Virus record (IMG/VR): IMGVR_UViG_3300044712_001937
Location: 124,001 to 188,000 of that record
Reading direction: 5' to 3' (one strand)
Length of the DNA stretch: 64,000 nucleotides
In this document: positions 1 through 64,000 of the stretch, piece by piece
Layout of the letters: every line of letters begins with the position of its first letter
Numbering within the stretch: position 1 is the stretch's first letter
Program-made: the position numbers and the translations under genes
Notes under the pieces: model-generated
Told to the model about the DNA's origin: nothing
The model's database searches: none
Seen by the model: only the letters and a program-made list of their open reading frames with translations

Positions 1-1315
1 TGGAAATTCTTGTATTAATGAAGAAGAATTTTATGATAATTGTAAAGCTGCTGCATTTATTGCTACATTACAAGCAACATATACTGATTTTAAATATTTA
101 AAACCTGAAAGTAAAAAAATATGTGATAGAGAAGCGTTATTAGGTGTAAGTATTACAGGTTTTATGAACAATCCACAAATATTATTAAATCCAGATATTC
201 AAAAAAAAGGTGCTAAAATAGTTAAAGAAATAAATAAAGAAGTTGCTGAAATGATTGGTATTAATCAAGCAGCAAGAACTACTTGTGTTAAACCTTCAGG
301 TAATGCATCTACATTATTAGGTACTGCATCAGGAATTCATGGTGAACATTTTAGAAGATATTTTAGAAACGTTCAAGTTAATAAGGATGATGATATAGGC
401 ATTTATTTGAAAAAAATAAATCCTAAAATGTTTGAAAATTCAGTTTGGAGTGCAAATAATACCGATTGGGTAATTTCTTTTCCTATTGAAGCTAATGTTA
501 ATAGTATATTTAAAGATGAATTAGTAGGAACTAAATTATTGGAATATGTTAAATTAACTCAACAAAATTGGGTTGAAGAAGGAACTAATGTTGATTTGTG
601 TATTGAAAAATCAATTAGACATAATGTAAGTAATACTATTATCGTAGATAATTGGGAAGAAATTGAAAATTACATTTTTGAAAATAAACAATGGTTTTCA
701 GGAATAAGTTTATTACCAATGACAGGAGATAAAGATTATAATCAAGCACCATTTACTTCAATTTTAACATCAAAAGAATTAGTGAAAAAATATGGAGATA
801 TTGCAATGTATGCATCAGGATTGATTGTTGATGGTTTAAATGCATTTAATAATAATTTGTGGTTAGCTTGTGATATTCTAAATGGACTCGGTGAAAAAAT
901 TGAATATAATGAAGAAGATGTAAAAAATGAATTAATGAAATTAACTCCAAGAGAAGCTTGGAGTAATTTAGGTTTTAAAAACGGAACGTTAGATATTCTT
1001 TCAAAAACATTTATTAAACCAGAAGTTGAAGAATATAAAAGATATATGGATTCAACATTAATAGGTAGTGTACATAATTATGCATTAAAAAAAGATTGGA
1101 TTCGTAGAGCTAAACAATTTTCTGAACGATATTTTAAATCAATCAAAGAAATGACTTATTGCTTAAAAGATGTTAATAATTATCATAAATGGATTGAAAT
1201 TAATAGAGAATTGAAAGATGTTGATTGGGAAAATATAGTTGTGAAACCTAAATATACAGATATTGATACTACAGGAGCAGTTGCTTGTAGTGGTGGTGCT
1301 TGTGAATTAACATAA
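1..1315 (+). CDS. Ribonucleotide reductase catalytic subunit, C-terminal part (5'-truncated by window; class I vs II not resolved)
   Basis: Frame open from base 2 (GNSCINEEEF...REALLGVSITG); TCVKPSGNAS motif; C-terminal redox pair ACSGGAC. Confidence 0.9.
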   Translation, partial: GNSCINEEEFYDNCKAAAFIATLQATYTDFKYLKPESKKICDREALLGVSITGFMNNPQILLNPDIQKKGAKIVKEINKEVAEMIGINQAARTTCVKPSGNASTLLGTASGIHGEHFRRYFRNVQVNKDDDIGIYLKKINPKMFENSVWSANNTDWVISFPIEANVNSIFKDELVGTKLLEYVKLTQQNWVEEGTNVDLCIEKSIRHNVSNTIIVDNWEEIENYIFENKQWFSGISLLPMTGDKDYNQAPFTSILTSKELVKKYGDIAMYASGLIVDGLNAFNNNLWLACDILNGLGEKIEYNEEDVKNELMKLTPREAWSNLGFKNGTLDILSKTFIKPEVEEYKRYMDSTLIGSVHNYALKKDWIRRAKQFSERYFKSIKEMTYCLKDVNNYHKWIEINRELKDVDWENIVVKPKYTDIDTTGAVACSGGACELT

Positions 1316-1335
1316 ATATAATACTCAAATAGTTA

Positions 1336-1368
1336 TAAAAATCCTCTTAATATTTAAGGGGATTTTTT
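1336..1368 (+). terminator. Intrinsic terminator
   Basis: aaaaatcctcttaa-tat-ttaaggggattttt hairpin followed by U-tract. Confidence 0.8.
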
Positions 1369-1469
1369 ATTGTATATTAATTTGAATATATGCAAATAAA
1401 GCTATATTTGATATGTAACAAATTAATAATATCTTCGTACTTTATTTTATAATTAAAATATTAATATTT

Positions 1470-3506
1470 ATGTATCAGAACTGGATAAATTCAAGAGGTT
1501 TACGAACATTAAATTACCAAGAAAATGCAGTAACTAAAGTCAATAATAGTTTAGAGGAACAGGAAATAACTGTTTTAGCTGCATGTCCAAGTGCAGGAAA
1601 AACTATTATGACTATTCTTATTATGGATGAGTATCTTAAACAAAATCCAAATCATAAGGTAATGGTTTTAACACATGGAACAACTGTTTTACGTACTCAA
1701 TTTTATGATGTGCTTAAAGAAGTTAAACCTGATTTTTCTTATAATCTTGTTGAAAAAATTTCACAATATGACCCAAGTGTAGGTGCTAACATTTGTCTTC
1801 CACAAACTATTGCCGGATATAAATTAAATAAAATCGATTTATTGATTGTAGATGAAGCACATCAATTCTATTATGGTGAAAAATTAATTAAAGATATTAT
1901 TAAACAAACTCATCCTAAAAAACAATTATTACTTACAGGTTCACCTTCACCATTTATCGCTAAAAACTTACCAATAATTCCAATTACTTTAAATACCATT
2001 TATGATGAAGGAATGGTGTCAGATTTATATGTTGAAATCGCAACATCATCATATCAGTTTGATTTCACTGATGATTATAATCAGGATGATGAATTAAAAT
2101 CAACAGTTCATTTTAAAGACAGTGATACTAAGAAAACATTGGATGACCTTGTTGAAAAAATTGTAAATAGACTTAAAAGCATAAAAGGAAATGATTTAAT
2201 TAATTTCACGGGTTGGCTGCCAACATTAAAACATTTGCAGAAAACAATGATTGCTTGTAAATCAATTCAACAAGCAAATCAAGTTGAACATTACTTCAAT
2301 AAGATTGGAGTGAACTGTCTTAAATCAACTTCTGATACTGACGTAGATAGTAATAACATTCAACAATTTAAGGATGATAAGAATTGTTTGGTTCTTATTG
2401 TAGTTGGTCGTGGAATATTAGGATTTAACTATTCTGAACTTGTAAATGTTGTTGATATGACAGTTAGTAAAAATATTGATAGAGTTTATCAATTACTTTG
2501 TCGTGTTATTAGAATTCATCCCAAAGGTGAAAAGAAATTATTTATTAAAGTTGCACCAAATATTCATAGCGATTATTTTAAATATTTCATGACTGCTGTT
2601 TTATCTATGTCAGAAGCTGAATTTTTTACTAAATATAATGGTAAAAATTTCAATGATATGGTGATTCCGGTTATTAAAACCGATAATAAAAGAATTAAAA
2701 ATTCTGATGATAAAATTTCGGATAATAATAATTCTAACAAACCTAAGAATAAATTTAAATCTGTTATTTTTGAAGGTTTACCAGTATTCAGTTTTTTTAA
2801 AGATTTATATCATAAAAAAGACGATATTCTTCATATCTATGCTCGTACTACTATGAGAGATGTAAGGGCAGAATTTATGAAAACGATGCCAAATGGATAT
2901 TGGACAAAAGAAAAATGTATAGAAAGTGCTAAAAATTTTGAGAAGCTAAGTGATTGGTTTAAAAATGAGTATAATGCATATGATGCTGCATATAGAAATG
3001 GATGGTTAAATGAATGCTGCGAAAATTTAATTGTTAATAATAATAGAGGTTATTGGACTAAAGAAAAATGTATAGAAAGTGCTAAAAAATATCAAACACA
3101 ACAAGAGTGGATTAAAAATGAAGAAACTGCATATCAAGTTGCAAGACGACATAATTGGTTAGATATCTGTGAAAGTCATATGATTAAAAGAAATATCTGG
3201 AGTAAAGAAAAATGTATAGAAAGTGCTAAAAAATATCAAACTAAAGGAGAGTGGATTAAATATGATAAAAAAGCGTATCAAGCTGCAAGACATAATAATT
3301 GGTTAGATGATTGCTACTTTCATTTAAGTAATAAAATTAAATCATCAGGTTATTGGACTAAAGAAAAATGTTTAAAAGAAGCAAAAAAATATAAATTAAG
3401 AAATGATTTTAAAAATTATTCTGGAGGCGCATATCAAGCTGCACGAAAAAATGGTTGGCTTGATGAAATTTGCCAACATATGAAAAGACCAAATAAAAAC
3501 TCTTGA
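1470..3506 (+). CDS. SF2 (DEAH) helicase with C-terminal tandem repeats
   Basis: Walker A-like CPSAGKT, DEAH, TGS, motif VI-like QLLCRVIR; four (GY)WTKEKCIESAKK repeats. Confidence 0.85.
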   Translation: MYQNWINSRGLRTLNYQENAVTKVNNSLEEQEITVLAACPSAGKTIMTILIMDEYLKQNPNHKVMVLTHGTTVLRTQFYDVLKEVKPDFSYNLVEKISQYDPSVGANICLPQTIAGYKLNKIDLLIVDEAHQFYYGEKLIKDIIKQTHPKKQLLLTGSPSPFIAKNLPIIPITLNTIYDEGMVSDLYVEIATSSYQFDFTDDYNQDDELKSTVHFKDSDTKKTLDDLVEKIVNRLKSIKGNDLINFTGWLPTLKHLQKTMIACKSIQQANQVEHYFNKIGVNCLKSTSDTDVDSNNIQQFKDDKNCLVLIVVGRGILGFNYSELVNVVDMTVSKNIDRVYQLLCRVIRIHPKGEKKLFIKVAPNIHSDYFKYFMTAVLSMSEAEFFTKYNGKNFNDMVIPVIKTDNKRIKNSDDKISDNNNSNKPKNKFKSVIFEGLPVFSFFKDLYHKKDDILHIYARTTMRDVRAEFMKTMPNGYWTKEKCIESAKNFEKLSDWFKNEYNAYDAAYRNGWLNECCENLIVNNNRGYWTKEKCIESAKKYQTQQEWIKNEETAYQVARRHNWLDICESHMIKRNIWSKEKCIESAKKYQTKGEWIKYDKKAYQAARHNNWLDDCYFHLSNKIKSSGYWTKEKCLKEAKKYKLRNDFKNYSGGAYQAARKNGWLDEICQHMKRPNKNS

Positions 3507-3549
3507 TTTTTAATTTAAAAAATATTAATTTTGAATTTATTATTAAATA

Positions 3550-4146
3550 ATGATGTATTATTACAAACTTTCTATAATTTATAGTTATACTTTATTAAGT
3601 ATAGGTTTTATTTATTCTTATTGGTTTAATATTATTTCTATGATGAAAAAAATATATACTTTTTATTATAGAAATTTGTTAATTGAAAAAATTAAAGATT
3701 TTATCTTAATGCAAATATATTATTACGCATATGATAGTGAAAATTATTCATTAAAACATATTAACAATCCATTTGTGAATTTTTATTCAGATATTTTAAA
3801 TAAAGGTTTTGAATTTAATTATATTAATGAAAATTTATTAAATGAAACTATTTTTAAAACATATTCTAAAGAATTTAATTTTTTTATTTTCACTAAAAAT
3901 CATTTTAATACTGCAATGAATCATTTAATTGCTGATAGGTATCTTATGCGTGATATTTATATTAATGATAATGGTGAATTATCAGATAAAAAAATATTAA
4001 TAACTAATAAAGGAAAAAAACATCATTTAGATGGATTATCATTTGAAAGAAATTATAAACAAAGAAAATTACAAAAATTTGCATTATATATCGCAATATC
4101 AAGTTTTATAATTGCAACATTAAGTTTTTTATTAAAAATTAATTAA
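3550..4146 (+). CDS. Hypothetical membrane protein
   Basis: ORF with hydrophobic N- and C-termini; start uncertain. Confidence 0.5.
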   Translation: MMYYYKLSIIYSYTLLSIGFIYSYWFNIISMMKKIYTFYYRNLLIEKIKDFILMQIYYYAYDSENYSLKHINNPFVNFYSDILNKGFEFNYINENLLNETIFKTYSKEFNFFIFTKNHFNTAMNHLIADRYLMRDIYINDNGELSDKKILITNKGKKHHLDGLSFERNYKQRKLQKFALYIAISSFIIATLSFLLKIN

Positions 4147-4149
4147 CTC

Positions 4150-4401
4150 ATGTCTAAACTAATTGGTGGAACAGTACATCGCTACGAAAAGTATAATGGT
4201 GATGAAGATAAAGCGTTAAATCCTATTATTGTTAAATTAAATTTAGATTTCTATGAAACTAATAATAAATTAGCAAAAATTAGAAGAGATATTGATGAAT
4301 TCCAAAGTAATTGTAAGCATGATTATTATTTAGTTTATGAAAGTCCTGCTTATGATGATTGTTATAGATGTATTCATTGTGGAAAAGAAGAATGGTTTTA
4401 A
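4150..4401 (+). CDS. Hypothetical protein with C-terminal Zn ribbon
   Basis: CKH...CIHCG. Confidence 0.6.
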   Translation: MSKLIGGTVHRYEKYNGDEDKALNPIIVKLNLDFYETNNKLAKIRRDIDEFQSNCKHDYYLVYESPAYDDCYRCIHCGKEEWF

Positions 4402-4503
4402 ATTAAAGAAATATTTTTAATATAATACATAATTGTTTAAACTTTTTAATGTTTGAAACTATTTATATGTAAATAAGAATTACAAAATAAACGTTTCTAT
4501 ATT

Positions 4504-5073
4504 ATGGAAAGAAAATTAGACAAACATGTAATTAATTCAGGTGATAAATTCGGTAGACTTACTGTAATATCATATACTGATAGAATAGATAAAAAGGGTG
4601 AATATAAATGTAAATGTGATTGTGGAAATATTACATATGCAAGAACTCATTCATTAAAAACTGGAAAACATAAGTCTTGCGGATGTTTAATGAAGGAAAG
4701 TGTTGCTAAAAGATTTACATTACCCGATAATCAAGGTTTAATTAATGAATTATATAAAAATTATAAAAGTTCTGCTATTAATAGAGGTTATGAATTTTTG
4801 TTATCAAAAGAAAATTTTAAAAACTTAATTTTTAATAATTGTTATTATTGTGGTTCTGAACCTTTAAAAAACATTTCTTTAAGTAGAAGAAGAAAAATAA
4901 TTATTAACGATTTTAAATATAACGGAATTGATAGATTAAACAATGAAACAGGATATACATTAGAAAATGTAGTTAGTTGTTGTTATATTTGTAATAATGC
5001 AAAAAACATTTTAACTGAAAAAGAATTTTTAGAATGGATTGAAAAAATATATTCATATCAAAAGAATAAATAA
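4504..5073 (+). CDS. HNH-type homing endonuclease
   Basis: FGRLTV/CKCDCG/SCGC N-domain; CYYCG...GIDR.NN..GY...NVVSCCYICN. Confidence 0.85.
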   Translation: MERKLDKHVINSGDKFGRLTVISYTDRIDKKGEYKCKCDCGNITYARTHSLKTGKHKSCGCLMKESVAKRFTLPDNQGLINELYKNYKSSAINRGYEFLLSKENFKNLIFNNCYYCGSEPLKNISLSRRRKIIINDFKYNGIDRLNNETGYTLENVVSCCYICNNAKNILTEKEFLEWIEKIYSYQKNK

Positions 5074-5156
5074 TTATTTTATTTTTACGTTTATTTGAAA
5101 TAAAGTAACAAATATTAATAATTTTCGTATTTTTGTTAAATTTAAAATTTATATAT

Positions 5157-6623
5157 ATGATATCACCTATTTTAAGTTCGATTAATAAGTTTAATGAAAA
5201 CAATTTTATTCTATTAACTGACAGTTATAAACTAACACATTGGAAACAATATCCCAAAGGTACTACGAAAATTTATTCTTATCTTGAATCCCGTGGTGGT
5301 GAATTTGAGTCAACATTATTTTTTGGATTACAATATTACGTAATTAAATATTTGATTGATGTTCAAATAACTATGGATAATATTGATGAAGCTGAATATT
5401 TAAGTGGAATTCATTTTGGTACTACTGCTAATTTTAATCGTCAGGGTTGGGAACATATTGTTAAAAATCTTAATGGTAAATTACCACTTAAAATTAAGGC
5501 AGTTAAAGAAGGTACTTTAGTTCCAATTTCAAATATATTATTGAGTATTGAAAGTACTGATGAAAAATGTTATTGGTTAACTAATGTGGTTGAAACTTTG
5601 TTACTAAAATTATGGTATCCTATTACAATCGCCAGTAATTCTTTTTATTGTAAGAAAATGATTAAAGAGTGTTTGGAAGAAAGTGGTGGAGTTACTGCTG
5701 GATTACTTTTCAAACTTCATGATTTTGGATATCGTGGTGTTAGTTCCGAAGAAACTGCAGGTATTGGTGGTATGGCTCATTTAGTTAATTTCTTAGGAAC
5801 AGATACTTTAAAAGGCATTGTTTATGCTAACAATTATTATAAATCTGGAGTTTGTGGTTATTCAGTTCCAGCTTCTGAACATTCTGTTGCATGTAGTTTC
5901 GGAAAGGATTTTGAAGATGAATATTTCATGAATATGCTTAAAACATATTCTTCAGGAATAGTTTCAATTGTTTCAGATACTTATGATGTATTTAATTTCG
6001 TAAGTACAATGAGTAATAGGCATAAACAAGCTATTCTTGATAGAGATGGATGTGTTGTATTTCGTCCTGATAGTGGAGATGCTATTGAAGTTTTATCGAA
6101 ATTAATTGATATACTTTGGGATTGTTTCGGTGGTACATATGTTAAAGGATTTAAATTACTTGATTCTCATGTAAGGTTAATTCAAGGTGATGGAATTGAT
6201 AGAAAAACTTTATTGTTAATTATGAAAATGTTAATTAGCAAAGGTTATTCGATTGATAATATTGTATTTGGTTCTGGTGGTGGTCTATTACAAAAATTCG
6301 ATAGAGATACTTGTAAATTTGCAATTAAAGCGAGTTATGGTGAAAGAATTGTTAATGGAAAACTGATAAGTTTTAATATCAGCAAAGACCCTATTACTTC
6401 TAAAGGTAAACGTTCTAAAGCTGGAATGCTTAAACTTATAAAAACAACAGATGATAATTCTTTTAGAACTATTAGTTCTGCAGATATGACAAAAGAAATG
6501 TTTGATAGTTATGAAGATGAACTTGAAGTTGTTTTTGAAAACGGAGAAATTTTGCGTGAACAAACATTTGATGAAATTCGAAAATTATCTGAAAAATATT
6601 TAGAAATATTAATGAAAAATTAA
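5157..6623 (+). CDS. nadV: Nicotinamide phosphoribosyltransferase (NAMPT family)
   Basis: LTDSYKLTHW, LHDFGYRG, PASEHS, SDTYD, RPDSGD, IQGDG, GSGGGLLQK. Confidence 0.95.
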   Translation: MISPILSSINKFNENNFILLTDSYKLTHWKQYPKGTTKIYSYLESRGGEFESTLFFGLQYYVIKYLIDVQITMDNIDEAEYLSGIHFGTTANFNRQGWEHIVKNLNGKLPLKIKAVKEGTLVPISNILLSIESTDEKCYWLTNVVETLLLKLWYPITIASNSFYCKKMIKECLEESGGVTAGLLFKLHDFGYRGVSSEETAGIGGMAHLVNFLGTDTLKGIVYANNYYKSGVCGYSVPASEHSVACSFGKDFEDEYFMNMLKTYSSGIVSIVSDTYDVFNFVSTMSNRHKQAILDRDGCVVFRPDSGDAIEVLSKLIDILWDCFGGTYVKGFKLLDSHVRLIQGDGIDRKTLLLIMKMLISKGYSIDNIVFGSGGGLLQKFDRDTCKFAIKASYGERIVNGKLISFNISKDPITSKGKRSKAGMLKLIKTTDDNSFRTISSADMTKEMFDSYEDELEVVFENGEILREQTFDEIRKLSEKYLEILMKN

Positions 6624-6698
6624 ATATTTACGTATTTATATGAGATATTGTAAATATTAAAATTGAAATAATAATTAATTGTAAATAAATTAAACTGT

Positions 6699-8972
6699 AT
6701 GACTAAAAATTTTGTGAAACTCGATGAAAACTATTTTTTAACTACTCAAGTTATTAATAGTAATGTAACTGTAGAAGTTACAAAAAAAACCAACCATATC
6801 TTCGTGGTTGACGTATCTGGCTCAATGAGCTGGGAATTGAATAAAATCCGTACTCAACTTAAAAATAAACTTTCGAACATCATGAAAGATGGCGATACAA
6901 TTTCAATTGTATGGTTTTCCGGTAGTCGTGATGCTGGAGTTTTAAAAGAAGAAGTTGAAGTTAAATCACTCAAAACATTAAGTGACCTTAACGATGCTAT
7001 CGATAAATGGTTACGTCCTGTTGGATTAACAGCATTTTTGAAACCATTACAATTGGTTAAAGAAATTGTTGGTCGAATTAAAACTAACCGTCCCGATAGC
7101 GTATTCTCAATGATTTTCCTTACAGATGGTTATAATAATGACTGTCCTTGGAATGATGTTAAGAAAGCGTTAAAAGACCTTGAAAATGATTTTGCTTCTT
7201 CAACATTCGTTGAATATGGTTATTATGCTGACACTCAAAAATTGACCGAAATGGCTTCAATTATTGGTGGTGAAAAAATCAGTTGTGATGGATTTGATGA
7301 TTTTGAACCTATGTTCGACAATAAAATCTCACAATCAGCAAAAGGTGGAAAGAAAACTTTGGTTGAAATCACCGATAAATATTTGTATGATTTTGCATTT
7401 TCAGTTGCTGATGGTAGTATCATATTATATGGTATTTCCGATGGTAAAATTATGGTTGGTAGCAATATTAAAGAAATTCATTTCTTTTCTTCCAACGAAA
7501 TTGGTAATCCTAAAGGCAAATCCACTGTTGAAGATGATTCAGCACTTTATGGCGCAATCTATGTGCTTGCTGACAAACTGATGAATGACGATGCTGAAAA
7601 GATTTTCTACACACTTGGCGACCAATTTTATTATCAAATGTTGGCAAATGCATTTGGAAAACAAAAATTAAATGCGTTTAAAAATGCAATTAAGGAATGT
7701 GTTAACGATACTGCCAAAAGATTTCCAAATGGTAAAAGTCCAATTCAAAAAGTCGATGATAACGCATATTGCTTTATGAATTTAATTTCAGATTTGGGTG
7801 ATATGGGATGTATGTTCTATCCAAATCACGATGAATTTAATTACAATCGTATTGGAATTAAACGTGTTGCCAGAGGTAATGATTTATCAGATGCCGATAA
7901 AAAACGTCTTACCGAAGCTTCTAATGTTGAAGAAGCTGCTAAAATTGTTGAAGAACTTAAAGAAAAAAATGTTGAAATTAAATTTGTTAACAGTAATCCT
8001 GACAGGGGTTATTATTTAACTGATTTAGTTTGGAATGAAGCTCGTGCAAATCTTTCAATTCGTATATATATTGAAGGAGAAGCAATTCTTCCAGAAAATA
8101 AATTCGGTATTGATAAAGTTGGAAGTTTTAAATACAACACTTTTACGATTGTAAAAGATGGTATTTTAAATGTAAGCAAAATTCCGGTAAATTATTCTGA
8201 TGAATTATTGGCATTATTACAAAAAAATAATGTTTCATATCTTGTATCAGGTATACAATCAGGTACTGATAAATCCGATTTACGTATAATTATCGATTTA
8301 TCTTCAATTCCTGTTATCAACAGAGGTATGGTAAAAGCAATTTCTGCAAATGATTTAGCTAAAGCTGAATGGGATTTATTGAAACTCCAAGGAGATAAAA
8401 AAGTTTATGATTATTATCGTAAATCATTATTTCCAAAAACCAGCAAATCATTTCTTGAACTTGGTTTATCTCAGGAATGTGTTGACTGGTTAAAAGAAGT
8501 AGGTATTACTGATTTTAATGGTTTTGCACCTAAAACCGATGCTGCAGAATCAACTGATTTTTATATGTCAGTTAATCTTGAAACTAAAATAAAAGGTTTA
8601 TCATCTTTACCTAAAGTTGAAGATGTTGTTGCCAAAATTAAAGATGGTAAAGCATTGAAACTTAATGAATGGATAATGGCTGATGCAATTAAAAAATATC
8701 AGGCACAACTTGAATCTGATATATATAAAACATTACCGGAAGAAGGTCAAAAGGGTATATTAAAAACATATCTTGAAACCAAATCAGAAATCCTTAACAA
8801 ACAAAGAAGAAAAGCTTTGCAGGAAATTGCGCAAATTAAATTTGCACTTATTCTTTCAAAGAAATGGTTTAAAGAATTTAAATCATTCGATGAAAACAAA
8901 TTAAGTGTTAAATTCGATGAACAAGATTTGGAATTCACTTTCGATATGAGTGAAAAAGAAGTTAAGATTTAA
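6699..8972 (+). CDS. vWA domain protein
   Basis: MIDAS DVSGSM, conserved T, FLTDGYNN. Confidence 0.85.
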   Translation: MTKNFVKLDENYFLTTQVINSNVTVEVTKKTNHIFVVDVSGSMSWELNKIRTQLKNKLSNIMKDGDTISIVWFSGSRDAGVLKEEVEVKSLKTLSDLNDAIDKWLRPVGLTAFLKPLQLVKEIVGRIKTNRPDSVFSMIFLTDGYNNDCPWNDVKKALKDLENDFASSTFVEYGYYADTQKLTEMASIIGGEKISCDGFDDFEPMFDNKISQSAKGGKKTLVEITDKYLYDFAFSVADGSIILYGISDGKIMVGSNIKEIHFFSSNEIGNPKGKSTVEDDSALYGAIYVLADKLMNDDAEKIFYTLGDQFYYQMLANAFGKQKLNAFKNAIKECVNDTAKRFPNGKSPIQKVDDNAYCFMNLISDLGDMGCMFYPNHDEFNYNRIGIKRVARGNDLSDADKKRLTEASNVEEAAKIVEELKEKNVEIKFVNSNPDRGYYLTDLVWNEARANLSIRIYIEGEAILPENKFGIDKVGSFKYNTFTIVKDGILNVSKIPVNYSDELLALLQKNNVSYLVSGIQSGTDKSDLRIIIDLSSIPVINRGMVKAISANDLAKAEWDLLKLQGDKKVYDYYRKSLFPKTSKSFLELGLSQECVDWLKEVGITDFNGFAPKTDAAESTDFYMSVNLETKIKGLSSLPKVEDVVAKIKDGKALKLNEWIMADAIKKYQAQLESDIYKTLPEEGQKGILKTYLETKSEILNKQRRKALQEIAQIKFALILSKKWFKEFKSFDENKLSVKFDEQDLEFTFDMSEKEVKI

Positions 8973-8994
8973 ATTTGTTAAAGAATAAATATTT

Positions 8995-9025
8995 AAAATC
9001 CCGGCAATTAGTCGGGATTTTTTTG
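8995..9025. terminator. Bidirectional terminator between convergent genes
   Basis: aaaatcccggc-aatta-gtcgggattttttt. Confidence 0.8.
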
Positions 9026-9028
9026 TAT

Positions 9029-9307
9029 TTATTCTTCTAATTTCTTAGTCTCATCGTTTTTCGTTTTATTCCAAAATAAAGTAATAAATTCAGATGTTAT
9101 TGCTCCTATTTCAAATAATAATAAAATAACAGTTGCATATAATACATATTTATTTATTTCTTCATTATGTAAAGTTCCACTAACTGAAGCTTTTACTTGC
9201 ATATATAAAAAATATACCGTTGCATAAGTTATTAATCGTTTACTACTAGCAGAATCTCCTTGGTCTTCAAAAAAACCTGCAATCCAAATTAAAAATTTTT
9301 TTATCAT
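9029..9307 (-). CDS. Small 2-TM membrane protein (holin-like)
   Basis: SSKR motif followed by two hydrophobic helices. Confidence 0.55.
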   Translation of the reverse strand: MIKKFLIWIAGFFEDQGDSASSKRLITYATVYFLYMQVKASVSGTLHNEEINKYVLYATVILLLFEIGAITSEFITLFWNKTKNDETKKLEE

Positions 9308-9378
9308 AATTTTAAATTATTAATTAAAGTTATTATTATCGATTAATTATTTTCATATAAAATTGTGTTTGTAATTTT

Positions 9379-11247
9379 TCACTTCTTTACTTTTATTTTA
9401 CATAATTTACTAAAATTGTTACTATCCATTGTTTCCGTATATGTTTTACTATCTATTTCTTGATTTTCAATATTTAATATCTGCCAAAATATATTACGTA
9501 CACGAGTTTGTTTATTTTCTGTAATTGTTATTATAATTTTATTTCCATTTTTTTCATAAATTGTGGAATTAATATGTTTTACATTTACAGAACTATAACT
9601 AATTTTTTGAGATACTGAAAATGTTGTATCTTGTATAGAAGGACTACTACCAGAAGTTTTAGAAGCATAAAGAGTATTACCATATAGACCCATATTTATC
9701 CTACTACCATTTGGTGTAGGTTCTAAAGAATAATCGTCTGAAGGGTTACCTGTATCTATACATGGACTTGTAACTAAATCTAAAGTCCATCCAGTACCAT
9801 TCCAATGTCCTGCTGTAGATTTTAAATGATAGTCTAATGTTACTGTATTTACAAACTGAGGATTTGATGAAATATTTCCTGTACCTGTAGGAATTGAAAA
9901 ACTATTATTATAAAAATCTGAATAGGTATTTGAAAATGTTCCGCTTGTTGGGTAACCCCTTACTTCATATCCATAGCTATTTGAACAATTACTTATTATC
10001 GAATTTGTAATTACATTTCCCACATCTGTCATTTCATAAGGAAACCAGATAAACCTACCAGACCCAATACTATCAAATACGCAATTTTTAATTACATTGT
10101 TATTTGCATTCCATATCTCAATCCCAGAAGCTGCCCCTACAAATAAACTATTAGATATAACATTACCGCTACAAGTCTGCACCCCTTCAGGACCTTCAAT
10201 AGTATTCTGTATAGTTATAGCATTTAAAGGTCTTAAAACTGTTATATTATCAAATTTATTATTATATGCTCCATCTCTAATATCTATACCTTGGCTCCAT
10301 CCCCCCGGTGCGTCTATTGTAGAAATTGCTGTACAATTTAAAAATACATTCCCATAAGATTCATGGGCAACATAAAAATACTCTCCCATATCATAGGCAG
10401 TGCAATTTATAATACTATCTCCTGTACTGTGCGGATTTGGATAAGAACCATTTTTATATTCATCTTTAATTCCAATACCATGCCCTGGTGCACCATATGT
10501 ATAAGGATGTAAATTATATGCCTGACAATTTCGGATAGTGGTATTTTGTACATCTTGTAAGTTTATATGATAATCAGAAGATTCATATACCCAACCCACA
10601 GCAAAACTTTTAGTATTTTCTACCAAACAATCATGGCTTTGTCTCACTATTAAATTTACCATTCCTGCATCAGTAACTGTACAATTCCTTATTGTACAAT
10701 TATATGAACCATGTATATAAAGTCCTACTCCATCAGAATTAACAAAACCATTGGTTGTAGTGTGTACATTTTCAAATGTTACATGATGGGTATTCCAAAC
10801 CCAGATACCAAATACAGCACCTTTAATAGCTATATTCTTAAAATCCACATAAGGTGTGAATGCATCTATAACATCTGCAGAACCATTTGCTCCCTGAATC
10901 ATAGGAATAAGATTCCAATTTATAGAATCGTTGATGCGTAAGAATGGATTATAGTTTGGATTAGGAGTGTCTCCGGGTATTTGATAATACCCTTGAAAAA
11001 CAATATGAGCATTTGCTGTACCCGTACCGCCAACCATAAAATTCTCGTTTTGGTATAAACCAGCCTTTATGAAAATTGTATCTCCTGCTGTCCTTCCGAT
11101 AGAATTAGCATAAGTTACTGTCAAAAATGGAGTACTTGTAGATAAACCATCATTAGAATTACTTCCAGTTTTAGCAACATAGTAATTTGTAGCGTTTATA
11201 ACTAAATTACTAAGTATAAGAAATATTGAAATTATTACTTTCTTCAT
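9379..11247 (-). CDS. Secreted right-handed parallel beta-helix (pectin-lyase fold) protein
   Basis: Signal peptide MKKVIISIFLIL; YYVAKTGSNSNDGLS..PF.T; beta-helix repeats; SPCIDTG...RINMGLYG C-terminal motif. Confidence 0.8.
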   Translation of the reverse strand: MKKVIISIFLILSNLVINATNYYVAKTGSNSNDGLSTSTPFLTVTYANSIGRTAGDTIFIKAGLYQNENFMVGGTGTANAHIVFQGYYQIPGDTPNPNYNPFLRINDSINWNLIPMIQGANGSADVIDAFTPYVDFKNIAIKGAVFGIWVWNTHHVTFENVHTTTNGFVNSDGVGLYIHGSYNCTIRNCTVTDAGMVNLIVRQSHDCLVENTKSFAVGWVYESSDYHINLQDVQNTTIRNCQAYNLHPYTYGAPGHGIGIKDEYKNGSYPNPHSTGDSIINCTAYDMGEYFYVAHESYGNVFLNCTAISTIDAPGGWSQGIDIRDGAYNNKFDNITVLRPLNAITIQNTIEGPEGVQTCSGNVISNSLFVGAASGIEIWNANNNVIKNCVFDSIGSGRFIWFPYEMTDVGNVITNSIISNCSNSYGYEVRGYPTSGTFSNTYSDFYNNSFSIPTGTGNISSNPQFVNTVTLDYHLKSTAGHWNGTGWTLDLVTSPCIDTGNPSDDYSLEPTPNGSRINMGLYGNTLYASKTSGSSPSIQDTTFSVSQKISYSSVNVKHINSTIYEKNGNKIIITITENKQTRVRNIFWQILNIENQEIDSKTYTETMDSNNFSKLCKIKVKK

Positions 11248-11251
11248 ATTA

Positions 11252-12400
11252 TTATGGAATTGGAACATTTAAAACTCCCCAACTTGTACCGTTACTTTCA
11301 CATGTATAAATTTTACCATCACTGCTATCCCTAATACTTCTTCTAGCACCAGCTCCAGCAGTAGCTGCACTACCCAAACAACTAGCATTTGCAACTTCAG
11401 CTTGTGTAGGCGTATTATCAGTTAGTGTACAAGATTTCTGATTTTGTACTATATTTTCTGGAACGTATGTAACTCCATTTAAATAGATTGCTGTTGTTGC
11501 AGTAGTAGTCCCCTCTCTTATAGCTATTGCAGTTAATGTAGTATCTTTTTCTTCTGTTTCTCTGTCCCAAGTCCCAAAAAATAAATAGTGAGATTTAGTT
11601 GAATAAAACCCAGCGTGATTTCCAATACCTACATTATCACTTCCTGAAGCATTATTATATAAAGCATAAGTACCTACTGCTGTATTTCTATTTCCAGAAA
11701 CAGCAACGCCTAATGCTCCCAATCCTATTCCTACATTAGAAGCCCCGTATGCTGCCCATCCACCAATAGTAGACCTACCAATAGCCACATTGTCATCTGC
11801 TCCATTTAAATATATTAAAGCATTTGTTCCTATACCTACATTGTTATTTCCAGTAGAATTTGCATTTAATGCATTAGTTCCTAATTTAACATTAGTTCCT
11901 GAAGTTCCACCACCTCCATAAGTTTGAGCAATAGATATAGCTCTCCCTACAGTTACCATGCAACTGTCGTCTAAAACTACACCTTTATAGATTTGGTTTG
12001 CTACAATGGTGTCATTGCTTAATGAATCTGTATTAATAATATAAGTTAAAGTATCATTTTTACCCCATCTTGTAGTGTCTTGTACTGTAACATTTGATAA
12101 AATTGGGTTACCCTCTCCGGTAATTGACCAGCTTCTATTTATGGTTAAATCTTGTGATACTCCATTTATAGTAATTGTTCTGGATGTTGGTACAAATAAA
12201 TGCCAAATATTTCTAATATAATTTAATAATCTTTTATCATTTCTACCTACAATTTTATTATTACTTTTTACAACACTATTTGTAAATTGATTGGAAGAAA
12301 TAGTATCCATTCTTCCAATAAGAGTATCTGAACTAATTGTTTGTGCTTCCAATTGAAGACTTGTGAAAAATATAAAAATTAATATTAATAGTTTTTTCAT
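11252..12400 (-). CDS. Signal-peptide protein with YadA/Hep-Hag-like head repeats
   Basis: MKKLLILIFIFF; repeated NVGIGTNAL/NTAVGTYAL units. Confidence 0.75.
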   Translation of the reverse strand: MKKLLILIFIFFTSLQLEAQTISSDTLIGRMDTISSNQFTNSVVKSNNKIVGRNDKRLLNYIRNIWHLFVPTSRTITINGVSQDLTINRSWSITGEGNPILSNVTVQDTTRWGKNDTLTYIINTDSLSNDTIVANQIYKGVVLDDSCMVTVGRAISIAQTYGGGGTSGTNVKLGTNALNANSTGNNNVGIGTNALIYLNGADDNVAIGRSTIGGWAAYGASNVGIGLGALGVAVSGNRNTAVGTYALYNNASGSDNVGIGNHAGFYSTKSHYLFFGTWDRETEEKDTTLTAIAIREGTTTATTAIYLNGVTYVPENIVQNQKSCTLTDNTPTQAEVANASCLGSAATAGAGARRSIRDSSDGKIYTCESNGTSWGVLNVPIP

Positions 12401-12410
12401 ATGAATAATT

Positions 12411-13010
12411 TTATAATGATAAATTTTTTATTAAATAATAAATAATCCCATTTCCATGTTTAATGAATTCAATTAAATTATAATTTCCTGAAGTATTATC
12501 AATATCTGATGATAATACATCTTGAATCATACCTGAAAATGTAATTTCAGAACCATTTGCTCTTATAATTAAACTTGCTTTTCCACCAATTATAGTATCA
12601 TTAGAACCACTAATAACTAAAGCACTTACTTGATTATATGTATTATAGTATGTTCCTGAATATTTGTCAAGTTTTACTCCATTAACTGGATTATAATTTA
12701 AATTAGTTATTGGTTTAGAATTTCCAATATCTATAATTTGCTGTGTTGTAAGTCCAGTAGAAACACCACTAATTGGAATATATGCTGCTTTCCATTTATT
12801 TGTTTGACTATCCCATACATAAAACGAGTCAGTATCTCCTATTACAGCATACCAACCATCTAATCCTTCATTATAATTAGATTCTAATTCTGTTTTTGTG
12901 TTAAAAAAACCTTTATATTTTTCACTATTATTATCTAATGTATAAACACCTGTTTTTAAATATTGTCTATAAGCATTTTTAGATAAATTATCAAAATTAT
13001 TTGTTGACAT
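12411..13010 (-). CDS. Hypothetical (possible structural/fibre-associated) protein
   Basis: YKGFF...GWYAVIGDTDSFYVWD motif; preceded by AGTATTTAT motif on minus strand near 13030. Confidence 0.6.
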   Translation of the reverse strand: MSTNNFDNLSKNAYRQYLKTGVYTLDNNSEKYKGFFNTKTELESNYNEGLDGWYAVIGDTDSFYVWDSQTNKWKAAYIPISGVSTGLTTQQIIDIGNSKPITNLNYNPVNGVKLDKYSGTYYNTYNQVSALVISGSNDTIIGGKASLIIRANGSEITFSGMIQDVLSSDIDNTSGNYNLIEFIKHGNGIIYYLIKNLSL

Positions 13011-13163
13011 ATTATAATGTTTTAATAATAAATACTTTTAATTTAAAAAAAATAGATATAATAAATATATATTTAAAATAAATTTATCTTACATTAAATC
13101 AATATTTTAAATATTTTTTTAAAAAAATATTTAAAAAAATTTGGAGGATATTGAAACTTTTTT

Positions 13164-13171
13164 TATATTTG
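13164..13171 (+). promoter_or_regulatory. Bacteroidota sigmaA-type -7 element (TAnnTTTG) upstream of tRNA array
   Basis: TATATTTG with TTTG about 20 nt upstream. Confidence 0.6.
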
Positions 13172-13214
13172 CAGAGTATTTAAATGAAACGAAAATAATA
13201 AAAAATATTTAGAG

Positions 13215-13340
13215 ATGAAAACAACGGTATCAAGTAGAACAATTTCTATATCGACTTCAATTAGTCGCAATGGAAATTCTATATTTTGTTCAAATTTTGG
13301 AGGCAGAAGTAGAAATGATATCGGGTTATTGTTTTCATAA
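13215..13340 (+). CDS. Putative attenuator leader peptide (41 aa, Ser/Thr/Ile/Arg-rich)
   Basis: MKTTVSSRTISISTSISRNGNSIFCSNFGGRSRNDIGLLFS*; 3' end complementary to terminator 5' arm. Confidence 0.65.
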   Translation: MKTTVSSRTISISTSISRNGNSIFCSNFGGRSRNDIGLLFS

Positions 13341-13367
13341 GTTATGTGAACTTTGAAAATTAAACGA

Positions 13368-13398
13368 GAAACCCGATTCGAAAGATTCGGGTTTTTTT
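13368..13398 (+). terminator. Attenuator terminator
   Basis: aaacccga-ttc-gaaa-gat-tcgggttt plus U7. Confidence 0.85.
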
Positions 13399-13414
13399 GT
13401 TTTAAGTTAGTTAT

Positions 13415-13427
13415 GTTCTTTGACATG
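13415..13427 (+). promoter_or_regulatory. boxA-like antitermination element
   Basis: tgttctttgacat just before the first tRNA. Confidence 0.5.
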
Positions 13428-13438
13428 CTGGGAAATTT

Positions 13439-13526
13439 GTCGGGTTGCGTGAGTGGTCGAAACGGGGGTTCTGCAAAAGCTCTATTCCGAAAGGTACACA
13501 TTGGTTCAAATCCAATACCCGACTCA
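13439..13526 (+). tRNA. tRNA-Cys(GCA), long variable arm
   Basis: gtcgggt/acccgac acceptor, ct-gca-aa loop, U73. Confidence 0.85.
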
Positions 13527-13530
13527 ATAT

Positions 13531-13620
13531 TCTTGGGTTGCTTTAGTTGGTCGAAAAGTCCAGACTGTTAATCTGGTGAGATTTATCTCCATCATAGGTT
13601 CGAATCCTATCCCAAGAGCA
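13531..13620 (+). tRNA. tRNA-Asn(GTT), long variable arm
   Basis: tcttggg/cccaaga, ccaga-ctgttaa-tctgg, V-arm gagat-tt-atctc. Confidence 0.85.
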
Positions 13621-13687
13621 GTAATTTATTTATTAATATTTAGGTCGTTTGTTCGAATATAAAGTATTTATATTAAATATTTAATAT

Positions 13688-14272
13688 ATGAGTAATTTAA
13701 AAAATAATATCTTAAAATTAAGAGATGAAGGTAAAACATATAGTGAAATAAGTAAATTATTAAATTGTGCAAAAAGTACGATTTCTTATTATTGTAAATT
13801 ATATGGAAAATCAACTATTATTAGCAATAAAATAAATAATAGTGATATTTTATTATTTCAAGAGTTATATGATAATTATCATTCAGTTAATAAAGTTGCA
13901 TTTATTACAAATAGGTCTAAATCTACAATTTTAAAATATGTTAAAACTATAAAAAGAAATAAACAAACGTATGATGAAATAAAAAAAAATAACATTAAAT
14001 ATGTTAATAACTTTAGAAAAAGATTGAAAATAAAATCAGTTGATTATAAGGGCGGAAAATGTATTAAATGTGGTTATAATAAATGTATAGCAGCATTAGA
14101 ATTTCATCATAGAAATCCAAATAATAAAGATTTTGAAATTTCATCATCAAAAATTTTATCTTGGAATAAAATAAAAATTGAATTAGATAAATGTGATTTA
14201 GTTTGTAGTAATTGTCATAAAGAAATTCATTGGGATGTATCCCCTCTGCCTGATAAGCAGTTGGAAGGGTAA
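13688..14272 (+). CDS. HNH endonuclease with N-terminal HTH
   Basis: GGKCIKCGYNKC..ALEFHH...CSNCHKEIH. Confidence 0.85.
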   Translation: MSNLKNNILKLRDEGKTYSEISKLLNCAKSTISYYCKLYGKSTIISNKINNSDILLFQELYDNYHSVNKVAFITNRSKSTILKYVKTIKRNKQTYDEIKKNNIKYVNNFRKRLKIKSVDYKGGKCIKCGYNKCIAALEFHHRNPNNKDFEISSSKILSWNKIKIELDKCDLVCSNCHKEIHWDVSPLPDKQLEG

Positions 14273-14310
14273 TTTGGTTACATAAGGGTTCAATTCCCTT
14301 CTTCCCAACT
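14231..14310 (+). tRNA. Atypical tRNA-Ile(GAT)-like RNA lacking canonical D-arm
   Basis: tgggatg/cttccca acceptor; ctgc-ctgataa-gcag; T-arm aaggg-ttcaatt-ccctt; D-loop-like aatttggtta placed 3' of anticodon arm. Confidence 0.6.
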
Positions 14311-14317
14311 AAAATAT

Positions 14318-14402
14318 AGTGACGTGGATGAATGGTTTAGTCACCAGTCTGATACACTGGATTCTTAGGAATAATATGGGTTCGAATCCCATCGTCACTA
14401 CA
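14318..14402 (+). tRNA. tRNA-Ile(GAT), long variable arm
   Basis: agtgacg/cgtcact; ccagt-ctgatac-actgg; V-arm attc-ttag-gaat. Confidence 0.85.
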
Positions 14403-14457
14403 ATATTTAATAATAAATATTATGATATTAAATAAGTATTTATTATAAAATTTATTT

Positions 14458-14757
14458 ATGAAAAATATTAAATCAAAACAAAGACTATTTGAAGTTATTC
14501 AAAAAATAGATGACACTTATAAATCTAAAGAAATTCTTAATGAAACTAAAGCTTTTGGCAAATTAAGAAAATTAAATAAAAATTTATACGATGATACTAT
14601 TAATTTGGAAGAAAAAATTGGTGAAAATGTATTAAATTTAATTAAAGATTCTATTGAAAAAAATAATTTAAAATATAAAAATGATGAAGAACGTAAATTG
14701 GTATATCTTATAATTTTAGATTTGATTCTTAGTCGTTTTTTAGATAAAACAGAATAA
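14458..14757 (+). CDS. Hypothetical protein
   Basis: ORF after AGTATTTAT motif. Confidence 0.6.
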   Translation: MKNIKSKQRLFEVIQKIDDTYKSKEILNETKAFGKLRKLNKNLYDDTINLEEKIGENVLNLIKDSIEKNNLKYKNDEERKLVYLIILDLILSRFLDKTE

Positions 14758-14762
14758 CAATT

Positions 14763-14855
14763 GGAAAGTTACCCAAGTTGGTGAAGGGGACACACTGCTA
14801 ACGTGTTAGGTCATCTAATAAATGGCGCAAGAGTTCGAGTCTCTTACTTTCCGCA
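14763..14855 (+). tRNA. tRNA-Ser(GCT)
   Basis: Class II cloverleaf, ct-gct-aa, G73. Confidence 0.9.
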
Positions 14856-14919
14856 TTTGGTTTTTGGGTCTACTCCCGTGCTCAAGGATATCAAAAAATA
14901 TTTGTTAACGGGAGTCCTT

Positions 14920-15076
14920 GGAGAATTGGCAGAGTTGTTTAATGCGATGGTCTGGTTCAATATGATTGATTAAGGGTGAACTCCTTAGTCTTTTGCTCAT
15001 GAACGAAAACTATTGTTGCAAAGTAGAGAAGCAAATATTGAAAGCAACCAGAGGTTCGAAACCTTTATTCTCCACA
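14920..15076 (+). tRNA. tRNA-Ser(CGA or GGA)-like with 50-nt anticodon-loop insert
   Basis: ggagaat/attctcc, Ser-type D-arm, atggt-ct[insert]cgaaa-actat, enlarged V-arm. Confidence 0.65.
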
Positions 15077-15081
15077 AAAAT

Positions 15082-15170
15082 GGAAGATTGTCCGAGTGGT
15101 TTATGGAGGCGGTCTTGAAAACCGTTGTGCCCTAAAAAGCACCGTAGGTTCGAATCCTACATCTTCCGCA
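15082..15170 (+). tRNA. tRNA-Ser(TGA)
   Basis: Canonical class II cloverleaf. Confidence 0.93.
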
Positions 15171-15245
15171 ATAGAATCCCTTAAATAAGTAGTTGGTGTT
15201 GCCCCGTTACTGATGAGGATATTTGGGATAGTGTACGGGTTCTTT

Positions 15246-15330
15246 GGAAAGTAGCACTCAATGGTGAGTAACAAGGCTTGAACCCTTGGCTATCCTCCGG
15301 GGTAAGCGTTCGATTCGTTTACTTTCCGCA
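15246..15330 (+). tRNA. tRNA-Ser(TGA), 8/4 (allo-tRNA-like) fold
   Basis: ggaaagta/tactttcc 8-bp acceptor, agcg/cgtt 4-bp T-stem, caagg-cttgaac-ccttg. Confidence 0.75.
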
Positions 15331-15331
15331 C

Positions 15332-15577
15332 TTAAGTTGAATTTGCAGTTCAATTTAATATATGAATAGATAAGAACAATAGTATCTGCAAACTGCTATA
15401 AGTGTGTTTGTTCATATTGAATCCTTGCTTGCTTGGGACGCTGCTTCTAATGTTCAGTTGGGGTATTAAAATGCATCCGTGATTGACAACACGGAAACAA
15501 TAAAAATATCTTCCGAGACATTATCATGTTCGCAATAACATGTGGAATGCGTGAGTATAAGGCTCACACAAGGATTA
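15332..15577 (+). ncRNA. Unknown structured RNA(s) between tRNAs
   Basis: Two hairpins with complementary loops (tttgcag/ctgcaaa); multibranch domain closed by aatccttg/caaggatt. Confidence 0.5.
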
Positions 15578-15582
15578 AATCT

Positions 15583-15656
15583 GGTGACGTAGCTGAGTTG
15601 GTTTAGCGATGCCCTGAAAAGGCATAGAGGTCGGTTCGATTCCGACAGTCACCACA
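15583..15656 (+). tRNA. tRNA-Phe(GAA)
   Basis: atgcc-ctgaaaa-ggcat. Confidence 0.9.
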
Positions 15657-15818
15657 ATTAAAATCTGGTCACATAAGTGTATGTCCTAACCAGAAATACA
15701 TAACCTCATTAGCAGGGAGTATCTTAGTTTGGGCAACTAAGAATGTGAAAATAAAAATAGGTCGGGTTGCAGGTGGCGCAATTTGGCTAACTGTCTCACA
15801 AGGCATCCTATATAATAT

Positions 15819-15893
15819 GGAGATATAGCAAAGATGGTCTATGCAACGGACTGAAAATCCGAGGATACTGGCTCGATACCAGTTATCTCCACA
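15819..15893 (+). tRNA. tRNA-Phe(GAA), second copy
   Basis: cgga-ctgaaaa-tccg. Confidence 0.85.
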
Positions 15894-15902
15894 AAATAAT
15901 TT

Positions 15903-15976
15903 GCGAGTGTAGCACAACGGTTAGTGCGCCAGACTTCCAATCTGGGGATGTGGGTTCGATTCCCTTCACTCGCTCA
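15903..15976 (+). tRNA. tRNA-Gly(TCC)
   Basis: gcgagtg/cactcgc, ct-tcc-aa, U73. Confidence 0.92.
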
Positions 15977-15979
15977 TTT

Positions 15980-16053
15980 GAAGCTATAGTTTAATTGGAT
16001 AGAATGTCCCCAGCAAAGGGGTTGGTATAAGTTCGAGTCTTGTTGGCTTCACA
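15980..16053 (+). tRNA. tRNA-like RNA with aberrant anticodon loop
   Basis: Acceptor, D and T arms intact; cccc-agcaaa-gggg, no U33. Confidence 0.55.
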
Positions 16054-16103
16054 ATAGGTCTGAGGGAGTCCTTTGAAGGTATAAATAACCTGTCCCTCTC
16101 CAC

Positions 16104-16176
16104 GCAATAGTAGCATAGCGGTTAGTGTATCTGCCTACCACGCAGAATTTCGTGAGTTCGAGTCTCACCTATTGCT
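16104..16176 (+). tRNA. tRNA-Gly(ACC)
   Basis: gcaatag/ctattgc, tctgc-ct-acc-ac-gcaga, U73. Confidence 0.8.
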
Positions 16177-16225
16177 CTCGGTCGTTTTTTGTACTTCTCA
16201 GTATTTATATTGAAAAGTACAAATT

Positions 16226-16906
16226 ATGGCAAGAAAAGAAAAACAATACCATTTCATTTATAAAACTACTAATATTTTAACTGGTAAATATTATTATGGA
16301 ATGCATAGTGGCAATAATCTGGAGGATGGTTATTTAGGTTCAGGTAAAAGATTAAGACGTTCTATAAATAAATATGGCAAAGAAAACCATAAACGTGAAA
16401 TTATTGAATTTCTTCCGGATAGAAAATCTTTAATTGAACGTGAGAAAGAAATTGTTAATTTAAATGAAATTGCAAAAGTAGATTGCATGAATTTAGTTGT
16501 TGGTGGAAATGGTGGATTTAATGTAGAAATTGTGAAAAAGGGAAGATTAGCTGTTGATAATATTATGATAACAAGATATGGTATTAATTGGCGTTCTATT
16601 TTAGCTAAAAAAACTTTTAGTGATTTATCAATCAATAAACGTAATGAAATTAATAAAAAAATAATTGAAACCAATAAAAAAAATGGATTTACTTATGATA
16701 ATTTTAAAAATAAAAAGCATACCGAAGAAACAAGGAAAAAATTGAGTAAATCAAGAAAAGGAACAGGAATTGGTAATAAAAATTCACAATTTGATACATG
16801 TTGGATTACTAAAAATGGTATTAATAAAAAAATAAAAAAAGAAAATTTAATTTTATATTTAAAAGATAATTGGATTAAAGGTAGAAAATTAAAATGCATT
16901 CTATAG
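16226..16906 (+). CDS. GIY-YIG (Seg-like) homing endonuclease with NUMOD3
   Basis: FIYKTTN..TGKYYYGMH...YLGSG; KKHTEETRKKLS. Confidence 0.9.
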   Translation: MARKEKQYHFIYKTTNILTGKYYYGMHSGNNLEDGYLGSGKRLRRSINKYGKENHKREIIEFLPDRKSLIEREKEIVNLNEIAKVDCMNLVVGGNGGFNVEIVKKGRLAVDNIMITRYGINWRSILAKKTFSDLSINKRNEINKKIIETNKKNGFTYDNFKNKKHTEETRKKLSKSRKGTGIGNKNSQFDTCWITKNGINKKIKKENLILYLKDNWIKGRKLKCIL

Positions 16907-16970
16907 CTTAACTGGTAAAGCACATCCTTTGTAACGATGGGAAGCGGTTCGAGTCCGATAGAATGCTCTA
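16896..16970 (+). tRNA. Atypical tRNA-Thr(TGT)
   Basis: gcattcta/tagaatgc 8-bp acceptor; tt-tgt-aa loop with closing mismatch; weak T-stem. Confidence 0.55.
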
Positions 16971-17036
16971 AACTAATAGTTGATGCGAGATGGTGAGTGT
17001 ACATAAACACATGTGGTAAGATTATTAGTTTTATTT

Positions 17037-17109
17037 AGTGATGTGGCGCAATGGTTAGCGCAGGACTCTTATAAGGTCGAGGTTGGGGGTTCAAGTCCCT
17101 TCATCACTA
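17037..17109 (+). tRNA. tRNA-Ile(TAT)
   Basis: gact-ct-tat-aa-ggtc; A73. Confidence 0.85.
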
Positions 17110-17181
17110 CTAAATTTTTAAAATGTCTTTTATAATTGAAATAAAGATATTATTTTTGTTTAAATTAAAAATAAATGTATC

Positions 17182-17574
17182 ATGAGTATTCAGGAAAAAA
17201 TTAGGGAAGACATGGTTAATTCCATGAAGAACAAAGACTCTGAAAAGTTGAATTTGTTAAGAGTAGTTATTGGTGAATTTGGAAGAATTGGTAAAGAACT
17301 TTCAGATGAACAATCGGTAAAAGTTATTCAAAAAATGCATGAAAATGCAATTGAAATGAAAAACGATTATGAAATTAGTATACTTGAAGGTTATATTCCT
17401 AAAAAATTAGATGAATCTCAAATAAAAGAAATTGTAAAATCGATTATTGATTCAAATAATATTTCGAGTATTAAAGAAATGGGTAAAGTTATGGGTGAAT
17501 TAAAGAAACATCCTAATGTTGCTCAAATCGATAATAAAATAGCAAGTACTGTTATTAAAGAAATGTTGGCGTAA
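17182..17574 (+). CDS. yqeY: GatB/YqeY domain protein
   Basis: SIQEKIREDM..SMKNKD...YIPKKL...MGKVMG. Confidence 0.85.
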   Translation: MSIQEKIREDMVNSMKNKDSEKLNLLRVVIGEFGRIGKELSDEQSVKVIQKMHENAIEMKNDYEISILEGYIPKKLDESQIKEIVKSIIDSNNISSIKEMGKVMGELKKHPNVAQIDNKIASTVIKEMLA

Positions 17575-17588
17575 AGCCAACATTTTAT

Positions 17589-17663
17589 GCATCGGTAGCT
17601 CAGTGGTAGTAGCGTCTGCCTGTTAAGCAGAGGGTCGTAGGTTCAATCCCTACCCGGTGCGCA
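17589..17663 (+). tRNA. tRNA-Asn(GTT)
   Basis: tctgc-ctgttaa-gcaga; G73. Confidence 0.9.
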
Positions 17664-17700
17664 AATAAAAATTATAAGTATTTATAAGAAAATTTTTAAT

Positions 17701-17967
17701 ATGAGTAAAGTTGGTGATTTTTTAATTAATAGTTGGAATAGTTTTCCAAAAATTTATTTATATATTTTCTTAATAGCTATTATTGCTGGTTTAGCTGGTG
17801 GTATTGAAGTAGGTGGATATACAGTATTTATTTTAGGTGGTGCATTTATTGCATTTATTTGGCTTAGAATGATATGGAATTGGTTAGATAGTTGGTTGAA
17901 TTTAAGTTACAATTTAAAATTATTAGGATATTTGATTAAATCGTGGTTTACTAAAAATGAAAATTAA
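17701..17967 (+). CDS. Hypothetical 2-TM membrane protein
   Basis: Two hydrophobic helices. Confidence 0.6.
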   Translation: MSKVGDFLINSWNSFPKIYLYIFLIAIIAGLAGGIEVGGYTVFILGGAFIAFIWLRMIWNWLDSWLNLSYNLKLLGYLIKSWFTKNEN

Positions 17968-18487
17968 AAAAGTTATACATAAAAACGATAGAAGACCATT
18001 CCCTTATTTTGATTTCTTCATTCCTGTAATTATATTTCGAAATAAATCTTACTCAATTTCAAAATATTTTAAATTTGATTCTTCAACACTATACCATTTT
18101 GAAGATGAAGACCAATACGATATTAATAAATTAATGGGATTTAGTATTGGAATGCATCATAATAATTCGTTTAGATTTGGATGGAGACCTAATAAGGATT
18201 TAAGTAAAATGGAAATCGTAGGTTATGAATATTTAAATAAATTACGTATTCCTGAACTACCTATTTGTGAAGTTAAATTGGATAAATGGTATAAATTTGA
18301 ATTAAAATATATTGCAGAAACTGGTCAAATTGAGTATGTTGTAACAGATGGAAATGAAATTTTTAGTTGTAAACATCCTGCAACCAACATAAAAAGAAAA
18401 TTTAATCTTGGTTATAAATTATATCTTTACTTTGGTGGAAATAAAAAAGCACCTCATGATATGATTATTTATCAGGATAATGAATAA
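17957..18487 (+). CDS. Hypothetical phage protein
   Basis: DINKLMGFS..HHNNSFRFGWR...YFGGNKKAPHD; beta-rich. Confidence 0.7.
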   Translation: MKIKKVIHKNDRRPFPYFDFFIPVIIFRNKSYSISKYFKFDSSTLYHFEDEDQYDINKLMGFSIGMHHNNSFRFGWRPNKDLSKMEIVGYEYLNKLRIPELPICEVKLDKWYKFELKYIAETGQIEYVVTDGNEIFSCKHPATNIKRKFNLGYKLYLYFGGNKKAPHDMIIYQDNE

Positions 18488-18492
18488 TTGAT

Positions 18493-18568
18493 GCCGAAGT
18501 AGCTTTAATTGGTAGAGCACCTGACTTGTAATCAGGGGGTTGGGGGTTCGAGTCCCTTCTTCGGCTCA
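18493..18568 (+). tRNA. tRNA-Thr(TGT)
   Basis: cctga-cttgtaa-tcagg. Confidence 0.92.
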
Positions 18569-18600
18569 TAAAAATAATTTTATCAATAATACCAATATGA

Positions 18601-18834
18601 ATGACGGTGAAGAAAATAAACAGGGAAAAGTTAGCAACTTTATTTCTTTTTTTAGGAACATTTTTCAATCCTATGGGTTACGATGCAATACTAAAATATT
18701 TAATAGACAAGACCGGAAATTATTGGTATTCAATTTCTATTTTTTACCTATTATCAGTATTTTTCTTTATATTATATTTTGTATTTGCTAAAATAAATCC
18801 ATTAAATATTTTTAAATTTAATAAGAATAAATAA
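18601..18834 (+). CDS. Hypothetical membrane protein
   Basis: GTFFNPMGYDA; 2 TM helices. Confidence 0.6.
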   Translation: MTVKKINREKLATLFLFLGTFFNPMGYDAILKYLIDKTGNYWYSISIFYLLSVFFFILYFVFAKINPLNIFKFNKNK

Positions 18835-18872
18835 TAAAATATTAATAATTTGTTTTATATTTGTGATAACAT

Positions 18873-18947
18873 GTCTCCATAGCTCAACGGATAGAGCATT
18901 AGTCTTCTAAACTAAGGATTTGCGTTCGATTCGCAGTGGAGATACTA
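18873..18947 (+). tRNA. tRNA-Arg(TCT)
   Basis: ttagt-cttctaa-actaa. Confidence 0.9.
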
Positions 18948-18960
18948 ACAAAACTAAACT

Positions 18961-19080
18961 ATGACAGTTATTTGTCCCAAATGTAAACAAACAGTTTTTA
19001 TTTTTGAAAATAAAGATTATGTTATTTGTTGTGGAGAAGTAATCTTCGTAGTTAAAACGCTTCCATCGTCCAAGGGATAA
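18961..19080 (+). CDS. Small Zn-ribbon protein (39 aa, below ORF-track cutoff)
   Basis: MTVICPKCKQ...ICCGE. Confidence 0.5.
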   Translation: MTVICPKCKQTVFIFENKDYVICCGEVIFVVKTLPSSKG

Positions 19081-19132
19081 GGCATCGGTTTCCTAAACCG
19101 ATAATACAGGTTCGAGTCCTGTTGGGAGTACA
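19059..19132 (+). tRNA. tRNA-Arg(CCT)
   Basis: tcggt-ttcctaa-accga. Confidence 0.88.
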
Positions 19133-19160
19133 AAACTATTAACAAATAAAACCAAAAATT

Positions 19161-19358
19161 ATGCTTTATTGTAATTATTCTAATGAAATATCACGTGCTC
19201 GTAGGTTGATTAACATTTCAATCGATAGATTGATGTTTATAAAAAACAGATTTAGTGGTAATAACCAAAATCACAAGGATATTTTAGTTAAAACAGATAA
19301 ATTATTAGTTGAATATCAGGAATTGGATAAGGAGGTGAAAAAGCATGAATATCATTAG
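19161..19358 (+). CDS. Hypothetical protein
   Basis: ORF. Confidence 0.5.
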   Translation: MLYCNYSNEISRARRLINISIDRLMFIKNRFSGNNQNHKDILVKTDKLLVEYQELDKEVKKHEYH

Positions 19359-19623
19359 TATTGAGAATACAAAAAGATTTAATAGTTTTTCAAATAAAGT
19401 TGAAATATCTTCAAATTATAAATATAGTGATAATAAAAATTATTTACTTATACTTAATGATGATGATATTAACAATGATAATTGTATTATTAAATTAAGA
19501 GGATATTCTATATCTTGTTTATTGATTCCAAAAAGATATCGTTTTACTTTTTTTGATGAAACACCTATTGGTAAAATAATAAGACGTAATTTAACTGAAG
19601 ATTTTTCAATAAGCTATTACTAA
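19345..19623 (+). CDS. Hypothetical protein
   Basis: ORF. Confidence 0.5.
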   Translation: MNIISIENTKRFNSFSNKVEISSNYKYSDNKNYLLILNDDDINNDNCIIKLRGYSISCLLIPKRYRFTFFDETPIGKIIRRNLTEDFSISYY

Positions 19624-19633
19624 TAGCTTATTT

Positions 19634-19707
19634 GCTCCTGTAGTTCAATGGATAGAATGCTTGGTTTCGACCCAAATGATGCGAGTTCAAGTCTTGTCGG
19701 GAGTACT
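19634..19707 (+). tRNA. tRNA-Arg(TCG)
   Basis: ttgg-tttcgac-ccaa. Confidence 0.85.
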
Positions 19708-19721
19708 AAAAAAAAAGAATT

Positions 19722-19880
19722 ATGGCAACAAAAATAAGAGAAACTCCAATTTTATATGGAAAAGATGCTAAAAGATTTCTTGAAGCAATTGCTAATCCTA
19801 AAAAAATTTCAAAAGAAGAATTGGAGAGAATTAAAAAAAATTACGAAGAAATAAAAGGTATATCTAAAGGTATATTTTAA
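19722..19880 (+). CDS. Small protein resembling antitoxins of GNAT-toxin pairs
   Basis: MATKIRETPILYGKDAKRFLEAIANPKK (52 aa; not in ORF track). Confidence 0.55.
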   Translation: MATKIRETPILYGKDAKRFLEAIANPKKISKEELERIKKNYEEIKGISKGIF

Positions 19881-19883
19881 TAT

Positions 19884-19962
19884 GCATCTGTAGCTCAATT
19901 GGATTAGAGCACCTGTCTACGAAACAGGAGGTTTAAGGGTTCGAATCCCTTCAGATGTACTA
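19884..19962 (+). tRNA. tRNA-Arg(ACG)
   Basis: cctgt-ctacgaa-acagg. Confidence 0.92.
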
Positions 19963-20030
19963 ATTTTAATTAAAATATGAAGAGAACTAATACATCGTAA
20001 ATCAGGTTTCTTACAACTGATTTATGAATT

Positions 20031-20228
20031 ATGGAAAATTCCAATTTAAGTAAGAACCCGACCAAATATTGGTTGGTTGAACTCACGCTTACGAGTGGTG
20101 AAGTTCTCGAATTTTATGTTAAAGCTAAAACACAATTTGATGCTTATGAAAAAGCTGAAGAATATATGTTTTGGCTCGATAACAAAAAATTAAAAAATAA
20201 ATTAAAAGAGTTTAGGCTTATGCCTTAA
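20031..20228 (+). CDS. Hypothetical protein
   Basis: ORF. Confidence 0.55.
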   Translation: MENSNLSKNPTKYWLVELTLTSGEVLEFYVKAKTQFDAYEKAEEYMFWLDNKKLKNKLKEFRLMP

Positions 20229-20269
20229 AAAATGAGTTTTGATGGTATCTCGCCATGAAAAACCATTAC

Positions 20270-20326
20270 ATACGGGATGTAGATATTGGTGAACTGAAAC
20301 ATCTAAGTAATCAACGAGTCCCGTAT
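20270..20326 (+). ncRNA. Hairpin presenting a 23S rRNA helix-11 sequence
   Basis: GAACTGAAACATCTAAGTA (20291-20309) inside atacgggat/gtcccgtat stem. Confidence 0.65.
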
Positions 20327-20330
20327 TAAT

Positions 20331-20404
20331 GTGGGTAACGCATAAATGGTGGTGCACCAGCTTGCCATGCTGGAATAGAGTCGGTTCAATTCCGATTACC
20401 CACT
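20331..20404 (+). tRNA. tRNA-Gly(GCC)
   Basis: ccagc-ttgccat-gctgg; U73. Confidence 0.85.
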
Positions 20405-20462
20405 CTACATTTCGAAAATATTTTTTAGCTTTTTATAGTATTTATATGAAAAATATAATACT

Positions 20463-21176
20463 ATGGAAAAATGGAATGAAAATTCGATAAATTTATTACT
20501 TAAATATTTTAATGAAAATAAATCATATGAAGAAATAGCATTATTATTAAATCGAACATATTCTTCAATAAAAAATAAATTAAATAAACTTGGGTATAAA
20601 TTTAGAGATGTTAATCCTGCAATAATTTCTTATAAATGTGAAAATTGTGGAAATGAATTTAATGATAAAACTTCTGTTGAACGAAGATTTTGTTCAAATT
20701 CATGCGCAGCAAAAATTAATAATAAATTAAGGCATAAAATAAGTGATAAAAAATGTTTAAATTGTAATAAAATATTACATTCACATCAAAATAAATATTG
20801 TTCAAATAATTGTTGTACTGAATATCATTGGAAACAAACAATAACTAAAATCGAAAATGGCGATACATCATTTAATGAAAGAATATATAAAAAATATTTA
20901 ATTCATAAACATGGAAACAAATGTATGAAATGTGGTTGGAATGAAATTAATCCTGTAACTAAATTAGTTCCAATACAACTTGAACATAAAGATGGAAATT
21001 CTGATAACCATAATTTAAATAATTTAGAATTATTATGTCCTAATTGTCATTCACTAACTCCAACATTTGGTGCATTAAATAAAGGAAATGGACGTGATGC
21101 ATTAAAAAAGAAAAAATTAATATTCAAAGAAATAAAGTGTGATAATACATGGCAAAGGTCTACCCCGTCACACTAA
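20463..21176 (+). CDS. HNH endonuclease with Zn-finger repeats
   Basis: CENCG..FCSNSC; CMKCG...LEHKDGN..N...LLCPNCH. Confidence 0.88.
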   Translation: MEKWNENSINLLLKYFNENKSYEEIALLLNRTYSSIKNKLNKLGYKFRDVNPAIISYKCENCGNEFNDKTSVERRFCSNSCAAKINNKLRHKISDKKCLNCNKILHSHQNKYCSNNCCTEYHWKQTITKIENGDTSFNERIYKKYLIHKHGNKCMKCGWNEINPVTKLVPIQLEHKDGNSDNHNLNNLELLCPNCHSLTPTFGALNKGNGRDALKKKKLIFKEIKCDNTWQRSTPSH

Positions 21177-21179
21177 AAT

Positions 21180-22068
21180 AAATAACACAGAGGATTCATC
21201 GCTGTAGCAATACAGAGGAAGTTCAACACATCTCCGCAAAAAGTGGGAGGCTCAACGTTAATCGGAGTCGTTAATACCACTGAGGATGCAAGCCATACAG
21301 ATTTAGACGGTGTGCGGGTCTATGATAATCGGGTTGGTGCTTAGATAAATGATGAATTTAAGTTCTTTGATTTTTTATTTCATTATTTATTTTTTATAGT
21401 ATTTATATTTATAATTGAATATTATGAAAAATAAAATTTATTATGTGTATCAATTAATTTCTTCAAATGATGAAATTTTTTACATTGGAAAAGGTTCTGG
21501 TAATAGAATGTATCAGCATGTTAGTATTGCTATGGGTAAATCAATTAGTAGAACAAAAAATCTTAAACTATATAATAAAATAAAGAAAATTATTGATAGT
21601 GGTGGATTTATTAAATGTGAAATTATTTTTAAAAGTGAAAATGAAAATGATTGTTTTAATGAAGAAATAAGACTTATAGAAAAAATAGGTCTTATTAATT
21701 TATGTAATTTAACTATTGGTGGTGAAGGTACTTCGGGATATAAATTATCTGAAGAAACTAAATTAAAAATGTCTTTAGCTAAAAAAGATAAAAAAAGAGA
21801 AAATATAAGTAAAATTCATAAAGAAAATTTATTAAAAAATCCTCAAATTTTTAAAATTGGTCATGATGGTTATTGGAATGGTAAAACATTATCTGAAGAA
21901 ACTAAATTAAAAATGTCTTTAGCTAAAAAAGGTCGTAAATTTTCAAAAGAACATAAAGAAAAAATATCGCAATCATTAAAAGGACGAGAACTTTCAGAAA
22001 CACATAAAAATAATATTAAAAAATCAAAGACTTATTAAAACAGAAAGTTGACTACGCTCATGTTATTT
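21180..22068 (+). ncRNA. rnpB: Minimal RNase P RNA interrupted by a homing-endonuclease insert
   Basis: P1 aaataaca/tgttattt; P2 attcatc/gatgaat; P3 ctgta-gcaa-tacag; GAGGAAGUUCAAC pairing with AACAGAAA-GUUGACU (P4 with bulged U); tagataaat before the P2 3' strand. Confidence 0.85.
21424..22038 (+). CDS. GIY-YIG homing endonuclease with NUMOD3 repeats, inside rnpB
   Basis: YYVYQL...FYIGKGSGNR...NLTIGGEG; LSEETKLKMS twice. Confidence 0.88.
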   Translation: MKNKIYYVYQLISSNDEIFYIGKGSGNRMYQHVSIAMGKSISRTKNLKLYNKIKKIIDSGGFIKCEIIFKSENENDCFNEEIRLIEKIGLINLCNLTIGGEGTSGYKLSEETKLKMSLAKKDKKRENISKIHKENLLKNPQIFKIGHDGYWNGKTLSEETKLKMSLAKKGRKFSKEHKEKISQSLKGRELSETHKNNIKKSKTY

Positions 22069-22104
22069 ATTTTTATATATTTGTAGAAACTAAAAATTCC
22101 CTAC

Positions 22105-22377
22105 ATGAAGAAAATAATTTCTGTAAATGAAGAATATGACTATTATAATGGAAAGGTTGTGGCTTTTAAAGAAGACGATTCTATTTACATATATGCTTGC
22201 TATCATTATAGAGCATCAGAATATGGATTTTTCGATATATGTAATGATAAATCTCCACGTTATTTAGCTTATACAATAAATTCAATAAGACATGCATTAG
22301 AATGTCATGGTAATATATATGAATTTGATTCATTTAATGAATTCATAGAAAAAGCAAATGAAATATTTAATAATTAA
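22105..22377 (+). CDS. Hypothetical protein
   Basis: ORF after TATATTTG. Confidence 0.6.
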   Translation: MKKIISVNEEYDYYNGKVVAFKEDDSIYIYACYHYRASEYGFFDICNDKSPRYLAYTINSIRHALECHGNIYEFDSFNEFIEKANEIFNN

Positions 22378-22382
22378 TTAAT

Positions 22383-22937
22383 ATGCGTATCTCTACTCAA
22401 GACAAAAATGGAAATTGGATTCCAGCAACTCCACTACAATTAATGTGTGAAATAGAAAATTGTGATGTTACAGATAATAAAATTGGTGATATTCTTAAAG
22501 AATATTTTAGAAATCCAGAAGAATCTGATGGTTCAGATTGGGATTCAGAACCAATTATTCTATGTGAAAAACATAGTGCAAATCATTTAAAATGTCCTAA
22601 AAATTTGGAAGATGTATTTGAATGGTTATTAAAAATAACATCAGATAAAAATGATTTAAATAAATGGCTTAAATTACCTGAAGATGATGCTATTATTTCA
22701 GTACATCATACTATTGGAATGGCTATTAGAAATGAATTAGGTTTATGGCATAATGGAACTATTGTACCATTTTTTCATAATTTAGGTATATTTCATGCTG
22801 ATGATATGAGTACAATTATTTTAACTTCATTTCATAGGTCAAAAAATAATATTGATATTAAACTTGAAGAACAAGTTAAACATTATATAGATTATTGGGA
22901 AAAAGAAAATCCTGACGTTAATAAAGGTATATTATAA
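22383..22937 (+). CDS. Hypothetical protein (DUF6794-like C-terminus)
   Basis: HHTIGMAIRNELGLW...GIFHADDMSTIIL. Confidence 0.7.
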   Translation: MRISTQDKNGNWIPATPLQLMCEIENCDVTDNKIGDILKEYFRNPEESDGSDWDSEPIILCEKHSANHLKCPKNLEDVFEWLLKITSDKNDLNKWLKLPEDDAIISVHHTIGMAIRNELGLWHNGTIVPFFHNLGIFHADDMSTIILTSFHRSKNNIDIKLEEQVKHYIDYWEKENPDVNKGIL

Positions 22938-22984
22938 AAAAATCACATATTCTATATTATAGTATTTATAGAAAAATATTTATT

Positions 22985-23170
22985 ATGTGGATATATGAAA
23001 GAATTGAAGAAGAGTTTAATACATTGCCTGAATTAAAAAAGAGATTAAAAAAAATAGGCGAAGATGGCTGGGAGATTACATCGTATAATGAAAGTAATGA
23101 AAAATCTAAAATAAAAATCATTGTTTTAGTTAAAAAAGAAGAAATTAAAATAGAAAAAAAAGTTTTATAA
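22985..23170 (+). CDS. Small DUF4177-like protein
   Basis: LKKIGEDGWEI. Confidence 0.55.
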   Translation: MWIYERIEEEFNTLPELKKRLKKIGEDGWEITSYNESNEKSKIKIIVLVKKEEIKIEKKVL

Positions 23171-23171
23171 C

Positions 23172-23582
23172 ATGCAATTACTTGATGAAATTAAGAAAAT
23201 TATAAAAAAATATGAATTAAATCCTAAATTAATTCCAGAAGAATACCCAGATGTTTATCTTTATATTAGAATAAATCCGGAAGTTGAAAATATGTTTAAA
23301 TCATTAAAAAACGATTCATATTTTATAAATAAATATGAAAAGCATATAGGAAAAGGACATTACGGATTTTCTATTGGTCAACCAATAATCCCAAGTTGGA
23401 ATGAAGTTCTTGATGAAATAATTGAACTTTGTATAAAAAAAGACCCGAATTTTATAATAAAACAAATCAAAATGAAATTTGGCTTTATATGTTTTTATAC
23501 TGAAAGTGATGTAATTTCTGATTTAAATGAAATAGAAGCACTTATAACAAACACATTATTTAATATTAAATTTAAATATTAA
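23172..23582 (+). CDS. Hypothetical phage protein
   Basis: QIKMKFG..CFY motif. Confidence 0.6.
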   Translation: MQLLDEIKKIIKKYELNPKLIPEEYPDVYLYIRINPEVENMFKSLKNDSYFINKYEKHIGKGHYGFSIGQPIIPSWNEVLDEIIELCIKKDPNFIIKQIKMKFGFICFYTESDVISDLNEIEALITNTLFNIKFKY

Positions 23583-23615
23583 TCTGCAACATTATAATAA
23601 AATCTTCGTATTATT

Positions 23616-23885
23616 GTGAAAGATTTCGAATTATTAAAACGAACATATCCTGTATCAGAATATGACCGATATTGTGATGGGTATGATTTTATTATAAAAA
23701 ATAGTACACCTGAAGAACGACAGGATTGGAAGATTAAGGATAACGAAATCAAACGAATAATTAAAGCTGGTGAAAAATATATTTATCAAGTAGCTAAAGA
23801 AGGAAGAGAATTTAAAACAATGTGTATGTGTTTTGAGAATTATGCTATTATTCGGAAAAAAATATTTAAATTTGAAGATTATTAA
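23616..23885 (+). CDS. Hypothetical protein
   Basis: ORF directly after GCAAC-N16-CGTA promoter. Confidence 0.6.
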   Translation: MKDFELLKRTYPVSEYDRYCDGYDFIIKNSTPEERQDWKIKDNEIKRIIKAGEKYIYQVAKEGREFKTMCMCFENYAIIRKKIFKFEDY

Positions 23886-24035
23886 ATATAAAACATATGA
23901 ATTTATTAGATTTTTTAGATAAACAAAGTGATGGTAGATTAATATTAATTGGAGTAGTATTTGTTTTTGTAGTTGCTATTATTTTTGAAGGTATCGCTGA
24001 AATAATAAGATATCTTAAAAAGTAATATTTTTATT

Positions 24036-24111
24036 GGCTCTATAGCTCAATTGGTCAGAGTGACAGTCTCTAAAACTGGAGGTTATGGGTTCGAACCCCA
24101 TTAGAGCCACA
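24036..24111 (+). tRNA. Amber suppressor tRNA (anticodon CTA)
   Basis: ggctcta/tagagcc; cagt-ct-cta-aa-actg; canonical D and T arms; A73. Confidence 0.9.
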
Positions 24112-24133
24112 ATATTAACTAAAAACTAAATAA

Positions 24134-25036
24134 ATGAAAGAAATTATTCTTGACAATTCATTAACACCTGCAGTTGATTATAAATTCAATAACTTTAATC
24201 CTGAATATGCATTTAATGATTGTAAAGGTTTTAAAGTTGTCACTACTTTAGAATCTGAAATATTTCATCGTAATTATTTAACATATCTTGAATTATGTTG
24301 GAGAAAACATTATGGAATAGTTATTTCACCCACAATTTTATGGAATTTAGTTTTAAATAATTTTGCACATCAAGTTAATAAAACTCCCGAAAAATTCCGA
24401 AAATATTTTACTGAATCTGAAGAAAAACAAGAAATTATTGTACAACAAGGTGGAAATTTAATTGATGTAAATTTAATTATTTCAGAAATTACATCTAAAA
24501 TTCCTTCTAATATTATGGAAAATTTCTTTCCTAAATATACTACAGATACTGAAAAATCAAAAATTGCTAATTACACTGCATTTCTCGACATGGTTAGTCC
24601 ATATTATAACTATGGAATGTTATTATGTGGTATTCCTAAAATTAAAATATTAGGAGAAAAAAGCGATTGGTTAACTATGATGTATAATCTTGGCGCAATT
24701 GTTGCACAAATCCCGGAATTTGAAGAATATGTATTTAAAGTAACATCTATAATTGCTGATATTATCTATGAAAATATTGACTACAGTAAATTTTTTACTT
24801 TAGAAAGATGTGGTTCAGGAAGTCAAGTAATGGTATCTGGTTGGATTATCAATTTTTTTATTGAAATACCCCGTATTGCATATCCTGAAAACTTCATTTC
24901 TTGTGTTTCAAAAATAGATTATAAATGCTATAATGATGGTAATGATTATCGTCTTTATGCAGGATTATTCACTTCAATTATTGAAGATGGTTATCTTATT
25001 CCGGCATTTGATAATGTTTACTACAAAAAAATATAA
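24134..25036 (+). CDS. DUF4419-like protein
   Basis: HYGIVISPT.LW; CGIPKIKILGEKSDW; CGSG...SGWI. Confidence 0.75.
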   Translation: MKEIILDNSLTPAVDYKFNNFNPEYAFNDCKGFKVVTTLESEIFHRNYLTYLELCWRKHYGIVISPTILWNLVLNNFAHQVNKTPEKFRKYFTESEEKQEIIVQQGGNLIDVNLIISEITSKIPSNIMENFFPKYTTDTEKSKIANYTAFLDMVSPYYNYGMLLCGIPKIKILGEKSDWLTMMYNLGAIVAQIPEFEEYVFKVTSIIADIIYENIDYSKFFTLERCGSGSQVMVSGWIINFFIEIPRIAYPENFISCVSKIDYKCYNDGNDYRLYAGLFTSIIEDGYLIPAFDNVYYKKI

Positions 25037-25038
25037 AT

Positions 25039-25236
25039 ATGTTGTATATATTAATATTATTAATTTGGATTTTTTTATTAGTAAGTTATTTATTCATTTT
25101 TATTGTTAAATTTTTATGGAATTTTAAAATTTATACTTGGAAGAAACATTTTGATAATGATAATCCTATCGTTTCATTAAAAGAATTAATTTCAGAACTT
25201 ACAAAAGAAAAAAAAGATGATGAAGAGGAATATTAA
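25039..25236 (+). CDS. Small membrane protein
   Basis: N-terminal TM helix. Confidence 0.5.
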   Translation: MLYILILLIWIFLLVSYLFIFIVKFLWNFKIYTWKKHFDNDNPIVSLKELISELTKEKKDDEEEY

Positions 25237-25247
25237 TTTATTCCTCT

Positions 25248-26342
25248 TTATTGTTCATTTATCAAAATATTAAATTGATTTTCAGGAATTGGTTGTCCGG
25301 TATCGACATATTGATGAAGTAAAGAAAAACCACCTTTATCATTCTTAAATTGCCATAAATATTTAAATTGTTCATCGCCTAATAAATGTCCACGTCCTAT
25401 ATATTTTGATTTTTCTTCAAAAGTTAACTCTTTAAACCATTCTAAATCTTCATTTCGTGTACCTAATTTTTCAGTTTCAACTTTTTCTTCAGGTGTTTTA
25501 GGTTTATTAATAAATAATTTATCAGTTGGAACTCCTTTACTTTGTAAATATTTTAAATAACCATTAACGTCATTTCCAAACTGAGCTATTTTTCCTGTTG
25601 AATTATTTGCATCAGTTAATTCAATTCCATGCTGTGTTGCATCCACTACAACAATATGTAAAGGGTCACTTAAATCACGAGTTTCATCAATAACATAATG
25701 GAAAGTACTGGTTTTAGTATCACGATAACTTTGCCACATAGTATTTGCAGGTTGACCTATACAAAATCCATAATGTTTACCAGTTAAAGCTCCTGAAGTG
25801 TAATGAATACATTTCCCAACATCATTACCATCATATATTTTTATACCATTCCCTTCCCAAATAGGTTTTTCGTTAGTATCTACAGTTACTTTTCCCTTCC
25901 ATTCTGCATAACCTTTAGACATTTGTTCTAAACCATGAATGAATTCAGATAATCTTAAATAATTATTAAAAGTTTTATTATTGACAATATATCCACCTGA
26001 ATTACTTAATTGAGGAACATTAATTCTGTTCGAGTTAATTAATTCAGACATAGATGCAGTTAAATCTAACAAATTATTCATTCCATTTTCTCCAGCTTCA
26101 AGATAAGCTTTAGCCAATATTGGGATTAATACTTGATTTCTTGATGTATCACTACCTTTAATACGATTTACTACATTAAACGCAATATTATCAGCAACAT
26201 TACCTTTTCTTAAAATTGCCAAAGCTTGTTGTTCGGTCTGTTTTGATTCTAATAAAGCATTTACATTTTCAAGAATAACCTTTTTATCCTTTTTATTATT
26301 ATATTCAGTTAAATACAATATTTTTTTAAGTTTATCGTCCAT
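25248..26342 (-). CDS. Hypothetical jumbo-phage protein
   Basis: 364-aa ORF; YGFCIG...MWQSYR motif. Confidence 0.75.
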   Translation of the reverse strand: MDDKLKKILYLTEYNNKKDKKVILENVNALLESKQTEQQALAILRKGNVADNIAFNVVNRIKGSDTSRNQVLIPILAKAYLEAGENGMNNLLDLTASMSELINSNRINVPQLSNSGGYIVNNKTFNNYLRLSEFIHGLEQMSKGYAEWKGKVTVDTNEKPIWEGNGIKIYDGNDVGKCIHYTSGALTGKHYGFCIGQPANTMWQSYRDTKTSTFHYVIDETRDLSDPLHIVVVDATQHGIELTDANNSTGKIAQFGNDVNGYLKYLQSKGVPTDKLFINKPKTPEEKVETEKLGTRNEDLEWFKELTFEEKSKYIGRGHLLGDEQFKYLWQFKNDKGGFSLLHQYVDTGQPIPENQFNILINEQ

Positions 26343-27600
26343 TTTTATTCTCCCTCATACTTTGTATTTCTGGTTGACCTATATAATTTCTTAAATTTTT
26401 AGCTAAAATCCAACCAGTTCGTTTTTTTCCATCTTTATAAATTAAATCAATTTTCAATGATAATTCATTATCTTCAACATCATATTTAAATTCAATGATA
26501 TTAATTGTTTTATCTGGTTGTTGATGTGTGGCAATAATACCTTTTTCATTATTATTAACAAATTTAAATTGAGAAATATATGCTTGTAATTCTTGATATC
26601 CTTTAATATAAGAAAAATATTCACTATTTTCATCATTAAATCCATCAATAATATCATCTAATTTATTACCTACAACTCTGTTTAATTCAGTTAAATCCAT
26701 ATGATTATATCCTTCTTCGCTAATTTTATCAGCACTAAGTTCATTATTTTCACCAATAATATCTAAAAATTGGTCAAACGTTTCAATATTTTTCAAATCA
26801 TAATTGTAAATATATGGTAGAATTTTATCTAAGAAAATGAATGTTTCATCATCATCTATTTCCATAGGAAATGATTTTAATTGGTTAATAGCAGCTTCTT
26901 TTTCAGCTTCACCTTTTGATTCACCATATTCAGACATATAAATATCATTAATATCATCTAAATTATTCTCAGCTAAAAATTCTGTTAATTTACCTTCATC
27001 TTTAAATGAATCGATAACTTCATCTGTAGCACCCATAATTTTTGCAATTTCTTTTATTTTATTCATATTAACTGCTGATATTGAATTTTGCATATAATCC
27101 AATTCACTACTATCTACATCAGAATTTGAATTATAATATGAAGCATAACCATTTACATAATCATAATCATATTCAAGGTCTGTAGCATTTAATATAGCTT
27201 GTTTATCGGTATCAATATTAATCCAATGACCTTTATAATTATCAACAATATTAATATCTTTAATATTGGTTTTACCATATTCACTATTTTTTATGAAATT
27301 AAATAATTCTTCAGCATTTCCTGAATTTTCATAATTTAATAAGATTCTTAACAGTCCTCCACTATTACTATTATATGCTTCAATATATGGTAAGACATAT
27401 TGACGTACTTTTTCATCAACATTTGTATTATAAATTTCATATTGTTCACCAATATTTAATTTACTTAAATCTAATATTTTATTTTCTATAGCAAATTTGC
27501 TAAATTCATATGGTCTATATTTATATCGTTGACTTTGAGAAGCGGCTATTGCTCTTTTTCGATAATATGTAGTTACTAATTCTCTTTGTGCTTTATCCAT
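26332..27600 (-). CDS. Hypothetical acidic protein
   Basis: 422-aa ORF after AGTATTTATA on minus strand. Confidence 0.75.
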   Translation of the reverse strand: MDKAQRELVTTYYRKRAIAASQSQRYKYRPYEFSKFAIENKILDLSKLNIGEQYEIYNTNVDEKVRQYVLPYIEAYNSNSGGLLRILLNYENSGNAEELFNFIKNSEYGKTNIKDINIVDNYKGHWINIDTDKQAILNATDLEYDYDYVNGYASYYNSNSDVDSSELDYMQNSISAVNMNKIKEIAKIMGATDEVIDSFKDEGKLTEFLAENNLDDINDIYMSEYGESKGEAEKEAAINQLKSFPMEIDDDETFIFLDKILPYIYNYDLKNIETFDQFLDIIGENNELSADKISEEGYNHMDLTELNRVVGNKLDDIIDGFNDENSEYFSYIKGYQELQAYISQFKFVNNNEKGIIATHQQPDKTINIIEFKYDVEDNELSLKIDLIYKDGKKRTGWILAKNLRNYIGQPEIQSMRENKNGR

Positions 27601-27787
27601 ATTTATGGTAAATTTATTATAAATACTTATTTAACTTTGTTTTAAATTCTAATAGTATGAAAATTATAATTTATGTTATAAAACATATAAATTTATTTGT
27701 TTTATAAAAAAAGAATGTGCAAATTTGTAGCTCAATAGTATTTATACTTTTAAAAGTATTTTAATAAATTAATTTAAATTAAAAGTC

Positions 27788-28117
27788 ATGAAATAGGTAA
27801 AATTAGTAACAGTAACTCGAAAAGACTTAAACGCAGGGTATCAAGTTGCCCAAAGTATTCATGCTGCAACTACATTTGCAGTTAAATTTCCAAACCATTT
27901 CCTAAATTGGTTTGAATCTTCAAATTACGTCATATCGTTATCAGCCGATAACGAAGAACATCTCAAAAACATATATAATAAATTAGTTTCTAATGGAGCT
28001 AATGTTGTGGCATTTACTGAACCAGACATTAACGACCAATTAACATCTATTTGTTTTTATGGAACTCCGGAGATGCGTAAATTAACTCAAAATTTAGATT
28101 TAACACTTAAGAATTAA
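27788..28117 (+). CDS. pth2: Peptidyl-tRNA hydrolase (Pth2/PTRHD1-like) with in-frame TAG at codon 3
   Basis: ATG AAA TAG then VKLVTVTRKDLNAGYQVAQSIHAA...NYVISLS..NEEHL...FTEPDINDQLTSIC; next in-frame ATG is near the C-terminus. Confidence 0.8.
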
Positions 28118-28122
28118 TCGTT

Positions 28123-28407
28123 ATGGAAACATATAGAGTTGAATTTAAATTATATCAATACAATAGTGGTGCTGCCGATAATGGTACATTTACTAAAGGT
28201 ATTAATTGCTCTACCTTGGAAGAAGCTAAATCAATTAAAACTAAAATTGATAAAACTTATATTAATTATGAGTTTGATGATAACCTTTTAGAAGGTGATA
28301 ATGATGCTATATGGGTTAATGAATTAATATATAAATTAACTCCTTGTGGTGGATTTTTAAAAAGTATTGCAGAAATTTATTTAATAAGTAAAACAAAAAT
28401 TGAATAA
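28123..28407 (+). CDS. Hypothetical protein
   Basis: ORF. Confidence 0.6.
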   Translation: METYRVEFKLYQYNSGAADNGTFTKGINCSTLEEAKSIKTKIDKTYINYEFDDNLLEGDNDAIWVNELIYKLTPCGGFLKSIAEIYLISKTKIE

Positions 28408-28409
28408 TT

Positions 28410-28763
28410 ATGTACAGAATTACATATGAACAGGGTAATGGCTATCGTTGTGGCTGTTGCAGAAGAACAAGTGTTGAGACTATTGATTTAGTATCTGAAG
28501 AAGAAGTTTTTGATTGGATTGAAGAACTTCATGCATCATTTAAATTTCCAAATTGGGAAGATGAAGATGACCGAGAATTATTGTCTATTGAAAGAGAAAT
28601 TGGTGTTGATATTTCAGACCAATTTACCCCAAGACCTGATAAACTTGAAGCAAAAATTGCTGAAAGAAAAAATAAAATTGATGATAATAATAAAAAACGT
28701 GAATATGAAAATCGTCAATTAGAATATAAATTATATTTAGATTTAAAAAACAAATTTAATTAA
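28410..28763 (+). CDS. Hypothetical protein
   Basis: GYRCGCCR motif. Confidence 0.65.
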   Translation: MYRITYEQGNGYRCGCCRRTSVETIDLVSEEEVFDWIEELHASFKFPNWEDEDDRELLSIEREIGVDISDQFTPRPDKLEAKIAERKNKIDDNNKKREYENRQLEYKLYLDLKNKFN

Positions 28764-28765
28764 CT

Positions 28766-28801
28766 ATGAAAGATACATAGATACACTCCAGACCACCATA
28801 A
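28766..28801 (+). other. Amber-interrupted mini-ORF MKDT*IHSRPP* (putative regulatory leader)
   Basis: ATG AAA GAT ACA TAG ATA CAC TCC AGA CCA CCA TAA. Confidence 0.55.
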
Positions 28802-28863
28802 TAATATTCATAAGTAAGGTATCTTTTTTCATAACATAAGTATTTATATCAAAATTAATACTT

Positions 28864-29625
28864 ATGATAAATAAATTAAATTTAAAAGAAGGTGCTTATT
28901 ACATTGGTACATGTAGAAATACTAATATTGCTAAATGGTTTAATGGTAAATTTGTTTTTATTAATAGAAATTTTAATGAATTGTATGTAGAAACAATACC
29001 ATATTTCGGAGATGTAAAAAAAGAAAATAGTGATGGATTTATTCCCATTGAAGAAATAAAAATAAATTTTGATAATATTAGTGAAGAGAAGAATATTCAA
29101 GATTATAAAAATTATGCAAGAAAAATATATCTTAATTTATCTTCTGAAGATTTAACTAATGAAATTTGGAAAGAAATCCCAAATTATGAAGGTTTATATT
29201 ACGTTTCCAATTTAGGCAGAATAAAAAAATATGACAATAATAAAATAATGAGACAAAATTTTTGTCGAGAATATTTAGTTGTTGGATTAACTGATTATAA
29301 TCGCAAACGTAACACATGCAGGGTACATAGATTAGTTGCATTAACATTTAAAAAAAATAATGATGATACATTAGAAGTAAATCATATTAACGGAATAAAA
29401 ACTGATAATAGAGAAATTAATTTAGAATGGATTAGTCATTCAGAAAATTCTAAACATACTTATATTTCAGGAAATAAAATAAAAAAATTAACTCCTGAAA
29501 TGGTCGTAGATATTAAAAAAATGTTAAATAAAGGAGAAATCCAAAAAAATATTGCAAAAAAATATAATGTAGCTTGTAGTACAATATGTGAAATAAATAA
29601 AAATAAAAAATGGACAAATATTTAA
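28864..29625 (+). CDS. NUMOD4-HNH homing endonuclease with N-terminal extension
   Basis: EIWKEIPNYEGLYYVSNLGRI; VHRLVA; VNHINGIKTDN...NLEW. Confidence 0.9.
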   Translation: MINKLNLKEGAYYIGTCRNTNIAKWFNGKFVFINRNFNELYVETIPYFGDVKKENSDGFIPIEEIKINFDNISEEKNIQDYKNYARKIYLNLSSEDLTNEIWKEIPNYEGLYYVSNLGRIKKYDNNKIMRQNFCREYLVVGLTDYNRKRNTCRVHRLVALTFKKNNDDTLEVNHINGIKTDNREINLEWISHSENSKHTYISGNKIKKLTPEMVVDIKKMLNKGEIQKNIAKKYNVACSTICEINKNKKWTNI

Positions 29626-29641
29626 ATAAATATACAATATT

Positions 29642-29965
29642 ATGGAAACAACAATAAATTTCGATATCATAAAAATTAAAGAAGATATCAAGAAAATGGT
29701 AGAATTACAAAAATTTTATAAAAATCAGAGAAAAACTGAAAAAATAATTGGTGAAAGAAAAATATCAGCAGATGAAGCTGCATATAAACATAAATCAAAT
29801 CGTGGTGATTTACGAGTAATGTATGCAGTATATGGTTTAGCTAAAGGTAAATGTTTTTCTCAAATTGAAAATCATTATCCGGAAGATAAACATCCGCTTA
29901 AAGATTATCAAAATTCTATTGATAGAAAATTAGAAAAATACATGATTGAAGTAGAAGTATCATAA
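29642..29965 (+). CDS. Conserved-looking phage protein
   Basis: LRVMYAVYGLAKGKCFSQIE motif. Confidence 0.7.
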   Translation: METTINFDIIKIKEDIKKMVELQKFYKNQRKTEKIIGERKISADEAAYKHKSNRGDLRVMYAVYGLAKGKCFSQIENHYPEDKHPLKDYQNSIDRKLEKYMIEVEVS

Positions 29966-29969
29966 AATA

Positions 29970-29997
29970 AGAAGGGAGTACAAACTCCCTTTTTTTA
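29970..29997 (+). terminator. Intrinsic terminator
   Basis: aagggagt-acaa-actccctt plus U-tract. Confidence 0.85.
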
Positions 29998-30105
29998 TTA
30001 TGTTATATGAAATTATTATTTAGATATTAGATAAAATATCTTGCATTTAGATAAAATTATTTTTATTTTTACACAAAATAATTAAAATATTTTATCTAAA
30101 TTAAT

Positions 30106-30402
30106 ATGGAAGAAAAGGAAAATATCGTAATCGACACATTAGGAAATATTGATAATTCTAATATCACTGAAGAAATTGAAAAAGAAATTGCTGAAGAAGA
30201 AATTATTTCATCTAATTCTTCCGATGAAGCAGAAGAAAATAAAGAACTTTCTGAAGAAGAAAAACGTGAGAAATTTATTCAAGCATTAAAAGAATCTAAA
30301 AAAACTTATCATCCCAAAAAAGATTTTGGCACTACTTATAAAGCAAAACGTCAACGTAAAAATAGGGAAGCAAAAAAATCACGTAAAGCAAATCGTAAAT
30401 AA
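30106..30402 (+). CDS. Hypothetical protein, acidic N-terminus and basic C-terminus
   Basis: ORF composition. Confidence 0.7.
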   Translation: MEEKENIVIDTLGNIDNSNITEEIEKEIAEEEIISSNSSDEAEENKELSEEEKREKFIQALKESKKTYHPKKDFGTTYKAKRQRKNREAKKSRKANRK

Positions 30403-30405
30403 CTA

Positions 30406-30626
30406 ATGAAAATGGTAACTGGTACAACATCAGTTGAAAGTATCAACTTTTATCAAGTTGAACCTGACAGTCAATTTTTTCAGATATCGACCAAATTATT
30501 GAATATCTAAAATATCCTTATGAAAAAGAAGCATTAATTATGGCATTAGAAAATACTAAAAAAATGGGATATAAGATAAAGATAAAAAAATCATATAAAA
30601 AGGCAAATAAATGGAAAAAAATTTAG
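30406..30626 (+). pseudogene. Frameshifted paralog of 31280..31669
   Basis: After T6 run (30475-80) the -1 frame reads DIDQIIEYLKYP..ALENTKKMGY, matching IEQIIDYLKYP..ALENTKKNGY. Confidence 0.55.
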
Positions 30627-30629
30627 ATT

Positions 30630-31277
30630 ATGGAAATTAAAAAACCTGATATTTCATTCATTCCTGAAGATGAACTTAAAGAATATTATAATACTAATCC
30701 AGAAGTTCATTCTTGTGAAAAAAGAATGTTATTTAAAATTCCTGTTGGCGATATTCCTGAAGACCAGATAGAAGAATATATTAGAAATATTTCTTCAAAA
30801 ATTAAATATGGTGAATTAAATCATCCTGATTTTGGTAATATTACATTACCTTTTTTAAAAAATAAATTTAAGATGGAAAAAGAAGAAGTATATAGACGAA
30901 TTAATGGTGAATTAATATATCAGGATGTAAGGTGGGATAATGATATGAGACCTGATAATATTCCTGATGAAGATAAACCTGTTGCTGAATGGTTAAACTA
31001 TATTGAATTTCATTTAGAAAAAGCAAAAAATTGTAATTATCATTTAAAAAGACAATTAGCATTAGCTGAAATACGTAAAATAGCTGCTTTATCTGTAAAA
31101 GCATTAATAGTACATGGATGTCCTGAAAGAGATTTTACCAATGGAGAAATTATTTGGAAGAATAATAATTGGGTTAACAATAAAACTGGTGAACCTATAG
31201 CAAATCTAAATAATGATGAATGTAATCATGATTGTAATAATTGCGATTGTGATTGTAAAAAACAACAAGAAGAATAA
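30630..31277 (+). CDS. Hypothetical protein (MazG-like helical C-domain possible)
   Basis: EWLNYIEFHL...IRKIAAL.V.ALIVHGCPER. Confidence 0.65.
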   Translation: MEIKKPDISFIPEDELKEYYNTNPEVHSCEKRMLFKIPVGDIPEDQIEEYIRNISSKIKYGELNHPDFGNITLPFLKNKFKMEKEEVYRRINGELIYQDVRWDNDMRPDNIPDEDKPVAEWLNYIEFHLEKAKNCNYHLKRQLALAEIRKIAALSVKALIVHGCPERDFTNGEIIWKNNNWVNNKTGEPIANLNNDECNHDCNNCDCDCKKQQEE

Positions 31278-31279
31278 AT

Positions 31280-31669
31280 ATGATTACCGAATATGTAGAT
31301 ACTAAATATAATCAACTTGATGTTAATAAACAATCATTTGAAAACATTGAACAAATTATTGATTATTTAAAATACCCAATGTCATTTGATTTGAATTATT
31401 TGCTTGTTGCATTGGAAAATACTAAAAAAAATGGTTATGAATTGCATAAAAATGTAATTGTACCTGATAATACAAATCATAATGTTGATAATGGTATTAA
31501 AACTATTTTAAGTGCAATAAAAAGAAAGTATGATAAAAATACTTTTAATCCGGTTAATATTGGAAGCTGTTGTTGTGTAATTGATGCAAGTCACAATACT
31601 TGTGGTAATATTCATAATGAAGTTATAGTTCGTGACCCATATACATCATATTGTGCTCAAAATTATTAA
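31280..31669 (+). CDS. Hypothetical protein
   Basis: ORF. Confidence 0.6.
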   Translation: MITEYVDTKYNQLDVNKQSFENIEQIIDYLKYPMSFDLNYLLVALENTKKNGYELHKNVIVPDNTNHNVDNGIKTILSAIKRKYDKNTFNPVNIGSCCCVIDASHNTCGNIHNEVIVRDPYTSYCAQNY

Positions 31670-31671
31670 TT

Positions 31672-31902
31672 ATGGCTTATTACGATTATTTTAACCAAAA
31701 AAAACCATCAAGATGGAAACGATTTATTTGGGCAATAACTCCTGATTGGTGGGATGATTTATGGTGGGAAAAAAATAGTTTTGGAAATCATGATATTGTT
31801 TTTGGTGGAGAATATCGTATTGTTAAAACTTTTAAAACAGGAAACCTTGCTCTTATAATAGCAATAGGAACTTTAATCGCTTTTATAATTTATATTTCAT
31901 GA
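31672..31902 (+). CDS. Small membrane protein
   Basis: Trp-rich with C-terminal TM helix. Confidence 0.55.
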   Translation: MAYYDYFNQKKPSRWKRFIWAITPDWWDDLWWEKNSFGNHDIVFGGEYRIVKTFKTGNLALIIAIGTLIAFIIYIS

Positions 31903-32267
31903 ATAATATTGATTTAAATAATACATATTGGGACGATGTAATTGGATTCGTCAGTGAAATTTTAGATGGTGGAGGTGTTGATAGACGCTGGATATTACGA
32001 GAAATTGGAACTAATAAACCATTAGGTTCATTAAGAATTGTATCTCATCCAGATTGTCCACCGGGACAACTTCGTTCATTTTTCACATATGTTACTTCAA
32101 TTAGAAAAAAAACTAAAGAAGAAAAAATGCAAACTACTGAAGATTATCAAGTAGATTTAATGGAATTAGAAGTATTCTCAATTAGTGATGATATTAAAAC
32201 TGAAAGTTTAAAACATGAAGCACCTTTTAGAGAATTTGAAAATTGGTTTGGAGTAAAGATATTTTAA
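31899..32267 (+). CDS. Hypothetical protein
   Basis: ORF. Confidence 0.65.
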   Translation: MNNIDLNNTYWDDVIGFVSEILDGGGVDRRWILREIGTNKPLGSLRIVSHPDCPPGQLRSFFTYVTSIRKKTKEEKMQTTEDYQVDLMELEVFSISDDIKTESLKHEAPFREFENWFGVKIF

Positions 32268-32287
32268 TAATTAACTAATATAAAACA

Positions 32288-33187
32288 ATGGAAACTACTG
32301 ATTTAGTAAAAAATGCAATAATGGAAAAAGAAGAAAATAAAGGAAAAGATTTTACAGCAACCACTGGTAAAGGTGGTGGTTTAAGATTTAACAAAGGTAA
32401 ACTAAGATATGATTTAGTTCAACCAAGAGCACATCAGGATATGGTAGAAGTATTAACAGATGGTGCTAATAAATATTTCGCAAGAAATTGGGAAAATGGT
32501 TTATCTTGGACATCTGTAATTGCAAGTCTTAAAAGACATATATGTGCTATTGAAAAAGGAGAAGATTATGACCCTGAAAGTGGTAGATTGCATATTGCAC
32601 ATGCAGCATGTAATGTTCATTTTTTAAATGCATTTTATTATATATTTCCACAAGGTGATGATAGACCTAAACGTTTTTTAAAAACGCCTAAAATTGGATT
32701 AGATATTGATGGTGTTTTAGCTGATTTTTCAGGTTCTTGGTCAACACTTTATCCAGAAATTCAAGCTCAACCTAATTCATGGTTTTTTGATAGGAAAATT
32801 AGTGAAAGATTTAATATAATGCGTGAAAACGGTGAGTTAGATGAATTTTATTTGAATTTAAAACCATTAATTAATCCAGAAGAATTGCCTTTTGAACCAT
32901 GTTGTTATATTACATCAAGACCTGTTGATAGTAAAATCACAGAACAATGGCTTGATAAAAATAATTTTCCATGTAAACCTGTAATTTCTGTTGATATCAG
33001 AAAAAGTAAAGTAGAAGTTGCTAAAGAACAAGGTATTGAGTTTTTTATTGATGATTCATATGAAAATTTTGTTGATTTAAATAATAATGGCATATTTACT
33101 TATTTATATACTACATCTTGGAATAAAAGGTATGATGTAGGTCATATGCGCTTAAATTGTTTAAAAGATTTACCATTTCTTAAATAA
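32288..33187 (+). CDS. dATP/dGTP diphosphohydrolase (DUF5664-like) fused to HAD 5'-nucleotidase
   Basis: KLRYDL...GANKY..RNW..G..W...SLKRH...DPESG.LHIAHAACN; then LDIDGVLADF, ITSR, FIDD. Confidence 0.85.
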   Translation: METTDLVKNAIMEKEENKGKDFTATTGKGGGLRFNKGKLRYDLVQPRAHQDMVEVLTDGANKYFARNWENGLSWTSVIASLKRHICAIEKGEDYDPESGRLHIAHAACNVHFLNAFYYIFPQGDDRPKRFLKTPKIGLDIDGVLADFSGSWSTLYPEIQAQPNSWFFDRKISERFNIMRENGELDEFYLNLKPLINPEELPFEPCCYITSRPVDSKITEQWLDKNNFPCKPVISVDIRKSKVEVAKEQGIEFFIDDSYENFVDLNNNGIFTYLYTTSWNKRYDVGHMRLNCLKDLPFLK

Positions 33188-33278
33188 TTTTTAATCTTTT
33201 ATTTTAGTTGTTTATAGTTTAAGTGTTCTTTTTTAGTATTTATTAATAAAATCACTATAAACAACTAATTAAAAAGTT

Positions 33279-33917
33279 ATGACTGATATCTTAAATGATA
33301 TTATTGATAATATTAAATTAAAACCAAATAAATGGAAAATTCTTAATAAATGGATTATTAGGATTTCAATTATATTAATAGGCTGTGCATTTGTTATTGG
33401 TCAAATTAAAGTTATTAATTTAAATAGAATATCTAAATTAGAAGAAAAGGTTGATGAAAATACCATTGCAACTAATAAAGTACGTGATGATTTAAATAAA
33501 AATTTTGATTTACTTAATCATCGTATTGATAAAGTATATGATGATGGATATTATTCATTTAATGAATATCAAATTTATACTAAAAAACAAATAGGGTTAA
33601 TAATCGATTATAGTAATACTAATAAAGATTTACTTAAACAAATGATTGATTTAAATGGATATGAAATTAATAAACAAATTCAAAATAATTTAGAAAAATC
33701 AAAAAATAAAAACATATTAATTAAACCTGTCGCTAATCTAAATTATCAAAATTTAATGATTACAATTAATGATAATGATGACACTATTTTTTATGTAACA
33801 GGTGCAATAAAAAAATATCTCGACTCATTATTAATTGATGATAGATATAAAATCATTAATGCATATATAAATAAAGGAAATAGTGCATTATTTGATATTG
33901 AATTTACAAATAAATAA
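33279..33917 (+). CDS. Single-TM coiled-coil protein
   Basis: TM helix near N-terminus. Confidence 0.65.
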   Translation: MTDILNDIIDNIKLKPNKWKILNKWIIRISIILIGCAFVIGQIKVINLNRISKLEEKVDENTIATNKVRDDLNKNFDLLNHRIDKVYDDGYYSFNEYQIYTKKQIGLIIDYSNTNKDLLKQMIDLNGYEINKQIQNNLEKSKNKNILIKPVANLNYQNLMITINDNDDTIFYVTGAIKKYLDSLLIDDRYKIINAYINKGNSALFDIEFTNK

Positions 33918-33922
33918 AAATA

Positions 33923-34567
33923 ATGAAACTTTGTATAATATCTGACACTCATAATAAACATAAACATCTTGGTGTTTTACCCGAAGCTGATGTTATTATT
34001 CACTGTGGTGATTTTACTTCAGTTGGAAAAGAACATGAAGTTGAAAACTTCATGAAATGGTTTAGTAAATTAGACCAATATAAATATAAAATTATTATCG
34101 CAGGTAATCATGATTGGTTGTTTGAAAAAAATGGAATTCTTGCCAGAGATTTAGTACCTAAAAACGTAATTTATTTGGAGGATAATGAAGCAATTATTGA
34201 AGGATTTAAATTTTACGGAACACCAGTTCAAAAAAGATTTTGTGATTGGGCATTTAACCGTGATGAGCATATTCTTCAAAAACATTGGAATGCAATTCCT
34301 GATGATGTTGATGTGTTAATAACACATGAAACTCCATATACAATATTAGATTATGTTCCTTGGAGTAATAAACATGAAGGTTCTGCTTCACTATATTCTG
34401 AAGTTGTTGGAAGAATTAAACCTATGATTCATTGTTTTGGACACATTCACGAAGGATATGGAATTAGAATTATTGGTGATATACGTTTCATTAATGCATC
34501 AAATTTAAATGGTGATTATGAATGTGTAAATGCACCAGTTATAGAAATAATAAAAAAGCCAGAATAA
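33923..34567 (+). CDS. Calcineurin-like metallophosphoesterase (MPPED-type)
   Basis: SDTH, HCGDFT, AGNHD, ITH, FGHIHE. Confidence 0.92.
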   Translation: MKLCIISDTHNKHKHLGVLPEADVIIHCGDFTSVGKEHEVENFMKWFSKLDQYKYKIIIAGNHDWLFEKNGILARDLVPKNVIYLEDNEAIIEGFKFYGTPVQKRFCDWAFNRDEHILQKHWNAIPDDVDVLITHETPYTILDYVPWSNKHEGSASLYSEVVGRIKPMIHCFGHIHEGYGIRIIGDIRFINASNLNGDYECVNAPVIEIIKKPE

Positions 34568-34580
34568 TCTGGCTTTTCTT

Positions 34581-35003
34581 TTATACAATAGTTTTAGTTG
34601 TAGTAGTTTTAGGTGGTACTAATTGTAAGAATATCAATAAAACTCTCACCCATTCTGCATTATAAATTACATTTGAACTTGCAGCAAATCCTATTATTAC
34701 TGATATTAATCCATATATGTTAATTTCATTAAAAATTCCCACATGAAAATACCAACCAAGCACACCCATAATTAACGCGACAACCCAACTTGTAATACTT
34801 CTTCCTAATGATGATAAGTTTTTCAAAATATATTTTGTAACAAGTCCTGTAAGAATTAATACTCCGGCACTAAAACTTGCAATTGTTGTAAATAATAAAT
34901 TAAAATCAAATTGAGAAGTAGCAATATCATTGGTTTGCCCAAAAATTGCTATTGGTGATAATAACAATAAAATTGTTAATAGATACTTAAATATTTTTTT
35001 CAT
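34581..35003 (-). CDS. Multi-TM membrane protein (holin-like)
   Basis: Signal/TM plus three hydrophobic helices. Confidence 0.6.
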   Translation of the reverse strand: MKKIFKYLLTILLLLSPIAIFGQTNDIATSQFDFNLLFTTIASFSAGVLILTGLVTKYILKNLSSLGRSITSWVVALIMGVLGWYFHVGIFNEINIYGLISVIIGFAASSNVIYNAEWVRVLLIFLQLVPPKTTTTKTIV

Positions 35004-35112
35004 AATTATATTTTTTTCATAAATACATATAAAATATTATTTTAAAACATAACTTTTCAAATATTTTCATCTATTTATTACTAAAATTATTATAATTAAT
35101 ATAGTTATTAAC

Positions 35113-35439
35113 GTGAATATCAGTGAATTATTTGAAAAAATTCAAGACCAGTTAAATATTGATGATTTGAATGGTGAATTTACATTACATGGAAATTGTA
35201 TTGTATGGTTATTTAATTTAGAAAATAATTGTGAAGAAATTGAAATTTCTGAAAATGATGATGATGAATTTGATTTTTACTCAAGTGATGTAAGTAGTAC
35301 AGAAGAACTATTACAAGAAGCATATAATAGTGATTTAGAAATGTTAAATGAACTACTTGATGAGTTGGAAGAAATTGATAATTGGAATACTTCAGATTAT
35401 GAAATCGTAGAAAATACAATTTCTTTTAAAATTTTCTAA
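35113..35439 (+). CDS. Highly acidic small protein
   Basis: Asp/Glu-rich, almost no Arg/Lys. Confidence 0.65.
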   Translation: MNISELFEKIQDQLNIDDLNGEFTLHGNCIVWLFNLENNCEEIEISENDDDEFDFYSSDVSSTEELLQEAYNSDLEMLNELLDELEEIDNWNTSDYEIVENTISFKIF

Positions 35440-35498
35440 ATTTATGCAACTATTAAGATTAGTTTTCGTAAATTTGTAAGAAAACTAATCTTAATATT

Positions 35499-36521
35499 AT
35501 GGGTGGTCGTGCATTAAAACAATATGGTGTTGAAACTGAAAGAAAAAACACTGATGAATTTCTTAAAATTGGTAATGAAATTCAAACACAAATTAATTTA
35601 AGCTTTGCAGGTTTGTTAGAATCTACAATAGTAACCTGTTACCATTCAAAAGCAGACCACGGAGATTTAGATGTTCTTTTGAAAATTACACATGATTTTC
35701 ATAACAAGAATGTTAATCTTAGAGAATATATCCAAAACACATTTAAACCTAATGCCATTAATAATAATGGTGGTGTGTATTCTTTTGATTATAAAAATTT
35801 TCAAATTGATTTTATCCCAATTAAAGAATCAAAATGGGAAACAGCTAAAATTTATTTTTCATACGACCCATTAGGCAATATTATGGGTAAAACCTTTCAT
35901 AAATTTGGATTATCTTATGGATGGGATGGTTTATTTTATAAATTTAGAAACTTTAATGGTACAAATTCACAAGATATTTTACTTACTACTGATATAAGAA
36001 AAATCTTTGAATTTGGTGGATATGATTTTGATAGATATCTTCTTGGATTTGAAACATTAGAAGACATTATAAAATTCTGCATCGATGGAAAATATTTTGA
36101 TTCTGAAATGTTTGAGATGGAAAATCTCAATCATATTGATAGAAAAAGAAATCGTAAACGTGGTTCATATCATCTATTTTTAAATTATCTTAAGGATAAT
36201 AATATTACAACTAAATTTGAATTTAAAAAGAATAAAGTAGATTATATTCCATTAATAAATCAAACATTCCCGGAAGCTAATTTTTTAGAAAAATTAAATA
36301 TTTTAGCTGAAAAAGATAGACAGAATAAAATTTTAGCTCAAAAATTCAATGGCGATTTAGTTATGTCTTGGCTTCCTGATTTAAAAGGAAAAGAATTAGG
36401 TAAGGTTATAACTGATTTTAAAGTAGCATTAGGTGATGATTATAATGATTTTATCTTGAATAATAATTATGATGTTATCCGGAACTATTTCATGGAAATT
36501 TATAATGGAAACAATAAGTAA
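35499..36521 (+). CDS. Pol-beta superfamily nucleotidyltransferase (phage type)
   Basis: MGGRAL...K.DHGDLDVL...QIDFI. Confidence 0.75.
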   Translation: MGGRALKQYGVETERKNTDEFLKIGNEIQTQINLSFAGLLESTIVTCYHSKADHGDLDVLLKITHDFHNKNVNLREYIQNTFKPNAINNNGGVYSFDYKNFQIDFIPIKESKWETAKIYFSYDPLGNIMGKTFHKFGLSYGWDGLFYKFRNFNGTNSQDILLTTDIRKIFEFGGYDFDRYLLGFETLEDIIKFCIDGKYFDSEMFEMENLNHIDRKRNRKRGSYHLFLNYLKDNNITTKFEFKKNKVDYIPLINQTFPEANFLEKLNILAEKDRQNKILAQKFNGDLVMSWLPDLKGKELGKVITDFKVALGDDYNDFILNNNYDVIRNYFMEIYNGNNK

Positions 36522-37392
36522 AGGTAAAGTAAAAAATCATACGCTTAAAGTTGGAAGTAAAAATCTTAATTCCGAAAATTGGAAAGTTTTTAATCCAAAT
36601 GGTAAACATATGTTTACTTGTGGTGAAAGAAAAGCATTATGGTATTTAGATAGAAATTTAGCAAAACGTATTGGTTCAAAGTCAATTGAGTTAACTTTTA
36701 AACCTAAAGGTAATGGATATGAAGATAACGAAATCTTTGGTCGATGTTCACGAATAACAAGATGTGTTGTTACGGGGTTATTAATTGACCTACAAAGACA
36801 TCATATAGTTCCGTATTGCTATCGCACGTATTTTCCAGAAGCATATAAATCTAAAAATCATCATGATGTGGTTCTTATTAATCACTTAACTCATGCAGAA
36901 TATGAACAAATTGCTAATGATTTTAAAGATGAAATTGCACAAATATATGGTGTTAAAACTATTAGTGAATTAAATACTGAATATACTGCCAAACTTAGAG
37001 AAATTGGTAAAAGAAATTCAATATTGTTGAATACTATTCATTCAATATTTAAATCATTTAATAAACTTCCAAATTCAGTTATTCTTGAAAAACTTAAATT
37101 TATTTCAGATGAAACTGAAATTCCATTTGATTTAGTTAAAACATTTAACTATATTCAACTTTATAAATTATATACTATAATAAAAAAACAACATATTCAA
37201 GAAGTATATGATTTCAAAGATAAAAATAGATTTCTATATGACCACGGATATCATGTAGTACAAAAATTAGATAATGATGAAAAAATGGGTGAATTTGTTA
37301 AAATATGGCGTAAACATTTTATCAATACAATGAAACCAAAATTCATGCCTAAAGGTTGGTCTATTGATTTCAGAGTAAAAACAAAAATTTAA
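36505..37392 (+). CDS. HNH-like protein resembling the EXD2 C-terminal domain
   Basis: VFNPNGKHMFTC..KALWYL..LA; CVVTG...RHHIVPYCYR.YFP..KSKNHHDVVL; W..HF...MKPKF.P.GW. Confidence 0.7.
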   Translation: METISKGKVKNHTLKVGSKNLNSENWKVFNPNGKHMFTCGERKALWYLDRNLAKRIGSKSIELTFKPKGNGYEDNEIFGRCSRITRCVVTGLLIDLQRHHIVPYCYRTYFPEAYKSKNHHDVVLINHLTHAEYEQIANDFKDEIAQIYGVKTISELNTEYTAKLREIGKRNSILLNTIHSIFKSFNKLPNSVILEKLKFISDETEIPFDLVKTFNYIQLYKLYTIIKKQHIQEVYDFKDKNRFLYDHGYHVVQKLDNDEKMGEFVKIWRKHFINTMKPKFMPKGWSIDFRVKTKI

Positions 37393-37397
37393 AATTT

Positions 37398-38507
37398 ATG
37401 AGCATTGTAAATGTAGGTCAAAAATTTGATTTTAATGACATTCTTATCGTCCCTAAAATTTTTACACATATAAAAAGTCGTTATAAAAATATTGAACTTT
37501 CAAATGAATTACCATTAATGACAGCACCTATGGATACTGTTGTTAATACTTCAAATGCACATGTTTTTTTGAATCGTGGTATTACGGTAGTTTTACCAAG
37601 AACAGTAGATTATAATACGTATTATAATTATGTGTTTAAATATCCAAAAAATAATATTTTCTGGAGTGTAGGTTTTGAAGACCTTGATAATTTTTATGAT
37701 AATAATTTTAAACATTTTCCTAAATACGCTAATATTTGTATTGATACTGCTAATGGTCATATGTTGAGAATTATTGATTATTGTAGAGAAATAAAAAGAT
37801 TACGACCAGATATAAAAATAATGGTTGGTAACATTGCAAATCCTGAAACATATTCATTATATGCTAAATATGATTGTGTTGATTATATTCGTATTGGAAT
37901 TGGTAATGGTAATGGTTGCTTAACGACTAAACAATCCGGAATTGGTTTTCCAATGGCTTCTTTAATATCTGAAGTATATGAACAAAAACAAGAATTCATA
38001 AAAAACAATGATATTGATATAAAACATCAGAATTCCATTTTAAAAACAAAACCAGTAAAAACAATACCTGCAATAGTTGCTGATGGTGGAATGAAAGATT
38101 ATGCTGATATAATTAAGGCATTAGCGTTGGGAGCTGATTATGTTATGATTGGCTCAATTTTTAATAAAGCATTAGAAAGTTGTGCCGATAACTATTTATA
38201 TGGAATTAAATTAAATAATAAATTAGCAAAATATTTTTTTGATAAAGGTTATCCTGTAAAAAAATATTTTCGTGGAATGAGCACCAAAGCAGCTCAAAAA
38301 GCAATGGGAAAGACAGAGTTTAAAACATCTGAAGGTATTGTAAGATTTAGAAAAGTTGAATATCATTTAGATGGATGGGTTAATAATTTTAATCATTATC
38401 TCAGAAACGCAATGTCATATACTAACTCAAAAAAAATAAATGATTTCATTGGAAATATTGAAATCTGTGAAATATCAAAATCTGCTTATGACCGATTTAA
38501 CAAATAA
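37398..38507 (+). CDS. guaC: GMP reductase / IMPDH family
   Basis: DFNDILI, APMDTV, IDTANGH, GIGNGNGCLT, ADGG, GADYVMIG, FRGMS, SEG. Confidence 0.85.
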   Translation: MSIVNVGQKFDFNDILIVPKIFTHIKSRYKNIELSNELPLMTAPMDTVVNTSNAHVFLNRGITVVLPRTVDYNTYYNYVFKYPKNNIFWSVGFEDLDNFYDNNFKHFPKYANICIDTANGHMLRIIDYCREIKRLRPDIKIMVGNIANPETYSLYAKYDCVDYIRIGIGNGNGCLTTKQSGIGFPMASLISEVYEQKQEFIKNNDIDIKHQNSILKTKPVKTIPAIVADGGMKDYADIIKALALGADYVMIGSIFNKALESCADNYLYGIKLNNKLAKYFFDKGYPVKKYFRGMSTKAAQKAMGKTEFKTSEGIVRFRKVEYHLDGWVNNFNHYLRNAMSYTNSKKINDFIGNIEICEISKSAYDRFNK

Positions 38508-38511
38508 AGTA

Positions 38512-38892
38512 ATGAATATGCCTGTTAATGAGATGCATGTTTTATTAACAAAATATCAATCAGTATTAGAAGTAGTTAAAAGAAAAAATAAAATACATGA
38601 AATTGCATATATTATTGATATTTCATATAATCATATAATTAATAATCATAATAATTTAAATCCGGATTGGAAAACTTGGACAATAGTTGTAGTTTTAGAT
38701 TTATTTGATAATATTAATAATGATTCAGATATTATCAATATAATTGACGACTTTATATTATTTTACATTAATAATTATAAAACATATATTGATGATATTG
38801 GTTTATCTGCAAGTATTTACGATAGAGATTGCGGATTCATTAATTTATATATGTTTAATTATAAAAAAATAAAACTCTTGCATTTAATTTAA
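38512..38892 (+). CDS. Hypothetical protein
   Basis: ORF. Confidence 0.5.
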   Translation: MNMPVNEMHVLLTKYQSVLEVVKRKNKIHEIAYIIDISYNHIINNHNNLNPDWKTWTIVVVLDLFDNINNDSDIINIIDDFILFYINNYKTYIDDIGLSASIYDRDCGFINLYMFNYKKIKLLHLI

Positions 38893-38927
38893 AATTTAAT
38901 TAAATTTGATACTTAATTTATATAATA

Positions 38928-39161
38928 ATGGAATATTATTTCAAATATAAAAGATTTGAAGAAACTTATATTTATGCTGACAATAAAGTTGATACTCAAC
39001 AATTCTTTGATAATTTAATTAAAGATGGTTGGCAAATAATCTATTATAATGAAGAAAAATTTAAAACATTATCTCATATTCCATCAGGTAGTAATATTCC
39101 TAATACAATAGATAATCTAAAAATAACTGTAATTGCAGGAAAGAAACAAAAAATGTTATGA
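38928..39161 (+). CDS. Hypothetical protein
   Basis: DGWQIIYYNE, similar to 22985 ORF. Confidence 0.55.
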   Translation: MEYYFKYKRFEETYIYADNKVDTQQFFDNLIKDGWQIIYYNEEKFKTLSHIPSGSNIPNTIDNLKITVIAGKKQKML

Positions 39162-39325
39162 GTAAAGATTCAGGATATTTAGTTAAAACTAAATCCGGAA
39201 AAGAAGGTAGGACTTATCATAGAGAGAAAAAAATAAATAATAAAACAGTTGTCCATATAAATGGAATGGATATTCCTATGTTATGTAATACTGATACATT
39301 AGAAATAATTGGATTCATTGATTAA
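39158..39325 (+). CDS. Small hypothetical protein (55 aa, not in track)
   Basis: MSKDSGYLVKTKSGKEGRTYH...IIGFID*. Confidence 0.55.
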   Translation: MSKDSGYLVKTKSGKEGRTYHREKKINNKTVVHINGMDIPMLCNTDTLEIIGFID

Positions 39326-39331
39326 TATAAA

Positions 39332-39724
39332 ATGAATAATTTAAAAGAATCTTCAACATATTTAATTAGATTTGGTAGTAGTGATACTATTCACTCGATA
39401 ACCATATTAATTGCAACTGAAAAAGCATATTTCATAAGATGGAATCGTGGTATTGAATCTCAAGATACATGGGAATTAAAATCAATATTGGAGAAAAATT
39501 ATTTAATGGTTGAAGATATTACAGAAAAAATGAATTGTGATTATGCTAAAATACCTAAAAATTTAAATTTACTTAAACCAACATTTCAAACTTCAAAAGA
39601 AATTTGTCCTATTTGTCATGGTATGGGAACTGTTCCAGATACAAGTAGTACAGCAGGTAGAATTTCTTGTCCTTTATGTCAAGGAAATAAACTTATAACA
39701 ACTAAAATAGAAGGATTAGTTTAA
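39332..39724 (+). CDS. Protein with DnaJ-type Zn finger
   Basis: CPICHGMG...CPLCQG. Confidence 0.7.
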   Translation: MNNLKESSTYLIRFGSSDTIHSITILIATEKAYFIRWNRGIESQDTWELKSILEKNYLMVEDITEKMNCDYAKIPKNLNLLKPTFQTSKEICPICHGMGTVPDTSSTAGRISCPLCQGNKLITTKIEGLV

Positions 39725-40183
39725 TTCATTAAACTCTGGAATCCAACGTTTTGGCATTCTTTTAAATGATAACTCAATTTCTCTTTTTCCATCATTTCTA
39801 TTGTATTTTACAAATCTATATTTCCAAGATTTGTATAATTTAGATGGTTCAAATATTGTTACTTCTTTCCAAAATTTCCAATGTCCCCTTGGTTTACCAT
39901 TATGCCACATTGAAACATAATAAAAATAATGAGTGTAATTTTCTTTGAGATATTTCTCAACTTCCCTACGATATCCTTTAATTATGAAGTTTCCTTTATA
40001 TTTTGAATATATAAAAAATAAACAATATGAACCTTCATACCAGTCAGGTTTACCATCAGGCATAACTTCAATAACAGGATAAAGTTTATTCACTTTATAT
40101 CCTAATTCTTTAGCTTTATCTATAGTATCATTCATAAAATGAAAACTTTTACCTGAACCTGCTGGATAATCTTTCATATTCAT
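39716..40183 (-). CDS. Hypothetical protein
   Basis: ORF. Confidence 0.65.
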   Translation of the reverse strand: MNMKDYPAGSGKSFHFMNDTIDKAKELGYKVNKLYPVIEVMPDGKPDWYEGSYCLFFIYSKYKGNFIIKGYRREVEKYLKENYTHYFYYVSMWHNGKPRGHWKFWKEVTIFEPSKLYKSWKYRFVKYNRNDGKREIELSFKRMPKRWIPEFNELN

Positions 40184-40202
40184 AATTAATAATTTTTAAA
40201 AA

Positions 40203-40400
40203 GTTTAGGGAGATATTGAAGTATATCGGTAGGTTATGCTTTCGTATTTTCACCAGACCTCAATATCTCCGGGCATTGTTAAGCTTATTATAGTTCACCA
40301 CTCATCTGCCGAAGCAGAACCTAAACTAATTGTTATGTGCCATAACTGCGTGTTACCTCTACAGCAAAGTCGGATATTTCTATCCAAAGAACTACGACAC
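40203..40400 (-). ncRNA. Structured RNA downstream of tRNA-like units
   Basis: gtttagg/cctaaac outer stem, 11-bp ggagatattga stem, cUUCGg tetraloop on minus strand. Confidence 0.55.
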
Positions 40401-40403
40401 ATT

Positions 40404-40477
40404 TGTAGCGATGGCAGGACTCGAACCTACGACTTCCCCTTTCACAGAGGCGAGCTAACCAACTGCCCTACATCGCA
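40404..40477 (-). ncRNA. tRNA-like RNA with 6-nt anticodon loop
   Basis: D arm and GGTTCGAGTCC T-arm intact; cctct-gtgaaa-agggg. Confidence 0.7.
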
Positions 40478-40564
40478 AAGCTTCTGAAATCTATTACATA
40501 TGTTATCTGCAGATTCATATGCTTTTAATATAACCGAAACTAAAATCAACCTTCCGATTGATAA

Positions 40565-40637
40565 TGATGACGTGACTGGACTCGAACCTGCGACTCCCCC
40601 GATAACGGGTTACTCTAACCACCTGAGTTACACGCCA
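40565..40637 (-). ncRNA. tRNA-like RNA with 4-nt anticodon loop
   Basis: tggcgtg/cacgtca; cccg-ttat-cggg. Confidence 0.7.
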
Positions 40638-40720
40638 AACGATAAGTATATTACGTAATTCTACTTTACCGTATTGTTCACCTTACTCCATATGACTTTC
40701 AGACAAACAACTTCTTTAAT

Positions 40721-40939
40721 TGTAGGGATAGAAGGATTCGAACCTAAGACCTCCGTATTTCTATTGAATATTACCCTTTAAATCAATATTTCTAACTTCT
40801 CTTTAGCAGCTTGCAAGTCCACTTTCAGTCCCTTGTTATAATACTTGAAATATTAAATAATACCCTCACCATAAAAATCATAAACCACGTGTATTTCACT
40901 TTCTTTATGGACGGTACTCTACCACTGAGCTATATCCCC
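40721..40939 (-). ncRNA. tRNA-like RNA with about 154-nt insert replacing the anticodon loop
   Basis: ggggata-tagctcagtggtagagt-accgt[insert]acgg-aggtc-ttaggttcgaatcc-tatccct-aca. Confidence 0.7.
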
Positions 40940-41007
40940 GTAAAAAATAAAAGAACTTTAAATTAGTTTACAATATTACGATTAATTTTTTAAATTGTTA
41001 CTAAATT

Positions 41008-41433
41008 TTAAAATATTTTATCACTAATTGTATGAATGGCTGAACCAGCCTCTAATCCTATTGAAAATATTATCACTAAATTCCAATTAATATGTTGAAA
41101 AATATTAGTACCACAACTGAAATATAGTATTAAGAATGGTATTAATCCAACATAAATGACTCTGATAATAGTACCTATTATTAATCCATGTGAAAATATA
41201 CTTCGATGATAAAACATTTCTTGATATGGAATCCAAATCATTTTTAATAACCACCATCGATTATATGGAGCACTATTAGTATCCAAATCGCCATTAAACA
41301 TAAAAGACGCAAATAAATATGCAAATAAAATAATTCCGGTAATCTTATAATCATTGGTAAAATGATATGTACCATATGCAATAACTGGTGTAACAACCAA
41401 AGTTATAATATCATGAGTTTTTCCATTTGGCAT
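41008..41433 (-). CDS. DUF2227-like metal-binding membrane protein
   Basis: MPNGKTHD...DLD...W.PY...HRS.FSHG..IGT..R...H...D. Confidence 0.8.
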   Translation of the reverse strand: MPNGKTHDIITLVVTPVIAYGTYHFTNDYKITGIILFAYLFASFMFNGDLDTNSAPYNRWWLLKMIWIPYQEMFYHRSIFSHGLIIGTIIRVIYVGLIPFLILYFSCGTNIFQHINWNLVIIFSIGLEAGSAIHTISDKIF

Positions 41434-41511
41434 AATTCAAAATTTAATTGTTTACATAAATCAATACGAAATGAGTGTGAAATTGTTGCAAATTTTTAGT
41501 ATTTATTAAAA

Positions 41512-44500
41512 ATGTATTTTATGAATATTTTTAATATTATTAAAGAAGAAATTCAAAACGTTGATGAAACATACCAAAGTGTTAGTGAAATAAAACAATT
41601 AGCATCAGATATTTTGATGAAAACTGCTGAAAAAAATGTTGAGAATTTTAATAATAAACATGTTTTTGATTATTTATATGGTATACATTTAAGTGAAATA
41701 GATACTTATAAATATACTGATTTGGTTGATTTTATAAAAAATATAAATATACAAATTTACTATGTACCTAAAGAAAATAACGGTATATATGGAAATTATT
41801 CAGTTTATAATATTAAATCAAAAAAAGAATTTAATCCTAATGCATCAAGAGAAATTAATGCGTTTTATGATTATCAAGATTTGAAAAATGATATTGATAG
41901 TTACATTAAACAAAATAATGGTATTGATGATAAAATACTATATATTAAAATATTTTATAAATTCTACAATACATTAATACATGAGTTACAACATGCTTAT
42001 GATGATTATCGCAGTAAAACTATGGCTTTTAATACTAAACAAAATAAAAGTTATAGAAATAAATATGATACTGCAGTAAATACGAATCAAAATCAAAATG
42101 AATTGCAATATGATTTAGAGAAAAATAAAGCATATCTTAATTTACCACATGAAATTTGGGCAAGATTTACTCAAGCAGTAACAAAAACATATTTCAGTAC
42201 TGTTGATTTTAAAAGTGATAATACAATTACCAATTTAATGTATCCTATTGACAAAGTTGTTGATAATTTTAAAAGAAATTTTCAAGGATATCATCTCCTA
42301 TCTGATAATATGAAAAAAAAATTACTTAATAAAGTAGTCCAATTTTGGCATTATGAACAGGATAAAATAAATAAAAGAAATAGTGATAAAAATAGTAATG
42401 AAATTAATAGTGATAAACCAATTAGTGAAGCTGCTAAAAATATATCTGATACTGAAATTATAATAGATAAAGGAACTGAATTATTTCATGGAACTATTGA
42501 AGAATTTGAAAAGGAAAAAACAACAGTTGGTGGCTATGATAATATATTTTGGACTACATTAGATTCTTCAATTGCTCAAACATATATTCCACAGTCAAGT
42601 AATATATATACTAATAGTAGTCATTATGCAATGCCAAGTGACGACCCTATGGTTGTTAAAACTCAATTAATAATGGGAATTAATTATGATTATTCAAAAG
42701 CTGAATTTAAAAATCATAGAGCAATTTCATATTTTGAAGCACCTATTTTTCAAGAATATTCAGATAATTATGAAAAAGCAAATAATTTAGCGTATCAGAA
42801 ATATCTCGAAATTGAAAATTTTATAAAAGAAGTTAAAATTAAAGAAACTAATGATACTGTAACCGATGAGGATTATGATAAATGGGGAGTATTACAAGAT
42901 GAATATGATTATTTACTTAAACAATCCAGAGAGCTTAATGTCAGTAAATTTAAAAATGATTTTGTTAACCAAAAGTTTATGGAAATGGGTTATAAACCAA
43001 CTGGAACTGAACACGCTCCAGATAATAATTATAGCTGGAAATTAAAATATGATAATGGTCAAGTACAACCTGCAAATTATAAAGCAAAAGGTAGATTGTT
43101 AATAGTAATTCCACAAAGAGATTTAAAAATATTAGACACTACTGATAGAGGTAATCGTGAAGGTGATTTAACTGATTTGGATTATCATAAACATAATTGG
43201 TTTCAAAGTGCTGAACAACATGGCTATGATGGAATTAAAATTAATGATTTTGCACAAAGTTCAGACCAAGGAAATCTTGGACATACTTCTATCGGTTTAT
43301 TTAAAAATACTTTAAAAGATGTTAAAATTGAAGAAATTGACGCAACTCATAATGATTTAGAACCTCATTTTCAAAGTAGTAATTGGCAATCACCTGAATA
43401 TAAAAAATATAAAGGAATTAATGAAATAATTGATGAAGAATTAGAAAAAATTATTCATATTTACGAAAATCCAGATATTGTTAAAAGTGAAGAAAATAAT
43501 ATTAATATTCATTATAATGACCGTAATGCCTATCCTTTTACAACATTTAAAGATTTTGGTAATAGAGTCTTCATAGGAAAAGAAGGTGGTACACATACTA
43601 CAATTGTTTATTATTATAAAGATGAATTACCTTCTGATGTTATGGATAGAATGAGACTTCATATTGAATATGATGGTAGAATTTTTCTTAATGAAAAAAT
43701 AATTTCATTTTGGCATTATCCTGATGAAGATAATTTTAAAGAAATAATTATAAATCTTGAAAAAGCTTTCTTAAATGATAGACATATGAATGTTAATATT
43801 TGGAATGACCCGAATTATAAAATTGAAGTTAAAAATTCAGATTTAAGTTATAATATTATTCCAATTCAACAATATATTAAATCTGAAAATCCAAGTGAAC
43901 TTGATTATAAACAACATATTATGTCTCCATTACTTAAACAAAAAAAATCAGTTCCTCTTGGCTATGGTTCAAAAAACCCTAAAAATACACCTGAATATAG
44001 AAATATGAGAAGAATAGAATTTCAAAGTGATGAAAGTATTAAACATTTAAATAAAATAATTTCTGAAATGGCTAATATATTAAATGAAGGTATCCCTGTA
44101 TTTCACGGTTCAGATAGAAAATTCTCAACTTTCGATATGTCAAAAATTGGAAGTGGTGATGGAAAAAATTTAGGTGGCTGGGGAATTTATTTTTCAGATA
44201 GCGAAGATGTTAGTAGTCGATATGTAACTTCAAATGGTTTCTTAGGTGAATATGAACTACGCAATGGAAACTATTTCGACTTAGACTCAGCATTAGAAGA
44301 TGGTGAACGTATAATTAGAAGACTTCAACAATTAGGAATAGATGAAAATCAAATTGAAGAATTTCAAAATGACTATGTGGAACAAGCTGAAAATTATGGT
44401 AATATTGATAATAAGCAAGCATATGATTGGCTTTCATATGTATTAGGTGGAGAAAAAGAAGCTTCAATGTTCCTTAAATCTATGGGATATATCGGAAATA

Positions 44501-44574
44501 CGTTTACAGATAAATGGAATAGAGATGCAAGAAATTATGTTGTGTTTGATACAAGTTCAATAATTTATACCTAA
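41512..44574 (+). CDS. Polyvalent protein: zincin HExxH plus two ADP-ribosyltransferase-like domains
   Basis: LIHELQHAYDD...EIWAR; LFHGT...IFWT...AQTY; VFHGS..F..F....IGSGDG...GWGIYFSD...NYVVFD. Confidence 0.7.
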   Translation: MYFMNIFNIIKEEIQNVDETYQSVSEIKQLASDILMKTAEKNVENFNNKHVFDYLYGIHLSEIDTYKYTDLVDFIKNINIQIYYVPKENNGIYGNYSVYNIKSKKEFNPNASREINAFYDYQDLKNDIDSYIKQNNGIDDKILYIKIFYKFYNTLIHELQHAYDDYRSKTMAFNTKQNKSYRNKYDTAVNTNQNQNELQYDLEKNKAYLNLPHEIWARFTQAVTKTYFSTVDFKSDNTITNLMYPIDKVVDNFKRNFQGYHLLSDNMKKKLLNKVVQFWHYEQDKINKRNSDKNSNEINSDKPISEAAKNISDTEIIIDKGTELFHGTIEEFEKEKTTVGGYDNIFWTTLDSSIAQTYIPQSSNIYTNSSHYAMPSDDPMVVKTQLIMGINYDYSKAEFKNHRAISYFEAPIFQEYSDNYEKANNLAYQKYLEIENFIKEVKIKETNDTVTDEDYDKWGVLQDEYDYLLKQSRELNVSKFKNDFVNQKFMEMGYKPTGTEHAPDNNYSWKLKYDNGQVQPANYKAKGRLLIVIPQRDLKILDTTDRGNREGDLTDLDYHKHNWFQSAEQHGYDGIKINDFAQSSDQGNLGHTSIGLFKNTLKDVKIEEIDATHNDLEPHFQSSNWQSPEYKKYKGINEIIDEELEKIIHIYENPDIVKSEENNINIHYNDRNAYPFTTFKDFGNRVFIGKEGGTHTTIVYYYKDELPSDVMDRMRLHIEYDGRIFLNEKIISFWHYPDEDNFKEIIINLEKAFLNDRHMNVNIWNDPNYKIEVKNSDLSYNIIPIQQYIKSENPSELDYKQHIMSPLLKQKKSVPLGYGSKNPKNTPEYRNMRRIEFQSDESIKHLNKIISEMANILNEGIPVFHGSDRKFSTFDMSKIGSGDGKNLGGWGIYFSDSEDVSSRYVTSNGFLGEYELRNGNYFDLDSALEDGERIIRRLQQLGIDENQIEEFQNDYVEQAENYGNIDNKQAYDWLSYVLGGEKEASMFLKSMGYIGNTFTDKWNRDARNYVVFDTSSIIYT

Positions 44575-44624
44575 ATTTTGTAACAAATCAAATTATAACT
44601 CGTACATTTGCTTAAATTAATTAT

Positions 44625-45263
44625 ATGAATAATATATTAAAAATAATACGTGAAGTTTTTCAAGATTTTATTAAAGAAGCTGCTGGTGAAAAAAATGCTG
44701 AATATAAATACCAAAAATATGGTATCGAACCAGAATTTTCAAGTTTTGAAAAACAATATGGAGCACAACAACTAAGACAAAATAAAGACGAAATTATTTA
44801 TGAAGAAGGTAGATGGAAATTAATTAAAAATCCTACTACACTTCAAAATATTGGTGCAAGTGCTCGTGGAGTTATTGTTAGTAATGGTGATTTATATATT
44901 GAATCATATGGTGGCGAAAAAATTCATCACGATATATTAAGTATATTAGGACAAAAAGGAATTTTACCTACAGTTCCAAAAAAGAATTGGGTTAGTCAAT
45001 TACCCCAACAATCCGGATTCTTAACAGTTCAACGTTATAAAAATACTCCATATATCGCAATTGGTGAAAGTAATAAATTAATTTATAACGAACTCGATTA
45101 TAATCAACAAATAAAATATTATGATGAATTCCTAAATAAAGCTAAAGCTAAAAATCCTAATATCACCTTTGTTAATAAACTTGTTAATATAAAACTTCAA
45201 CCAAATATAGGTTCAAATGTTATGAATGAGGATACATTGAAATCATTAGAAAGGGTGATGTAA
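44625..45263 (+). CDS. Hypothetical protein
   Basis: ARGVI..NGDLY...IHHDIL. Confidence 0.7.
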   Translation: MNNILKIIREVFQDFIKEAAGEKNAEYKYQKYGIEPEFSSFEKQYGAQQLRQNKDEIIYEEGRWKLIKNPTTLQNIGASARGVIVSNGDLYIESYGGEKIHHDILSILGQKGILPTVPKKNWVSQLPQQSGFLTVQRYKNTPYIAIGESNKLIYNELDYNQQIKYYDEFLNKAKAKNPNITFVNKLVNIKLQPNIGSNVMNEDTLKSLERVM

Positions 45264-45329
45264 ATCACCCTTTTTCATTTAACTTAATAAATATCTCAGC
45301 GTATACTTATTAAAAAATAAGATACGAAT

Positions 45330-45617
45330 ATGATTTGGAAAAATGCAAAACGAGTTTATTCTACTAAACTTAATTGGTTGTTAAATCGACCTAATTTCAA
45401 CAATTGTAAATATGAATTTCTAAGGAAAATGACTGATAACGAAATTAATATTTATCTTAATGAAGTTAAAAATCAATTGAAAATAGAAGGAATATTAATG
45501 AATAATCTTACTAACTATAATAACGTATTTAACTCCTTATTAAAACAAAGAGAAGAAATTTTTCTCCTATTTAAACAATTAGGTCACGATACTGGCGATG
45601 ATGAAATTTTAATATAA
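45330..45617 (+). CDS. Hypothetical protein
   Basis: ORF after TAAC-N16-CGTA. Confidence 0.55.
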   Translation: MIWKNAKRVYSTKLNWLLNRPNFNNCKYEFLRKMTDNEINIYLNEVKNQLKIEGILMNNLTNYNNVFNSLLKQREEIFLLFKQLGHDTGDDEILI

Positions 45618-45673
45618 ATTTTATTTGTTATTTCAATTTTAAATTCTAAATTTGTTTGTTTAAATATACAAAC

Positions 45674-46567
45674 ATGACAATTATTGCTTTAGTCCAAAAT
45701 GGATTTGAAATGCTCGTTCACTATAATAATGAAGGTGAATTTCAACACGTTTTAAATACCAAAACTCAAAAAAATATGATGGTCGAATTCTGCCAAATAG
45801 GTAAAGGATTCGAAATAGAAAAATCCAAAGATTCATTCATTCCTATGATGGTTGTTTCTAATGCAACATATATGTATGTAATCGAAGCTAATATTTATAT
45901 ACCAAAATTTTTGTTCATAAAACCCGAATAATATGTGTGATTTAATTATTAATATTTGGTTTGCTTGGCATCCAGTAAAAACCATCAATAAAGAATGGAT
46001 TTGGCTTAAATTCGTGAAAAGAACAATAGATGAAAGACCTGTCAAATATCATGGACTTTTACCTGAAATTACATATGAAAAACTTGAACCAATAAAAAAA
46101 ATATCTGCCGATATTGAAACCGATAATAAATCTACCTATTATTATGAATAAAAACGAAGCAATACAAATAGCTATTGAAGCACTTGAAAATATTCTCGAA
46201 ATGAAAAAAGCTATTAAGAATAAACTTGAGTTTATTAATGAACAAGAGTATGAAAAAGCTGCGGAACAAAGAGATATCGAAAAAAAATGTTTAGATAATT
46301 TACCGAATTTAAATGATTTGGAAGAAATAATAAAAATAGCTAAATCTTAAATATATGGCAAGCTACGAACCAGACTACGACCTAATTAAAGCTAAAGAAA
46401 TTATCGAAAAACTTAACGATAAAAACGAAAAAGATTGGCTGTTAAAATACTATATCAACCACCAAAATAAAGAAATCGAAAAACTAAAAAAGAAAATCGA
46501 AGATTATCAAAATTTCTTTAAACTTCTTCAAAGTTTTTTGCCAAAATATACTGATATTATAGGATAA
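45674..46567 (+). CDS. Run of four small hypothetical genes (45674-45931, 45933-46151, 46144-46350 UVR-like, 46355-46567)
   Basis: Adjacent ORFs; EYEKAAEQRD UvrB/C motif in the third. Confidence 0.55.
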
Positions 46568-46582
46568 ATAATACTTCATTAT

Positions 46583-47488
46583 ATGAAAAACGAAATAACT
46601 GTAAAAGATATATTAATCAAATTCATGGAATGGCAAATGGAAACCAATCCATTAATTGCTAATTTTACCCATAATACAGTTGCTAATAAATTCCTGACCA
46701 AATATCCAGAATTCGATGAAAATTTAAAAATTAAATTCGAAACAAAAACTGGTGTAGTTTCTGGAATCAATACTATTGAAATGGAAAAAAAAGTTAATAT
46801 CGATAATTTATATCATATCTGTAAAAGAACAAACTTAGGCGAAAACGCCAGAGAATTATATAAAATTGTACAATTATTCACAAACGCAATGTTCGTGGAT
46901 TTAGGTGTTAAAACTGGCAATTCCTCCGAAATCCTACTAATGAATGCATATGAAAATAATAATCATGTTTATGGAATAGATGTCGATTTCTCAATGTTAA
47001 GCCCTTATATATCTTGTAATCAAAATTATATTCCATTATATGGTGATTCAGTTACAATAGGTGAAAAATGGATTAGACCAATCGACTTAATTTTCATCGA
47101 TACCCTTCATGTTAAAGAACAAACATTAATGGAACTATTATTCTGGTATCCTAATGTTAAAGAAGGTGGATATATCATACTTCACGATACAAATTGGGAA
47201 TCAACTAAACATGATAATTATGGTGATATTGTCTGGGATACTGTAGATTTAGCTATTCTTAAATTCTTTCAAATTCAAAACCTAAACTATAATGATGAAT
47301 TTATTGAAGTAATACATTACCCTAAATATAACGGCATGACCTTTATCAAAATCAAAAAGAAAAAAGATTATGCTAAAAATATAAGCGAAGAAGATTGGCA
47401 AAATATTATAGAAAAAAGAAATTATTTGATACGTTCAATCTGGAATGAAAATAATATCGGTGATTTATTAATTGATTTAAAATTATAA
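46583..47488 (+). CDS. Class I SAM-dependent methyltransferase (Methyltransf_24-like)
   Basis: VDLGVKTGNSS, GDS, IDLIFIDTLH, GGYIILHD. Confidence 0.85.
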   Translation: MKNEITVKDILIKFMEWQMETNPLIANFTHNTVANKFLTKYPEFDENLKIKFETKTGVVSGINTIEMEKKVNIDNLYHICKRTNLGENARELYKIVQLFTNAMFVDLGVKTGNSSEILLMNAYENNNHVYGIDVDFSMLSPYISCNQNYIPLYGDSVTIGEKWIRPIDLIFIDTLHVKEQTLMELLFWYPNVKEGGYIILHDTNWESTKHDNYGDIVWDTVDLAILKFFQIQNLNYNDEFIEVIHYPKYNGMTFIKIKKKKDYAKNISEEDWQNIIEKRNYLIRSIWNENNIGDLLIDLKL

Positions 47489-47504
47489 ATTTAATATAAA
47501 TATA

Positions 47505-48569
47505 ATGAGCAAACCTATACTTGAATTCAATGCCAAATATAAAAAAGGCGTATTCGCAAATACTGAAGATATTTATAATCTGTTTAAAAATTATAGAGAT
47601 AGAATAACTGTCGAACTAAAAGAAAAAGGTGTGTATAACGACAATACCGAAAGATTAGTTATCGAAATAAAAGTTAAACCCAAACCAGAAAATAATTCTG
47701 ATACTAAACCAGATGTTAAACCTAAAATAAAATCTGAATGCCCTAAAAGTCCTAATGGTAAACATGAATATATCTTAGCTCCAGATAGCTTCGATTTACC
47801 ATTCTGTAAACATTGCTATAAATCAAACTAAAATAATTAAAAATTACAATCCTATGACAACTAAACAAAAAATTAAAGAAGCTATTTCTCTTATCAATTG
47901 GTGGTTAATTGCAATAATGTCCATAATTATGAACGCAGCATTAATATGTGATAAATCAAATAATAATTTATTCATATTCTTAAAATATAATTTCATATTT
48001 ATATTCATAGTTATTATTATGATTCTTGATAGATACATGAATATAGATTTAAGAGAAAATAAGAAAAATCTTAAATCTAAACATAATTGCAGTTGTAATA
48101 ACTGTAGTTGTAATGATGAAAATAATACTAAAATAGGAGGAAATAATAATCCTGATGATGTATTACTATAAACTAATATTCTAAAATAAATATAACATAA
48201 TATAATATTCTAATGGAAGAAACTATTGAAGCACTAACTAATATTGAGGATTTCGACATTATCGAAAAAACTCAAGAACTCTATGATAAAATCGGTGATG
48301 ATTTAAGTATTGAGAAAATTATTAGCTTAAAACCTGATATCAATATAATTTCTAACGAATGTAAGAAATTCAAAATGTTCGATAACGCTAAAGATAAATA
48401 TGAAGAATTTATAAAATCAATTGACGAAATTGAAGATAAAAATTCAAGACTTATCGCAGCTTGGAATCATATGGATGATAGAATGACTAATGCACCAACA
48501 AGTCTACATTTTAGAGGCGCAATTATCCTAACATTACCAATTTTAGACTATGTGTTAGAATCTTTTTAA
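47505..48569 (+). CDS. Three small hypothetical genes (47505-47831, 47854-48171, 48213-48569)
   Basis: Adjacent ORFs. Confidence 0.55.
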
Positions 48570-48679
48570 AAACAAACCTAAATATAAACCATTCTAAAAC
48601 TAAACTTAAATTTATAAAACATATAATTATATATCTATCACAGCTTTGGACGAGCTTCGTAAAATCCACAACAAATAAT

Positions 48680-48823
48680 ATGGAAGGACAAGAATTATTA
48701 AACGCTATCTCCACACTATCGGCAAGCTTAGACCCAATAATGAGAGCAAGTAAAGTTAACGATACAGCTAATGTTGATATCGTGGTTGCAAAAATTATTG
48801 AATTGGTTAAGAAAGTTAAATAA
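48680..48823 (+). CDS. Small hypothetical protein (47 aa)
   Basis: MEGQELLNAISTLSASLDPIMRAS...KKVK*. Confidence 0.5.
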   Translation: MEGQELLNAISTLSASLDPIMRASKVNDTANVDIVVAKIIELVKKVK

Positions 48824-49044
48824 AAAGTGTAAACCATATCATATAATTTAGATATGGTATGGTTTTATATTTGTTTTACTTAAATCAATACTTTAGATTT
48901 AGGAGTTTAACTATCTGATTTTTAATTTTCTAAAAAAATTTTTTAAAAAAAATTTGACTTTATAATTCTAAAGGCAGGAAAATATTCTCAGATTTTAAAA
49001 AAAATTTTCTAAAAAATAATCACTTCTGTGGTACTATGCATGTT

Positions 49045-49120
49045 GCACCCCCAGCCCTAAAAGGGGGTAGGTAGAGGGGGGGAGAGGGGGAGGGATACGG
49101 AGGGGAGTAGTGGTGTGGGT
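49045..49120 (+). other. G-rich island (G-quadruplex potential) in long intergenic region
   Basis: Runs of G5, G7, G5, G3, G4 in an otherwise very AT-rich genome. Confidence 0.7.
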
Positions 49121-49242
49121 TACACACTTCTAATCTTCTGAATCTCGCACAGTTCTAACCCTGTAGCATTTAGATAATAAGAAATAACTCTATGTTGTAG
49201 TATTCATAAGCATTTAGATTAAATTAATAATTATCTAACATG

Positions 49243-49280
49243 TTTTATCTAAATAGATTTATCTAAATAGATTTATCTAA
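49243..49280. repeat. 14-nt tandem repeat (TTTATCTAAATAGA, about 2.6 copies)
   Basis: Direct inspection; TTATCTAA/TTAGATAA also at 49171 and 49231. Confidence 0.7.
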
Positions 49281-49451
49281 GTTGTTTTATTTAACATGCT
49301 TTTTTTGCCTATTTTAAAGACTATATTTAAACGCATGTATTAAATGGATACTTTACATTACTTTAGTATAAATCTTTCACTATATTTATAAGATTATTAT
49401 AAGAAACAAAAAAAGGAAGTATTAATATACTTCCTTTTTTGTTGGTTAGGT

Positions 49452-50069
49452 TTAACCAAGTATTAAGGTTTGACCATCAATTTTAAATTGCTCCAAATTT
49501 TCAACTATAAAAGTTCTAAATTTATCACTTCGTAAATCCAATTCTTTTTTGATTGTGTTTTTTGCGATAGTTTTTGCGGAGCTGTTAACGGTTTTATATT
49601 CTCCTTTAACCTTTACAGTTTTTCTTACACTTTGCCCGAAAATGTGTAAAGCTCCAGTCTCTTTATGTATGCGAAGGGCAGGGGTGACGTTTATATATGC
49701 GTCAGTCTGTGCAATGCTTTGAGCTGTGCGGTCTTCGAGCTTTTCAGATAAGTTTTTTATTGCACTGTTGACCATTTCAGATAATGCAACTTTGCAAACT
49801 TCAATATTAACCTTACATTTTTCGGAAATAGCTTTAAGGTCTGCATCTGTGCAGGATTGCAAACGTTTTAAATCGGTTTCTTTGGCATTTTTAACAGATA
49901 GGTTAATATTAATAACATAGTCGGAAATTTCACCTGTAGACTGTGAAATATAATTCGACAAGTTAATAAATGTAACGCCCTTAACATTAAAAAAGGCAGT
50001 AAAGAAAGTTTTTAAACTTGTAAGGTTAGCAACCTGTAAGTTAAATAAGAAAGATAATAAGTTTTTCAT
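49452..50069 (-). CDS. Hypothetical phage protein
   Basis: KGEYKTVNSSAKTIAK; preceded by TAAC-N16-CGTT on minus strand. Confidence 0.75.
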   Translation of the reverse strand: MKNLLSFLFNLQVANLTSLKTFFTAFFNVKGVTFINLSNYISQSTGEISDYVININLSVKNAKETDLKRLQSCTDADLKAISEKCKVNIEVCKVALSEMVNSAIKNLSEKLEDRTAQSIAQTDAYINVTPALRIHKETGALHIFGQSVRKTVKVKGEYKTVNSSAKTIAKNTIKKELDLRSDKFRTFIVENLEQFKIDGQTLILG

Positions 50070-50269
50070 GTTGTTAATATTTATTTGGTTTGTATCTATA
50101 TAAACGTAAAAAAACAATTTAGGTTATCTTTTTTATAAGTTTTTTAAATAAAACTTGTTTATTTAGAATGAATATTAATAGTAACTTTTTAATTAAAAAA
50201 TGTAACCTTTTTTTAAATTTGGGGTATACTTATACAAATAACACACTTTTTAATTTAAATCTTTACATT

Positions 50270-50938
50270 ATGAAAACTTCTGTTAAATACAACAAATCAA
50301 ACGTATTAAAAAATGCTTGGTCTATACTTCGCAAGTCTAACAACCTAAAGAGCTGGTCAGACTGCATGAAAGATGCATGGAATATAGAAAAGAATGGTTT
50401 TTCTGATATTTCAATCAGTACCATATATAATAAGTATTTTAAACAGATATTTAACTATGTTTTAAATAAGATACATAAATACGAAATTGCGCAGGAAATA
50501 ACTCAGGATATTTTTCTTAAAGTAAATGAACATATCAATAATTATGATGTTGACAGAGCAAGTTTAAAGACTTGGATTTATAAAATTGCAAACAATAAAG
50601 TTATTGATTATTGGAGAAGTTTAGAAAACAGAACCAAAGATTTAAAAACGCAAATATCAGATTTTCAGGATGAGAACGGCAAAGAATATTTTCAAATTGC
50701 TGATAATTCAGATATTGAAACCTATACCAATGGAATAGAGATAAATGAGGCTGTAAGTTTGGCATTATCAAACCTTAAACCTGAATATCGTAAAATTGCG
50801 GAATTATGTTTTATTGAGGGTTTAAAATATAACGAAATATCTGAAAAGTTGAATATCCCAATGGGTACGGTAAAAGGCAATATTAACCGTATTAGGGCAA
50901 TGTTACAAGAAAGTTTACAATCAGTATATCAAAATTAA
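50270..50938 (+). CDS. ECF-family RNA polymerase sigma factor with short N-terminal extra domain
   Basis: AQEITQDIFLK, KTWIYKIANNKVIDYWR (region 2); LKYNEISEKLNIPMGTVK..INR.R (region 4). Confidence 0.92.
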   Translation: MKTSVKYNKSNVLKNAWSILRKSNNLKSWSDCMKDAWNIEKNGFSDISISTIYNKYFKQIFNYVLNKIHKYEIAQEITQDIFLKVNEHINNYDVDRASLKTWIYKIANNKVIDYWRSLENRTKDLKTQISDFQDENGKEYFQIADNSDIETYTNGIEINEAVSLALSNLKPEYRKIAELCFIEGLKYNEISEKLNIPMGTVKGNINRIRAMLQESLQSVYQN

Positions 50939-51018
50939 AAACGTTTAAATTTGGGGTTTAAATACCCCAAATTTTAAATGTACAATGTATAAGTATAAAC
51001 CAAATAAACAATATAGCA

Positions 51019-51273
51019 ATGAAAACATTTAACCGTACAAGTTTACCGATGACAATTAAATATAATAAAAGGATATACACCCGTAACGATACCGAAAGCA
51101 GTTTATTAATGCAGGGTATTAGTTTAAATTCGTACATTAATTGTATGAAGTTAGCAGGTAGGAAAGTAATTTTGTGTAATGTACTAAGTAGAAACTTAAA
51201 AGGTAAAACAGATTTACATGGGCAACCTTATAAACCTACGCAATGGGTTTTTATACACAAACCTGTTAAATAG
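51019..51273 (+). CDS. Hypothetical protein
   Basis: ORF. Confidence 0.6.
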   Translation: MKTFNRTSLPMTIKYNKRIYTRNDTESSLLMQGISLNSYINCMKLAGRKVILCNVLSRNLKGKTDLHGQPYKPTQWVFIHKPVK

Positions 51274-51378
51274 AACCTATAAAATAAATCATATATTAAT
51301 TTATAATATATGGTTTATTTTGTAACAATTTTAATTAAAAAACGTATACTAATATACAAACCATAACAAACAAGACAA

Positions 51379-51645
51379 ATGAAAAATTCAGTAGTTGTAA
51401 ATTGCTCAAATGGTATAGTACGCCCATTACATGAAATAGCAAGTGAAATCCGTAAAGATTGGAAAAACGTTTATTTCGGTGCAGTTCCATACTTAGATGC
51501 AATGCGAAGTTTGGATAAGATAACCGATAACTACGGCATGGATAGTGCAAAGGATATTGTACTGTATTTTCTTTCCAATGCTTCAACTTGGAGAGGTGAC
51601 AATGCCAAACGTATTAAAGCAGAATTAAAGACAATGACAAAATAA
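51379..51645 (+). CDS. Conserved phage hypothetical protein
   Basis: RPLHEIASEIRKDW..VYFGAVPYLDAM...YFLSNA.TWRG..A..IKAEL. Confidence 0.8.
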   Translation: MKNSVVVNCSNGIVRPLHEIASEIRKDWKNVYFGAVPYLDAMRSLDKITDNYGMDSAKDIVLYFLSNASTWRGDNAKRIKAELKTMTK

Positions 51646-51814
51646 AGAAGTGTTTATTTAATGTAAAGTAAAAAGAGGTTGCAGGGATGCACCCTCTTTT
51701 TTTGTTTATACAATGTTCATATACATACATTTTTTAATTAAAAAGTTTAAATGTTTGTAACAATCTTAATTAAAAACCGTATACTAATGTACAAACCAAA
51801 TAAATATTAAGACA

Positions 51815-52375
51815 ATGACAAATTTAATTATCTCTATTACAAGCATTGAAGAAAAAAATTCAATTGAACAAGCTGGTTGTATTCTTTACAATGAAAAAAA
51901 AGGTACTTATTTACTACCTACCGATGCAATAGGTATTGATTTAAAAGGTTATTCAATTATTAATCGAAGTAGTTTATCTATTGAAGTTAAACAACCTGAA
52001 AAAAATAATGCCGAAAAGAGAAAAGAAAAGGAAATCAGAGTATATCAAAAACTTATTTCTCAGGGTTACACAAAGAAAGATTTAAGTAAATGGAATTTTT
52101 TTGATGTTAATCTGAAAGTTGTTTCTATTGAAGAAATTTCTTCAAATAAGATTGAGGAATGTTTAATTGCAACAAGCCACAAAGATTTAAAGAATGTTAT
52201 AATTAAACACATCTCAACCCGTAGCAACAGTAAAACCTTAAAATCTGCCTTAAAAATAGGTCAAACTGTTACCGCCAAAGTGTTAAGTTTAGAAGAACCA
52301 GAAACAAAGGTTGCAATAGGGATTAAACTATATAAACCTGAATATATTGCAAGTAAATACTTGCGGTTAAAATAA
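51815..52375 (+). CDS. Hypothetical protein
   Basis: ORF in promoter cassette. Confidence 0.7.
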   Translation: MTNLIISITSIEEKNSIEQAGCILYNEKKGTYLLPTDAIGIDLKGYSIINRSSLSIEVKQPEKNNAEKRKEKEIRVYQKLISQGYTKKDLSKWNFFDVNLKVVSIEEISSNKIEECLIATSHKDLKNVIIKHISTRSNSKTLKSALKIGQTVTAKVLSLEEPETKVAIGIKLYKPEYIASKYLRLK

Positions 52376-52490
52376 TAAAATTAGGTAAATTAAAACCCGT
52401 ATAGTAATGTACGGGTTTTTTTGTTTATATATGTAACAATCTTAATTAAAAACCGTAAACTAATGTACAAACCAAATAAATATTAAGACA

Positions 52491-52685
52491 ATGAGTAACG
52501 AAAACAAAACATATATAGGAACTTACAAAGTTGTGAAGTTCTTTAAGGTTTCAGGTAGAAGACAAATATTAAGACGTGGGTTAAGTTTGGAAGAGGCAAA
52601 GAGAGTAGTTAATACTTATCCAGATTCTAATCGTAGTCTGGTAGGTTTTACTAAACAATTCAGTGCCAATAAGTATTTTGTATAA
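52491..52685 (+). CDS. Small phage protein
   Basis: YKVVKFF...RGLSLEEAK. Confidence 0.7.
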   Translation: MSNENKTYIGTYKVVKFFKVSGRRQILRRGLSLEEAKRVVNTYPDSNRSLVGFTKQFSANKYFV

Positions 52686-52767
52686 TGTACTTTTTTAATT
52701 AAAAACCTGTAACATCTTACAGGTTTTTTCGTATATAGATATATATATAACCATAACAATTACGACA

Positions 52768-53211
52768 ATGATTGAAAAGATTAAGAACATATTGGACGAA
52801 GTTTTACCCGCTAATGCTTTTAGATATGTAGGTTTAAGTTCAGGTAGTTTTGGCGGTGACTATATTAAAATCGGTATTGCTGCAAGTGATTTAAATATTC
52901 ACCAAGTAGCAGGACAAAAACCGCAATTAGTTTCTTTAATGTTGCATTTGGACGATATGGAATTGCATCCCCAATGTTTTGGCGGTAATGGTGGGCAAAG
53001 CATATACAGAATGCCAAATTTGGAGCTAAGAGAAGAAAAGTATTTAGCCATGAAGAACGTAAAAATACCATTCAGGCAACCAAAGAGAGAAGAAAAATTT
53101 ATCTTAGCTACAATACGCAAATTTGCCGAAAATTGGCTGCAAGCATTAAAAGATAATAAAGAGGTTTTAATGTATCAAGACTTGGTAAACTACGATGCAA
53201 TATTAAGCTAA
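52768..53211 (+). CDS. Hypothetical protein
   Basis: ORF in promoter cassette. Confidence 0.7.
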   Translation: MIEKIKNILDEVLPANAFRYVGLSSGSFGGDYIKIGIAASDLNIHQVAGQKPQLVSLMLHLDDMELHPQCFGGNGGQSIYRMPNLELREEKYLAMKNVKIPFRQPKREEKFILATIRKFAENWLQALKDNKEVLMYQDLVNYDAILS

Positions 53212-53294
53212 GACTAACCAACAATTTTAATTAAAAACCGTGTAACATTTGCACGGTTTTTTCGTATATAGATATAACCAATAGTATTAAGACA

Positions 53295-53561
53295 ATGAGA
53301 ACAATTGACAAAATAATAACCAAAGTGAATGGTAGATATGGTGCTCCAATGGGCAGGTCTAATGTTATCCCAGAACCAAGTGAGACTATAAATGGGAAAC
53401 CACATTATAAAATTGTTGGTAAGGTTTTTGATTGTAAAGTACCAATGTGCAATGATGGTGCTTATGACAAAGGAGGTGCTTATTGGGGTATAGGTTCAAC
53501 TTTAAGAGTTAAGTATAATAAAGATTTAACATATATTGAGTTTTATAGAAGTGATTATTAA
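53295..53561 (+). CDS. Conserved phage hypothetical protein
   Basis: RYGAPMGR...GAYDKGGAYWG. Confidence 0.75.
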   Translation: MRTIDKIITKVNGRYGAPMGRSNVIPEPSETINGKPHYKIVGKVFDCKVPMCNDGAYDKGGAYWGIGSTLRVKYNKDLTYIEFYRSDY

Positions 53562-53578
53562 CCAATAACATTAAGACA

Positions 53579-54099
53579 ATGAAACCAATATTAATAAAGT
53601 ACAATATTTCTGAAAATAGAGCGCAAGAAATTGCGGACGAATTAAGTGAGATTAAAGATTTTTCAATTCTTTCATCTATAACAACCATTAAGGATAATGT
53701 ACAAAAACATTTGGGGTTAATAGCTAAGAATGAAATTGATTTTATTAATGAAGTTTGCGAAGTAGCATATAATTGCAAAGGTTTATACTTGTAACAAACT
53801 TTAATTAATAACTGTAACAATTGTACTAACTTTTCGTATACTAATGTACAAACCAAATAAATATTACGACAATGGCAGAGTATAAAGTAAGTCTGGAAAT
53901 TCAGCTCGATGCTAAAAATCCATTAGAAGCTGCAAAAACTTTTGAATCTTGGATTAAAGAAGTAGGTGAACATTTTCAATACCATGTACAAGAAGAAAAT
54001 ACTCCTGAAATCTTTTCAGTTGACTTGAATGAAGAAGATGAGGATGCAGTATTACCAGTAAAACCGGAGGATTATAATCCTATCATTTGTAAAATCTAA
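53579..54099 (+). CDS. Two small hypothetical genes (53579-53794, 53872-54099)
   Basis: ORFs with shared 5' UTR ending GACAATG. Confidence 0.65.
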
Positions 54100-54431
54100 T
54101 GTACAATTTTTAATTAAAAAAATGTAACATCTTTCAGGTTTTTTTCTATACTAATGTACAAACCAATAAATAATAACAATTTAAATTTAATGCCATGAGT
54201 AAAACATTTAAAGACGTTAAGAAGTATTATAACGGTAAAGAAAGTATTAACAATCGCAAACAGCAAAGAACTCTAAAACAAATGAGTCAATACGCTGGTA
54301 TTGGGATTGAAAGAGAGTAAAACAAATAAACAAAATTAAGGGAGATTATCTCCCTTTTTTTTATTTAAAATAGGTAACAATTTTAATTAAAAAACGTATA
54401 CCTATATACAAACCAAATAAATATTACGACA

Positions 54432-54719
54432 ATGGAAGCAATTGATAATTATGTAAAGGAAATACAAGAAGCACAAATTAAAGATTGGAATAGGCATGGT
54501 TTTACATTACCTCATCCAATTATATCAATGACTAAAGGTCAAAAGTTTTATAAAATATACATCACTACATTTGGAAGTAAAGCAATTCATTGCTTTGTCG
54601 ATTTTGATGGTAATATCTTTAAAGCTGCCAGTTTAAATGCACCAGCTAAAGGTATAAGAGGGAATATCAATAATGAGAAGAAACCTTTATTATGTGGTGA
54701 TTTTTATAGATACAGGTAA
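54432..54719 (+). CDS. Conserved phage hypothetical protein
   Basis: HCFVD..GNIFKAAS.NAPAKGIRGNI. Confidence 0.75.
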   Translation: MEAIDNYVKEIQEAQIKDWNRHGFTLPHPIISMTKGQKFYKIYITTFGSKAIHCFVDFDGNIFKAASLNAPAKGIRGNINNEKKPLLCGDFYRYR

Positions 54720-54768
54720 CAATTTTAATTAAAATACGTATATCAATATACAATCAATAATTAAGACA

Positions 54769-54984
54769 ATGAATGAAGTAAGAGCAAAAATAGTGGTGAT
54801 GTCGCATTTATCCGATGCAGGTTTTGAAGTAAATGTAAATCCAATACAGGCACAAAAACGAATTGAATTTGCAAAGTTTATTATCTTAAAAGTAAAAGGA
54901 GATTTAAACCTAATGATTGACCCAACTAAATTATGGGATGAGTTTATGGGTATATCAATACTAAAGTCAGGAAAGGGAGAATAA
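54769..54984 (+). CDS. Hypothetical protein
   Basis: VMSHLSDA motif. Confidence 0.65.
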   Translation: MNEVRAKIVVMSHLSDAGFEVNVNPIQAQKRIEFAKFIILKVKGDLNLMIDPTKLWDEFMGISILKSGKGE

Positions 54985-55042
54985 TTCTCCCTTTTTTAAT
55001 TAAAAAATGTAACAATAATAAAACATTTACGTATAATATAGT

Positions 55043-55082
55043 AGGCAGGGTGAAACTTGGGTGCGGTAATCCGACCCTGCCT
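55043..55082 (+). ncRNA. Small hairpin RNA, copy 1
   Basis: aggcagggt-gaaacttgggtgcggtaatccg-accctgcct directly after ECF promoter. Confidence 0.55.
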
Positions 55083-55211
55083 TTATGTTTGCTTATTTAG
55101 ATTTAGTTTAAATAAAGTTTGTGATAATTTTAATTAAAAAAGTTTATATTTGTATAACAATTTTAATTAAAAAACGTATTACTATATATAAACCAAATAA
55201 AATAAAATATT

Positions 55212-56108
55212 ATGGCAAGGATTAAAAAAGTTAAAATCGGAACAGAAGCACTCACATTAAGTGAATTACTGTTTAAGGTTGAAATGAGGGATAATCCACG
55301 TAGAACAAACAGCGAATATTCAAAAGTCGTTGTAGGTACTATTTTTCAGGATGATTTTAGAGGTGAATTAGAAGTTGATTTAAACTACTGTTCACCACGT
55401 TATGAACTTGTTCCTAACAGTGAAATATTTCCAGAAATCAAACGTGTATTAAACGAAAATGAGGTTGAATATACAGTAACATATTCGCACCTTAATTTTG
55501 CCCGTTTTTACGTTGACTACGTAATAACTGACGCTCGATATGCTTACAGGATTAAAAGCAGTAAAGGCGATATTATTCAACCTATGCTTAGAGTTCAGCA
55601 CTCTTACAATGGTTTAACTAAGTATAAAATCACTTTCGGATATTTCCGTTTGGTTTGTACCAATGGCTTATCTATTCCAGTTCAAGAAATGAACGAATTC
55701 AATTTATGTATCGTTGGTAAACATACTGATTCGATTAAACACTCATTCAAAAAATTGGATGTTATGTTGAAGTTGTTTGTTAACGATGCAAAGCAAATTA
55801 CTGAAAGTATTACAGCTAAATATGAATTACTTGGCGGTCGCATGATTACTAATGTAGAAGACCGTATAACTGAGGTTTTAGAAGCCTCTGGTATCATTGC
55901 AGTTGAAACCAAAGGGTTTAACAGCGTTGAGGATATTAAAACCCGTATAAATAAAGAAACATATTTGTACAATGGGCAAGTAAATGAATGGCTCATTTAT
56001 AATGGAATTAACTCATATATTAATGATGATTCCAGAAATATTGCAGCACCAGAGAAAAGGCAGGAAACTGATAGCAAGGTACTTGAATACATGCTCACTA
56101 CATGTTAA
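55212..56108 (+). CDS. DUF932-family protein
   Basis: YELVPN...HSYNG....ITFG.FRLVCTNGL. Confidence 0.8.
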   Translation: MARIKKVKIGTEALTLSELLFKVEMRDNPRRTNSEYSKVVVGTIFQDDFRGELEVDLNYCSPRYELVPNSEIFPEIKRVLNENEVEYTVTYSHLNFARFYVDYVITDARYAYRIKSSKGDIIQPMLRVQHSYNGLTKYKITFGYFRLVCTNGLSIPVQEMNEFNLCIVGKHTDSIKHSFKKLDVMLKLFVNDAKQITESITAKYELLGGRMITNVEDRITEVLEASGIIAVETKGFNSVEDIKTRINKETYLYNGQVNEWLIYNGINSYINDDSRNIAAPEKRQETDSKVLEYMLTTC

Positions 56109-56397
56109 ATAAAAGGGGTTAATCCCCATTTATTTTTAATATTAATTTGTATATTTGTACAAATTTCAAATTTCTATAAAGAGTGTGCTATCAGTTTAAC
56201 CAGAACTGGCACACTTTTTTTATTTAAAATAGTTTGTACAATCTATAACATTTTTAATTAAAAACCGTAAACTAATGTACTAAATTTACATTCGTCACTT
56301 AAAAAACCTGTTATGTCAAAAATGTAACAGGTTTTTTATTTTTACTTGCATTTGATTGTACATAATGTATTTTTGCTGTACTTATGTATAACCTAAA

Positions 56398-58567
56398 ATG
56401 AAGTACACAAATTATTTAATGAAATGTGACTATGTTAATTGTGAGAAAATTATTAACGATAGTCCTGAATATATGAAACCTATTACTGTTCCAATGTCCA
56501 TTATCGGTGCTGTTGGCGGTTTATGTATCATTGGTGGAATGTTCCCAATGACTTATATTATTGATACATTTCGCAATGTACGCTATCAATATTTAAGATA
56601 TTATAGAAAATCTCACCCATTTAAACAAATTAATTTGAATTGATTTTAATTAAAAACTGTAACATTAACAGTTTTATTTCGTATTATATTGTACAACCAA
56701 ATAAATAATACAACAATGAGAGCAGATATTTTAATCGAAAAATTTGAAAGACAAACAGCAGATTTATTAAATAAACAAACTGTTGAGATATTCAAAGAAC
56801 TGGTTTTATTATTTGGAGAAATGAAACAAGTTCAACCAAATTTAAAACGTTTATATATTGGTATGGGAACATACGCAATTGATGGTGATTATATTGTCGA
56901 ATATAATGATTTCGAAGACGAAAGTAATACCGATGAGATTATTGGTAAAATTGATGAAGAACTTGTAAGATACAAAGGTTTAGCCAAAAATAGCGATTTT
57001 TCTGAACAAATTAATGATTGTATTAATAATGATAATAATGCTATTTTTAACGCTTCAAACCATATGAATGAGGCATGTATTGAATTCGTTAAACTTTGTA
57101 ATTATATTCAAGAAATTAAAATGACTACATTATTTTCTGGTGTTAACGAAAATGGTGTGATTGTTGATTATGGTGCTGGTTCGCATTTAGATACTTATAT
57201 TGATGCTGTTGAAAGTTCAGAGGTTGAACTACTTGTTAAGAATAAAATTCCAATAATATTTCATCAAACACATTCAGAAGAGTATTATAAATATACTCAC
57301 CTAAAAGACTGATTTTAATTAAAAACCTTGCAACAATTGTGAGGTTTTTTCGTATATAAATGTACAACCAATAATTAAGACAATGACAAAGAAAGCATTT
57401 ATCGAATTAGCAAGCTATCACCAATACGGTAAACGTAATGAACGTGGTTTTATAGCTTTGTTCTTTGATTGGATGAGAGGTGATGATGGCGTTGGTTATA
57501 AATATTGTGTTTATGCCAGAGCTTTAAACTCAACAAAGAAAGAACTTATTGATGCATTATATAATGCAATTACCAAAGATGAGGATACTCCTTGGTATGT
57601 TCAAACAATTATTGCACAGGAAAATAAACAAAGATTTAAAGTTCCTATTGTTGCGAGTGGTTTATTTAATCTAATTAAACATAACTAATAGATTTAAACC
57701 TGCTTAGGCAGGTTTTTCTTTTTATAAAAAGAATGATATTTCTTATGTAATATTTTTATACGTTAGTCAACAATAAAAAACATTTATTAATTTCTTATGT
57801 ATATTTGTGGTATGTATATTAAACCTCATTAGTCTCATGGATAAATTATATGTTATAAATAAGAAACATTTAGATGATTTTAAAGGTTATACCGGAGAAT
57901 TAGTTATCATTGTTCATATACATAGTTTAGGGCATTGTACTATTGAAAGTACTTTAACAGGTCGATTATGGTATGCTGATATTGAGAATGATTTAGTTGA
58001 GGCTATTGAAGCTCAAAATAAAGAAGAAATATTTGAAGAAGTTTTGCAACAATTATTTTAATATATCGTATTATAATGTACAAAGATGTTAAACTAATAC
58101 ATATATAAAATGTGTAAAAATAATAAAGTTCAGCACAGATGGGAATCAATGAAAACTGAAAACCCAGCATTGTACAAGTTACTCAAAAGTAAAGTAAATA
58201 AGAAATAAGGTTGTCTATATTGTTATTTGGTTGTAGTCCTCCTGCTTGTCACAGGAGGATTTTTTTGTTTATATCTGTAACATTTTTAATTAAAATTCGT
58301 ATTACTATATACAAACCAATAATAAAGACAATGATTATTAAACCTGAAATTAAATATAAAGAATTTACTGTTTATCCTGATAACTATTTTGGATATTCCC
58401 TTTATGATAGAAATGGTAAATGGTGTCAATCTGCTACTAATATTGAATCATTAAAAGGTTCAGTAGAATGCATACTTTTAGCTGATATTGAATTAACACC
58501 TAATGAATATTGGAAAAGAAAAAATGCAATATTGAAAAAATATAACTTAATTTCTTGTAACAATTAA
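56398..58567 (+). CDS. Several hypothetical genes (56398-56643, 56716-57312, 57383-57688, 57837-58061, 58330-58567)
   Basis: ORFs, most behind ECF-type promoters. Confidence 0.6.
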
Positions 58568-58762
58568 AAACAAATTTCGTATATTTACATATCAGAAGCG
58601 ATTAAGAATCTGCTTCAAAACAAAGTAACTGGATTATAAACTTAAAATGCCAGAATTATGAAAAATGCCGTAAATTTAGCAGCTCCCACGAGGGGTACTC
58701 CCAAGTAGAAAAACTATATAATAATAATTAAATTCCGAATAAATAATAATTAGAAAGAAAAT

Positions 58763-59054
58763 AACTGTTCAGGATAAACCAAAAATAACTAAAAGATATG
58801 AAATCCTTGCAAGGTTAGTCTTTTTGGTTTTGACTACACAATCCGCACGCTTGGCTGTCTATATATTAAATGACTGCCTGTGCACCATATGAATGCCCGC
58901 CTTACGCTTATCCCTCCCGCATCCCTAACGGCTTGCAGGTGGCAACAGCGAGGCTGCAAAACTTGTCCGGATACATACACGGTGCGATAATATACCGCAA
59001 ACGATGGAGTAATCATTCCGGATGCCCGTAAATCAGTCAAATTCCTGAACAGTT
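58763..59054 (+). ncRNA. About 290-nt GC-rich structured RNA candidate
   Basis: 12-bp closing stem aactgttcagga/tcctgaacagtt with nested stems; promoter at 58556; terminator 59057-59091. Confidence 0.65.
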
Positions 59055-59156
59055 TTAGTCCCCTGACCATCGTGTGTGAGGGGATTTTTTTGTTTATATC
59101 TGTAACATTTTTAATTAAAATTCGTATACTAATATACAACCAATAAAAATAAGACA

Positions 59157-59960
59157 ATGAAAGAATTTAAATCAATCGCTAATGCAAAGAAATTAACTAA
59201 ACTTACTTATTTAGGTGATGTTAATAAAAGCGCAAAATTAGCTAAAAATGGTAAAATTTCACACCAAATGACTTATGGAATTTACCTTGCTCCTGCAAAT
59301 GTTTCAGGTTATAATACCTGTCCTTTCTCTACTCCTGAATGCCGTAAAGGTTGTTTAGCCACATCCGGTCGTGCTGGTATGGAAATAATGGCAGGTAAAA
59401 CCAAAATTGAAAATTGTAGAACTACAAAAACAAAATTATTTTACGAAAATAATGAGTTTTTTATGCAATGGTTAATTGCTGAAATGCTAAACCATAAAAC
59501 CAATGCTGAAAAAAATGGTTACGGTTTTTCTGCCCGTTTAAATTGCACCAGTGATATTGACTGGCAAAATACCTATTATAATGGTAAAAATATCTTTGAG
59601 ATATTTCCTGACGTTCAATTCTACGATTATACAAAGAACCCTAACAAGTTCAATAATAAGCCTTTAAACTATCATTTAACTTTCTCATATACAGGTAAAA
59701 ACTGGGTTAAATGTAAAGAGTTACTTGAAGTTGGTTATAATATCTCAATGATATTCAACGTAAAAGACGAAAACTTATTTCCAAAAACATTTGGCGGTTA
59801 TGAAGTTGTTAACGGTGACAAAACAGATTATAGGGTTAACGATGGCAATGGTAAGATAATTGGTTTGAAATTTAAACGTATTGCTGACCAATTGGCACAA
59901 AAAGAAGTTATCAATAGTTGTTTTGTAGTTCAACCAGATAACGAACTTTGCCAGTTTTAA
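59157..59960 (+). CDS. GP88-family protein
   Basis: LAPA..SGYNTCP..TPEC..GCL..SGR; RLNCTSDI; FYDYTK; YHLTFS; GD.TD.R. Confidence 0.8.
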   Translation: MKEFKSIANAKKLTKLTYLGDVNKSAKLAKNGKISHQMTYGIYLAPANVSGYNTCPFSTPECRKGCLATSGRAGMEIMAGKTKIENCRTTKTKLFYENNEFFMQWLIAEMLNHKTNAEKNGYGFSARLNCTSDIDWQNTYYNGKNIFEIFPDVQFYDYTKNPNKFNNKPLNYHLTFSYTGKNWVKCKELLEVGYNISMIFNVKDENLFPKTFGGYEVVNGDKTDYRVNDGNGKIIGLKFKRIADQLAQKEVINSCFVVQPDNELCQF

Positions 59961-60080
59961 CCATAATAAAGCACACTATTAAATTGGTGTGCTTTATTAT
60001 TTGCGGTGAATAAATAAACTATTAGCCTTAAATTTTGCGGTGAATATTAATGTACAAGTTTTAATTAAAAACATACTATT

Positions 60081-61891
60081 ATGGATAAGTTTTATATTGA
60101 TAGACAATTTGGTCAACCAATTTTTATAGATGTTGAAATGGGTATAGTTCAAAACTGTTATAATGAAAGTGAAAACTTTAATAATAAAATGAATGAACAT
60201 TATAAAGGCAAAGAAATATCTTTTCTTAAAACCGATTTCGAGAATAGAATGAAAGGTACTTACCATAATGTACGTTCATTATCCGTTTGTACTGCCCTTA
60301 ATAAAATTGATGCTGTTAAGTCTAAGATACAAAACATTAATAATCTCATTGGTAGCTTAGACTCTAAAAATAGTAGAATTCCTGAGCTTAAAGAAACAAT
60401 TAAAGAGTATGAGATTGAGCAATCTAAGTTTGAAAAGGAATTGATTTCGGAGCGTCAAAGAATGATATCTGAACATAAATATAACTTTCCAGTATAACAA
60501 TTTTAATTAAAAATGTTTAACCTAATCTAAATAATTATGAGCAAAGTTAAAGAATTTTCCAGAAATGAACTTGTCCAAACCATTCTCGATAACACTAAGA
60601 AAGAGTTAACAGGTGTTAAGACTATTGAAACTGTTGACAATAGTACCAAGGATAGTATTGAAACTATTCTTGAAAGCACAAAAGAGTTCTTAGATACTCT
60701 TTCGTATGATGAGCTTACAGTAATGGTAGAGGCTATATAAAACACATAATGTGTTAAGTATCATTTATGCTTGTGTGTAATTGATTTTGTTAGAGAAAAT
60801 AAAAATTCCTGAATTATAGTTATTCAGGAATTTTTTTATATTTATATATATACAATTATAACAATCTACAATGAGAATAGAGCAATTAGATAATGCTGCA
60901 TTGGAAAATGCACGTAGGAGTTTTATTGATAATATTAATCAAATTATCGGTGAAAACAATAATGACTATGTACGAATGTGGTTAGAAAAATTGTCATTGT
61001 ATGAACTAAAACAATTGTACGAAGACTTTCAAAGAATCAATTCCAATAAGAATAATCATTGTACGTGTTTTTAATTAAAACTATTGTACATATATTTCCC
61101 GGTTTGTTTTGTAACATTTAATTCTATTGTACGTATACCATTGTACAACCAATAAAAAAAATAAACAAATGAAAAAATCAATTCTTAATGTAATTAATAA
61201 ATGTTATAGTATATATCAAGAATCTGGTTATGGTGCAGCTATTGACCATATCGAAGCTATGAGAGCTGATAAGAAACCAGTTTATACTGATATCGTTTAT
61301 GAGCATTGTACGGAGTGTGATAACGATATGCCAAGCTTAAACCATATCTGTTTAATCTGTGGACAAGGTACAAGCATACCTATTAGTAATGTACATGTTC
61401 CAGAGTTCATTCAAAATATGGATTGGAAATTACTCAGAGAACAAAAAGAAACTATACTCACTATTGTTAAATGGAATAAAATTCCATTGTTAAACGAAAA
61501 TTTGGAAGGTATTATCTCATTATTGGATAGTGTTCAGGATTATGCTGTTGATGTCGCTGGCTATTCCGAAACAGATGTATTTCTGTTTGATAGGGATGAC
61601 CAGAAAGAAGAAAACGCTAAGAAAGAAGTAAAGAGATTATTGGGCGATATTCCTGATGGTGAATATACTGCCAATTTTAACGCTAATAAATGTACAGAAG
61701 GTTTAAAAATCATCGGTTATCAAATAATAAATGATGATACAAATGATTTACATCCAGATATGGAAGGAAGCTTCTGTATATATTCAAAGGAGCAATGCGA
61801 AGAAATTTTAAACCATGAACCTAATAAATCTTTTAGACTTCTTCCAATACATGAAGGAGATATAGAAGAACCTACATTCATGAACATATAA
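60081..61891 (+). CDS. Hypothetical genes (60081-60497, 60537-60740, 60871-61074, 61169-61891)
   Basis: ORFs; Zn-ribbon CTECD..CLICG in the last. Confidence 0.6.
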
Positions 61892-61961
61892 TTTAAAATT
61901 TAATATTTTTATTGTATTTATATAAAATAATTATTATTTTTACTTAATTAAATTTTATAAT

Positions 61962-62153
61962 ATGAAAAAAGTTCTCATTATTTCAGCATTAATTGCATGT
62001 ATGAGTTTTAGTTTTTCTCAAACTAATGCTCAATGTATTGTAACAAAAGTTGATGGTGTAAACCCAACTTCCTTGTATCCAGAACCGCCTCCAGATATTC
62101 CGCCTGAAGGCGGACCTGGCCCTGATACTGGCGGTCCTGGAAATCCAAAATAA
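61962..62153 (+). CDS. Small secreted peptide with Pro/Gly-rich tail
   Basis: Signal peptide MKKVLIISALIACMSFS; PEPPPDIPPEGGPGP. Confidence 0.6.
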   Translation: MKKVLIISALIACMSFSFSQTNAQCIVTKVDGVNPTSLYPEPPPDIPPEGGPGPDTGGPGNPK

Positions 62154-62266
62154 GGAGTTTAAAACTCCGGAATGTTCTATGAATGTTCCGGAGTTTTTAT
62201 TTAAACTGATTAGTAATGATATTTATTAAATTCTTTTTTTAAGTATGTATATAAAATACTGGAATT

Positions 62267-62611
62267 ATGTTAACACAAGAAGTATTAGACAATCACATTC
62301 TTTATTTAAAAAAGAATAAATATAGAAACAAAATCCAAGAACTTAAACTTGAGCATTGTACAGATAATAAAGGCGACTATATCTATCTTGTTCAAATCAT
62401 TATAAAAAAATCATTACGCAATACCGGATATGGCTCTCTGGTATTGTCCGAAGTTATTAAAATAGCTAATGAACATAATGTACGCATTAAATTATGGGTT
62501 AGTGGTATACTCGGTGGTGATGTTAAAAGATTATACGAATTCTATGGCAAACATGGATTCTTTTTAATTAAAAAAGATAATGATGGATATATGATTTATA
62601 ATCCACATTGA
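62267..62611 (+). CDS. GNAT-family acetyltransferase
   Basis: LRNTGYGS motif A; FYGKHGF. Confidence 0.8.
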   Translation: MLTQEVLDNHILYLKKNKYRNKIQELKLEHCTDNKGDYIYLVQIIIKKSLRNTGYGSLVLSEVIKIANEHNVRIKLWVSGILGGDVKRLYEFYGKHGFFLIKKDNDGYMIYNPH

Positions 62612-62643
62612 AACATTTTTATTTAAAATCCGTATACATAATT

Positions 62644-62682
62644 GTCAGGGTTATACTTGGGTGAAGTAATCCAACCCTGCCT
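62644..62682 (+). ncRNA. Small hairpin RNA, copy 2
   Basis: cagggt-tatacttgggtgaagtaatcca-accctg after TGAAAC-N16-CGTA. Confidence 0.5.
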
Positions 62683-62858
62683 TATATTTTAACTTTAGAA
62701 TAATTCTAAATTAGGTAGGTAGACTACTGATAATACAATCTATTTAATGAAACCATTGTACATATTTTAATTAATACCATTGTACGGTTATATTTTTTGG
62801 TTTATCTGTAACAATTTATTCTTACTCTCGTATCATACACTAACCAATAAATATTATT

Positions 62859-63668
62859 ATGAAACATAAAAATACAATTCCAGAACCTAATATTAATGAA
62901 GTTAATACAAACTGGTCAACTCCCTCATTGTCATTATTTTCTGCTATTAACAGTTTAAGAAAAGCTTTAAGTAGCGGCTATAAAGCACAATTAATCAGAA
63001 TGGTAAATGAAGATTGTGCTTATCCTATACTCGAAGACATTAAGAAATTAAAACAAGATTTCCGGGAATATACTGGTAATGGTGCATATATGCAAACCCG
63101 TGAAGATATCCTCAACAATACATCATACTCCGATTTTGAAAAACATCTCATGCTTAACTATAATACAGTTTTTGGTACAAGAGAAGCTATGCTTGAATAT
63201 TACCAAACTGGTAAACTTTCTAAAGATAACTTCTTTGGAGCTGGTATTTCACATCTGGTTAAAGTATCAGATATGGTTGAGTATTTAAAAGCAAACAATC
63301 AAGACGGTTCTGAAACTGAACGTATTGATATATTTACCAAACAATATCTAACTCTGGAAACCTCTGGTAAAAAACAATGGTACGATAATGTTAAACCTAT
63401 CAATGCCAGAAATAATCGTGTACCAAAGAAATTTAACCATAAGGTTTGGGTGGTACAAATATTGAACGAGAAACAGGGTAAACCTAATATCCCACTATAC
63501 CAAAGGTTTTTAATTAAAACGTTCAATATGGTTTTATACCCACTAAAATTCATACCTGTTAAATCGGTACTTAGAATGAATGAGTATAGTAATTATACCT
63601 TTCGAATTGGAGATGTGGTTAATGGTTTCTCTGTTGAGTTCCAGATACCAAAGAAATTTAAGTTTTAA
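62859..63668 (+). CDS. Hypothetical protein
   Basis: ORF. Confidence 0.7.
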   Translation: MKHKNTIPEPNINEVNTNWSTPSLSLFSAINSLRKALSSGYKAQLIRMVNEDCAYPILEDIKKLKQDFREYTGNGAYMQTREDILNNTSYSDFEKHLMLNYNTVFGTREAMLEYYQTGKLSKDNFFGAGISHLVKVSDMVEYLKANNQDGSETERIDIFTKQYLTLETSGKKQWYDNVKPINARNNRVPKKFNHKVWVVQILNEKQGKPNIPLYQRFLIKTFNMVLYPLKFIPVKSVLRMNEYSNYTFRIGDVVNGFSVEFQIPKKFKF

Positions 63669-63686
63669 ATATAAATCATTGTATAT

Positions 63687-63920
63687 ATGAATAATCAAAA
63701 AGTTAAAACAATTGCTGCTAATTCAGCAGCAATGTTAGAATTAGAATTACAAGAACTAATTAATAATAACTGCAATATAATAGCTGTAGTTCCAGCAATA
63801 TCTTCAATAGGTAGGTATAATTCATCTAATGGATATTCAGATTCAATTTATGTTGTAGTCTACGAAACTAAACCTTCCGTTAGTGTTTTACCTAATGGTG
63901 GTACTATTGTACAAATATAA
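63687..63920 (+). CDS. Hypothetical protein
   Basis: ORF. Confidence 0.55.
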   Translation: MNNQKVKTIAANSAAMLELELQELINNNCNIIAVVPAISSIGRYNSSNGYSDSIYVVVYETKPSVSVLPNGGTIVQI

Positions 63921-64000
63921 AATATTAACAAAAATACTTAATTTGCTTTATAGTTTTGATTTTTTATCTAAGGATTTTTTGTATATTGAAAGTAAAATCA

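What the first reader, a model, noticed from the sequence alone, without database searches (positions are those of the whole stretch)
40203..41002. Separate operon of three anticodon-less tRNA mimics plus a structured RNA
Seen on the minus strand behind an ECF-type promoter and a gttcttt motif: three units with good acceptor, D and T arms but anticodon loops of about 154, 4 and 6 nt, separated by roughly 85-nt spacers, then a UUCG-containing multibranch RNA. All three keep the elbow and lose decoding, which looks selected rather than decayed. Inference: decoys for tRNA-binding defence nucleases or toxins, Y-RNA-like scaffolds, or RNase P/Z processing tags that release the spacers as small RNAs.
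Basis: partly seen in the sequence, partly recalled or inferred. Interest (0 to 1): 0.72.

Follow-up and report, generated by a model that had tools for sequence, protein, structure and literature searches.

The report
Phage operon of anticodon-less tRNA-shaped RNAs
A giant uncultured phage carries an ~800-base non-coding RNA operon of tRNA-shaped RNAs that cannot decode, ending in a new conserved four-way-junction RNA that always sits just before one unknown phage gene. Nothing like it is in the RNA family library.

Summary
Window 40203-41002 (minus strand) is ORF-free. It starts with a phage-wide ECF-type promoter (GTAAC-N16-CGTA).

It holds seven structured modules:
- U1: a tRNA frame split by a ~147-nt insert. 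This is the weakest unit.
- S1: a hairpin with a palindromic loop.
- U2: Rfam tRNA 34 bits, with a 4-nt anticodon loop.
- S2.
- U3: Rfam tRNA 45 bits, with an anticodon arm 2 nt short.
- TR: a 124-nt four-way-junction RNA.

In relatives, the tRNA-like units keep acceptor, D and T stems through compensatory changes. They also keep the GG/UUC elbow and an N73-C74 trailer. Their anticodon loops range from 3 to 7 nt.

TR is a new covarying RNA family. It lies directly upstream of a P0002-family gene in 31 of 32 loci, even in distant relatives that have no tRNA-like units.

My best reading (confidence ~0.4) is that the tRNA-shaped modules are processing and stability handles for RNase P, RNase Z and the CCA-adding enzyme. 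On this reading they were inserted into the structured 5' leader of the P0002 mRNA. A trans-acting decoy role is not excluded. A Y-RNA/Ro60 role is not supported: the genome has no TROVE or RtcB gene. No RNA-seq run was listed.

The parts
40976..41001 (-). ECF-sigma-type promoter: GTAAC (41001-40997), 16-nt spacer, CGTAA (40980-40976)
   Evidence: this motif occurs 48 times in the genome against ~4.9 in shuffles, almost always 30-45 nt upstream of an ATG. The same promoter heads the island in relatives; the genome has two sigma70_r2 ORFs.
40948..40956 (-). GTTCTTTTA, a variant of the recurrent GTTCTTTGA leader motif (boxA-like by my own knowledge)
   Evidence: the motif heads the phage's real tRNA arrays; 27 copies in 41 kb of island strand against 16 in 469 kb elsewhere in related loci. 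NusB/NusE binding was not tested.
40723..40939 (-). U1: tRNA-shaped frame (acceptor GGGGAUA/UAUCCCU, canonical D arm, weak T stem) split by a ~147-nt insert (40903-40757) at the anticodon-loop position
   Evidence: ARAGORN -i; Rfam 15 bits, 3' half only; fold z = -0.7; no homologue of the insert in the fetched loci.
40638..40722 (-). S1: 85-nt structured spacer. Its second hairpin carries the palindrome AAUUACGUAAU (40660-40650) in a 13-nt loop
   Evidence: Hairpins with palindromic UACGUA or UUCGAA loops recur in islands of L001, L015, L022, L029, L031, L033, L036, L038 and L046.
40567..40637 (-). U2: 71-nt tRNA-shaped RNA with a 4-nt anticodon loop UUAU, G3.U70 and U73
   Evidence: 34.1 bits; cloverleaf MFE, z = -2.7.
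40478..40566 (-). S2: 89-nt structured spacer, conserved upstream of family-A units in L038 and L046
   Evidence: (z = -1.9).
40406..40477 (-). U3: 72-nt tRNA-shaped RNA. Its anticodon arm is 2 nt short (loop GUGAA). It has a U1.U72 mismatch and A73
   Evidence: (44.8 bits). The closest relative, L001:3564-3637, shows compensatory acceptor changes.
40335..40402 (-). U4: conserved three-way junction (closing stem AUGUGUC/GGCACAU), not tRNA-like in its T loop
   Evidence: z = -2.2; 88-89% identical over 66 nt to modules in L022 and L035, and 80% to one in L046, with a covarying inner hairpin.
40203..40326 (-). TR: four-way-junction RNA. P0 is GUUUAGG/CCUAAAC and P1 is a UUCG hairpin. Module R1 follows. 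A long P3 stem encloses module R2. R1 and R2 share a ~20-nt loop motif containing GC(U/A)UAAC
   Evidence: (96.9% paired, 16 of 32 pairs compensatory, 0 of 500 shuffles as high). No Rfam match.
40198..40202 (-). U-run directly after the contiguous 3' strands of P3 and P0; possible attenuator or A/U-rich translation start region
   Evidence: The simple terminator scan does not call it. A function here is inferred.
39716..40183 (-). P0002-family gene (155 aa), always downstream of TR; function and fold unknown
41008..41433 (-). DUF2227 membrane-protein gene upstream; syntenic in some relatives only

Best explanation
The locus is one non-coding transcription unit driven by a phage-specific ECF-sigma-type promoter. 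It is an expanded 5' leader of the P0002-family gene.

The ancestral, minimal unit is promoter, then TR (a four-way-junction leader RNA with two conserved loops and a U-run), then the P0002 gene. In this phage clade, extra structured modules have been inserted between promoter and TR.

The tRNA-shaped modules (U1-U3) keep only what tRNA-end enzymes read: a 7-bp acceptor stem, the T arm, the D/T-loop elbow and the N73-C74 trailer. They have lost the 7-nt anticodon loop, so they cannot decode.

They most likely act as built-in handles. RNase P would cut at their 5' end. RNase Z or an exonuclease, followed by the phage CCA-adding enzyme, would finish their 3' end. This would cut the primary transcript into stable small RNAs: the tRNA-shaped RNAs, S1, S2 and U4, plus cargo carried inside a tRNA frame as in U1. 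It would also free the TR-P0002 mRNA with a defined 5' end.

Shown: the structures, their conservation and covariation, the loss of decoding loops, the TR-gene linkage and the promoter class.
Inferred: transcription, cleavage by RNase P and RNase Z, and any regulatory action of TR.
For: 1. U2 and U3 pass the Rfam tRNA threshold but have 4-nt and 5-nt loops.
2. Across 11 family-A units, acceptor, D and T stems are 94.9% paired, with 13 of 16 pairs compensatory. The elbow nucleotides are invariant. The anticodon arm varies in length, and only 1 of 11 has a canonical loop.
3. Every tRNA-like unit I read carries C74 after the discriminator, as do all 49 genuine tRNAs of the genome. This suggests the same maturation route. 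The genome has a CCA-adding-enzyme-like ORF.
4. In about 10 loci a tRNA-like unit ends 0-10 nt before P0 of TR.
5. The spacers are conserved structured RNAs, not filler.
6. Relatives carry tRNA frames with ~85-100-nt inserts after a non-decoding hairpin (family C). This is the same chassis idea as U1.
7. Distant P0002 loci have promoter, TR and gene with no tRNA-like units. TR is therefore the leader and the tRNA-likes are insertions.
8. A second site in the genome has the same layout: promoter, then a 58-nt tRNA-like with no anticodon arm, then an ORF.
Against: - No transcript or processing data: no RNA run was listed, and the DNA contigs add nothing.
- RNase P and Z need only the acceptor-T minihelix, so the retained D arm and anticodon stem may point to another reader of the tRNA shape.
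- A 1:72 mismatch in 7 of 11 units is not required for processing. It recalls initiator-type tRNAs.
- The 58-nt unit with its own promoter suggests the tRNA-shaped RNAs may be wanted for their own sake.
- U1 is poorly supported.
- The tRNA-like units are absent from roughly half of the related islands.
Confidence: 0.4

Rival explanations
1. Trans-acting tRNA mimics. After release, the tRNA-shaped RNAs bind and block or divert a host factor that reads the tRNA body or acceptor end rather than the anticodon. Candidates are a tRNA-directed defence nuclease, or a nucleotidyl- or pyrophospho-transferase toxin. Alternatively they serve a phage RNA-repair enzyme.
For: Selection keeps exactly the elbow and acceptor. 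A 58-nt unit with no anticodon arm has its own promoter and lies ~2 kb from an RNA ligase gene. Further anticodon-defective units sit in the main tRNA array. Jumbo phages are known to carry tRNA-repair and counter-defence systems (PMC7824862).
Against: No partner protein was identified. The best-known defence nucleases cut the anticodon loop, which these RNAs lack. A few phage RNAs would have to compete with the whole cellular tRNA pool. Many relatives lack the units.
Confidence: 0.22
2. Parts of a higher-order RNA or RNP assembly. The modules stay joined, or associate through palindromic kissing loops, forming an ornate multimeric RNA like ROOL or GOLLD, possibly together with P0002.
For: Hairpins with 8-nt loops GUACGUAA or GUUCGAAA (two different palindromes), or larger loops with AAUUACGUAAU, recur in the islands. 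Phage ROOL and GOLLD RNAs lie near tRNA islands and multimerise by kissing loops (bioRxiv 10.1101/2024.12.08.627333). P0002 is rich in conserved aromatic and basic residues.
Against: No Rfam ROOL or GOLLD match. Module content is shuffled between relatives, which is unlike a single conserved large fold. Dimerisation was not tested.
Confidence: 0.1
3. Anticodon-independent amino-acid carriers. The units would be charged by a synthetase that ignores the anticodon (AlaRS, LeuRS or SerRS) and used outside the ribosome. The 1:72 mismatch would keep them away from EF-Tu.
For: U2 has G3.U70. 7 of 11 units have a 1:72 mismatch and 9 of 11 have A73. Family C and D have class-II-like D arms. The identity rules are from my own knowledge.
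Against: G3.U70 occurs only in U2, where it is paired with U73. No conserved identity set exists across the family. I saw no aminoacyl-transferase gene nearby, but I did not search the whole genome for one.
Confidence: 0.06
4. Decaying pseudo-tRNAs with no function, plus an ordinary terminator.
For: Phage tRNA arrays turn over quickly. U1 is degenerate. Genome 109113-109187 looks like a broken tRNA.
Against: Compensatory changes maintain three stems across phages whose P0002 proteins are only ~50-60% identical. The units have their own promoter. TR and U4 are strongly conserved.
Confidence: 0.05
5. U1 is a real tRNA interrupted by a self-splicing intron, and U3 is a working tRNA-His(GUG).
For: ARAGORN calls U3 as His-GUG and, with the intron option, calls U1.
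Against: No intron or ribozyme family matches at E<=10. 147 nt is shorter than known group I introns (my own knowledge). The spliced loop would lack U33. U3 needs a G.G mismatch or a short arm. The genome already has a normal tRNA-His(GUG) at 104495. The homologue of U3 in L001 has a different 'anticodon'.
Confidence: 0.04
6. Y-RNA-like scaffold for a Ro60/RtcB repair particle.
For: Bacterial Y RNAs carry a tRNA-like domain without an anticodon, and some jumbo phages encode Ro/TROVE proteins (PMC7824862).
Against: This complete genome has no TROVE and no RtcB gene; both searches found their controls. There is no Y RNA match.
Confidence: 0.02

Closest known systems
mascRNA / MALAT1 and MEN-beta tRNA-like 3'-end elements (my own knowledge)
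   Same: A tRNA-shaped module with a shrunken, non-decoding anticodon loop. It is embedded in a longer transcript and serves as an RNase P/RNase Z cleavage handle that separates two RNAs.
   Different: That system is eukaryotic and nuclear, with one unit per transcript. Here the system is a phage with several units in series, upstream of an mRNA leader. Cleavage is not shown.
Phage T4 tRNA-cluster stable RNAs (species 1 and 2, rnaC/rnaD) (my own knowledge)
   Same: Phage-encoded small stable RNAs of unknown function, co-transcribed with tRNA-shaped RNAs and released by tRNA-processing enzymes.
   Different: No sequence relation was tested or seen. T4's RNAs lie among decoding tRNAs. This operon is separate from the decoding arrays and is tied to one protein gene.
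Bacterial Y RNA (YrlA) with Ro60/Rsr
   Same: A tRNA-like elbow and acceptor mimic without an anticodon.
   Different: No TROVE/Ro60, no RtcB and no Y RNA model match. No Ro-binding helix was identified.
ROOL and GOLLD ornate phage RNAs (bioRxiv 10.1101/2024.12.08.627333)
   Same: Large structured non-coding RNAs of phages that lie near tRNA islands. They use kissing loops, and tRNAs can sit inside GOLLD linkers.
   Different: No Rfam match. Here the small modules are shuffled between relatives. Multimerisation is untested.
Engineered tRNA scaffold for recombinant RNA (Ponchon and Dardel; my own knowledge)
   Same: Cargo RNA inserted into a tRNA frame gains correct end-processing and stability. 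U1 and family C look like natural versions.
   Different: The natural inserts sit at the anticodon-loop position (U1) or after a retained anticodon-like hairpin (family C). Their function is unknown.
rrn boxA antitermination element (my own knowledge; the string GTTCTTTGAAAAC is a mollicute nested-PCR primer in PMC3019172, which I recall targets the 16S-23S spacer)
   Same: GTTCTTTGA stands at the head of untranslated RNA operons and between RNA modules, as boxA does in rRNA operons.
   Different: Binding of NusB/NusE is not tested, and the host is unknown.
Structured 5' leaders (riboswitches, protein-binding attenuators)
   Same: TR has covarying stems, invariant loop and junction nucleotides, a U-run, and a fixed position just upstream of one gene family.
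   Different: No ligand or binding protein is known. There is no match to any Rfam leader. The twin-loop four-way-junction architecture is not one I recognise.

Membership tests
tRNA (Rfam RF00005) | Cloverleaf scoring above the curated threshold (29 bits) | tested here: met
   U2 34.1 bits and U3 44.8 bits. U1 does not meet it (15.3 bits, 3' half only).
tRNA (functional, decoding) | 5-bp anticodon stem with a 7-nt loop, U33 and a purine at 37 | tested here: not met
   U2 has a 4-nt loop UUAU. U3 has a 5-nt loop, or a 7-nt loop only with a mismatched or short stem. U1 has a ~147-nt insert. Among 11 family members, only L022a has CUGAUAA.
tRNA-shaped RNA under selection | Compensatory changes in acceptor, D and T stems; conserved G18G19 and T-loop | tested here: met
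   94.9% paired, 13 of 16 pairs with double changes, 0 of 500 shuffles as high, slid controls 31-43%. One search gives the invariant columns.
Bacterial Y RNA / Ro60 RNP | Ro60 (TROVE) gene in the genome, often with RtcB | tested here: not met
   no match in the complete 364.7-kb genome; both searches found their controls.
Bacterial Y RNA / Ro60 RNP | Match to Rfam Y RNA models | tested here: not met
   One search lists nothing at E<=10.
Group I intron in a tRNA (for U1) | Match to the intron covariance model and a size of about 200 nt or more | tested here: not met
   no intron or ribozyme family at E<=10. The insert is 147 nt.
ROOL / GOLLD | Match to the Rfam models | tested here: not met
   (window and four related loci).
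T-box leader (for TR) | Match to Rfam T-box, with a specifier loop and antiterminator bulge | tested here: not met
   no match at E<=10. Only a loose resemblance of UGGU...ACCG.
RNase P/Z processing handle (mascRNA-like) | Cleavage at the 5' end and after the discriminator by RNase P and RNase Z | not testable with these tools
   Only indirect support: the N73-C74 trailer is shared with the real tRNAs, and units abut TR.
Intrinsic terminator (for the TR 3' end) | GC-rich hairpin immediately followed by a U-run | tested here: inconclusive
   The simple scan finds none. However, the 3' strands of P3 and P0 are contiguous and are followed by U5.
boxA (NusB/NusE site) | Consensus-like motif in the leader of untranslated operons that binds NusB/NusE | tested here: inconclusive
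   Position and ~19-fold enrichment fit. Binding is not testable, and the literature search gave no direct support.
ECF-sigma-type promoter | GTAAC-like -35 element, 16-17-nt spacer, CGT-containing -10 element, and recurrence upstream of genes | tested here: met
   (48 copies against ~5 expected). (two sigma70_r2 ORFs of 206 and 271 aa). Which sigma reads it is not tested.

The most novel reading that the evidence does not exclude
A clade of uncultured phages makes a set of purpose-built tRNA mimics: some lack a decoding loop, one lacks the whole anticodon arm, and some carry 90-150-nt cargo. It also makes palindromic kissing-loop hairpins. These RNAs would act in trans, either as RNA inhibitors or decoys of host systems that read the tRNA body or acceptor end, or as an RNA-protein particle with the P0002 protein. 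Their production would be coupled to P0002 through a new riboswitch-like four-way-junction leader. That would be an RNA-based counter-defence or takeover device of a kind not yet described.
Probability: 0.2. Interest if true: 0.85.

Novelty: new variant of a known kind. Interest (0 to 1): 0.66.

Why it matters
Phage tRNA genes are usually read as codon-usage helpers or as spares against anticodon nucleases. Here a phage lineage maintains tRNA shapes that cannot decode, which shows the shape itself is being used.

If the handles model is right, this is a bacterial-virus counterpart of the mascRNA and mitochondrial 'tRNA punctuation' logic, and a natural version of the engineered tRNA scaffold. 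If the mimic model is right, it is a new class of RNA-based counter-defence.

Two further results stand on their own:
- TR is a new, well-covarying RNA family: 29 distinct sequences were aligned, and model R1 found nine more.
- TR is strictly tied to a protein family with 368 cluster representatives and no known fold. That makes a testable RNA-protein or RNA-ligand pair.

Tried and rejected
- **Rfam.** The gathering scan of the window and the E-value scans of the region and of four related loci found only tRNA matches.
- **Phage databases.** DNA and protein searches of GenBank phages found nothing.
- **Synteny.** The relatives L003 and L004 share the DUF2227 gene, but the island is not next to it. 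G001 lacks both TR and P0002.
- **First DNA pattern.** It gave nine chance hits in high-GC contigs.
- **P0002 function.** No Pfam or PHROGs match. The AlphaFold model is confident (pLDDT 86.8). Foldseek against PDB and AFDB, and the wide VIA search (best Z 4.4), found no fold match. The ESM Atlas gave only hypothetical viral clusters and faint PD-(D/E)XK leads, which I do not trust.
- **Expression.** No RNA run was listed. The four DNA runs hold identical contigs, with no variant lacking the U1 insert.
- **Paralogy.** The units are not close copies of any decoding tRNA of the genome. U3 does share its T arm and its U1.U72/G2-C71/C3-G70 acceptor top with tRNA-Met at genome 10555.
- **boxA.** String searches returned mostly primers, including a mycoplasma PCR primer, and two NusB papers had no matching text.
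- **Genetic code.** Reading TAG as sense barely changes total ORF length, so I kept table 11 despite the tRNA(CUA).
- **Ideas dropped by eye.** A kissing interaction between the R1 and R2 loops through CUAUAG is not conserved. Pairing of the R loops with U4 or with the tRNA D arm is not consistent. The 'GTTCTTTGG' inside U4 is part of a hairpin that varies in relatives, not a boxA copy.
- **Host.** P0002 loci in 'bacterial' MAGs sit on contigs that look like mis-binned phage. One contig is 362,763 bp and labelled Paceibacterota. No host could be named.
Full report
**Setting.** The window is bases 124001-188000 of a complete 364,702-bp virus record with direct terminal repeats and about 26% G+C. 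By ARAGORN it carries 49 tRNA genes and a tmRNA. The decoding tRNAs of the window lie on the plus strand at 13-24 kb. The finding is a separate block on the minus strand. It sits between a DUF2227 membrane-protein gene (41008-41433) and a 155-aa gene of unknown function, P0002 (39716-40183). No minus-strand ORF of 40 aa or more lies in 40203-41002.

**Check of the observation.** Reading the minus strand gives the following layout.
- Promoter: GTAAC (41001-40997), a 16-nt spacer, CGTAA (40980-40976).
- Leader motif: GTTCTTTTA (40956-40948).
- U1: 40939-40723.
- S1: an 85-nt spacer (40722-40638).
- U2: 40637-40567.
- S2: an 89-nt spacer (40566-40478).
- U3: 40477-40406.
- U4: a further module (40402-40335).
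- TR: the terminal RNA (40326-40203), then UUUUU. The ATG of P0002 follows at 40183.

U2 and U3 pass the curated Rfam tRNA threshold, at 34.1 and 44.8 bits against 29. U2 folds as a cloverleaf with a 4-nt loop. U3's anticodon arm is two nucleotides short (alignment). It gives either a 5-bp stem with the loop GUGAA or ARAGORN's His-GUG reading, which needs a G.G mismatch.

U1 is weaker. Its acceptor stem (7 pairs) and D arm are canonical, but only 3 of 5 T-stem pairs form. Rfam matches only the 3' half, at 15 bits. ARAGORN calls it only with the intron option, placing a 147-nt insert. Its fold is no better than shuffles.

GTAAC-N15-17-CGTA occurs 48 times in the genome against about 5 in shuffles, nearly always 30-45 nt before an ATG. 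The phage encodes two sigma-70 region-2 proteins of 206 and 271 aa.

**Relatives.** I found homologues of P0002 and of the terminal RNA in four ways:
- protein search;
- contig look-ups;
- a DNA pattern taken from the terminal RNA;
- scans of viral and genome collections.

No GenBank phage holds either element. All relatives are metagenomic, so the clade is uncultured.

**The terminal RNA (TR).** I aligned 29 distinct sequences. RNAalifold predicts 32 pairs, 16 of which have compensatory changes. The structure has five parts:
- a 7-bp closing stem P0, with A-U in 19 and G-C in 10 sequences at one position;
- a variable hairpin P1 (the UUCG hairpin in the window);
- a short stem R1;
- a 13-bp stem P3, with double changes at 10 pairs;
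- inside P3, a second short stem R2.

R1 and R2 each close a loop of about 20 nt that carries the same motif, with GC(U/A)UAA(C/U) invariant or nearly so.

On this structure 96.9% of cells are paired. No shuffle out of 500 reaches the observed covariation, and slid partners give 35-55%. The window copy folds with z = -3.4. Nothing in Rfam 15 matches it.

The 3' strands of P3 and P0 are contiguous and are followed by a U-run. The gene start comes about 15 nt later.

**Linkage of TR to the P0002 gene.** Of 32 loci with at least 300 nt downstream of TR, 31 carry a P0002-family coding region on the same strand. The exception is a short contig whose twin has the gene. Going the other way, every P0002 locus found by protein search has TR upstream. 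A complete 340-kb relative lacks both.

A profile search finds 368 representatives of the protein family. Three distant members I sampled also have a TR-like RNA just upstream, at 70.9, 37.2 and 16.6 bits. In two of them TR follows directly behind a GTAAC-N16-CGTAT promoter, with no tRNA-like unit. The basic unit is therefore promoter, TR, gene. TR is best read as the structured 5' leader of the P0002 mRNA.

P0002 itself gives a confident model (pLDDT 86.8) but no fold or family match. Its conserved residues are mostly aromatic and basic.

**The tRNA-shaped modules.** In about half of the related loci the space between promoter and TR holds tRNA-like units. They fall into groups.
- Family A holds short units of 68-76 nt like U2 and U3.
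- Family B holds units of 83-102 nt.
- Family C holds tRNA frames with a class-II-like D arm, a non-decoding hairpin and an ~85-100-nt insert (157-171 nt in all).
- Family D is like family C but has no insert.

For 11 family-A units, acceptor, D and T stems are 94.9% paired. 13 of 16 pairs show changes on both sides, no shuffle is as high, and slid controls give 31-43%. The D-loop GG and the T-loop UUC are invariant.

The anticodon arm, by contrast, has 44% column identity against 74-82% elsewhere. Its stems are 4-6 bp and its loops 3, 4, 4, 5, 5, 5, 6, 6, 7, 7 and 7 nt. Only one unit (L022a, CUGAUAA) looks able to decode.

Position 1:72 is mismatched in 7 of 11 units. After the discriminator, every unit I read has C74. 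This is the same convention as all 49 decoding tRNAs of this genome, none of which encodes CCA. The genome has a CCA-adding-enzyme-like ORF.

In about ten loci a tRNA-like unit ends within a few bases of P0 of TR. Decay is therefore an unlikely explanation: the shape is kept and the decoding loop is not.

**The other modules.** The 'spacers' are not filler.
- U4 is 88-89% identical over 66 nt to modules in L022 and L035, and 80% identical to one in L046. Its inner hairpin covaries.
- S2 has homologues upstream of family-A units in L038 and L046.
- S1 ends in a hairpin whose loop holds the palindrome AAUUACGUAAU.

Related islands carry hairpins with 8-nt loops GUACGUAA or GUUCGAAA. These are two different palindromes in the same place, which hints at loop-loop self-pairing.

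The motif GTTCTTTGA heads the phage's decoding tRNA arrays. In related loci it is about 19-fold enriched on the island strand. From my own knowledge it resembles the boxA antitermination element of rRNA operons in Firmicutes and Mollicutes. The same string is a mycoplasma nested-PCR primer (PMC3019172), which I recall targets the 16S-23S spacer. I could not test binding.

**Elsewhere in the genome.** A covariance model of family A finds three more units that ARAGORN misses.
- The most telling is at genome 205649-205706. It is 58 nt long, with acceptor, D arm and T arm but only a 9-nt linker in place of the whole anticodon arm.
- That unit stands 12 nt behind its own GTAAC-N16-CGTAT promoter and about 30 nt before an ORF.
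- An RNA ligase gene lies ~2 kb downstream.
- Another unit, in the main array, has the loop GAGAUGG, which lacks U33.

**How it most likely works.** The parts that are conserved are the 12-bp acceptor-T helix, the elbow, and the N73-C74 trailer. By established knowledge of tRNA maturation, these are what RNase P, RNase Z and the CCA-adding enzyme read. The anticodon arm is dispensable for all three.

The units sit in the leader of an mRNA, next to conserved structured RNAs, and often directly against TR. I therefore favour the view that they are processing and stability handles, with confidence about 0.4. They would cut the long leader into stable small RNAs, carry cargo (U1, family C), and free the TR-P0002 mRNA. 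Transcription and cleavage are inferred. No RNA run was listed, and the four DNA runs only confirm the sequence.

The main rival is that the released tRNA mimics act in trans on a factor that reads the tRNA body (about 0.22). The promoter-driven 58-nt unit near an RNA ligase speaks for this. The two views are compatible. The other rivals are weaker:
- a multimeric RNA assembly;
- anticodon-independent charging (only U2 has G3.U70);
- an intron-containing tRNA;
- plain decay.

The Y-RNA idea fails its membership test, since the complete genome has neither TROVE nor RtcB.

**Novelty.** Non-decoding tRNA-like processing elements and phage tRNA-cluster stable RNAs are known kinds. ROOL and GOLLD show that phages place ornate RNAs near tRNA islands. 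Five things are new here:
- a conserved, covarying family of anticodon-defective tRNA shapes in a phage clade;
- tRNA frames carrying large inserts;
- a unit that lacks the anticodon arm;
- the placement of these units inside an mRNA leader;
- the TR RNA family, with its strict tie to an unknown protein family.

I rate it a new variant of a known kind, with interest 0.66.

Noticed in passing
genome 205649-205706 (outside the window; L061:850-907): A 58-nt tRNA-like RNA with acceptor, D and T arms but no anticodon arm (9-nt linker). It stands behind its own GTAAC-N16-CGTAT promoter and before a 97-aa ORF. A weak KH-like ORF and an RNA ligase (PF09414) lie downstream.
   Followed up: partly
genome 106487-106561 and 109113-109187 (outside the window): Two more tRNA-like units inside the main tRNA arrays that ARAGORN does not call. 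One has the loop GAGAUGG (no U33). The other has an acceptor that does not pair.
   Followed up: partly
whole genome; window 13439-20405: Many decoding tRNAs come in pairs, one of 72-77 nt and one of 84-89 nt (Gln, Glu, Val, Trp, Lys, Cys, Asn, Ile). These are extra-long versions of tRNAs that are short in cells.
   Followed up: no
window 24036-24110 (+): The best-scoring tRNA of the window (70.1 bits) has anticodon CUA (amber suppressor type; ARAGORN labels it Pyl). Reading TAG as sense barely lengthens ORFs genome-wide, so I saw no general recoding.
   Followed up: partly
window 55009-55095 (+): A GTAAC-N16-CGTAT promoter is followed not by a gene but by a ~45-nt hairpin (9-bp stem AGGCAGGGU/ACCCUGCCU) and a U-rich tail. 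This is a candidate small RNA with no Rfam match.
   Followed up: partly
whole genome (48 sites; e.g. window 41001, 44580, 51322-59111): GTAAC-N16-CGTA(T) is a phage-wide promoter class of ECF-sigma type. Two sigma70_r2 ORFs lie at genome 174423-174623 (window 50423-50623) and 313531-313728.
   Followed up: partly
genome 103377, 106327, 108120, 137415, 145362, 218902: GTTCTTTGA stands at the head of tRNA arrays, sometimes 600-700 nt before the first called tRNA. Further uncalled RNAs may lie in those stretches.
   Followed up: no
window 41512-44574 (+): A 1020-aa ORF diverges from the island. Its C-terminal region carries an ADP-ribosyltransferase domain of the kind found in polyvalent proteins (PF18760, E 8e-10).
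   Followed up: no
genome 111992-112351 and 342623-343009: The phage encodes its own tmRNA and a 749-aa ORF with a CCA-adding/poly(A) polymerase domain.
   Followed up: no
L057 (JBAZIW010000001.1, 362,763 bp), L058-L060: Contigs that carry TR and P0002 are filed in public MAGs as Paceibacterota, Patescibacteria, Saccharibacteria and Ignavibacteriales. The 363-kb one is probably a jumbo phage binned as a bacterium.
   Followed up: no
L015:5593-5681: A relative's contig carries an IMPDH gene interrupted by an intein (Hom_end_hint and Intein_splicing hits) near the island.
   Followed up: no

What the first reader, a model, noticed from the sequence alone, without database searches (positions are those of the whole stretch)
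50200..62835. Phage-encoded ECF sigma factor together with its readable regulon (TGTAAC-N16-CGTA)
Seen: an ECF sigma gene (50270-50938) and roughly 30 promoter-like sites in the window with a 16-nt spacer between (T)GTAAC/GCAAC/GAAAC and CGTA. They are dense in 51-63 kb and also occur at 1414, 5104, 23585, 35445, 44579, and on the minus strand near 41000, 41490 and 50125. A GGTA variant sits upstream of the sigma gene itself. Known: the consensus resembles B. subtilis SigW/SigX promoters (TGAAAC/TGTAAC-N16-CGwA/C). Inference: a temporal transcription class run by a phage ECF sigma, probably autoregulated.
Basis: partly seen in the sequence, partly recalled or inferred. Interest (0 to 1): 0.7.

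Follow-up and report, generated by a model that had tools for sequence, protein, structure and literature searches.

The report
Jumbo-phage ECF sigma promoter regulon
A 365-kb uncultured jumbo phage, probably of a Bacteroidota host, carries about 64 copies of a strict ECF-type promoter (G[T/C/A]AAC-N16-CGTA) in front of its non-structural genes and encodes ECF sigma factors that most likely read them; this is a clean new example of a known phage strategy, but which of its two ECF sigmas reads the motif is not settled.

Summary
The exact pattern GTAAC-N16-CGTA occurs 19 times in the window against 0.11 expected. The phage genome (364,702 bp) holds 64 G[TCA]AAC-N16-CGTA sites against 4 in a reversed control. 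The spacer is fixed at 16, nearly all sites are intergenic and co-oriented with the next gene, and 47 of 64 lie 20-42 nt before an ATG. Window 50270-50938 encodes a true ECF sigma (sigma1).

The motif is one of three promoter classes:
- H: a host Bacteroidota sigmaA type, TTG-N20-TAnnTTTG.
- E: this motif. It drives a helicase, NAMPT, rIIA/rIIB, DUF932, GP88, many small ORFs, a tRNA and a candidate ncRNA.
- L: GTATTTATA with no -35. It drives portal, terminase and a tail-spike-like structural protein.

At least 14 related IMG/VR phage records keep motif E. In each of the eight relatives examined, the sigma1 ortholog sits at the head of the densest array.

Autoregulation is plausible: sigma1's own promoter is an E variant in seven of nine lineages. 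This is a new member of a known kind.

The parts
50270..50938 (+). sigma1: a 222-aa ECF (group 4) sigma factor. It has an N-terminal helical hairpin of about 45 aa, then the sigma2 and sigma4 domains.
   Evidence: Pfam r2, r4_2 and ECF. TIGR02937 at 94.5 bits against a cut-off of 42.9. Best solved relative is B. subtilis SigW, 5wuq, E=3.4e-16. AF2 model with mean pLDDT 75; the Foldseek top hits are all ECF sigmas. Orthologs at 40-86% identity head the motif array in eight related contigs or genomes.
50202..50226 (+). sigma1's own promoter: an E variant, GTAAC-N16-GGTA, 44 nt before the ATG. It is the putative autoregulatory or cascade entry point.
   Evidence: Sequence read. The same layout in relatives: AGTA in L003, G004 and G001; CGTA in L007; CGTT in G007; spacer 17 in G003; not recognisable in L004 and G005. 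It is the only such non-C variant in a promoter-like position; the scan counts this site as coding in the crude gene call and finds no other in promoter position.
50161..50182 (+). A conserved 22-nt box (ATTTAGAATGAATAT-T-AATAG) about 27 nt upstream of the sigma1 promoter. Its function is unknown; it is a candidate control site for sigma1 expression.
   Evidence: Exact 14-mer found. The box is present upstream of sigma1 in L003, G001 and G007 (exact core) and L007 (diverged). The only second exact copy in the genome lies inverted at genome position 188673(-), the far end of the 14.5-kb array.
50101..50130 (-). A divergent degenerate E site (ATAAC-N16-CGTT) facing the minus-strand gene 49452-50117.
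   Evidence: Read. The counterpart in L003 is a full GTAAC-N16-CGTA site (position 3220 minus). In the window it is not statistically supported on its own.
51322..62832 (+). Dense array of 20 E promoters. First base of each -35: 51322, 51757, 52433, 52709, 53242, 53814, 54374, 54716, 55009, 55154, 56245, 56659, 57330, 58046, 58277, 58557, 59102, 61111, 62610, 62808. Most precede a small gene with a conserved A-rich leader (…ACAAACCAATAAA…ACA-ATG). Products include DUF7717, DUF932, GP88 and a GNAT.
   Evidence: sites and distances; Pfam. The syntenic arrays in L003, L004 and L007 carry the same motif.
52698..52733 (+). Example of a composite terminator-promoter cassette. An A-tract/hairpin/T-tract terminator whose 5' arm and loop contain the -35 GTAAC. 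Its T-tract forms the 3' half of the spacer before CGTA. Other examples are at 53231-53266 and 57319-57354.
   Evidence: RNA folds of -12.3, -14.3 and -11.8 kcal/mol, z-scores -5.7, -4.4 and -4.1. The same design occurs in L003, L007, G004, G008 and G009.
1415..1439 (+). E promoter before an SF2 helicase (1470-3506).
5105..5129 (+). E promoter before the NAMPT-family gene (5157-6623). Its -10 reads CG-TAttTTTG, overlapping a host-type TAnnTTTG box.
23586..23610 (+). E promoter (GCAAC variant) about 425 nt upstream of the tRNA with anticodon CTA (24036-24110).
35446..35470 (+). E promoter (GCAAC) before the 340-aa gene at 35499-36521. It also carries CG-TAaaTTTG.
40977..41001 (-). E promoter on the minus strand. 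tRNA-His (40405-40477, minus) lies about 500 nt downstream.
41465..41489 (-). E promoter (GCAAC) before the DUF2227 gene (41008-41433, minus).
44580..44604 (+). E promoter before the 212-aa gene at 44625-45263.
58581..59095 (+). A stretch of about 510 nt with no convincing ORF, between a top-scoring E promoter (58557) and a terminator (about 59062-59095). Candidate structured ncRNA of the regulon.
   Evidence: sequence. Fold z-score -3.98. Blocks near-identical in L003, with a compensatory change in the first hairpin. No Rfam match at E<=1.

Best explanation
The window is part of a complete 364.7-kb jumbo myophage distantly related to T4, probably with a Bacteroidota host. It encodes no detected RNA polymerase of its own and seems to reprogramme the host core enzyme with its own sigma factors.

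Shown by the sequence: there are three promoter classes.
- H: the host sigmaA type, TTG-N20-TAnnTTTG. It precedes replication and repair genes, including the primase-sigma2 operon.
- E: G[T/C/A]AAC-N16-CGTA(tA), about 64 sites. It precedes non-structural genes and is densest in a 14.5-kb array of small genes right after the sigma1 gene. Many array sites are fused to the previous gene's terminator hairpin.
- L: GTATTTATAnnAAA with no -35 element. It precedes virion and packaging genes.

Inferred mechanism. Host sigmaA transcribes class H at the start of infection. A phage ECF sigma, most likely sigma1 (window 50270-50938), then binds host core RNA polymerase. Its sigma4 domain reads GTAAC at -35 and its sigma2 domain reads CGTA at -10. 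This switches on class E as a delayed-early or middle class. Sigma1 reinforces its own synthesis through a weaker E-like promoter (GTAAC-N16-GGTA). The region-2-only gp55-like sigma (genome 279582-279923) reads the single-box class L late in infection.

Open point. What first fires the sigma1 promoter is unknown. Sigma2, which is made from a host-type promoter, is the obvious candidate.
For: The motif is real and behaves like a promoter.

It is of ECF type. An AAC -35 with a CGTA -10 is the sigmaW-type signature (PMC5758882). It is the only two-box motif in the genome.

It is conserved. At least 14 related IMG/VR records have 6-60 exact hits each, against 0-6 in the reversed controls. An E site lies 30-50 nt before the rIIA start in 5 of 6 genomes, although the rest of that intergenic DNA does not align.

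Evidence linking E to sigma1:
- Its ortholog directly heads the densest E array in each of the eight relatives where this was examined.
- Its own gene carries an E-like promoter in seven of nine lineages, and the full consensus in L007. This autoregulatory-promoter rule is the standard way to infer ECF specificity. Autoregulatory -10 elements are known to differ from those of the wider regulon (PMC5758882).
- It is the closer of the two phage sigmas to SigW over both DNA-reading domains. Sigma1 scores 62.8 bits (E=3e-16) with an almost identical 'LNIPxGTVK' region 4. Sigma2 scores 35 bits with a poorly aligned region 4.
- Sigma2's region 4 is only borderline in Pfam: 24 bits, which is 0.1-1.7 bits below the two gathering cut-offs.

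Class assignments:
- E drives a helicase, NAMPT, DUF2227, DUF932, GP88 and rIIA/rIIB.
- L drives portal, TerL and a tail-spike-like protein.
- H drives the primase-sigma2 operon, with TTG-N20-TATATTTG, and an Mre11-like nuclease.
- The minimal sigma is supported.

Precedent: the sigma gp47 of phage 7-11 reads a bipartite GTAAtg-N16-aCTA promoter (PMC8948821).
Against: - No transcription start site or expression data exist. No RNA run was listed.
- Sigma2 is also an ECF-type sigma with both domains, and it is expressed from a host-type promoter. It could therefore be the early factor that turns E on.
- Sigma2's -10-reading loop (SFDITKKFKPW) resembles SigW's (SFDINRKFSTW) more than sigma1's does.
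- All six near-complete relatives keep both sigmas, so there is no natural knock-out.
- The sigma1 promoter lacks the invariant C of CGTA in most lineages. It may therefore be read by a different factor.
- If sigma1 reads E, sigma2 is left without a visible regulon.
- The gene calls behind the distance statistics are crude and home-made.
- The Bacteroidota host is inferred, not shown.
Confidence: 0.55

Rival explanations
1. Sigma2 is the reader of class E. Sigma2 is the ECF-type sigma encoded next to the primase, at L002:1159-1773 on the minus strand. Host sigmaA makes sigma2 early. Sigma2 then turns on all E promoters, including the weak one in front of sigma1. Sigma1 has another, still invisible role: a few promoters, a later shift in specificity, or overlapping recognition of the same sites together with sigma2.
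For: - Sigma2 lies in an operon with a canonical host-type promoter, TTG-N20-TATATTTG. This gives a self-starting cascade.
- Its sigma2 domain matches the SigE/SigW chimera best (5or5, E=2.4e-9), and its loop is SigW-like.
- It is as widely conserved as the motif (41 loci).
- E is the only two-box motif available for two two-domain sigmas.
- Overlapping promoter recognition among paralogous ECF sigmas is well known (PMC5758882).
Against: - Region 4 of sigma2 is divergent. It scores just below the Pfam cut-offs and aligns poorly with SigW. The -35 GTAAC, in contrast, is canonical.
- Sigma2 is never adjacent to E arrays and has no E-like promoter of its own.
- The model leaves sigma1, which always sits at the head of the array, without a function.
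Confidence: 0.25
2. A host ECF sigma reads class E, for instance an envelope-stress sigma activated by infection. The phage sigmas serve other purposes or merely supplement it.
For: - The motif is a generic ECF01/sigmaW-like consensus (PMC5758882).
- Bacteroidota encode many ECF sigmas (general knowledge).
- The array looks like an early, T4 PeSL-type region, which would be expressed before any phage sigma exists (PMC4122927).
- Six or seven E sites overlap a host-type TAnnTTTG box.
Against: - The motif is invariant across phages from many different samples whose sigma1 proteins are only 40-48% identical, and it always travels with the phage sigma genes.
- Host ECF sigmas are normally held inactive by anti-sigma factors.
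- No close cellular homolog of sigma1 was found. The best non-phage-like hits are at most 40% identical.
Confidence: 0.12
3. The repeats are not mainly promoters. They would be recombination or shuffling cassettes, or binding sites for a phage DNA-binding protein, that happen to look like ECF promoters.
For: - In the array the cassettes share long identical stretches: the TTTTAATTAAAA palindrome (33 copies, 23 of them in 170-190 kb) and a common leader. This resembles the homogenised PeSL cassettes that mediate gene shuffling (PMC2839356, PMC4122927).
- The spacer sequences are lineage-specific.
Against: - The 43 dispersed sites share only the two boxes and the exact 16-nt spacing. Nothing else is conserved.
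- Orientation and distance to start codons are those of promoters.
- The two boxes are exactly where ECF sigmas make their contacts.
- A shuffling role would add to promoter function, not replace it.
Confidence: 0.04

Closest known systems
B. subtilis sigmaW (ECF01) and its regulon, TGAAAC-N16-CGTA
   Same: Two-domain ECF sigma. The -35 contains AAC, the spacer is 16 nt and the -10 is CGTA (PMC5758882). SigW is the best solved relative of sigma1. T-rich spacers are frequent.
   Different: Sigma1 scores 73-81 bits against equivalog cut-offs of 209-243, so it is not a SigW ortholog. It is phage-encoded. No anti-sigma partner was found. It has an extra N-terminal hairpin. The preferred -35 is GTAAC rather than GAAAC.
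Sigma factors of phiEco32-like phages (phiEco32 gp36; phage 7-11 gp47, which reads GTAAtg-N16-aCTA)
   Same: A phage-encoded ECF-like sigma that binds host core RNA polymerase and reads a bipartite phage promoter with a 16-nt spacer (PMC8948821). A Foldseek hit to a 'gp79-dependent RNAP promoter open complex' entry (9m7y_F) has E=7e-3; gp79 is phiEco32's activator of gp36 holoenzyme (PMC8948821).
   Different: Those phages are small podophages with about 8 late promoters. Here about 64 promoters drive non-late genes in a 365-kb myophage that has two further sigma-like proteins.
Sigma cascades of Bacillus phage SPO1 (gp28, then gp33/34) and phage T4 (gp55/gp33 late transcription)
   Same: Temporal classes are set by successive phage sigma-like factors on the host core enzyme. 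A region-2-only sigma probably reads a single-box late promoter, as T4 gp55 reads TATAAATA (established knowledge). Gene content is T4-like: rIIA/B, PolB, Rad50/Mre11 and gp17-like TerL.
   Different: T4 uses MotA/AsiA, not a sigma, for its middle class. Here an ECF-type sigma fills that tier, and the late box is GTATTTATA.
PeSL composite terminator/early-promoter cassettes of T4-like phages
   Same: Short terminator-plus-promoter units flank small, variable ORFs in a hyperplastic region of a T4-like genome (PMC2839356, PMC4122927).
   Different: Here the promoter is of ECF type, not the host primary-sigma type. The -35 box also lies inside the terminator hairpin rather than beside it.
Group 2 jumbo phages (Iyer et al. 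2021)
   Same: No RNA polymerase of their own. They encode a minimal sigma and a fuller sigma, and have T4-like replication and capsid modules. The group includes Bacteroidetes phages (PMC7824862).
   Different: That work catalogues the genes only. No cognate promoter regulon was described for this lineage, and no cultured close relative was found.

Membership tests
ECF (group 4) sigma-70 family: sigma1 | Sigma2 domain (region 2) present | tested here: met
   PF04542 at 1.6e-13, residues 87-152 of the longer ORF.
ECF (group 4) sigma-70 family: sigma1 | Sigma4 domain (region 4.2 helix-turn-helix) present | tested here: met
   PF08281 at 6.7e-11. Region 4 aligns with SigW and with the E. coli sigmaE region 4/-35 DNA structure 2h27 (TM by target 0.80).
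ECF (group 4) sigma-70 family: sigma1 | Regions 1.1 and 3 absent; small size | tested here: met
   222 aa. The AF2 model shows only a helical hairpin, sigma2, a disordered linker (residues 141-155) and sigma4. TIGR02937 is above its cut-off.
ECF (group 4) sigma-70 family: sigma1 | Cognate promoter with an AAC -35 and a CGT-type -10, usually also upstream of its own gene | tested here: inconclusive
   Such a motif is abundant. A variant precedes the gene in seven of nine lineages. Binding by this particular protein is not shown, and a second ECF sigma exists.
ECF (group 4) sigma-70 family: sigma1 | Co-encoded anti-sigma factor | tested here: not met
   The small ORF after sigma1 (51019-51273) has no Pfam match. 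It is not conserved beyond the closest relative. This feature is typical of the family but not obligatory.
SigW equivalog (TIGR02948 / NF007223) | Score above the curated equivalog cut-off | tested here: not met
   72.7 bits against 243.1, and 81.3 bits against 209. Sigma1 works like SigW but is not a member.
T4 gp55-type late sigma: the 113-aa protein at genome 279582-279923 | Sigma region 2 only; homology to the gp55 family | tested here: inconclusive
   phrog_234 'late sigma transcription factor' at 7.5e-6 for the G003 ortholog and 2e-3 for the genome's own copy. The two are 42% identical. Structure look-alikes are viral sigma-like factors, TM 0.78-0.85. There is no PDB sequence hit.
PeSL terminator/promoter cassettes | Stem-loop terminator fused to a promoter, flanking small variable ORFs | tested here: met
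   Array gene content differs between relatives.
PeSL terminator/promoter cassettes | The promoter is of the host primary-sigma (early) type | tested here: not met
   The boxes are GTAAC/CGTA, not the TTG/TAnnTTTG seen at class H sites of the same genome.
Bacteroidota sigmaA promoters (class H) | TAnnTTTG -7 box with TTG about 20 nt upstream and a leader of about 20-40 nt | tested here: met
   63 boxes lie within 60 nt of start codons, about 2.5 times the genome rate. The distance peaks at 25-30 nt, and TTG recurs at -24 to -21 relative to the box. The consensus is from PMC6847099.

The most novel reading that the evidence does not exclude
A two-step ECF relay discriminated by one base. Host sigmaA makes sigma2. 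Sigma2 fires only the sigma1 promoter, G[TA]AAC-N16-[A/G]GTA, beside the conserved 22-nt box. Sigma1 then runs the 64-site CGTA regulon. The core of that regulon is an array resembling an early anti-defence or 'leading region' (DUF932, DUF2958, GP88, GNAT, ncRNAs). The array is built from terminator-embedded promoter cassettes that also act as shuffling points. An alternative reading of similar novelty: the array is truly immediate-early, because sigma1 is delivered with the virion or because a host ECF sigma is hijacked.
Probability: 0.2. Interest if true: 0.65.

Novelty: new member of a known kind. Interest (0 to 1): 0.5.

Why it matters
The motif gives a ready-made, sequence-readable transcription map (host-type, ECF-type and late classes) for a whole family of uncultured jumbo phages of 300-365 kb. 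The map predicts which of their hundreds of unknown genes act before virion assembly.

The very strict promoter (fixed 16-nt spacer, near-invariant boxes) and its compact sigma could serve as an orthogonal expression part for Bacteroidota, where genetic tools are scarce.

Three sigma-like proteins face only one two-box motif. That poses a clear, testable question about the division of labour between paralogous phage ECF sigmas.

Tried and rejected
- RNA evidence. The first two attempts at an RNA-run search failed because the service was busy. The third listed no RNA run. Only DNA runs from rhizosphere metagenomes hold the sequence.
- Complex prediction with sigma1, sigma2 and promoter DNA was not folded by the tool. 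It is not evidence either way.
- Natural knock-outs. I looked for a relative with the motif but only one of the two ECF sigmas. All six near-complete genomes have both. The fragments with one sigma are incomplete.
- A crAss-like phage (G002) whose single sigma is 31% identical to sigma1 has no E sites and no detectable two-box motif. This was uninformative.
- A fourth promoter class for sigma2: the dyad scan and a k-mer scan of 74 unlabelled intergenic regions found none.
- Subclasses within E, array against dispersed: the core boxes are identical.
- Non-C -10 variants (GGTA, AGTA, TGTA) are not enriched. No other intergenic example was found in promoter position.
- An anti-sigma factor next to sigma1: none recognisable.
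- A host-type promoter for sigma1: a TAAATTTG box lies at 50214-50221, but there is no TTG at the right distance and the box is not conserved.
- TAG recoding, suggested by the CTA-anticodon tRNA: not supported.
- A megablast search of the phage collection with the region found nothing.

Full report
WHAT THE WINDOW IS

The window is bases 124,001-188,000 of a single 364,702-bp IMG/VR virus record. The record has direct terminal repeats and is rated complete. GC content is 26%. It comes from rhizosphere metagenomes.

Its content is that of a distant T4-like jumbo phage:
- a gp17-type large terminase and a portal;
- a baseplate wedge protein and a tail-spike-like protein;
- rIIA and rIIB;
- family-B DNA polymerase, Rad50-like and Mre11-like proteins and a primase;
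- more than 20 tRNAs in the window alone.

No RNA polymerase subunit was encountered. This fits the 'group 2' jumbo phages, which lack their own polymerase and carry sigma factors (PMC7824862). The nearest cultured terminase is from a Flavobacterium myophage at 27% identity, followed by T4-like cyanophages.

Start codons lack Shine-Dalgarno sequences and sit in A-rich leaders with A at -3. The genome also contains good TTG-N20-TAnnTTTG promoters. Both features are hallmarks of Bacteroidota (PMC6847099). A Bacteroidota host is therefore inferred, not shown.

- The exact pattern GTAAC-N16-CGTA occurs 19 times in the window against 0.11 expected, and 45 times in the genome.
- An iterated weight matrix separates 63 sites at 14 bits or more from a background of 2.
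- Allowing T, C or A at the second -35 position gives 64 sites against 4 in the reversed control.
- The constraints are unusually tight. The spacer is 16 nt, with counts of 0/0/45/3/0 for spacers 14 to 18. The -35 is GTAAC (45), GCAAC (11) or GAAAC (8), never GGAAC. The -10 is CGTA. GGTA, AGTA, TGTA, CGTC and CGTT are not enriched.
- All but one or two sites are intergenic and point at the next gene. In 47 of 64 the A of CGTA lies 20-42 nt before an ATG.
- Most of the remainder precede a tRNA, a small ORF that my crude gene call missed, or non-coding stretches.

THE SIGMA GENE

Window 50270-50938 encodes a 222-aa protein with Sigma70_r2, Sigma70_r4_2 and ECF profiles. It passes the ECF superfamily model TIGR02937. 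It falls far below every equivalog cut-off, including SigW, SigM and SigX. Its best solved relative is B. subtilis SigW.

An AlphaFold model (mean pLDDT 75) shows an N-terminal helical hairpin, a sigma2 domain, a disordered linker and a sigma4 domain. The best Foldseek matches are all ECF sigmas. The hairpin of about 45 aa is conserved among the closer orthologs. It is absent from more distant ones.

THREE PROMOTER CLASSES

K-mer and dyad enrichment in upstream regions show that motif E is the only two-box motif in the genome. Two other signals exist.

- Class L is aGTATTTATAnnAAA with no conserved -35. It lies 20-30 nt before about 86 start codons. These include the portal, the large terminase and a tail-spike-like structural protein. 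This is the late class.
- Class H is (c)TTG, about 20 nt, then TAnnTTTG, which is the Bacteroidota primary-sigma promoter (PMC6847099). It stands before an Mre11-like nuclease and other genes. As TTG-N20-TATATTTG it stands five bases before the start codon of the primase gene.

Class E drives:
- an SF2 helicase, a NAMPT-family enzyme and DUF2227;
- DUF932 and GP88;
- DUF7717, with a GNAT gene also in the array;
- rIIA and rIIB;
- at least one tRNA;
- dozens of small ORFs.

None of the annotated E-driven genes is structural. Class E is therefore a pre-late class.

ARCHITECTURE OF THE ARRAY

In window 51.3-62.8 kb, 20 E promoters follow one another. Most precede a small gene with a shared A-rich leader.

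In a subset, the -35 box lies inside an A-tract/hairpin/T-tract terminator, and the T-tract forms the end of the spacer. Examples are at 52698-52733, 53231-53266 and 57319-57354. Their fold energies are -12 to -14 kcal/mol, with z-scores of -4 to -6.

In others, the palindrome TTTTAATTAAAA fills the spacer or lies just upstream. The genome has 33 copies, 23 of them in 170-190 kb.

These composite units resemble the PeSL terminator/early-promoter cassettes of T4-like phages (PMC2839356, PMC4122927), except that the promoter is of ECF type. The spacer fillers differ between lineages while the two boxes do not. This fits concerted evolution of cassettes, or a lineage-specific operator. I could not tell which.

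CONSERVATION

Sigma1 homologs at 40-86% identity occur on metagenomic contigs with the same gene order: sigma, then small genes, DUF2958, DUF932 and GP88. The same motif occurs there, including the terminator-embedded form.

Searching IMG/VR for the array-type promoter, and for relatives of sigma1 and sigma2, recovered a family of jumbo phages of 200-357 kb. Their exact-motif counts are 6-60 per record, against 0-6 in the reversed controls.

In every relative where it could be examined, the sigma1 ortholog directly precedes the densest array, in the same orientation.

An E site lies 30-50 nt before the rIIA start in five of six genomes. The rest of that intergenic DNA is unalignable. This is a phylogenetic footprint that argues for function.

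The genome has a second ECF-type sigma, sigma2 (204 aa, 22% identical to sigma1). Its gene overlaps the end of the primase gene inside the replication module.

It also has a 113-aa, region-2-only sigma-like protein related to the T4 gp55 family. A sigma with only region 2 fits the single-box class L. That leaves one two-box motif for two two-domain sigmas.

Every near-complete relative has both sigmas, so comparative genomics offers no natural knock-out.

WEIGHING SIGMA1 AGAINST SIGMA2

For sigma1:
- the invariant position at the head of the array;
- an E-like promoter in front of its own gene in seven of nine lineages: GGTA in the window; AGTA in L003, G004 and G001; the full CGTA consensus in L007; CGTT in G007; spacer 17 in G003; not recognisable in L004 and G005;
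- stronger similarity to SigW across both DNA-reading domains;
- a canonical region 4, against the borderline one of sigma2.

The own-promoter argument is the standard way to infer ECF specificity. Autoregulatory promoters are also known to differ from the wider regulon in the -10 element (PMC5758882).

For sigma2:
- it is made from a host-type promoter, so it can start the cascade, whereas sigma1 has no recognisable host-type promoter;
- its -10-reading loop is more SigW-like;
- otherwise it has no visible regulon.

I put sigma1 at about 0.55. Sigma2, alone or overlapping with sigma1, is at about 0.25. A host ECF sigma is at about 0.12, and non-promoter explanations at about 0.04.

An attractive synthesis, not testable here, is a relay: host sigmaA makes sigma2, sigma2 fires the sigma1 promoter, and sigma1 runs class E. 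A conserved 22-nt box upstream of the sigma1 promoter could be part of that switch. Its only other exact copy lies inverted at the far end of the array.

COMPARISON WITH WHAT IS KNOWN

Phage-encoded sigmas that redirect host polymerase to a temporal class are classical. Examples are SPO1 gp28 and gp33/34, T4 gp55, phiEco32 gp36 and phage 7-11 gp47. The last reads GTAAtg-N16-aCTA (PMC8948821). Sigma genes in group 2 jumbo phages have been catalogued (PMC7824862).

This case is new in four respects:
- the lineage is uncultured, with no close relative in the phage collection;
- the regulon is large and strict;
- it is used for the pre-late tier alongside a gp55-like late sigma;
- the -35 box is embedded in terminators.

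I therefore class it as a new member of a known kind.

LIMITS

- There are no expression data.
- Gene calls are home-made.
- The host is inferred.
- The complex-prediction job was not run by the tool.

Noticed in passing
G000 313189-313803 (-) = L002:1159-1773 (-), outside the window: A second ECF-type sigma (204 aa, 22% identical to sigma1). Its gene overlaps the 3' end of a primase-like gene. The operon has a canonical TTG-N20-TATATTTG promoter only 5 nt before the primase ATG, so the mRNA would be nearly leaderless. The protein is conserved in 41 IMG/VR loci.
   Followed up: yes
G000 279582-279923 (-) = L062:1480-1821 (-), outside the window: A 113-aa sigma-like protein with region 2 only, related to the T4 gp55 'late sigma' family. 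It is the probable reader of the late motif.
   Followed up: partly
genome-wide; in the window, for example upstream of 6699, 27600(-) and 41512: A single-box motif, aGTATTTATAnnAAA, lies 20-30 nt before about 86 start codons, including portal and terminase. It is the probable late promoter class.
   Followed up: partly
window 58581-59095 (+): A relatively GC-rich stretch of about 510 nt without a convincing ORF, between a top-scoring E promoter and a terminator. Fold z-score is -3.98. Blocks are near-identical in relative L003, with a compensatory change in the first hairpin. There is no Rfam match. It may be an undescribed structured phage RNA.
   Followed up: partly
window 55034-55085 (+); L003 near 3190 (-): A short hairpin RNA candidate (GGCAGGGT…ACCCTGCC) lies directly after the E promoter at 55009. 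A similar sequence follows an E promoter at a different place in L003.
   Followed up: no
window 50161-50182 (+) and G000 188673 (-) = L015 about 652-673: The two exact copies of the core of the box ATTTAGAATGAATAT(T/A)AATAG lie in inverted orientation at the two ends of the 14.5-kb sigma1 array. The box is conserved upstream of sigma1 in distant relatives.
   Followed up: partly
window 50-64 kb (G000 170-190 kb): The palindrome TTTTAATTAAAA occurs 33 times in the genome, 23 of them in 170-190 kb, mostly in or just upstream of array promoters. Relatives carry different, lineage-specific spacer fillers. It is either an operator for an unknown regulator or the result of cassette homogenisation.
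   Followed up: partly
window 24036-24110 (+): A tRNA with anticodon CTA, which would read TAG (ARAGORN labels it Pyl). TAG ends only 24 of 480 called genes. Reading TAG as sense adds just 2% to the long open frames, so genome-wide recoding is not supported.
   Followed up: partly
window 13439-20405 (+): A dense cluster of about 20 tRNA genes. Several are unusually long (84-92 nt; Ser, Cys, Asn, Ile).
   Followed up: no
window 41512-44574 (+): A 1020-aa protein with a C-terminal ART-PolyVal ADP-ribosyltransferase domain, preceded by the late motif. It looks like a 'polyvalent' protein of the kind some phages inject with their DNA.
   Followed up: no
window 5105-5129, 35446-35470, 44580-44604 and three or four sites elsewhere in the genome: Six or seven E promoters read CG-TAnnTTTG, so the ECF -10 overlaps a host-type -7 box. 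About 0.4 would be expected by chance. They may be dual-specificity promoters.
   Followed up: partly
window 55212-56108, 59157-59960, 62267-62611; L003, L004, L007: The array carries DUF932, GP88 and GNAT genes, and DUF2958 in relatives. These families are common in the leading regions of conjugative elements, which suggests an anti-defence or host-takeover island.
   Followed up: no

What the first reader, a model, noticed from the sequence alone, without database searches (positions are those of the whole stretch)
58590..59091. Independent transcription unit encoding a large GC-rich structured RNA
Seen: promoter (58556) and terminator (59057-59091) enclose about 500 nt with no credible long ORF. 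There is a 12-bp closing stem 58763-74/59043-54, nested ttgact/agtcaa and atccg/cggat pairings, several hairpins and a C-rich loop. GC content is far above background. A short ORF MKNAVNLAAPTRGTPK (58658-58708, TAG stop) precedes it. I do not recognise the family. Inference: a novel large phage ncRNA.
Basis: partly seen in the sequence, partly recalled or inferred. Interest (0 to 1): 0.72.

Follow-up and report, generated by a model that had tools for sequence, protein, structure and literature searches.

The report
Orphan structured RNA candidate, jumbo phage
A 365-kb T4-like jumbo phage carries a roughly 500-base unit with its own promoter and terminator and no credible gene; its GC-rich 290-base core looks like a folded RNA, but no relative was found anywhere, so neither the fold nor a function could be confirmed.

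Summary
A phage early-type promoter (58556-58585) and an intrinsic terminator (59057-59091) enclose about 500 nt with no credible ORF. The 3' 290 nt (58763-59054) are 53% GC in a 26% GC genome and fold into a multi-branched structure closed by a perfect 12-bp stem.

No Rfam family matches. I also found no homologue: not in about 48 related jumbo-phage records (BLAST and a covariance model), not in IMG/VR, JGI metagenomes or GenBank phages, and not through protein searches with the spurious ORFs. Covariation therefore cannot be tested, and no RNA-seq run was listed.

The thermodynamic signal is only moderate. The core ranks 16th of 318 windows by z-score and 2nd by raw energy. Only 2 of 84 predicted pairs are G-U, so the fold does not tell the strands apart.

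The unit and an orphan 78-aa gene sit in an 839-bp cassette bounded by near-identical terminator+promoter modules, like the PeSL shuffling cassettes of T4-type phages. In three full-length relatives the same slot upstream of the GP88 gene holds a different, roughly 80-nt conserved unit.

Best reading: a strain-specific, early-transcribed structured ncRNA of unknown function. It is plausible but unproven, and of moderate interest.

The parts
58235..58261 (+). Intrinsic terminator of the upstream module (left cassette boundary)
   Evidence: Called by the scan tool: 10-bp stem followed by a T-run.
58276..58302 (+). Phage early-type promoter motif driving the 78-aa ORF
   Evidence: Exact match to TGTAACA-N13-TTCGTAT. 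ATG lies 28 nt downstream, with an ACAAACCAATA leader.
58331..58567 (+). Orphan 78-aa ORF in the same cassette. Its stop codon lies inside the RNA unit's promoter, so its mRNA would read into the RNA unit.
   Evidence: ORF list. Only itself found among 5.8 billion proteins. No Pfam or PHROG match. One AF2 model at pLDDT 82, with no fold match.
58556..58585 (+). Promoter of the RNA unit (-35 GTAACA 58557-62, -10 TATATT 58580-85). Start of transcription inferred near 58592.
   Evidence: Exact motif match and sigma-70-type call. One of only 4 of the 21 + strand motifs in the window with no ORF behind it.
58595..58616 (+). Predicted 5' hairpin at the start of the transcript
   Evidence: Folds.
58610..58702 (+). 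5' segment shared at 93% (6 differences in 93 nt) with a short contig from a freshwater metagenome. It covers most of the 16-codon ORF (58658-58708).
   Evidence: read-laying run X5, record 25. The neighbouring 78-aa gene matches X5 only at about 80%.
58763..59054 (+). GC-rich core. P1 is 58763-74/59043-54 (12 bp). An AT-rich hairpin spans 58777-58829. P3 is 58830-35/59035-40. Three inner hairpins span 58845-58883, 58894-58958 (C-rich) and 58965-59023.
   Evidence: MFE -84.4 kcal/mol, z -4.4. Helix list with pair probabilities 0.7-1.0. GC 43-54%.
59057..59091 (+). Intrinsic terminator of the unit (right cassette boundary)
   Evidence: Fold. 45 nt identical to the module at 58255-58302.
59101..59127 (+). 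Promoter of the downstream GP88-family gene (59157-59960)
   Evidence: Exact motif. Pfam PF17338, E 1.7e-34.

Best explanation
The unit is a strain-specific gene for a structured non-coding RNA, carried as cargo in a PeSL-type shuffling cassette in the early, hyperplastic region of a T4-like jumbo phage.

Proposed mechanism:
1. Host RNA polymerase starts at the early-type promoter near 58592. It may also read in from the 78-aa gene upstream.
2. It transcribes an AT-rich 5' part of about 170 nt and then the 290-nt GC-rich core, and stops at the terminator at 59091.
3. The core folds into a multi-helix domain closed by a 12-bp stem, which should make it long-lived.
4. I infer that it acts in trans early in infection by binding a host or phage protein as a decoy or scaffold. 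That is the usual role of accessory cargo in such regions (host takeover or counter-defence).

Shown: promoter, terminator, lack of coding capacity, GC island, predicted fold, cassette boundaries, absence from relatives.
Inferred: transcription, stability, trans action and the binding partner.
For: - The promoter belongs to a motif 19-fold enriched in the window. In 17 of 21 cases an ATG ORF follows it 19-45 nt downstream. This copy has neither an ORF nor the usual ACAACCAATA leader.
- The terminator is + strand only.
- It is the largest non-coding GC island in a 26% GC genome. Most other non-coding islands are tRNA clusters. This is the signal used by GC-rich-intergenic-region ncRNA screens (PMC6429828, PMC8632094).
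- The fold is second of 318 windows by energy, with z -4.4.
- No protein homology in any frame tested.
- The cassette assembles as its own 839-nt contig, at depth 4.9 against 6.2 and 5.3 for the flanks.
- All neighbouring genes are on the + strand.
Against: - No homologue, so no covariation.
- No RNA-seq evidence.
- By z-score the core is only in the top 5% of windows.
- Only 2 G-U pairs in 84, and long perfect helices. This looks more like a young or DNA-level palindrome than an old RNA.
- Absent from every relative, so it is dispensable.
- The proposed function rests on context alone.
Confidence: 0.5

Rival explanations
1. The core is a piece of foreign or selfish DNA, such as a MITE-like palindromic insert or a captured fragment from a GC-richer genome. 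It landed in a shuffling cassette and has no RNA function. It is transcribed only because the cassette supplies a promoter and a terminator.
For: - GC is twice the genome mean.
- The terminal inverted repeat totals 18 bp (12 + 6); the fold is almost all Watson-Crick.
- Single copy, absent from all relatives.
- Lies in a region built for gene turnover.
Against: - No target-site duplication at the ends.
- No second copy in the phage.
- No match in JGI metagenomes beyond chance 19-mers, and the sequence is present only in 4 rhizosphere runs.
- The interior is a branched set of hairpins rather than one long hairpin.
- It has a dedicated promoter in addition to the cassette's own.
Confidence: 0.2
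2. The unit acts in cis. It is the structured 3' untranslated region of the 78-aa gene's mRNA, and/or the carrier of the 16-codon ORF. It protects that mRNA from 3' decay or regulates it, rather than acting as a free RNA.
For: - The 78-aa ORF's stop codon lies inside the unit's promoter, and no terminator separates them. Read-through is therefore expected.
- The 5' segment with the short ORF is better conserved in run X5 (93%) than the gene beside it (about 80%).
Against: - A separate full-consensus promoter stands directly in front of the unit.
- 290 nt of complex fold is far more than a 3' stabiliser needs.
- The 16-codon ORF lacks the leader seen before real genes here.
Confidence: 0.12
3. 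It is a replication origin of the T4 oriF/oriG type: a promoter followed by an AT-rich unwinding stretch, whose transcript stays as an R-loop and primes DNA synthesis.
For: The promoter is followed by about 170 bp at 20-35% GC. The phage is T4-like by terminase. The origin architecture is from established knowledge of T4, not tested here.
Against: - The RNA-like strand of the core is C-rich (GC skew -0.2), which disfavours a stable R-loop.
- Cumulative GC skew does not turn here.
- The element is missing from relatives that must also replicate.
Confidence: 0.05
4. It encodes a small protein: the 53-aa + strand ORF at 58870-59031, or the 107-aa - strand frame.
For: Open frames exist.
Against: - No Pfam match.
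- No candidate among 5.8 billion proteins.
- Among 1.84 billion cluster representatives, only translations of tandem repeats were hit.
- Composition is unlike every gene of the phage.
- The - strand frame runs through a terminator and a promoter.
- By my own estimate from base composition, not a tool result, an open frame this long in 53% GC sequence has roughly a 0.15 chance.
Confidence: 0.03

Closest known systems
GOLLD and ROOL large structured RNAs of phages and prophages (Rfam)
   Same: Large, complex-folded, non-coding, phage-borne, function long unknown. Found in AT-rich contexts, often in genomes with many tRNA genes.
   Different: No covariance-model match even at E 10. About 290 nt of core, against roughly 580-800 nt. 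A single known copy rather than a family.
PeSL (promoter-early stem-loop) cassettes of T4-type phages (PMC2839356, PMC4122927)
   Same: Composite terminator + early promoter modules bound variable cargo in hyperplastic regions. Here two modules share 45 identical bases, and assemblies break exactly there.
   Different: Described PeSL cargo is protein-coding ORFs. Here the cargo includes a probable RNA gene. The motif sequence differs, and the phage is only distantly T4-like (27% terminase identity).
GC-rich intergenic-region ncRNA candidates from single-genome screens (PMC6429828, PMC8632094, PMC11109978)
   Same: Same discovery signal: a long, GC-rich non-coding stretch in an AT-rich genome.
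   Different: Those candidates are accepted only after homologues show covariation.
Conserved ~80-nt promoter-driven unit of this phage clade (window 55040-55118 and 62640-62716; model R2)
   Same: It is driven by the same promoter type and has no ORF. In relatives G002, G003 and G004 it sits immediately upstream of the GP88 gene, the slot where the target sits in this phage.
   Different: Model R2 does not hit the target. Only short shared strings such as GGTGCG.TAAT and AGTAATC are seen. The size differs about six-fold.

Membership tests
Any Rfam 15 family (including GOLLD, ROOL, HEARO, tmRNA, RNase P, 6S, SRP, group I intron, ribozymes) | Covariance-model score at or above the family's gathering threshold | tested here: not met
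   No hit at gathering. At E up to 10, the only hits on the unit are two terminator-driven chance matches, greA leader at 20.5 bits and fstAT at 19.1 bits. ARAGORN finds no tRNA or tmRNA.
Retron msr-msd RNA | A reverse transcriptase gene next to the RNA | tested here: not met
   No RVT_1 match anywhere in the 365-kb genome. The downstream gene is GP88.
Retron msr-msd RNA | Terminal inverted repeats (a1/a2) closing the RNA | tested here: inconclusive
   A 12-bp closing stem exists, but this is not specific to retrons.
tracrRNA of the phage's own Cas12f/TnpB-like CRISPR locus | An anti-repeat complementary to the CRISPR repeat | tested here: not met
   Best duplex -12.7 kcal/mol, weaker than shuffled repeats (mean -15.4). 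No BLAST anti-repeat in the unit. The locus is 36 kb away.
omega-RNA / reRNA of TnpB or IscB | Overlaps or abuts the nuclease gene, with a guide at one end | tested here: not met
   Neighbours are an orphan 78-aa ORF and GP88. TnpB-like genes lie at G000 144.5 kb and 217.4 kb. The 3' end of the unit is a terminator, with no room for a guide.
PeSL-bounded cassette of T4-type phages | Near-identical terminator + early promoter modules on both sides of variable cargo | tested here: met
   Modules at 58235-58302 and 59057-59127 share 45 identical bases. The cassette is its own assembly contig, 58273-59111.
PeSL-bounded cassette of T4-type phages | Alternative cargo between the same modules in related genomes | tested here: inconclusive
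   One contig in run X1 joins module-like sequence with 1044 other bases between. It may come from another place in the genome.
MITE-like mobile repeat | Terminal inverted repeats, target-site duplication and many copies | tested here: not met
   Inverted repeat present. No duplication at the ends. Single copy in the phage. Copies in the unknown host could not be searched.
Validated structured ncRNA class (GC-rich IGR route) | Covariation in homologues supporting the helices | not testable with these tools
   No homologue found by any route.
Clade-specific ~80-nt unit (model R2) | Match to the covariance model built from 6 copies | tested here: not met
   R2 finds 2 strong copies in G000 (E 8e-20 and 6e-17), neither of them in 58583-59095.

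The most novel reading that the evidence does not exclude
The core is the first seen member of a new class of large structured phage RNAs. Such RNAs would travel as cargo of promoter-terminator shuffling cassettes and act early in infection as a protein-binding decoy against a host defence or takeover target. Less likely, it is a trans-acting RNA partner of one of this phage's own TnpB/Cas12-like proteins.
Probability: 0.1. Interest if true: 0.75.

Novelty: new member of a known kind. Interest (0 to 1): 0.38.

Why it matters
If real, it adds an RNA gene to the accessory cargo that T4-like jumbo phages swap through promoter-terminator cassettes. It would also be one more complex-folded phage RNA with unknown biochemistry, like GOLLD and ROOL before their structures were solved.

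As it stands it is a single-genome candidate from an uncultured phage. Its value is as a lead for wider covariance-model searches and for probing. It is not a finding in itself.

Tried and rejected
Homologue hunts that found nothing:
- blastn (distant mode) against 50,697 GenBank phages.
- BLAST of the core and of the 5' part against four near-complete relatives.
- Covariance model R1 (core, 215 positions) against 48 related records. The only hits, at 4.7-11.7 bits, fell in a coding region and a short hairpin.
- Low-stringency BLAST against 83 loci carrying the GP88 neighbour.
- Exact-seed scans of IMG/VR with three seeds. Only chance hits in GC-rich or coding DNA.
- A 19-mer scan of JGI metagenomes. 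Nine chance hits, none extending beyond 23 nt.
- Using the spurious 107-aa and 53-aa ORFs as probes for conserved loci. Only translations of tandem repeats were returned.
- The 78-aa neighbour as an anchor. It is an orphan.

Other tests that led nowhere or were rejected:
- A search for RNA runs listed none.
- The read layout gave no sequence variants in the unit.
- Host inference through the terminase hit only a relative phage mis-binned as a Paceibacterota MAG.
- Rejected identities: tmRNA or tRNA-like; retron; Ro/Y-RNA system (no TROVE protein); tracrRNA; paralogy with the other GC-rich non-coding islands of the genome.
- Structure prediction of the 78-aa protein gave no fold match.
- A 13-mer of the P1 arm recurs in a small membrane-protein ORF, and an 18-mer of the 5' part in another gene. 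Both are same-sense and look like chance.

Full report
**Setting.** The window is bases 124001-188000 of a 364,702-bp viral record with direct terminal repeats. The genome is 26.3% GC. It is held almost intact by four rhizosphere metagenome runs. Its large terminase is most like those of T4-type myoviruses; the nearest cultured phage is a Flavobacterium phage at 27% identity. About 80 IMG/VR contigs carry terminases 50-100% identical, four of them 246-363 kb long. The window holds 21 tRNA genes.

**Observation.**
- The promoter is not a loose consensus match. TGTAACA-N13-TTCGTAT occurs 22 times in the window at up to 2 mismatches, against 1.2 expected. It occurs 61 times genome-wide, concentrated at 160-240 kb.
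- The motif reads as -35 GTAACA, a 17-nt spacer and a TATAAT-like -10.
- Of the 21 + strand copies in the window, 17 are followed 19-45 nt later by an ATG ORF, often with an ACAA(A)CCAATA leader. Four are not. One of the four is the copy at 58556-58582. Two others (55008, 62609) precede a conserved 80-nt unit described below.
- The terminator at 59057-59091 is an 8-bp stem running into a 7-U tract. It is oriented for the + strand only.
- All genes from 55.2 to 63.7 kb are on the + strand.

**The core.**
- Region 58763-59054 reaches 52-54% GC.
- Of the genome's windows of 150 nt with at least 47% GC, three lie in large ORFs and most of the rest are tRNA clusters. This is the longest non-coding one without an Rfam name.
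- The predicted fold has 84 pairs at -84.4 kcal/mol: P1 (12 bp), an AT-rich hairpin, P3 (6 bp) and three inner hairpins. Pair probabilities are mostly above 0.85.

**How far beyond chance.**
- The z-score against dinucleotide shuffles is -4.4.
- I scanned 318 windows of 300 nt the same way. Their mean z is -1.3, and 5% reach -4.4. The core ranks 16th by z and 2nd by raw energy, while true tRNA clusters score only -0.3 to -4. Folding energy supports the claim but does not prove it.
- Perfect inverted repeats of 12 bp or more number 115 in this genome, but only two have arms of at least 40% GC.
- Only 2 of the 84 pairs are G-U. The fold therefore forms equally well on the other strand or in DNA. 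Strand assignment rests on the promoter and terminator.

**Known families.**
- Rfam 15 gives nothing at gathering thresholds. At E up to 10, the only hits on the unit are terminator-driven chance matches.
- ARAGORN finds no tRNA or tmRNA.
- The genome has no reverse transcriptase and no TROVE protein, which argues against a retron or a Ro/Y-RNA system.
- It does encode a 482-aa TnpB/Cas12f-like protein followed by a six-repeat CRISPR array, 36 kb away. The unit has no anti-repeat to that array.

**Homologues.** None were found.
- The routes were GenBank phages, four near-complete relatives by BLAST, 48 related records by covariance model R1, loci around 83 GP88 homologues, exact seeds in IMG/VR and in JGI metagenomes, and protein-space searches with the spurious ORFs.
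- The 31-mer index of public runs lists only the four rhizosphere runs and one freshwater run.
- When laid, the freshwater run shares only 58610-58702, at 93%, plus weaker pieces of the neighbouring genes. It shows nothing over the core, although its contigs are 151-nt fragments, so a gap proves little.
- Covariation therefore cannot be assessed. No RNA run was listed.

**Context.**
- The unit and an orphan 78-aa gene lie between two modules, each a terminator followed by an early promoter and leader. The modules share 45 identical bases.
- Assemblies of the rhizosphere runs break at exactly these modules. The interval 58273-59111 is its own 839-nt contig, at depth 4.9 against 6.2 and 5.3 for the flanks.
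- This is the architecture described for PeSL cassettes, which mediate gene shuffling in the hyperplastic regions of T4-type phages (PMC2839356, PMC4122927).
- The 78-aa ORF's stop codon lies within the unit's promoter and no terminator intervenes. Read-through from that gene is therefore expected.
- The downstream GP88-family gene is conserved at 56-61% in relatives G002-G004. There, the slot just upstream holds a different promoter-driven unit of about 80 nt.
- That unit has two copies in this window (55040-55118, 62640-62716) and 13 hits across the loci searched. Its model does not hit the target, and its own helices show little covariation.

**Interpretation.**
- The most economical reading is a strain-specific, early-transcribed structured ncRNA carried as cassette cargo. 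I give it about 0.5.
- The function is inferred from context only: accessory early-region cargo, hence probably a trans-acting protein-binding RNA in takeover or counter-defence.
- The main rival is inert or selfish foreign DNA that happens to sit in a transcribed cassette (0.2). It is favoured by the near-perfect Watson-Crick helices, the foreign composition and the absence from relatives.
- A cis role as the 3' part of the 78-aa mRNA (0.12), a T4-type origin (0.05) and a small protein (0.03) are less likely, for the reasons given under rivals.

**Verdict.** The candidate is of moderate interest and needs wider homologue searches or transcript data.

Noticed in passing
G000:C1:217417-219451 (outside the window; locus L200 304-2340): A 482-aa TnpB/Cas12f-like ORF (PF07282 E 6e-18, plus OrfB_IS605) is followed by a CRISPR array of six exact 36-nt repeats (GTTGTAAACAACCACAAATTGAAAGGTACTTACAAC) with spacers of about 30 nt. 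This looks like a compact phage-borne type V-like system. A 96-nt partial tmRNA-like (tRNA-like domain) match at 31 bits follows the array.
   Followed up: partly
window 20463-21345: A 237-aa ORF with a weak TnpB zinc-ribbon match and an HTH is followed directly by a 185-nt GC-rich non-coding island (21160-21345) with no Rfam match. It may be a guide or omega-like RNA.
   Followed up: no
window 55040-55118 and 62640-62716; relatives L091, L092, L093, L214-L221: A conserved promoter-driven unit of about 80 nt without an ORF (invariant GTAATCC, then the hairpin TTTAGAAT.ATTCTAAAT). It has 2-3 strong copies (E below 1e-6) in each of the four full-length genomes G000 and G002-G004, and the sequence pattern occurs in 8 IMG/VR contigs. 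It sits just upstream of the GP88 gene in relatives. There is no Rfam match, and covariation is weak.
   Followed up: partly
window 49030-49170; relative L116 150-260: A G-rich non-coding island (GGGGGAGAGGGGGAGGG...) in an AT-rich intergenic stretch. A similar G-rich island is seen in a relative.
   Followed up: no
G000:C1:278100-278550 (L102 500-950): A non-coding stretch of about 450 nt with moderately raised GC and no ORF of 80 aa or more over its GC-rich core (278140-278293). No Rfam match at E 0.1.
   Followed up: no
locus L211 (GenBank JBAZIW010000001.1, 362,763 bp): A relative of this phage, the same record as IMG/VR G003, is deposited as a 'Candidatus Paceibacterota' MAG scaffold. This is probably a binning error rather than host evidence.
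   Followed up: no
window 41512-44574 and 55212-56108: A 1020-aa protein with an ART-PolyVal ADP-ribosyltransferase domain and a DUF932 protein lie in the same early region. This fits an accessory or counter-defence neighbourhood.
   Followed up: no
window 61960-62259: The strongest folding z-score in the window (-7.6) falls here. It spans a small proline-rich secreted-type ORF and its terminator.
   Followed up: no
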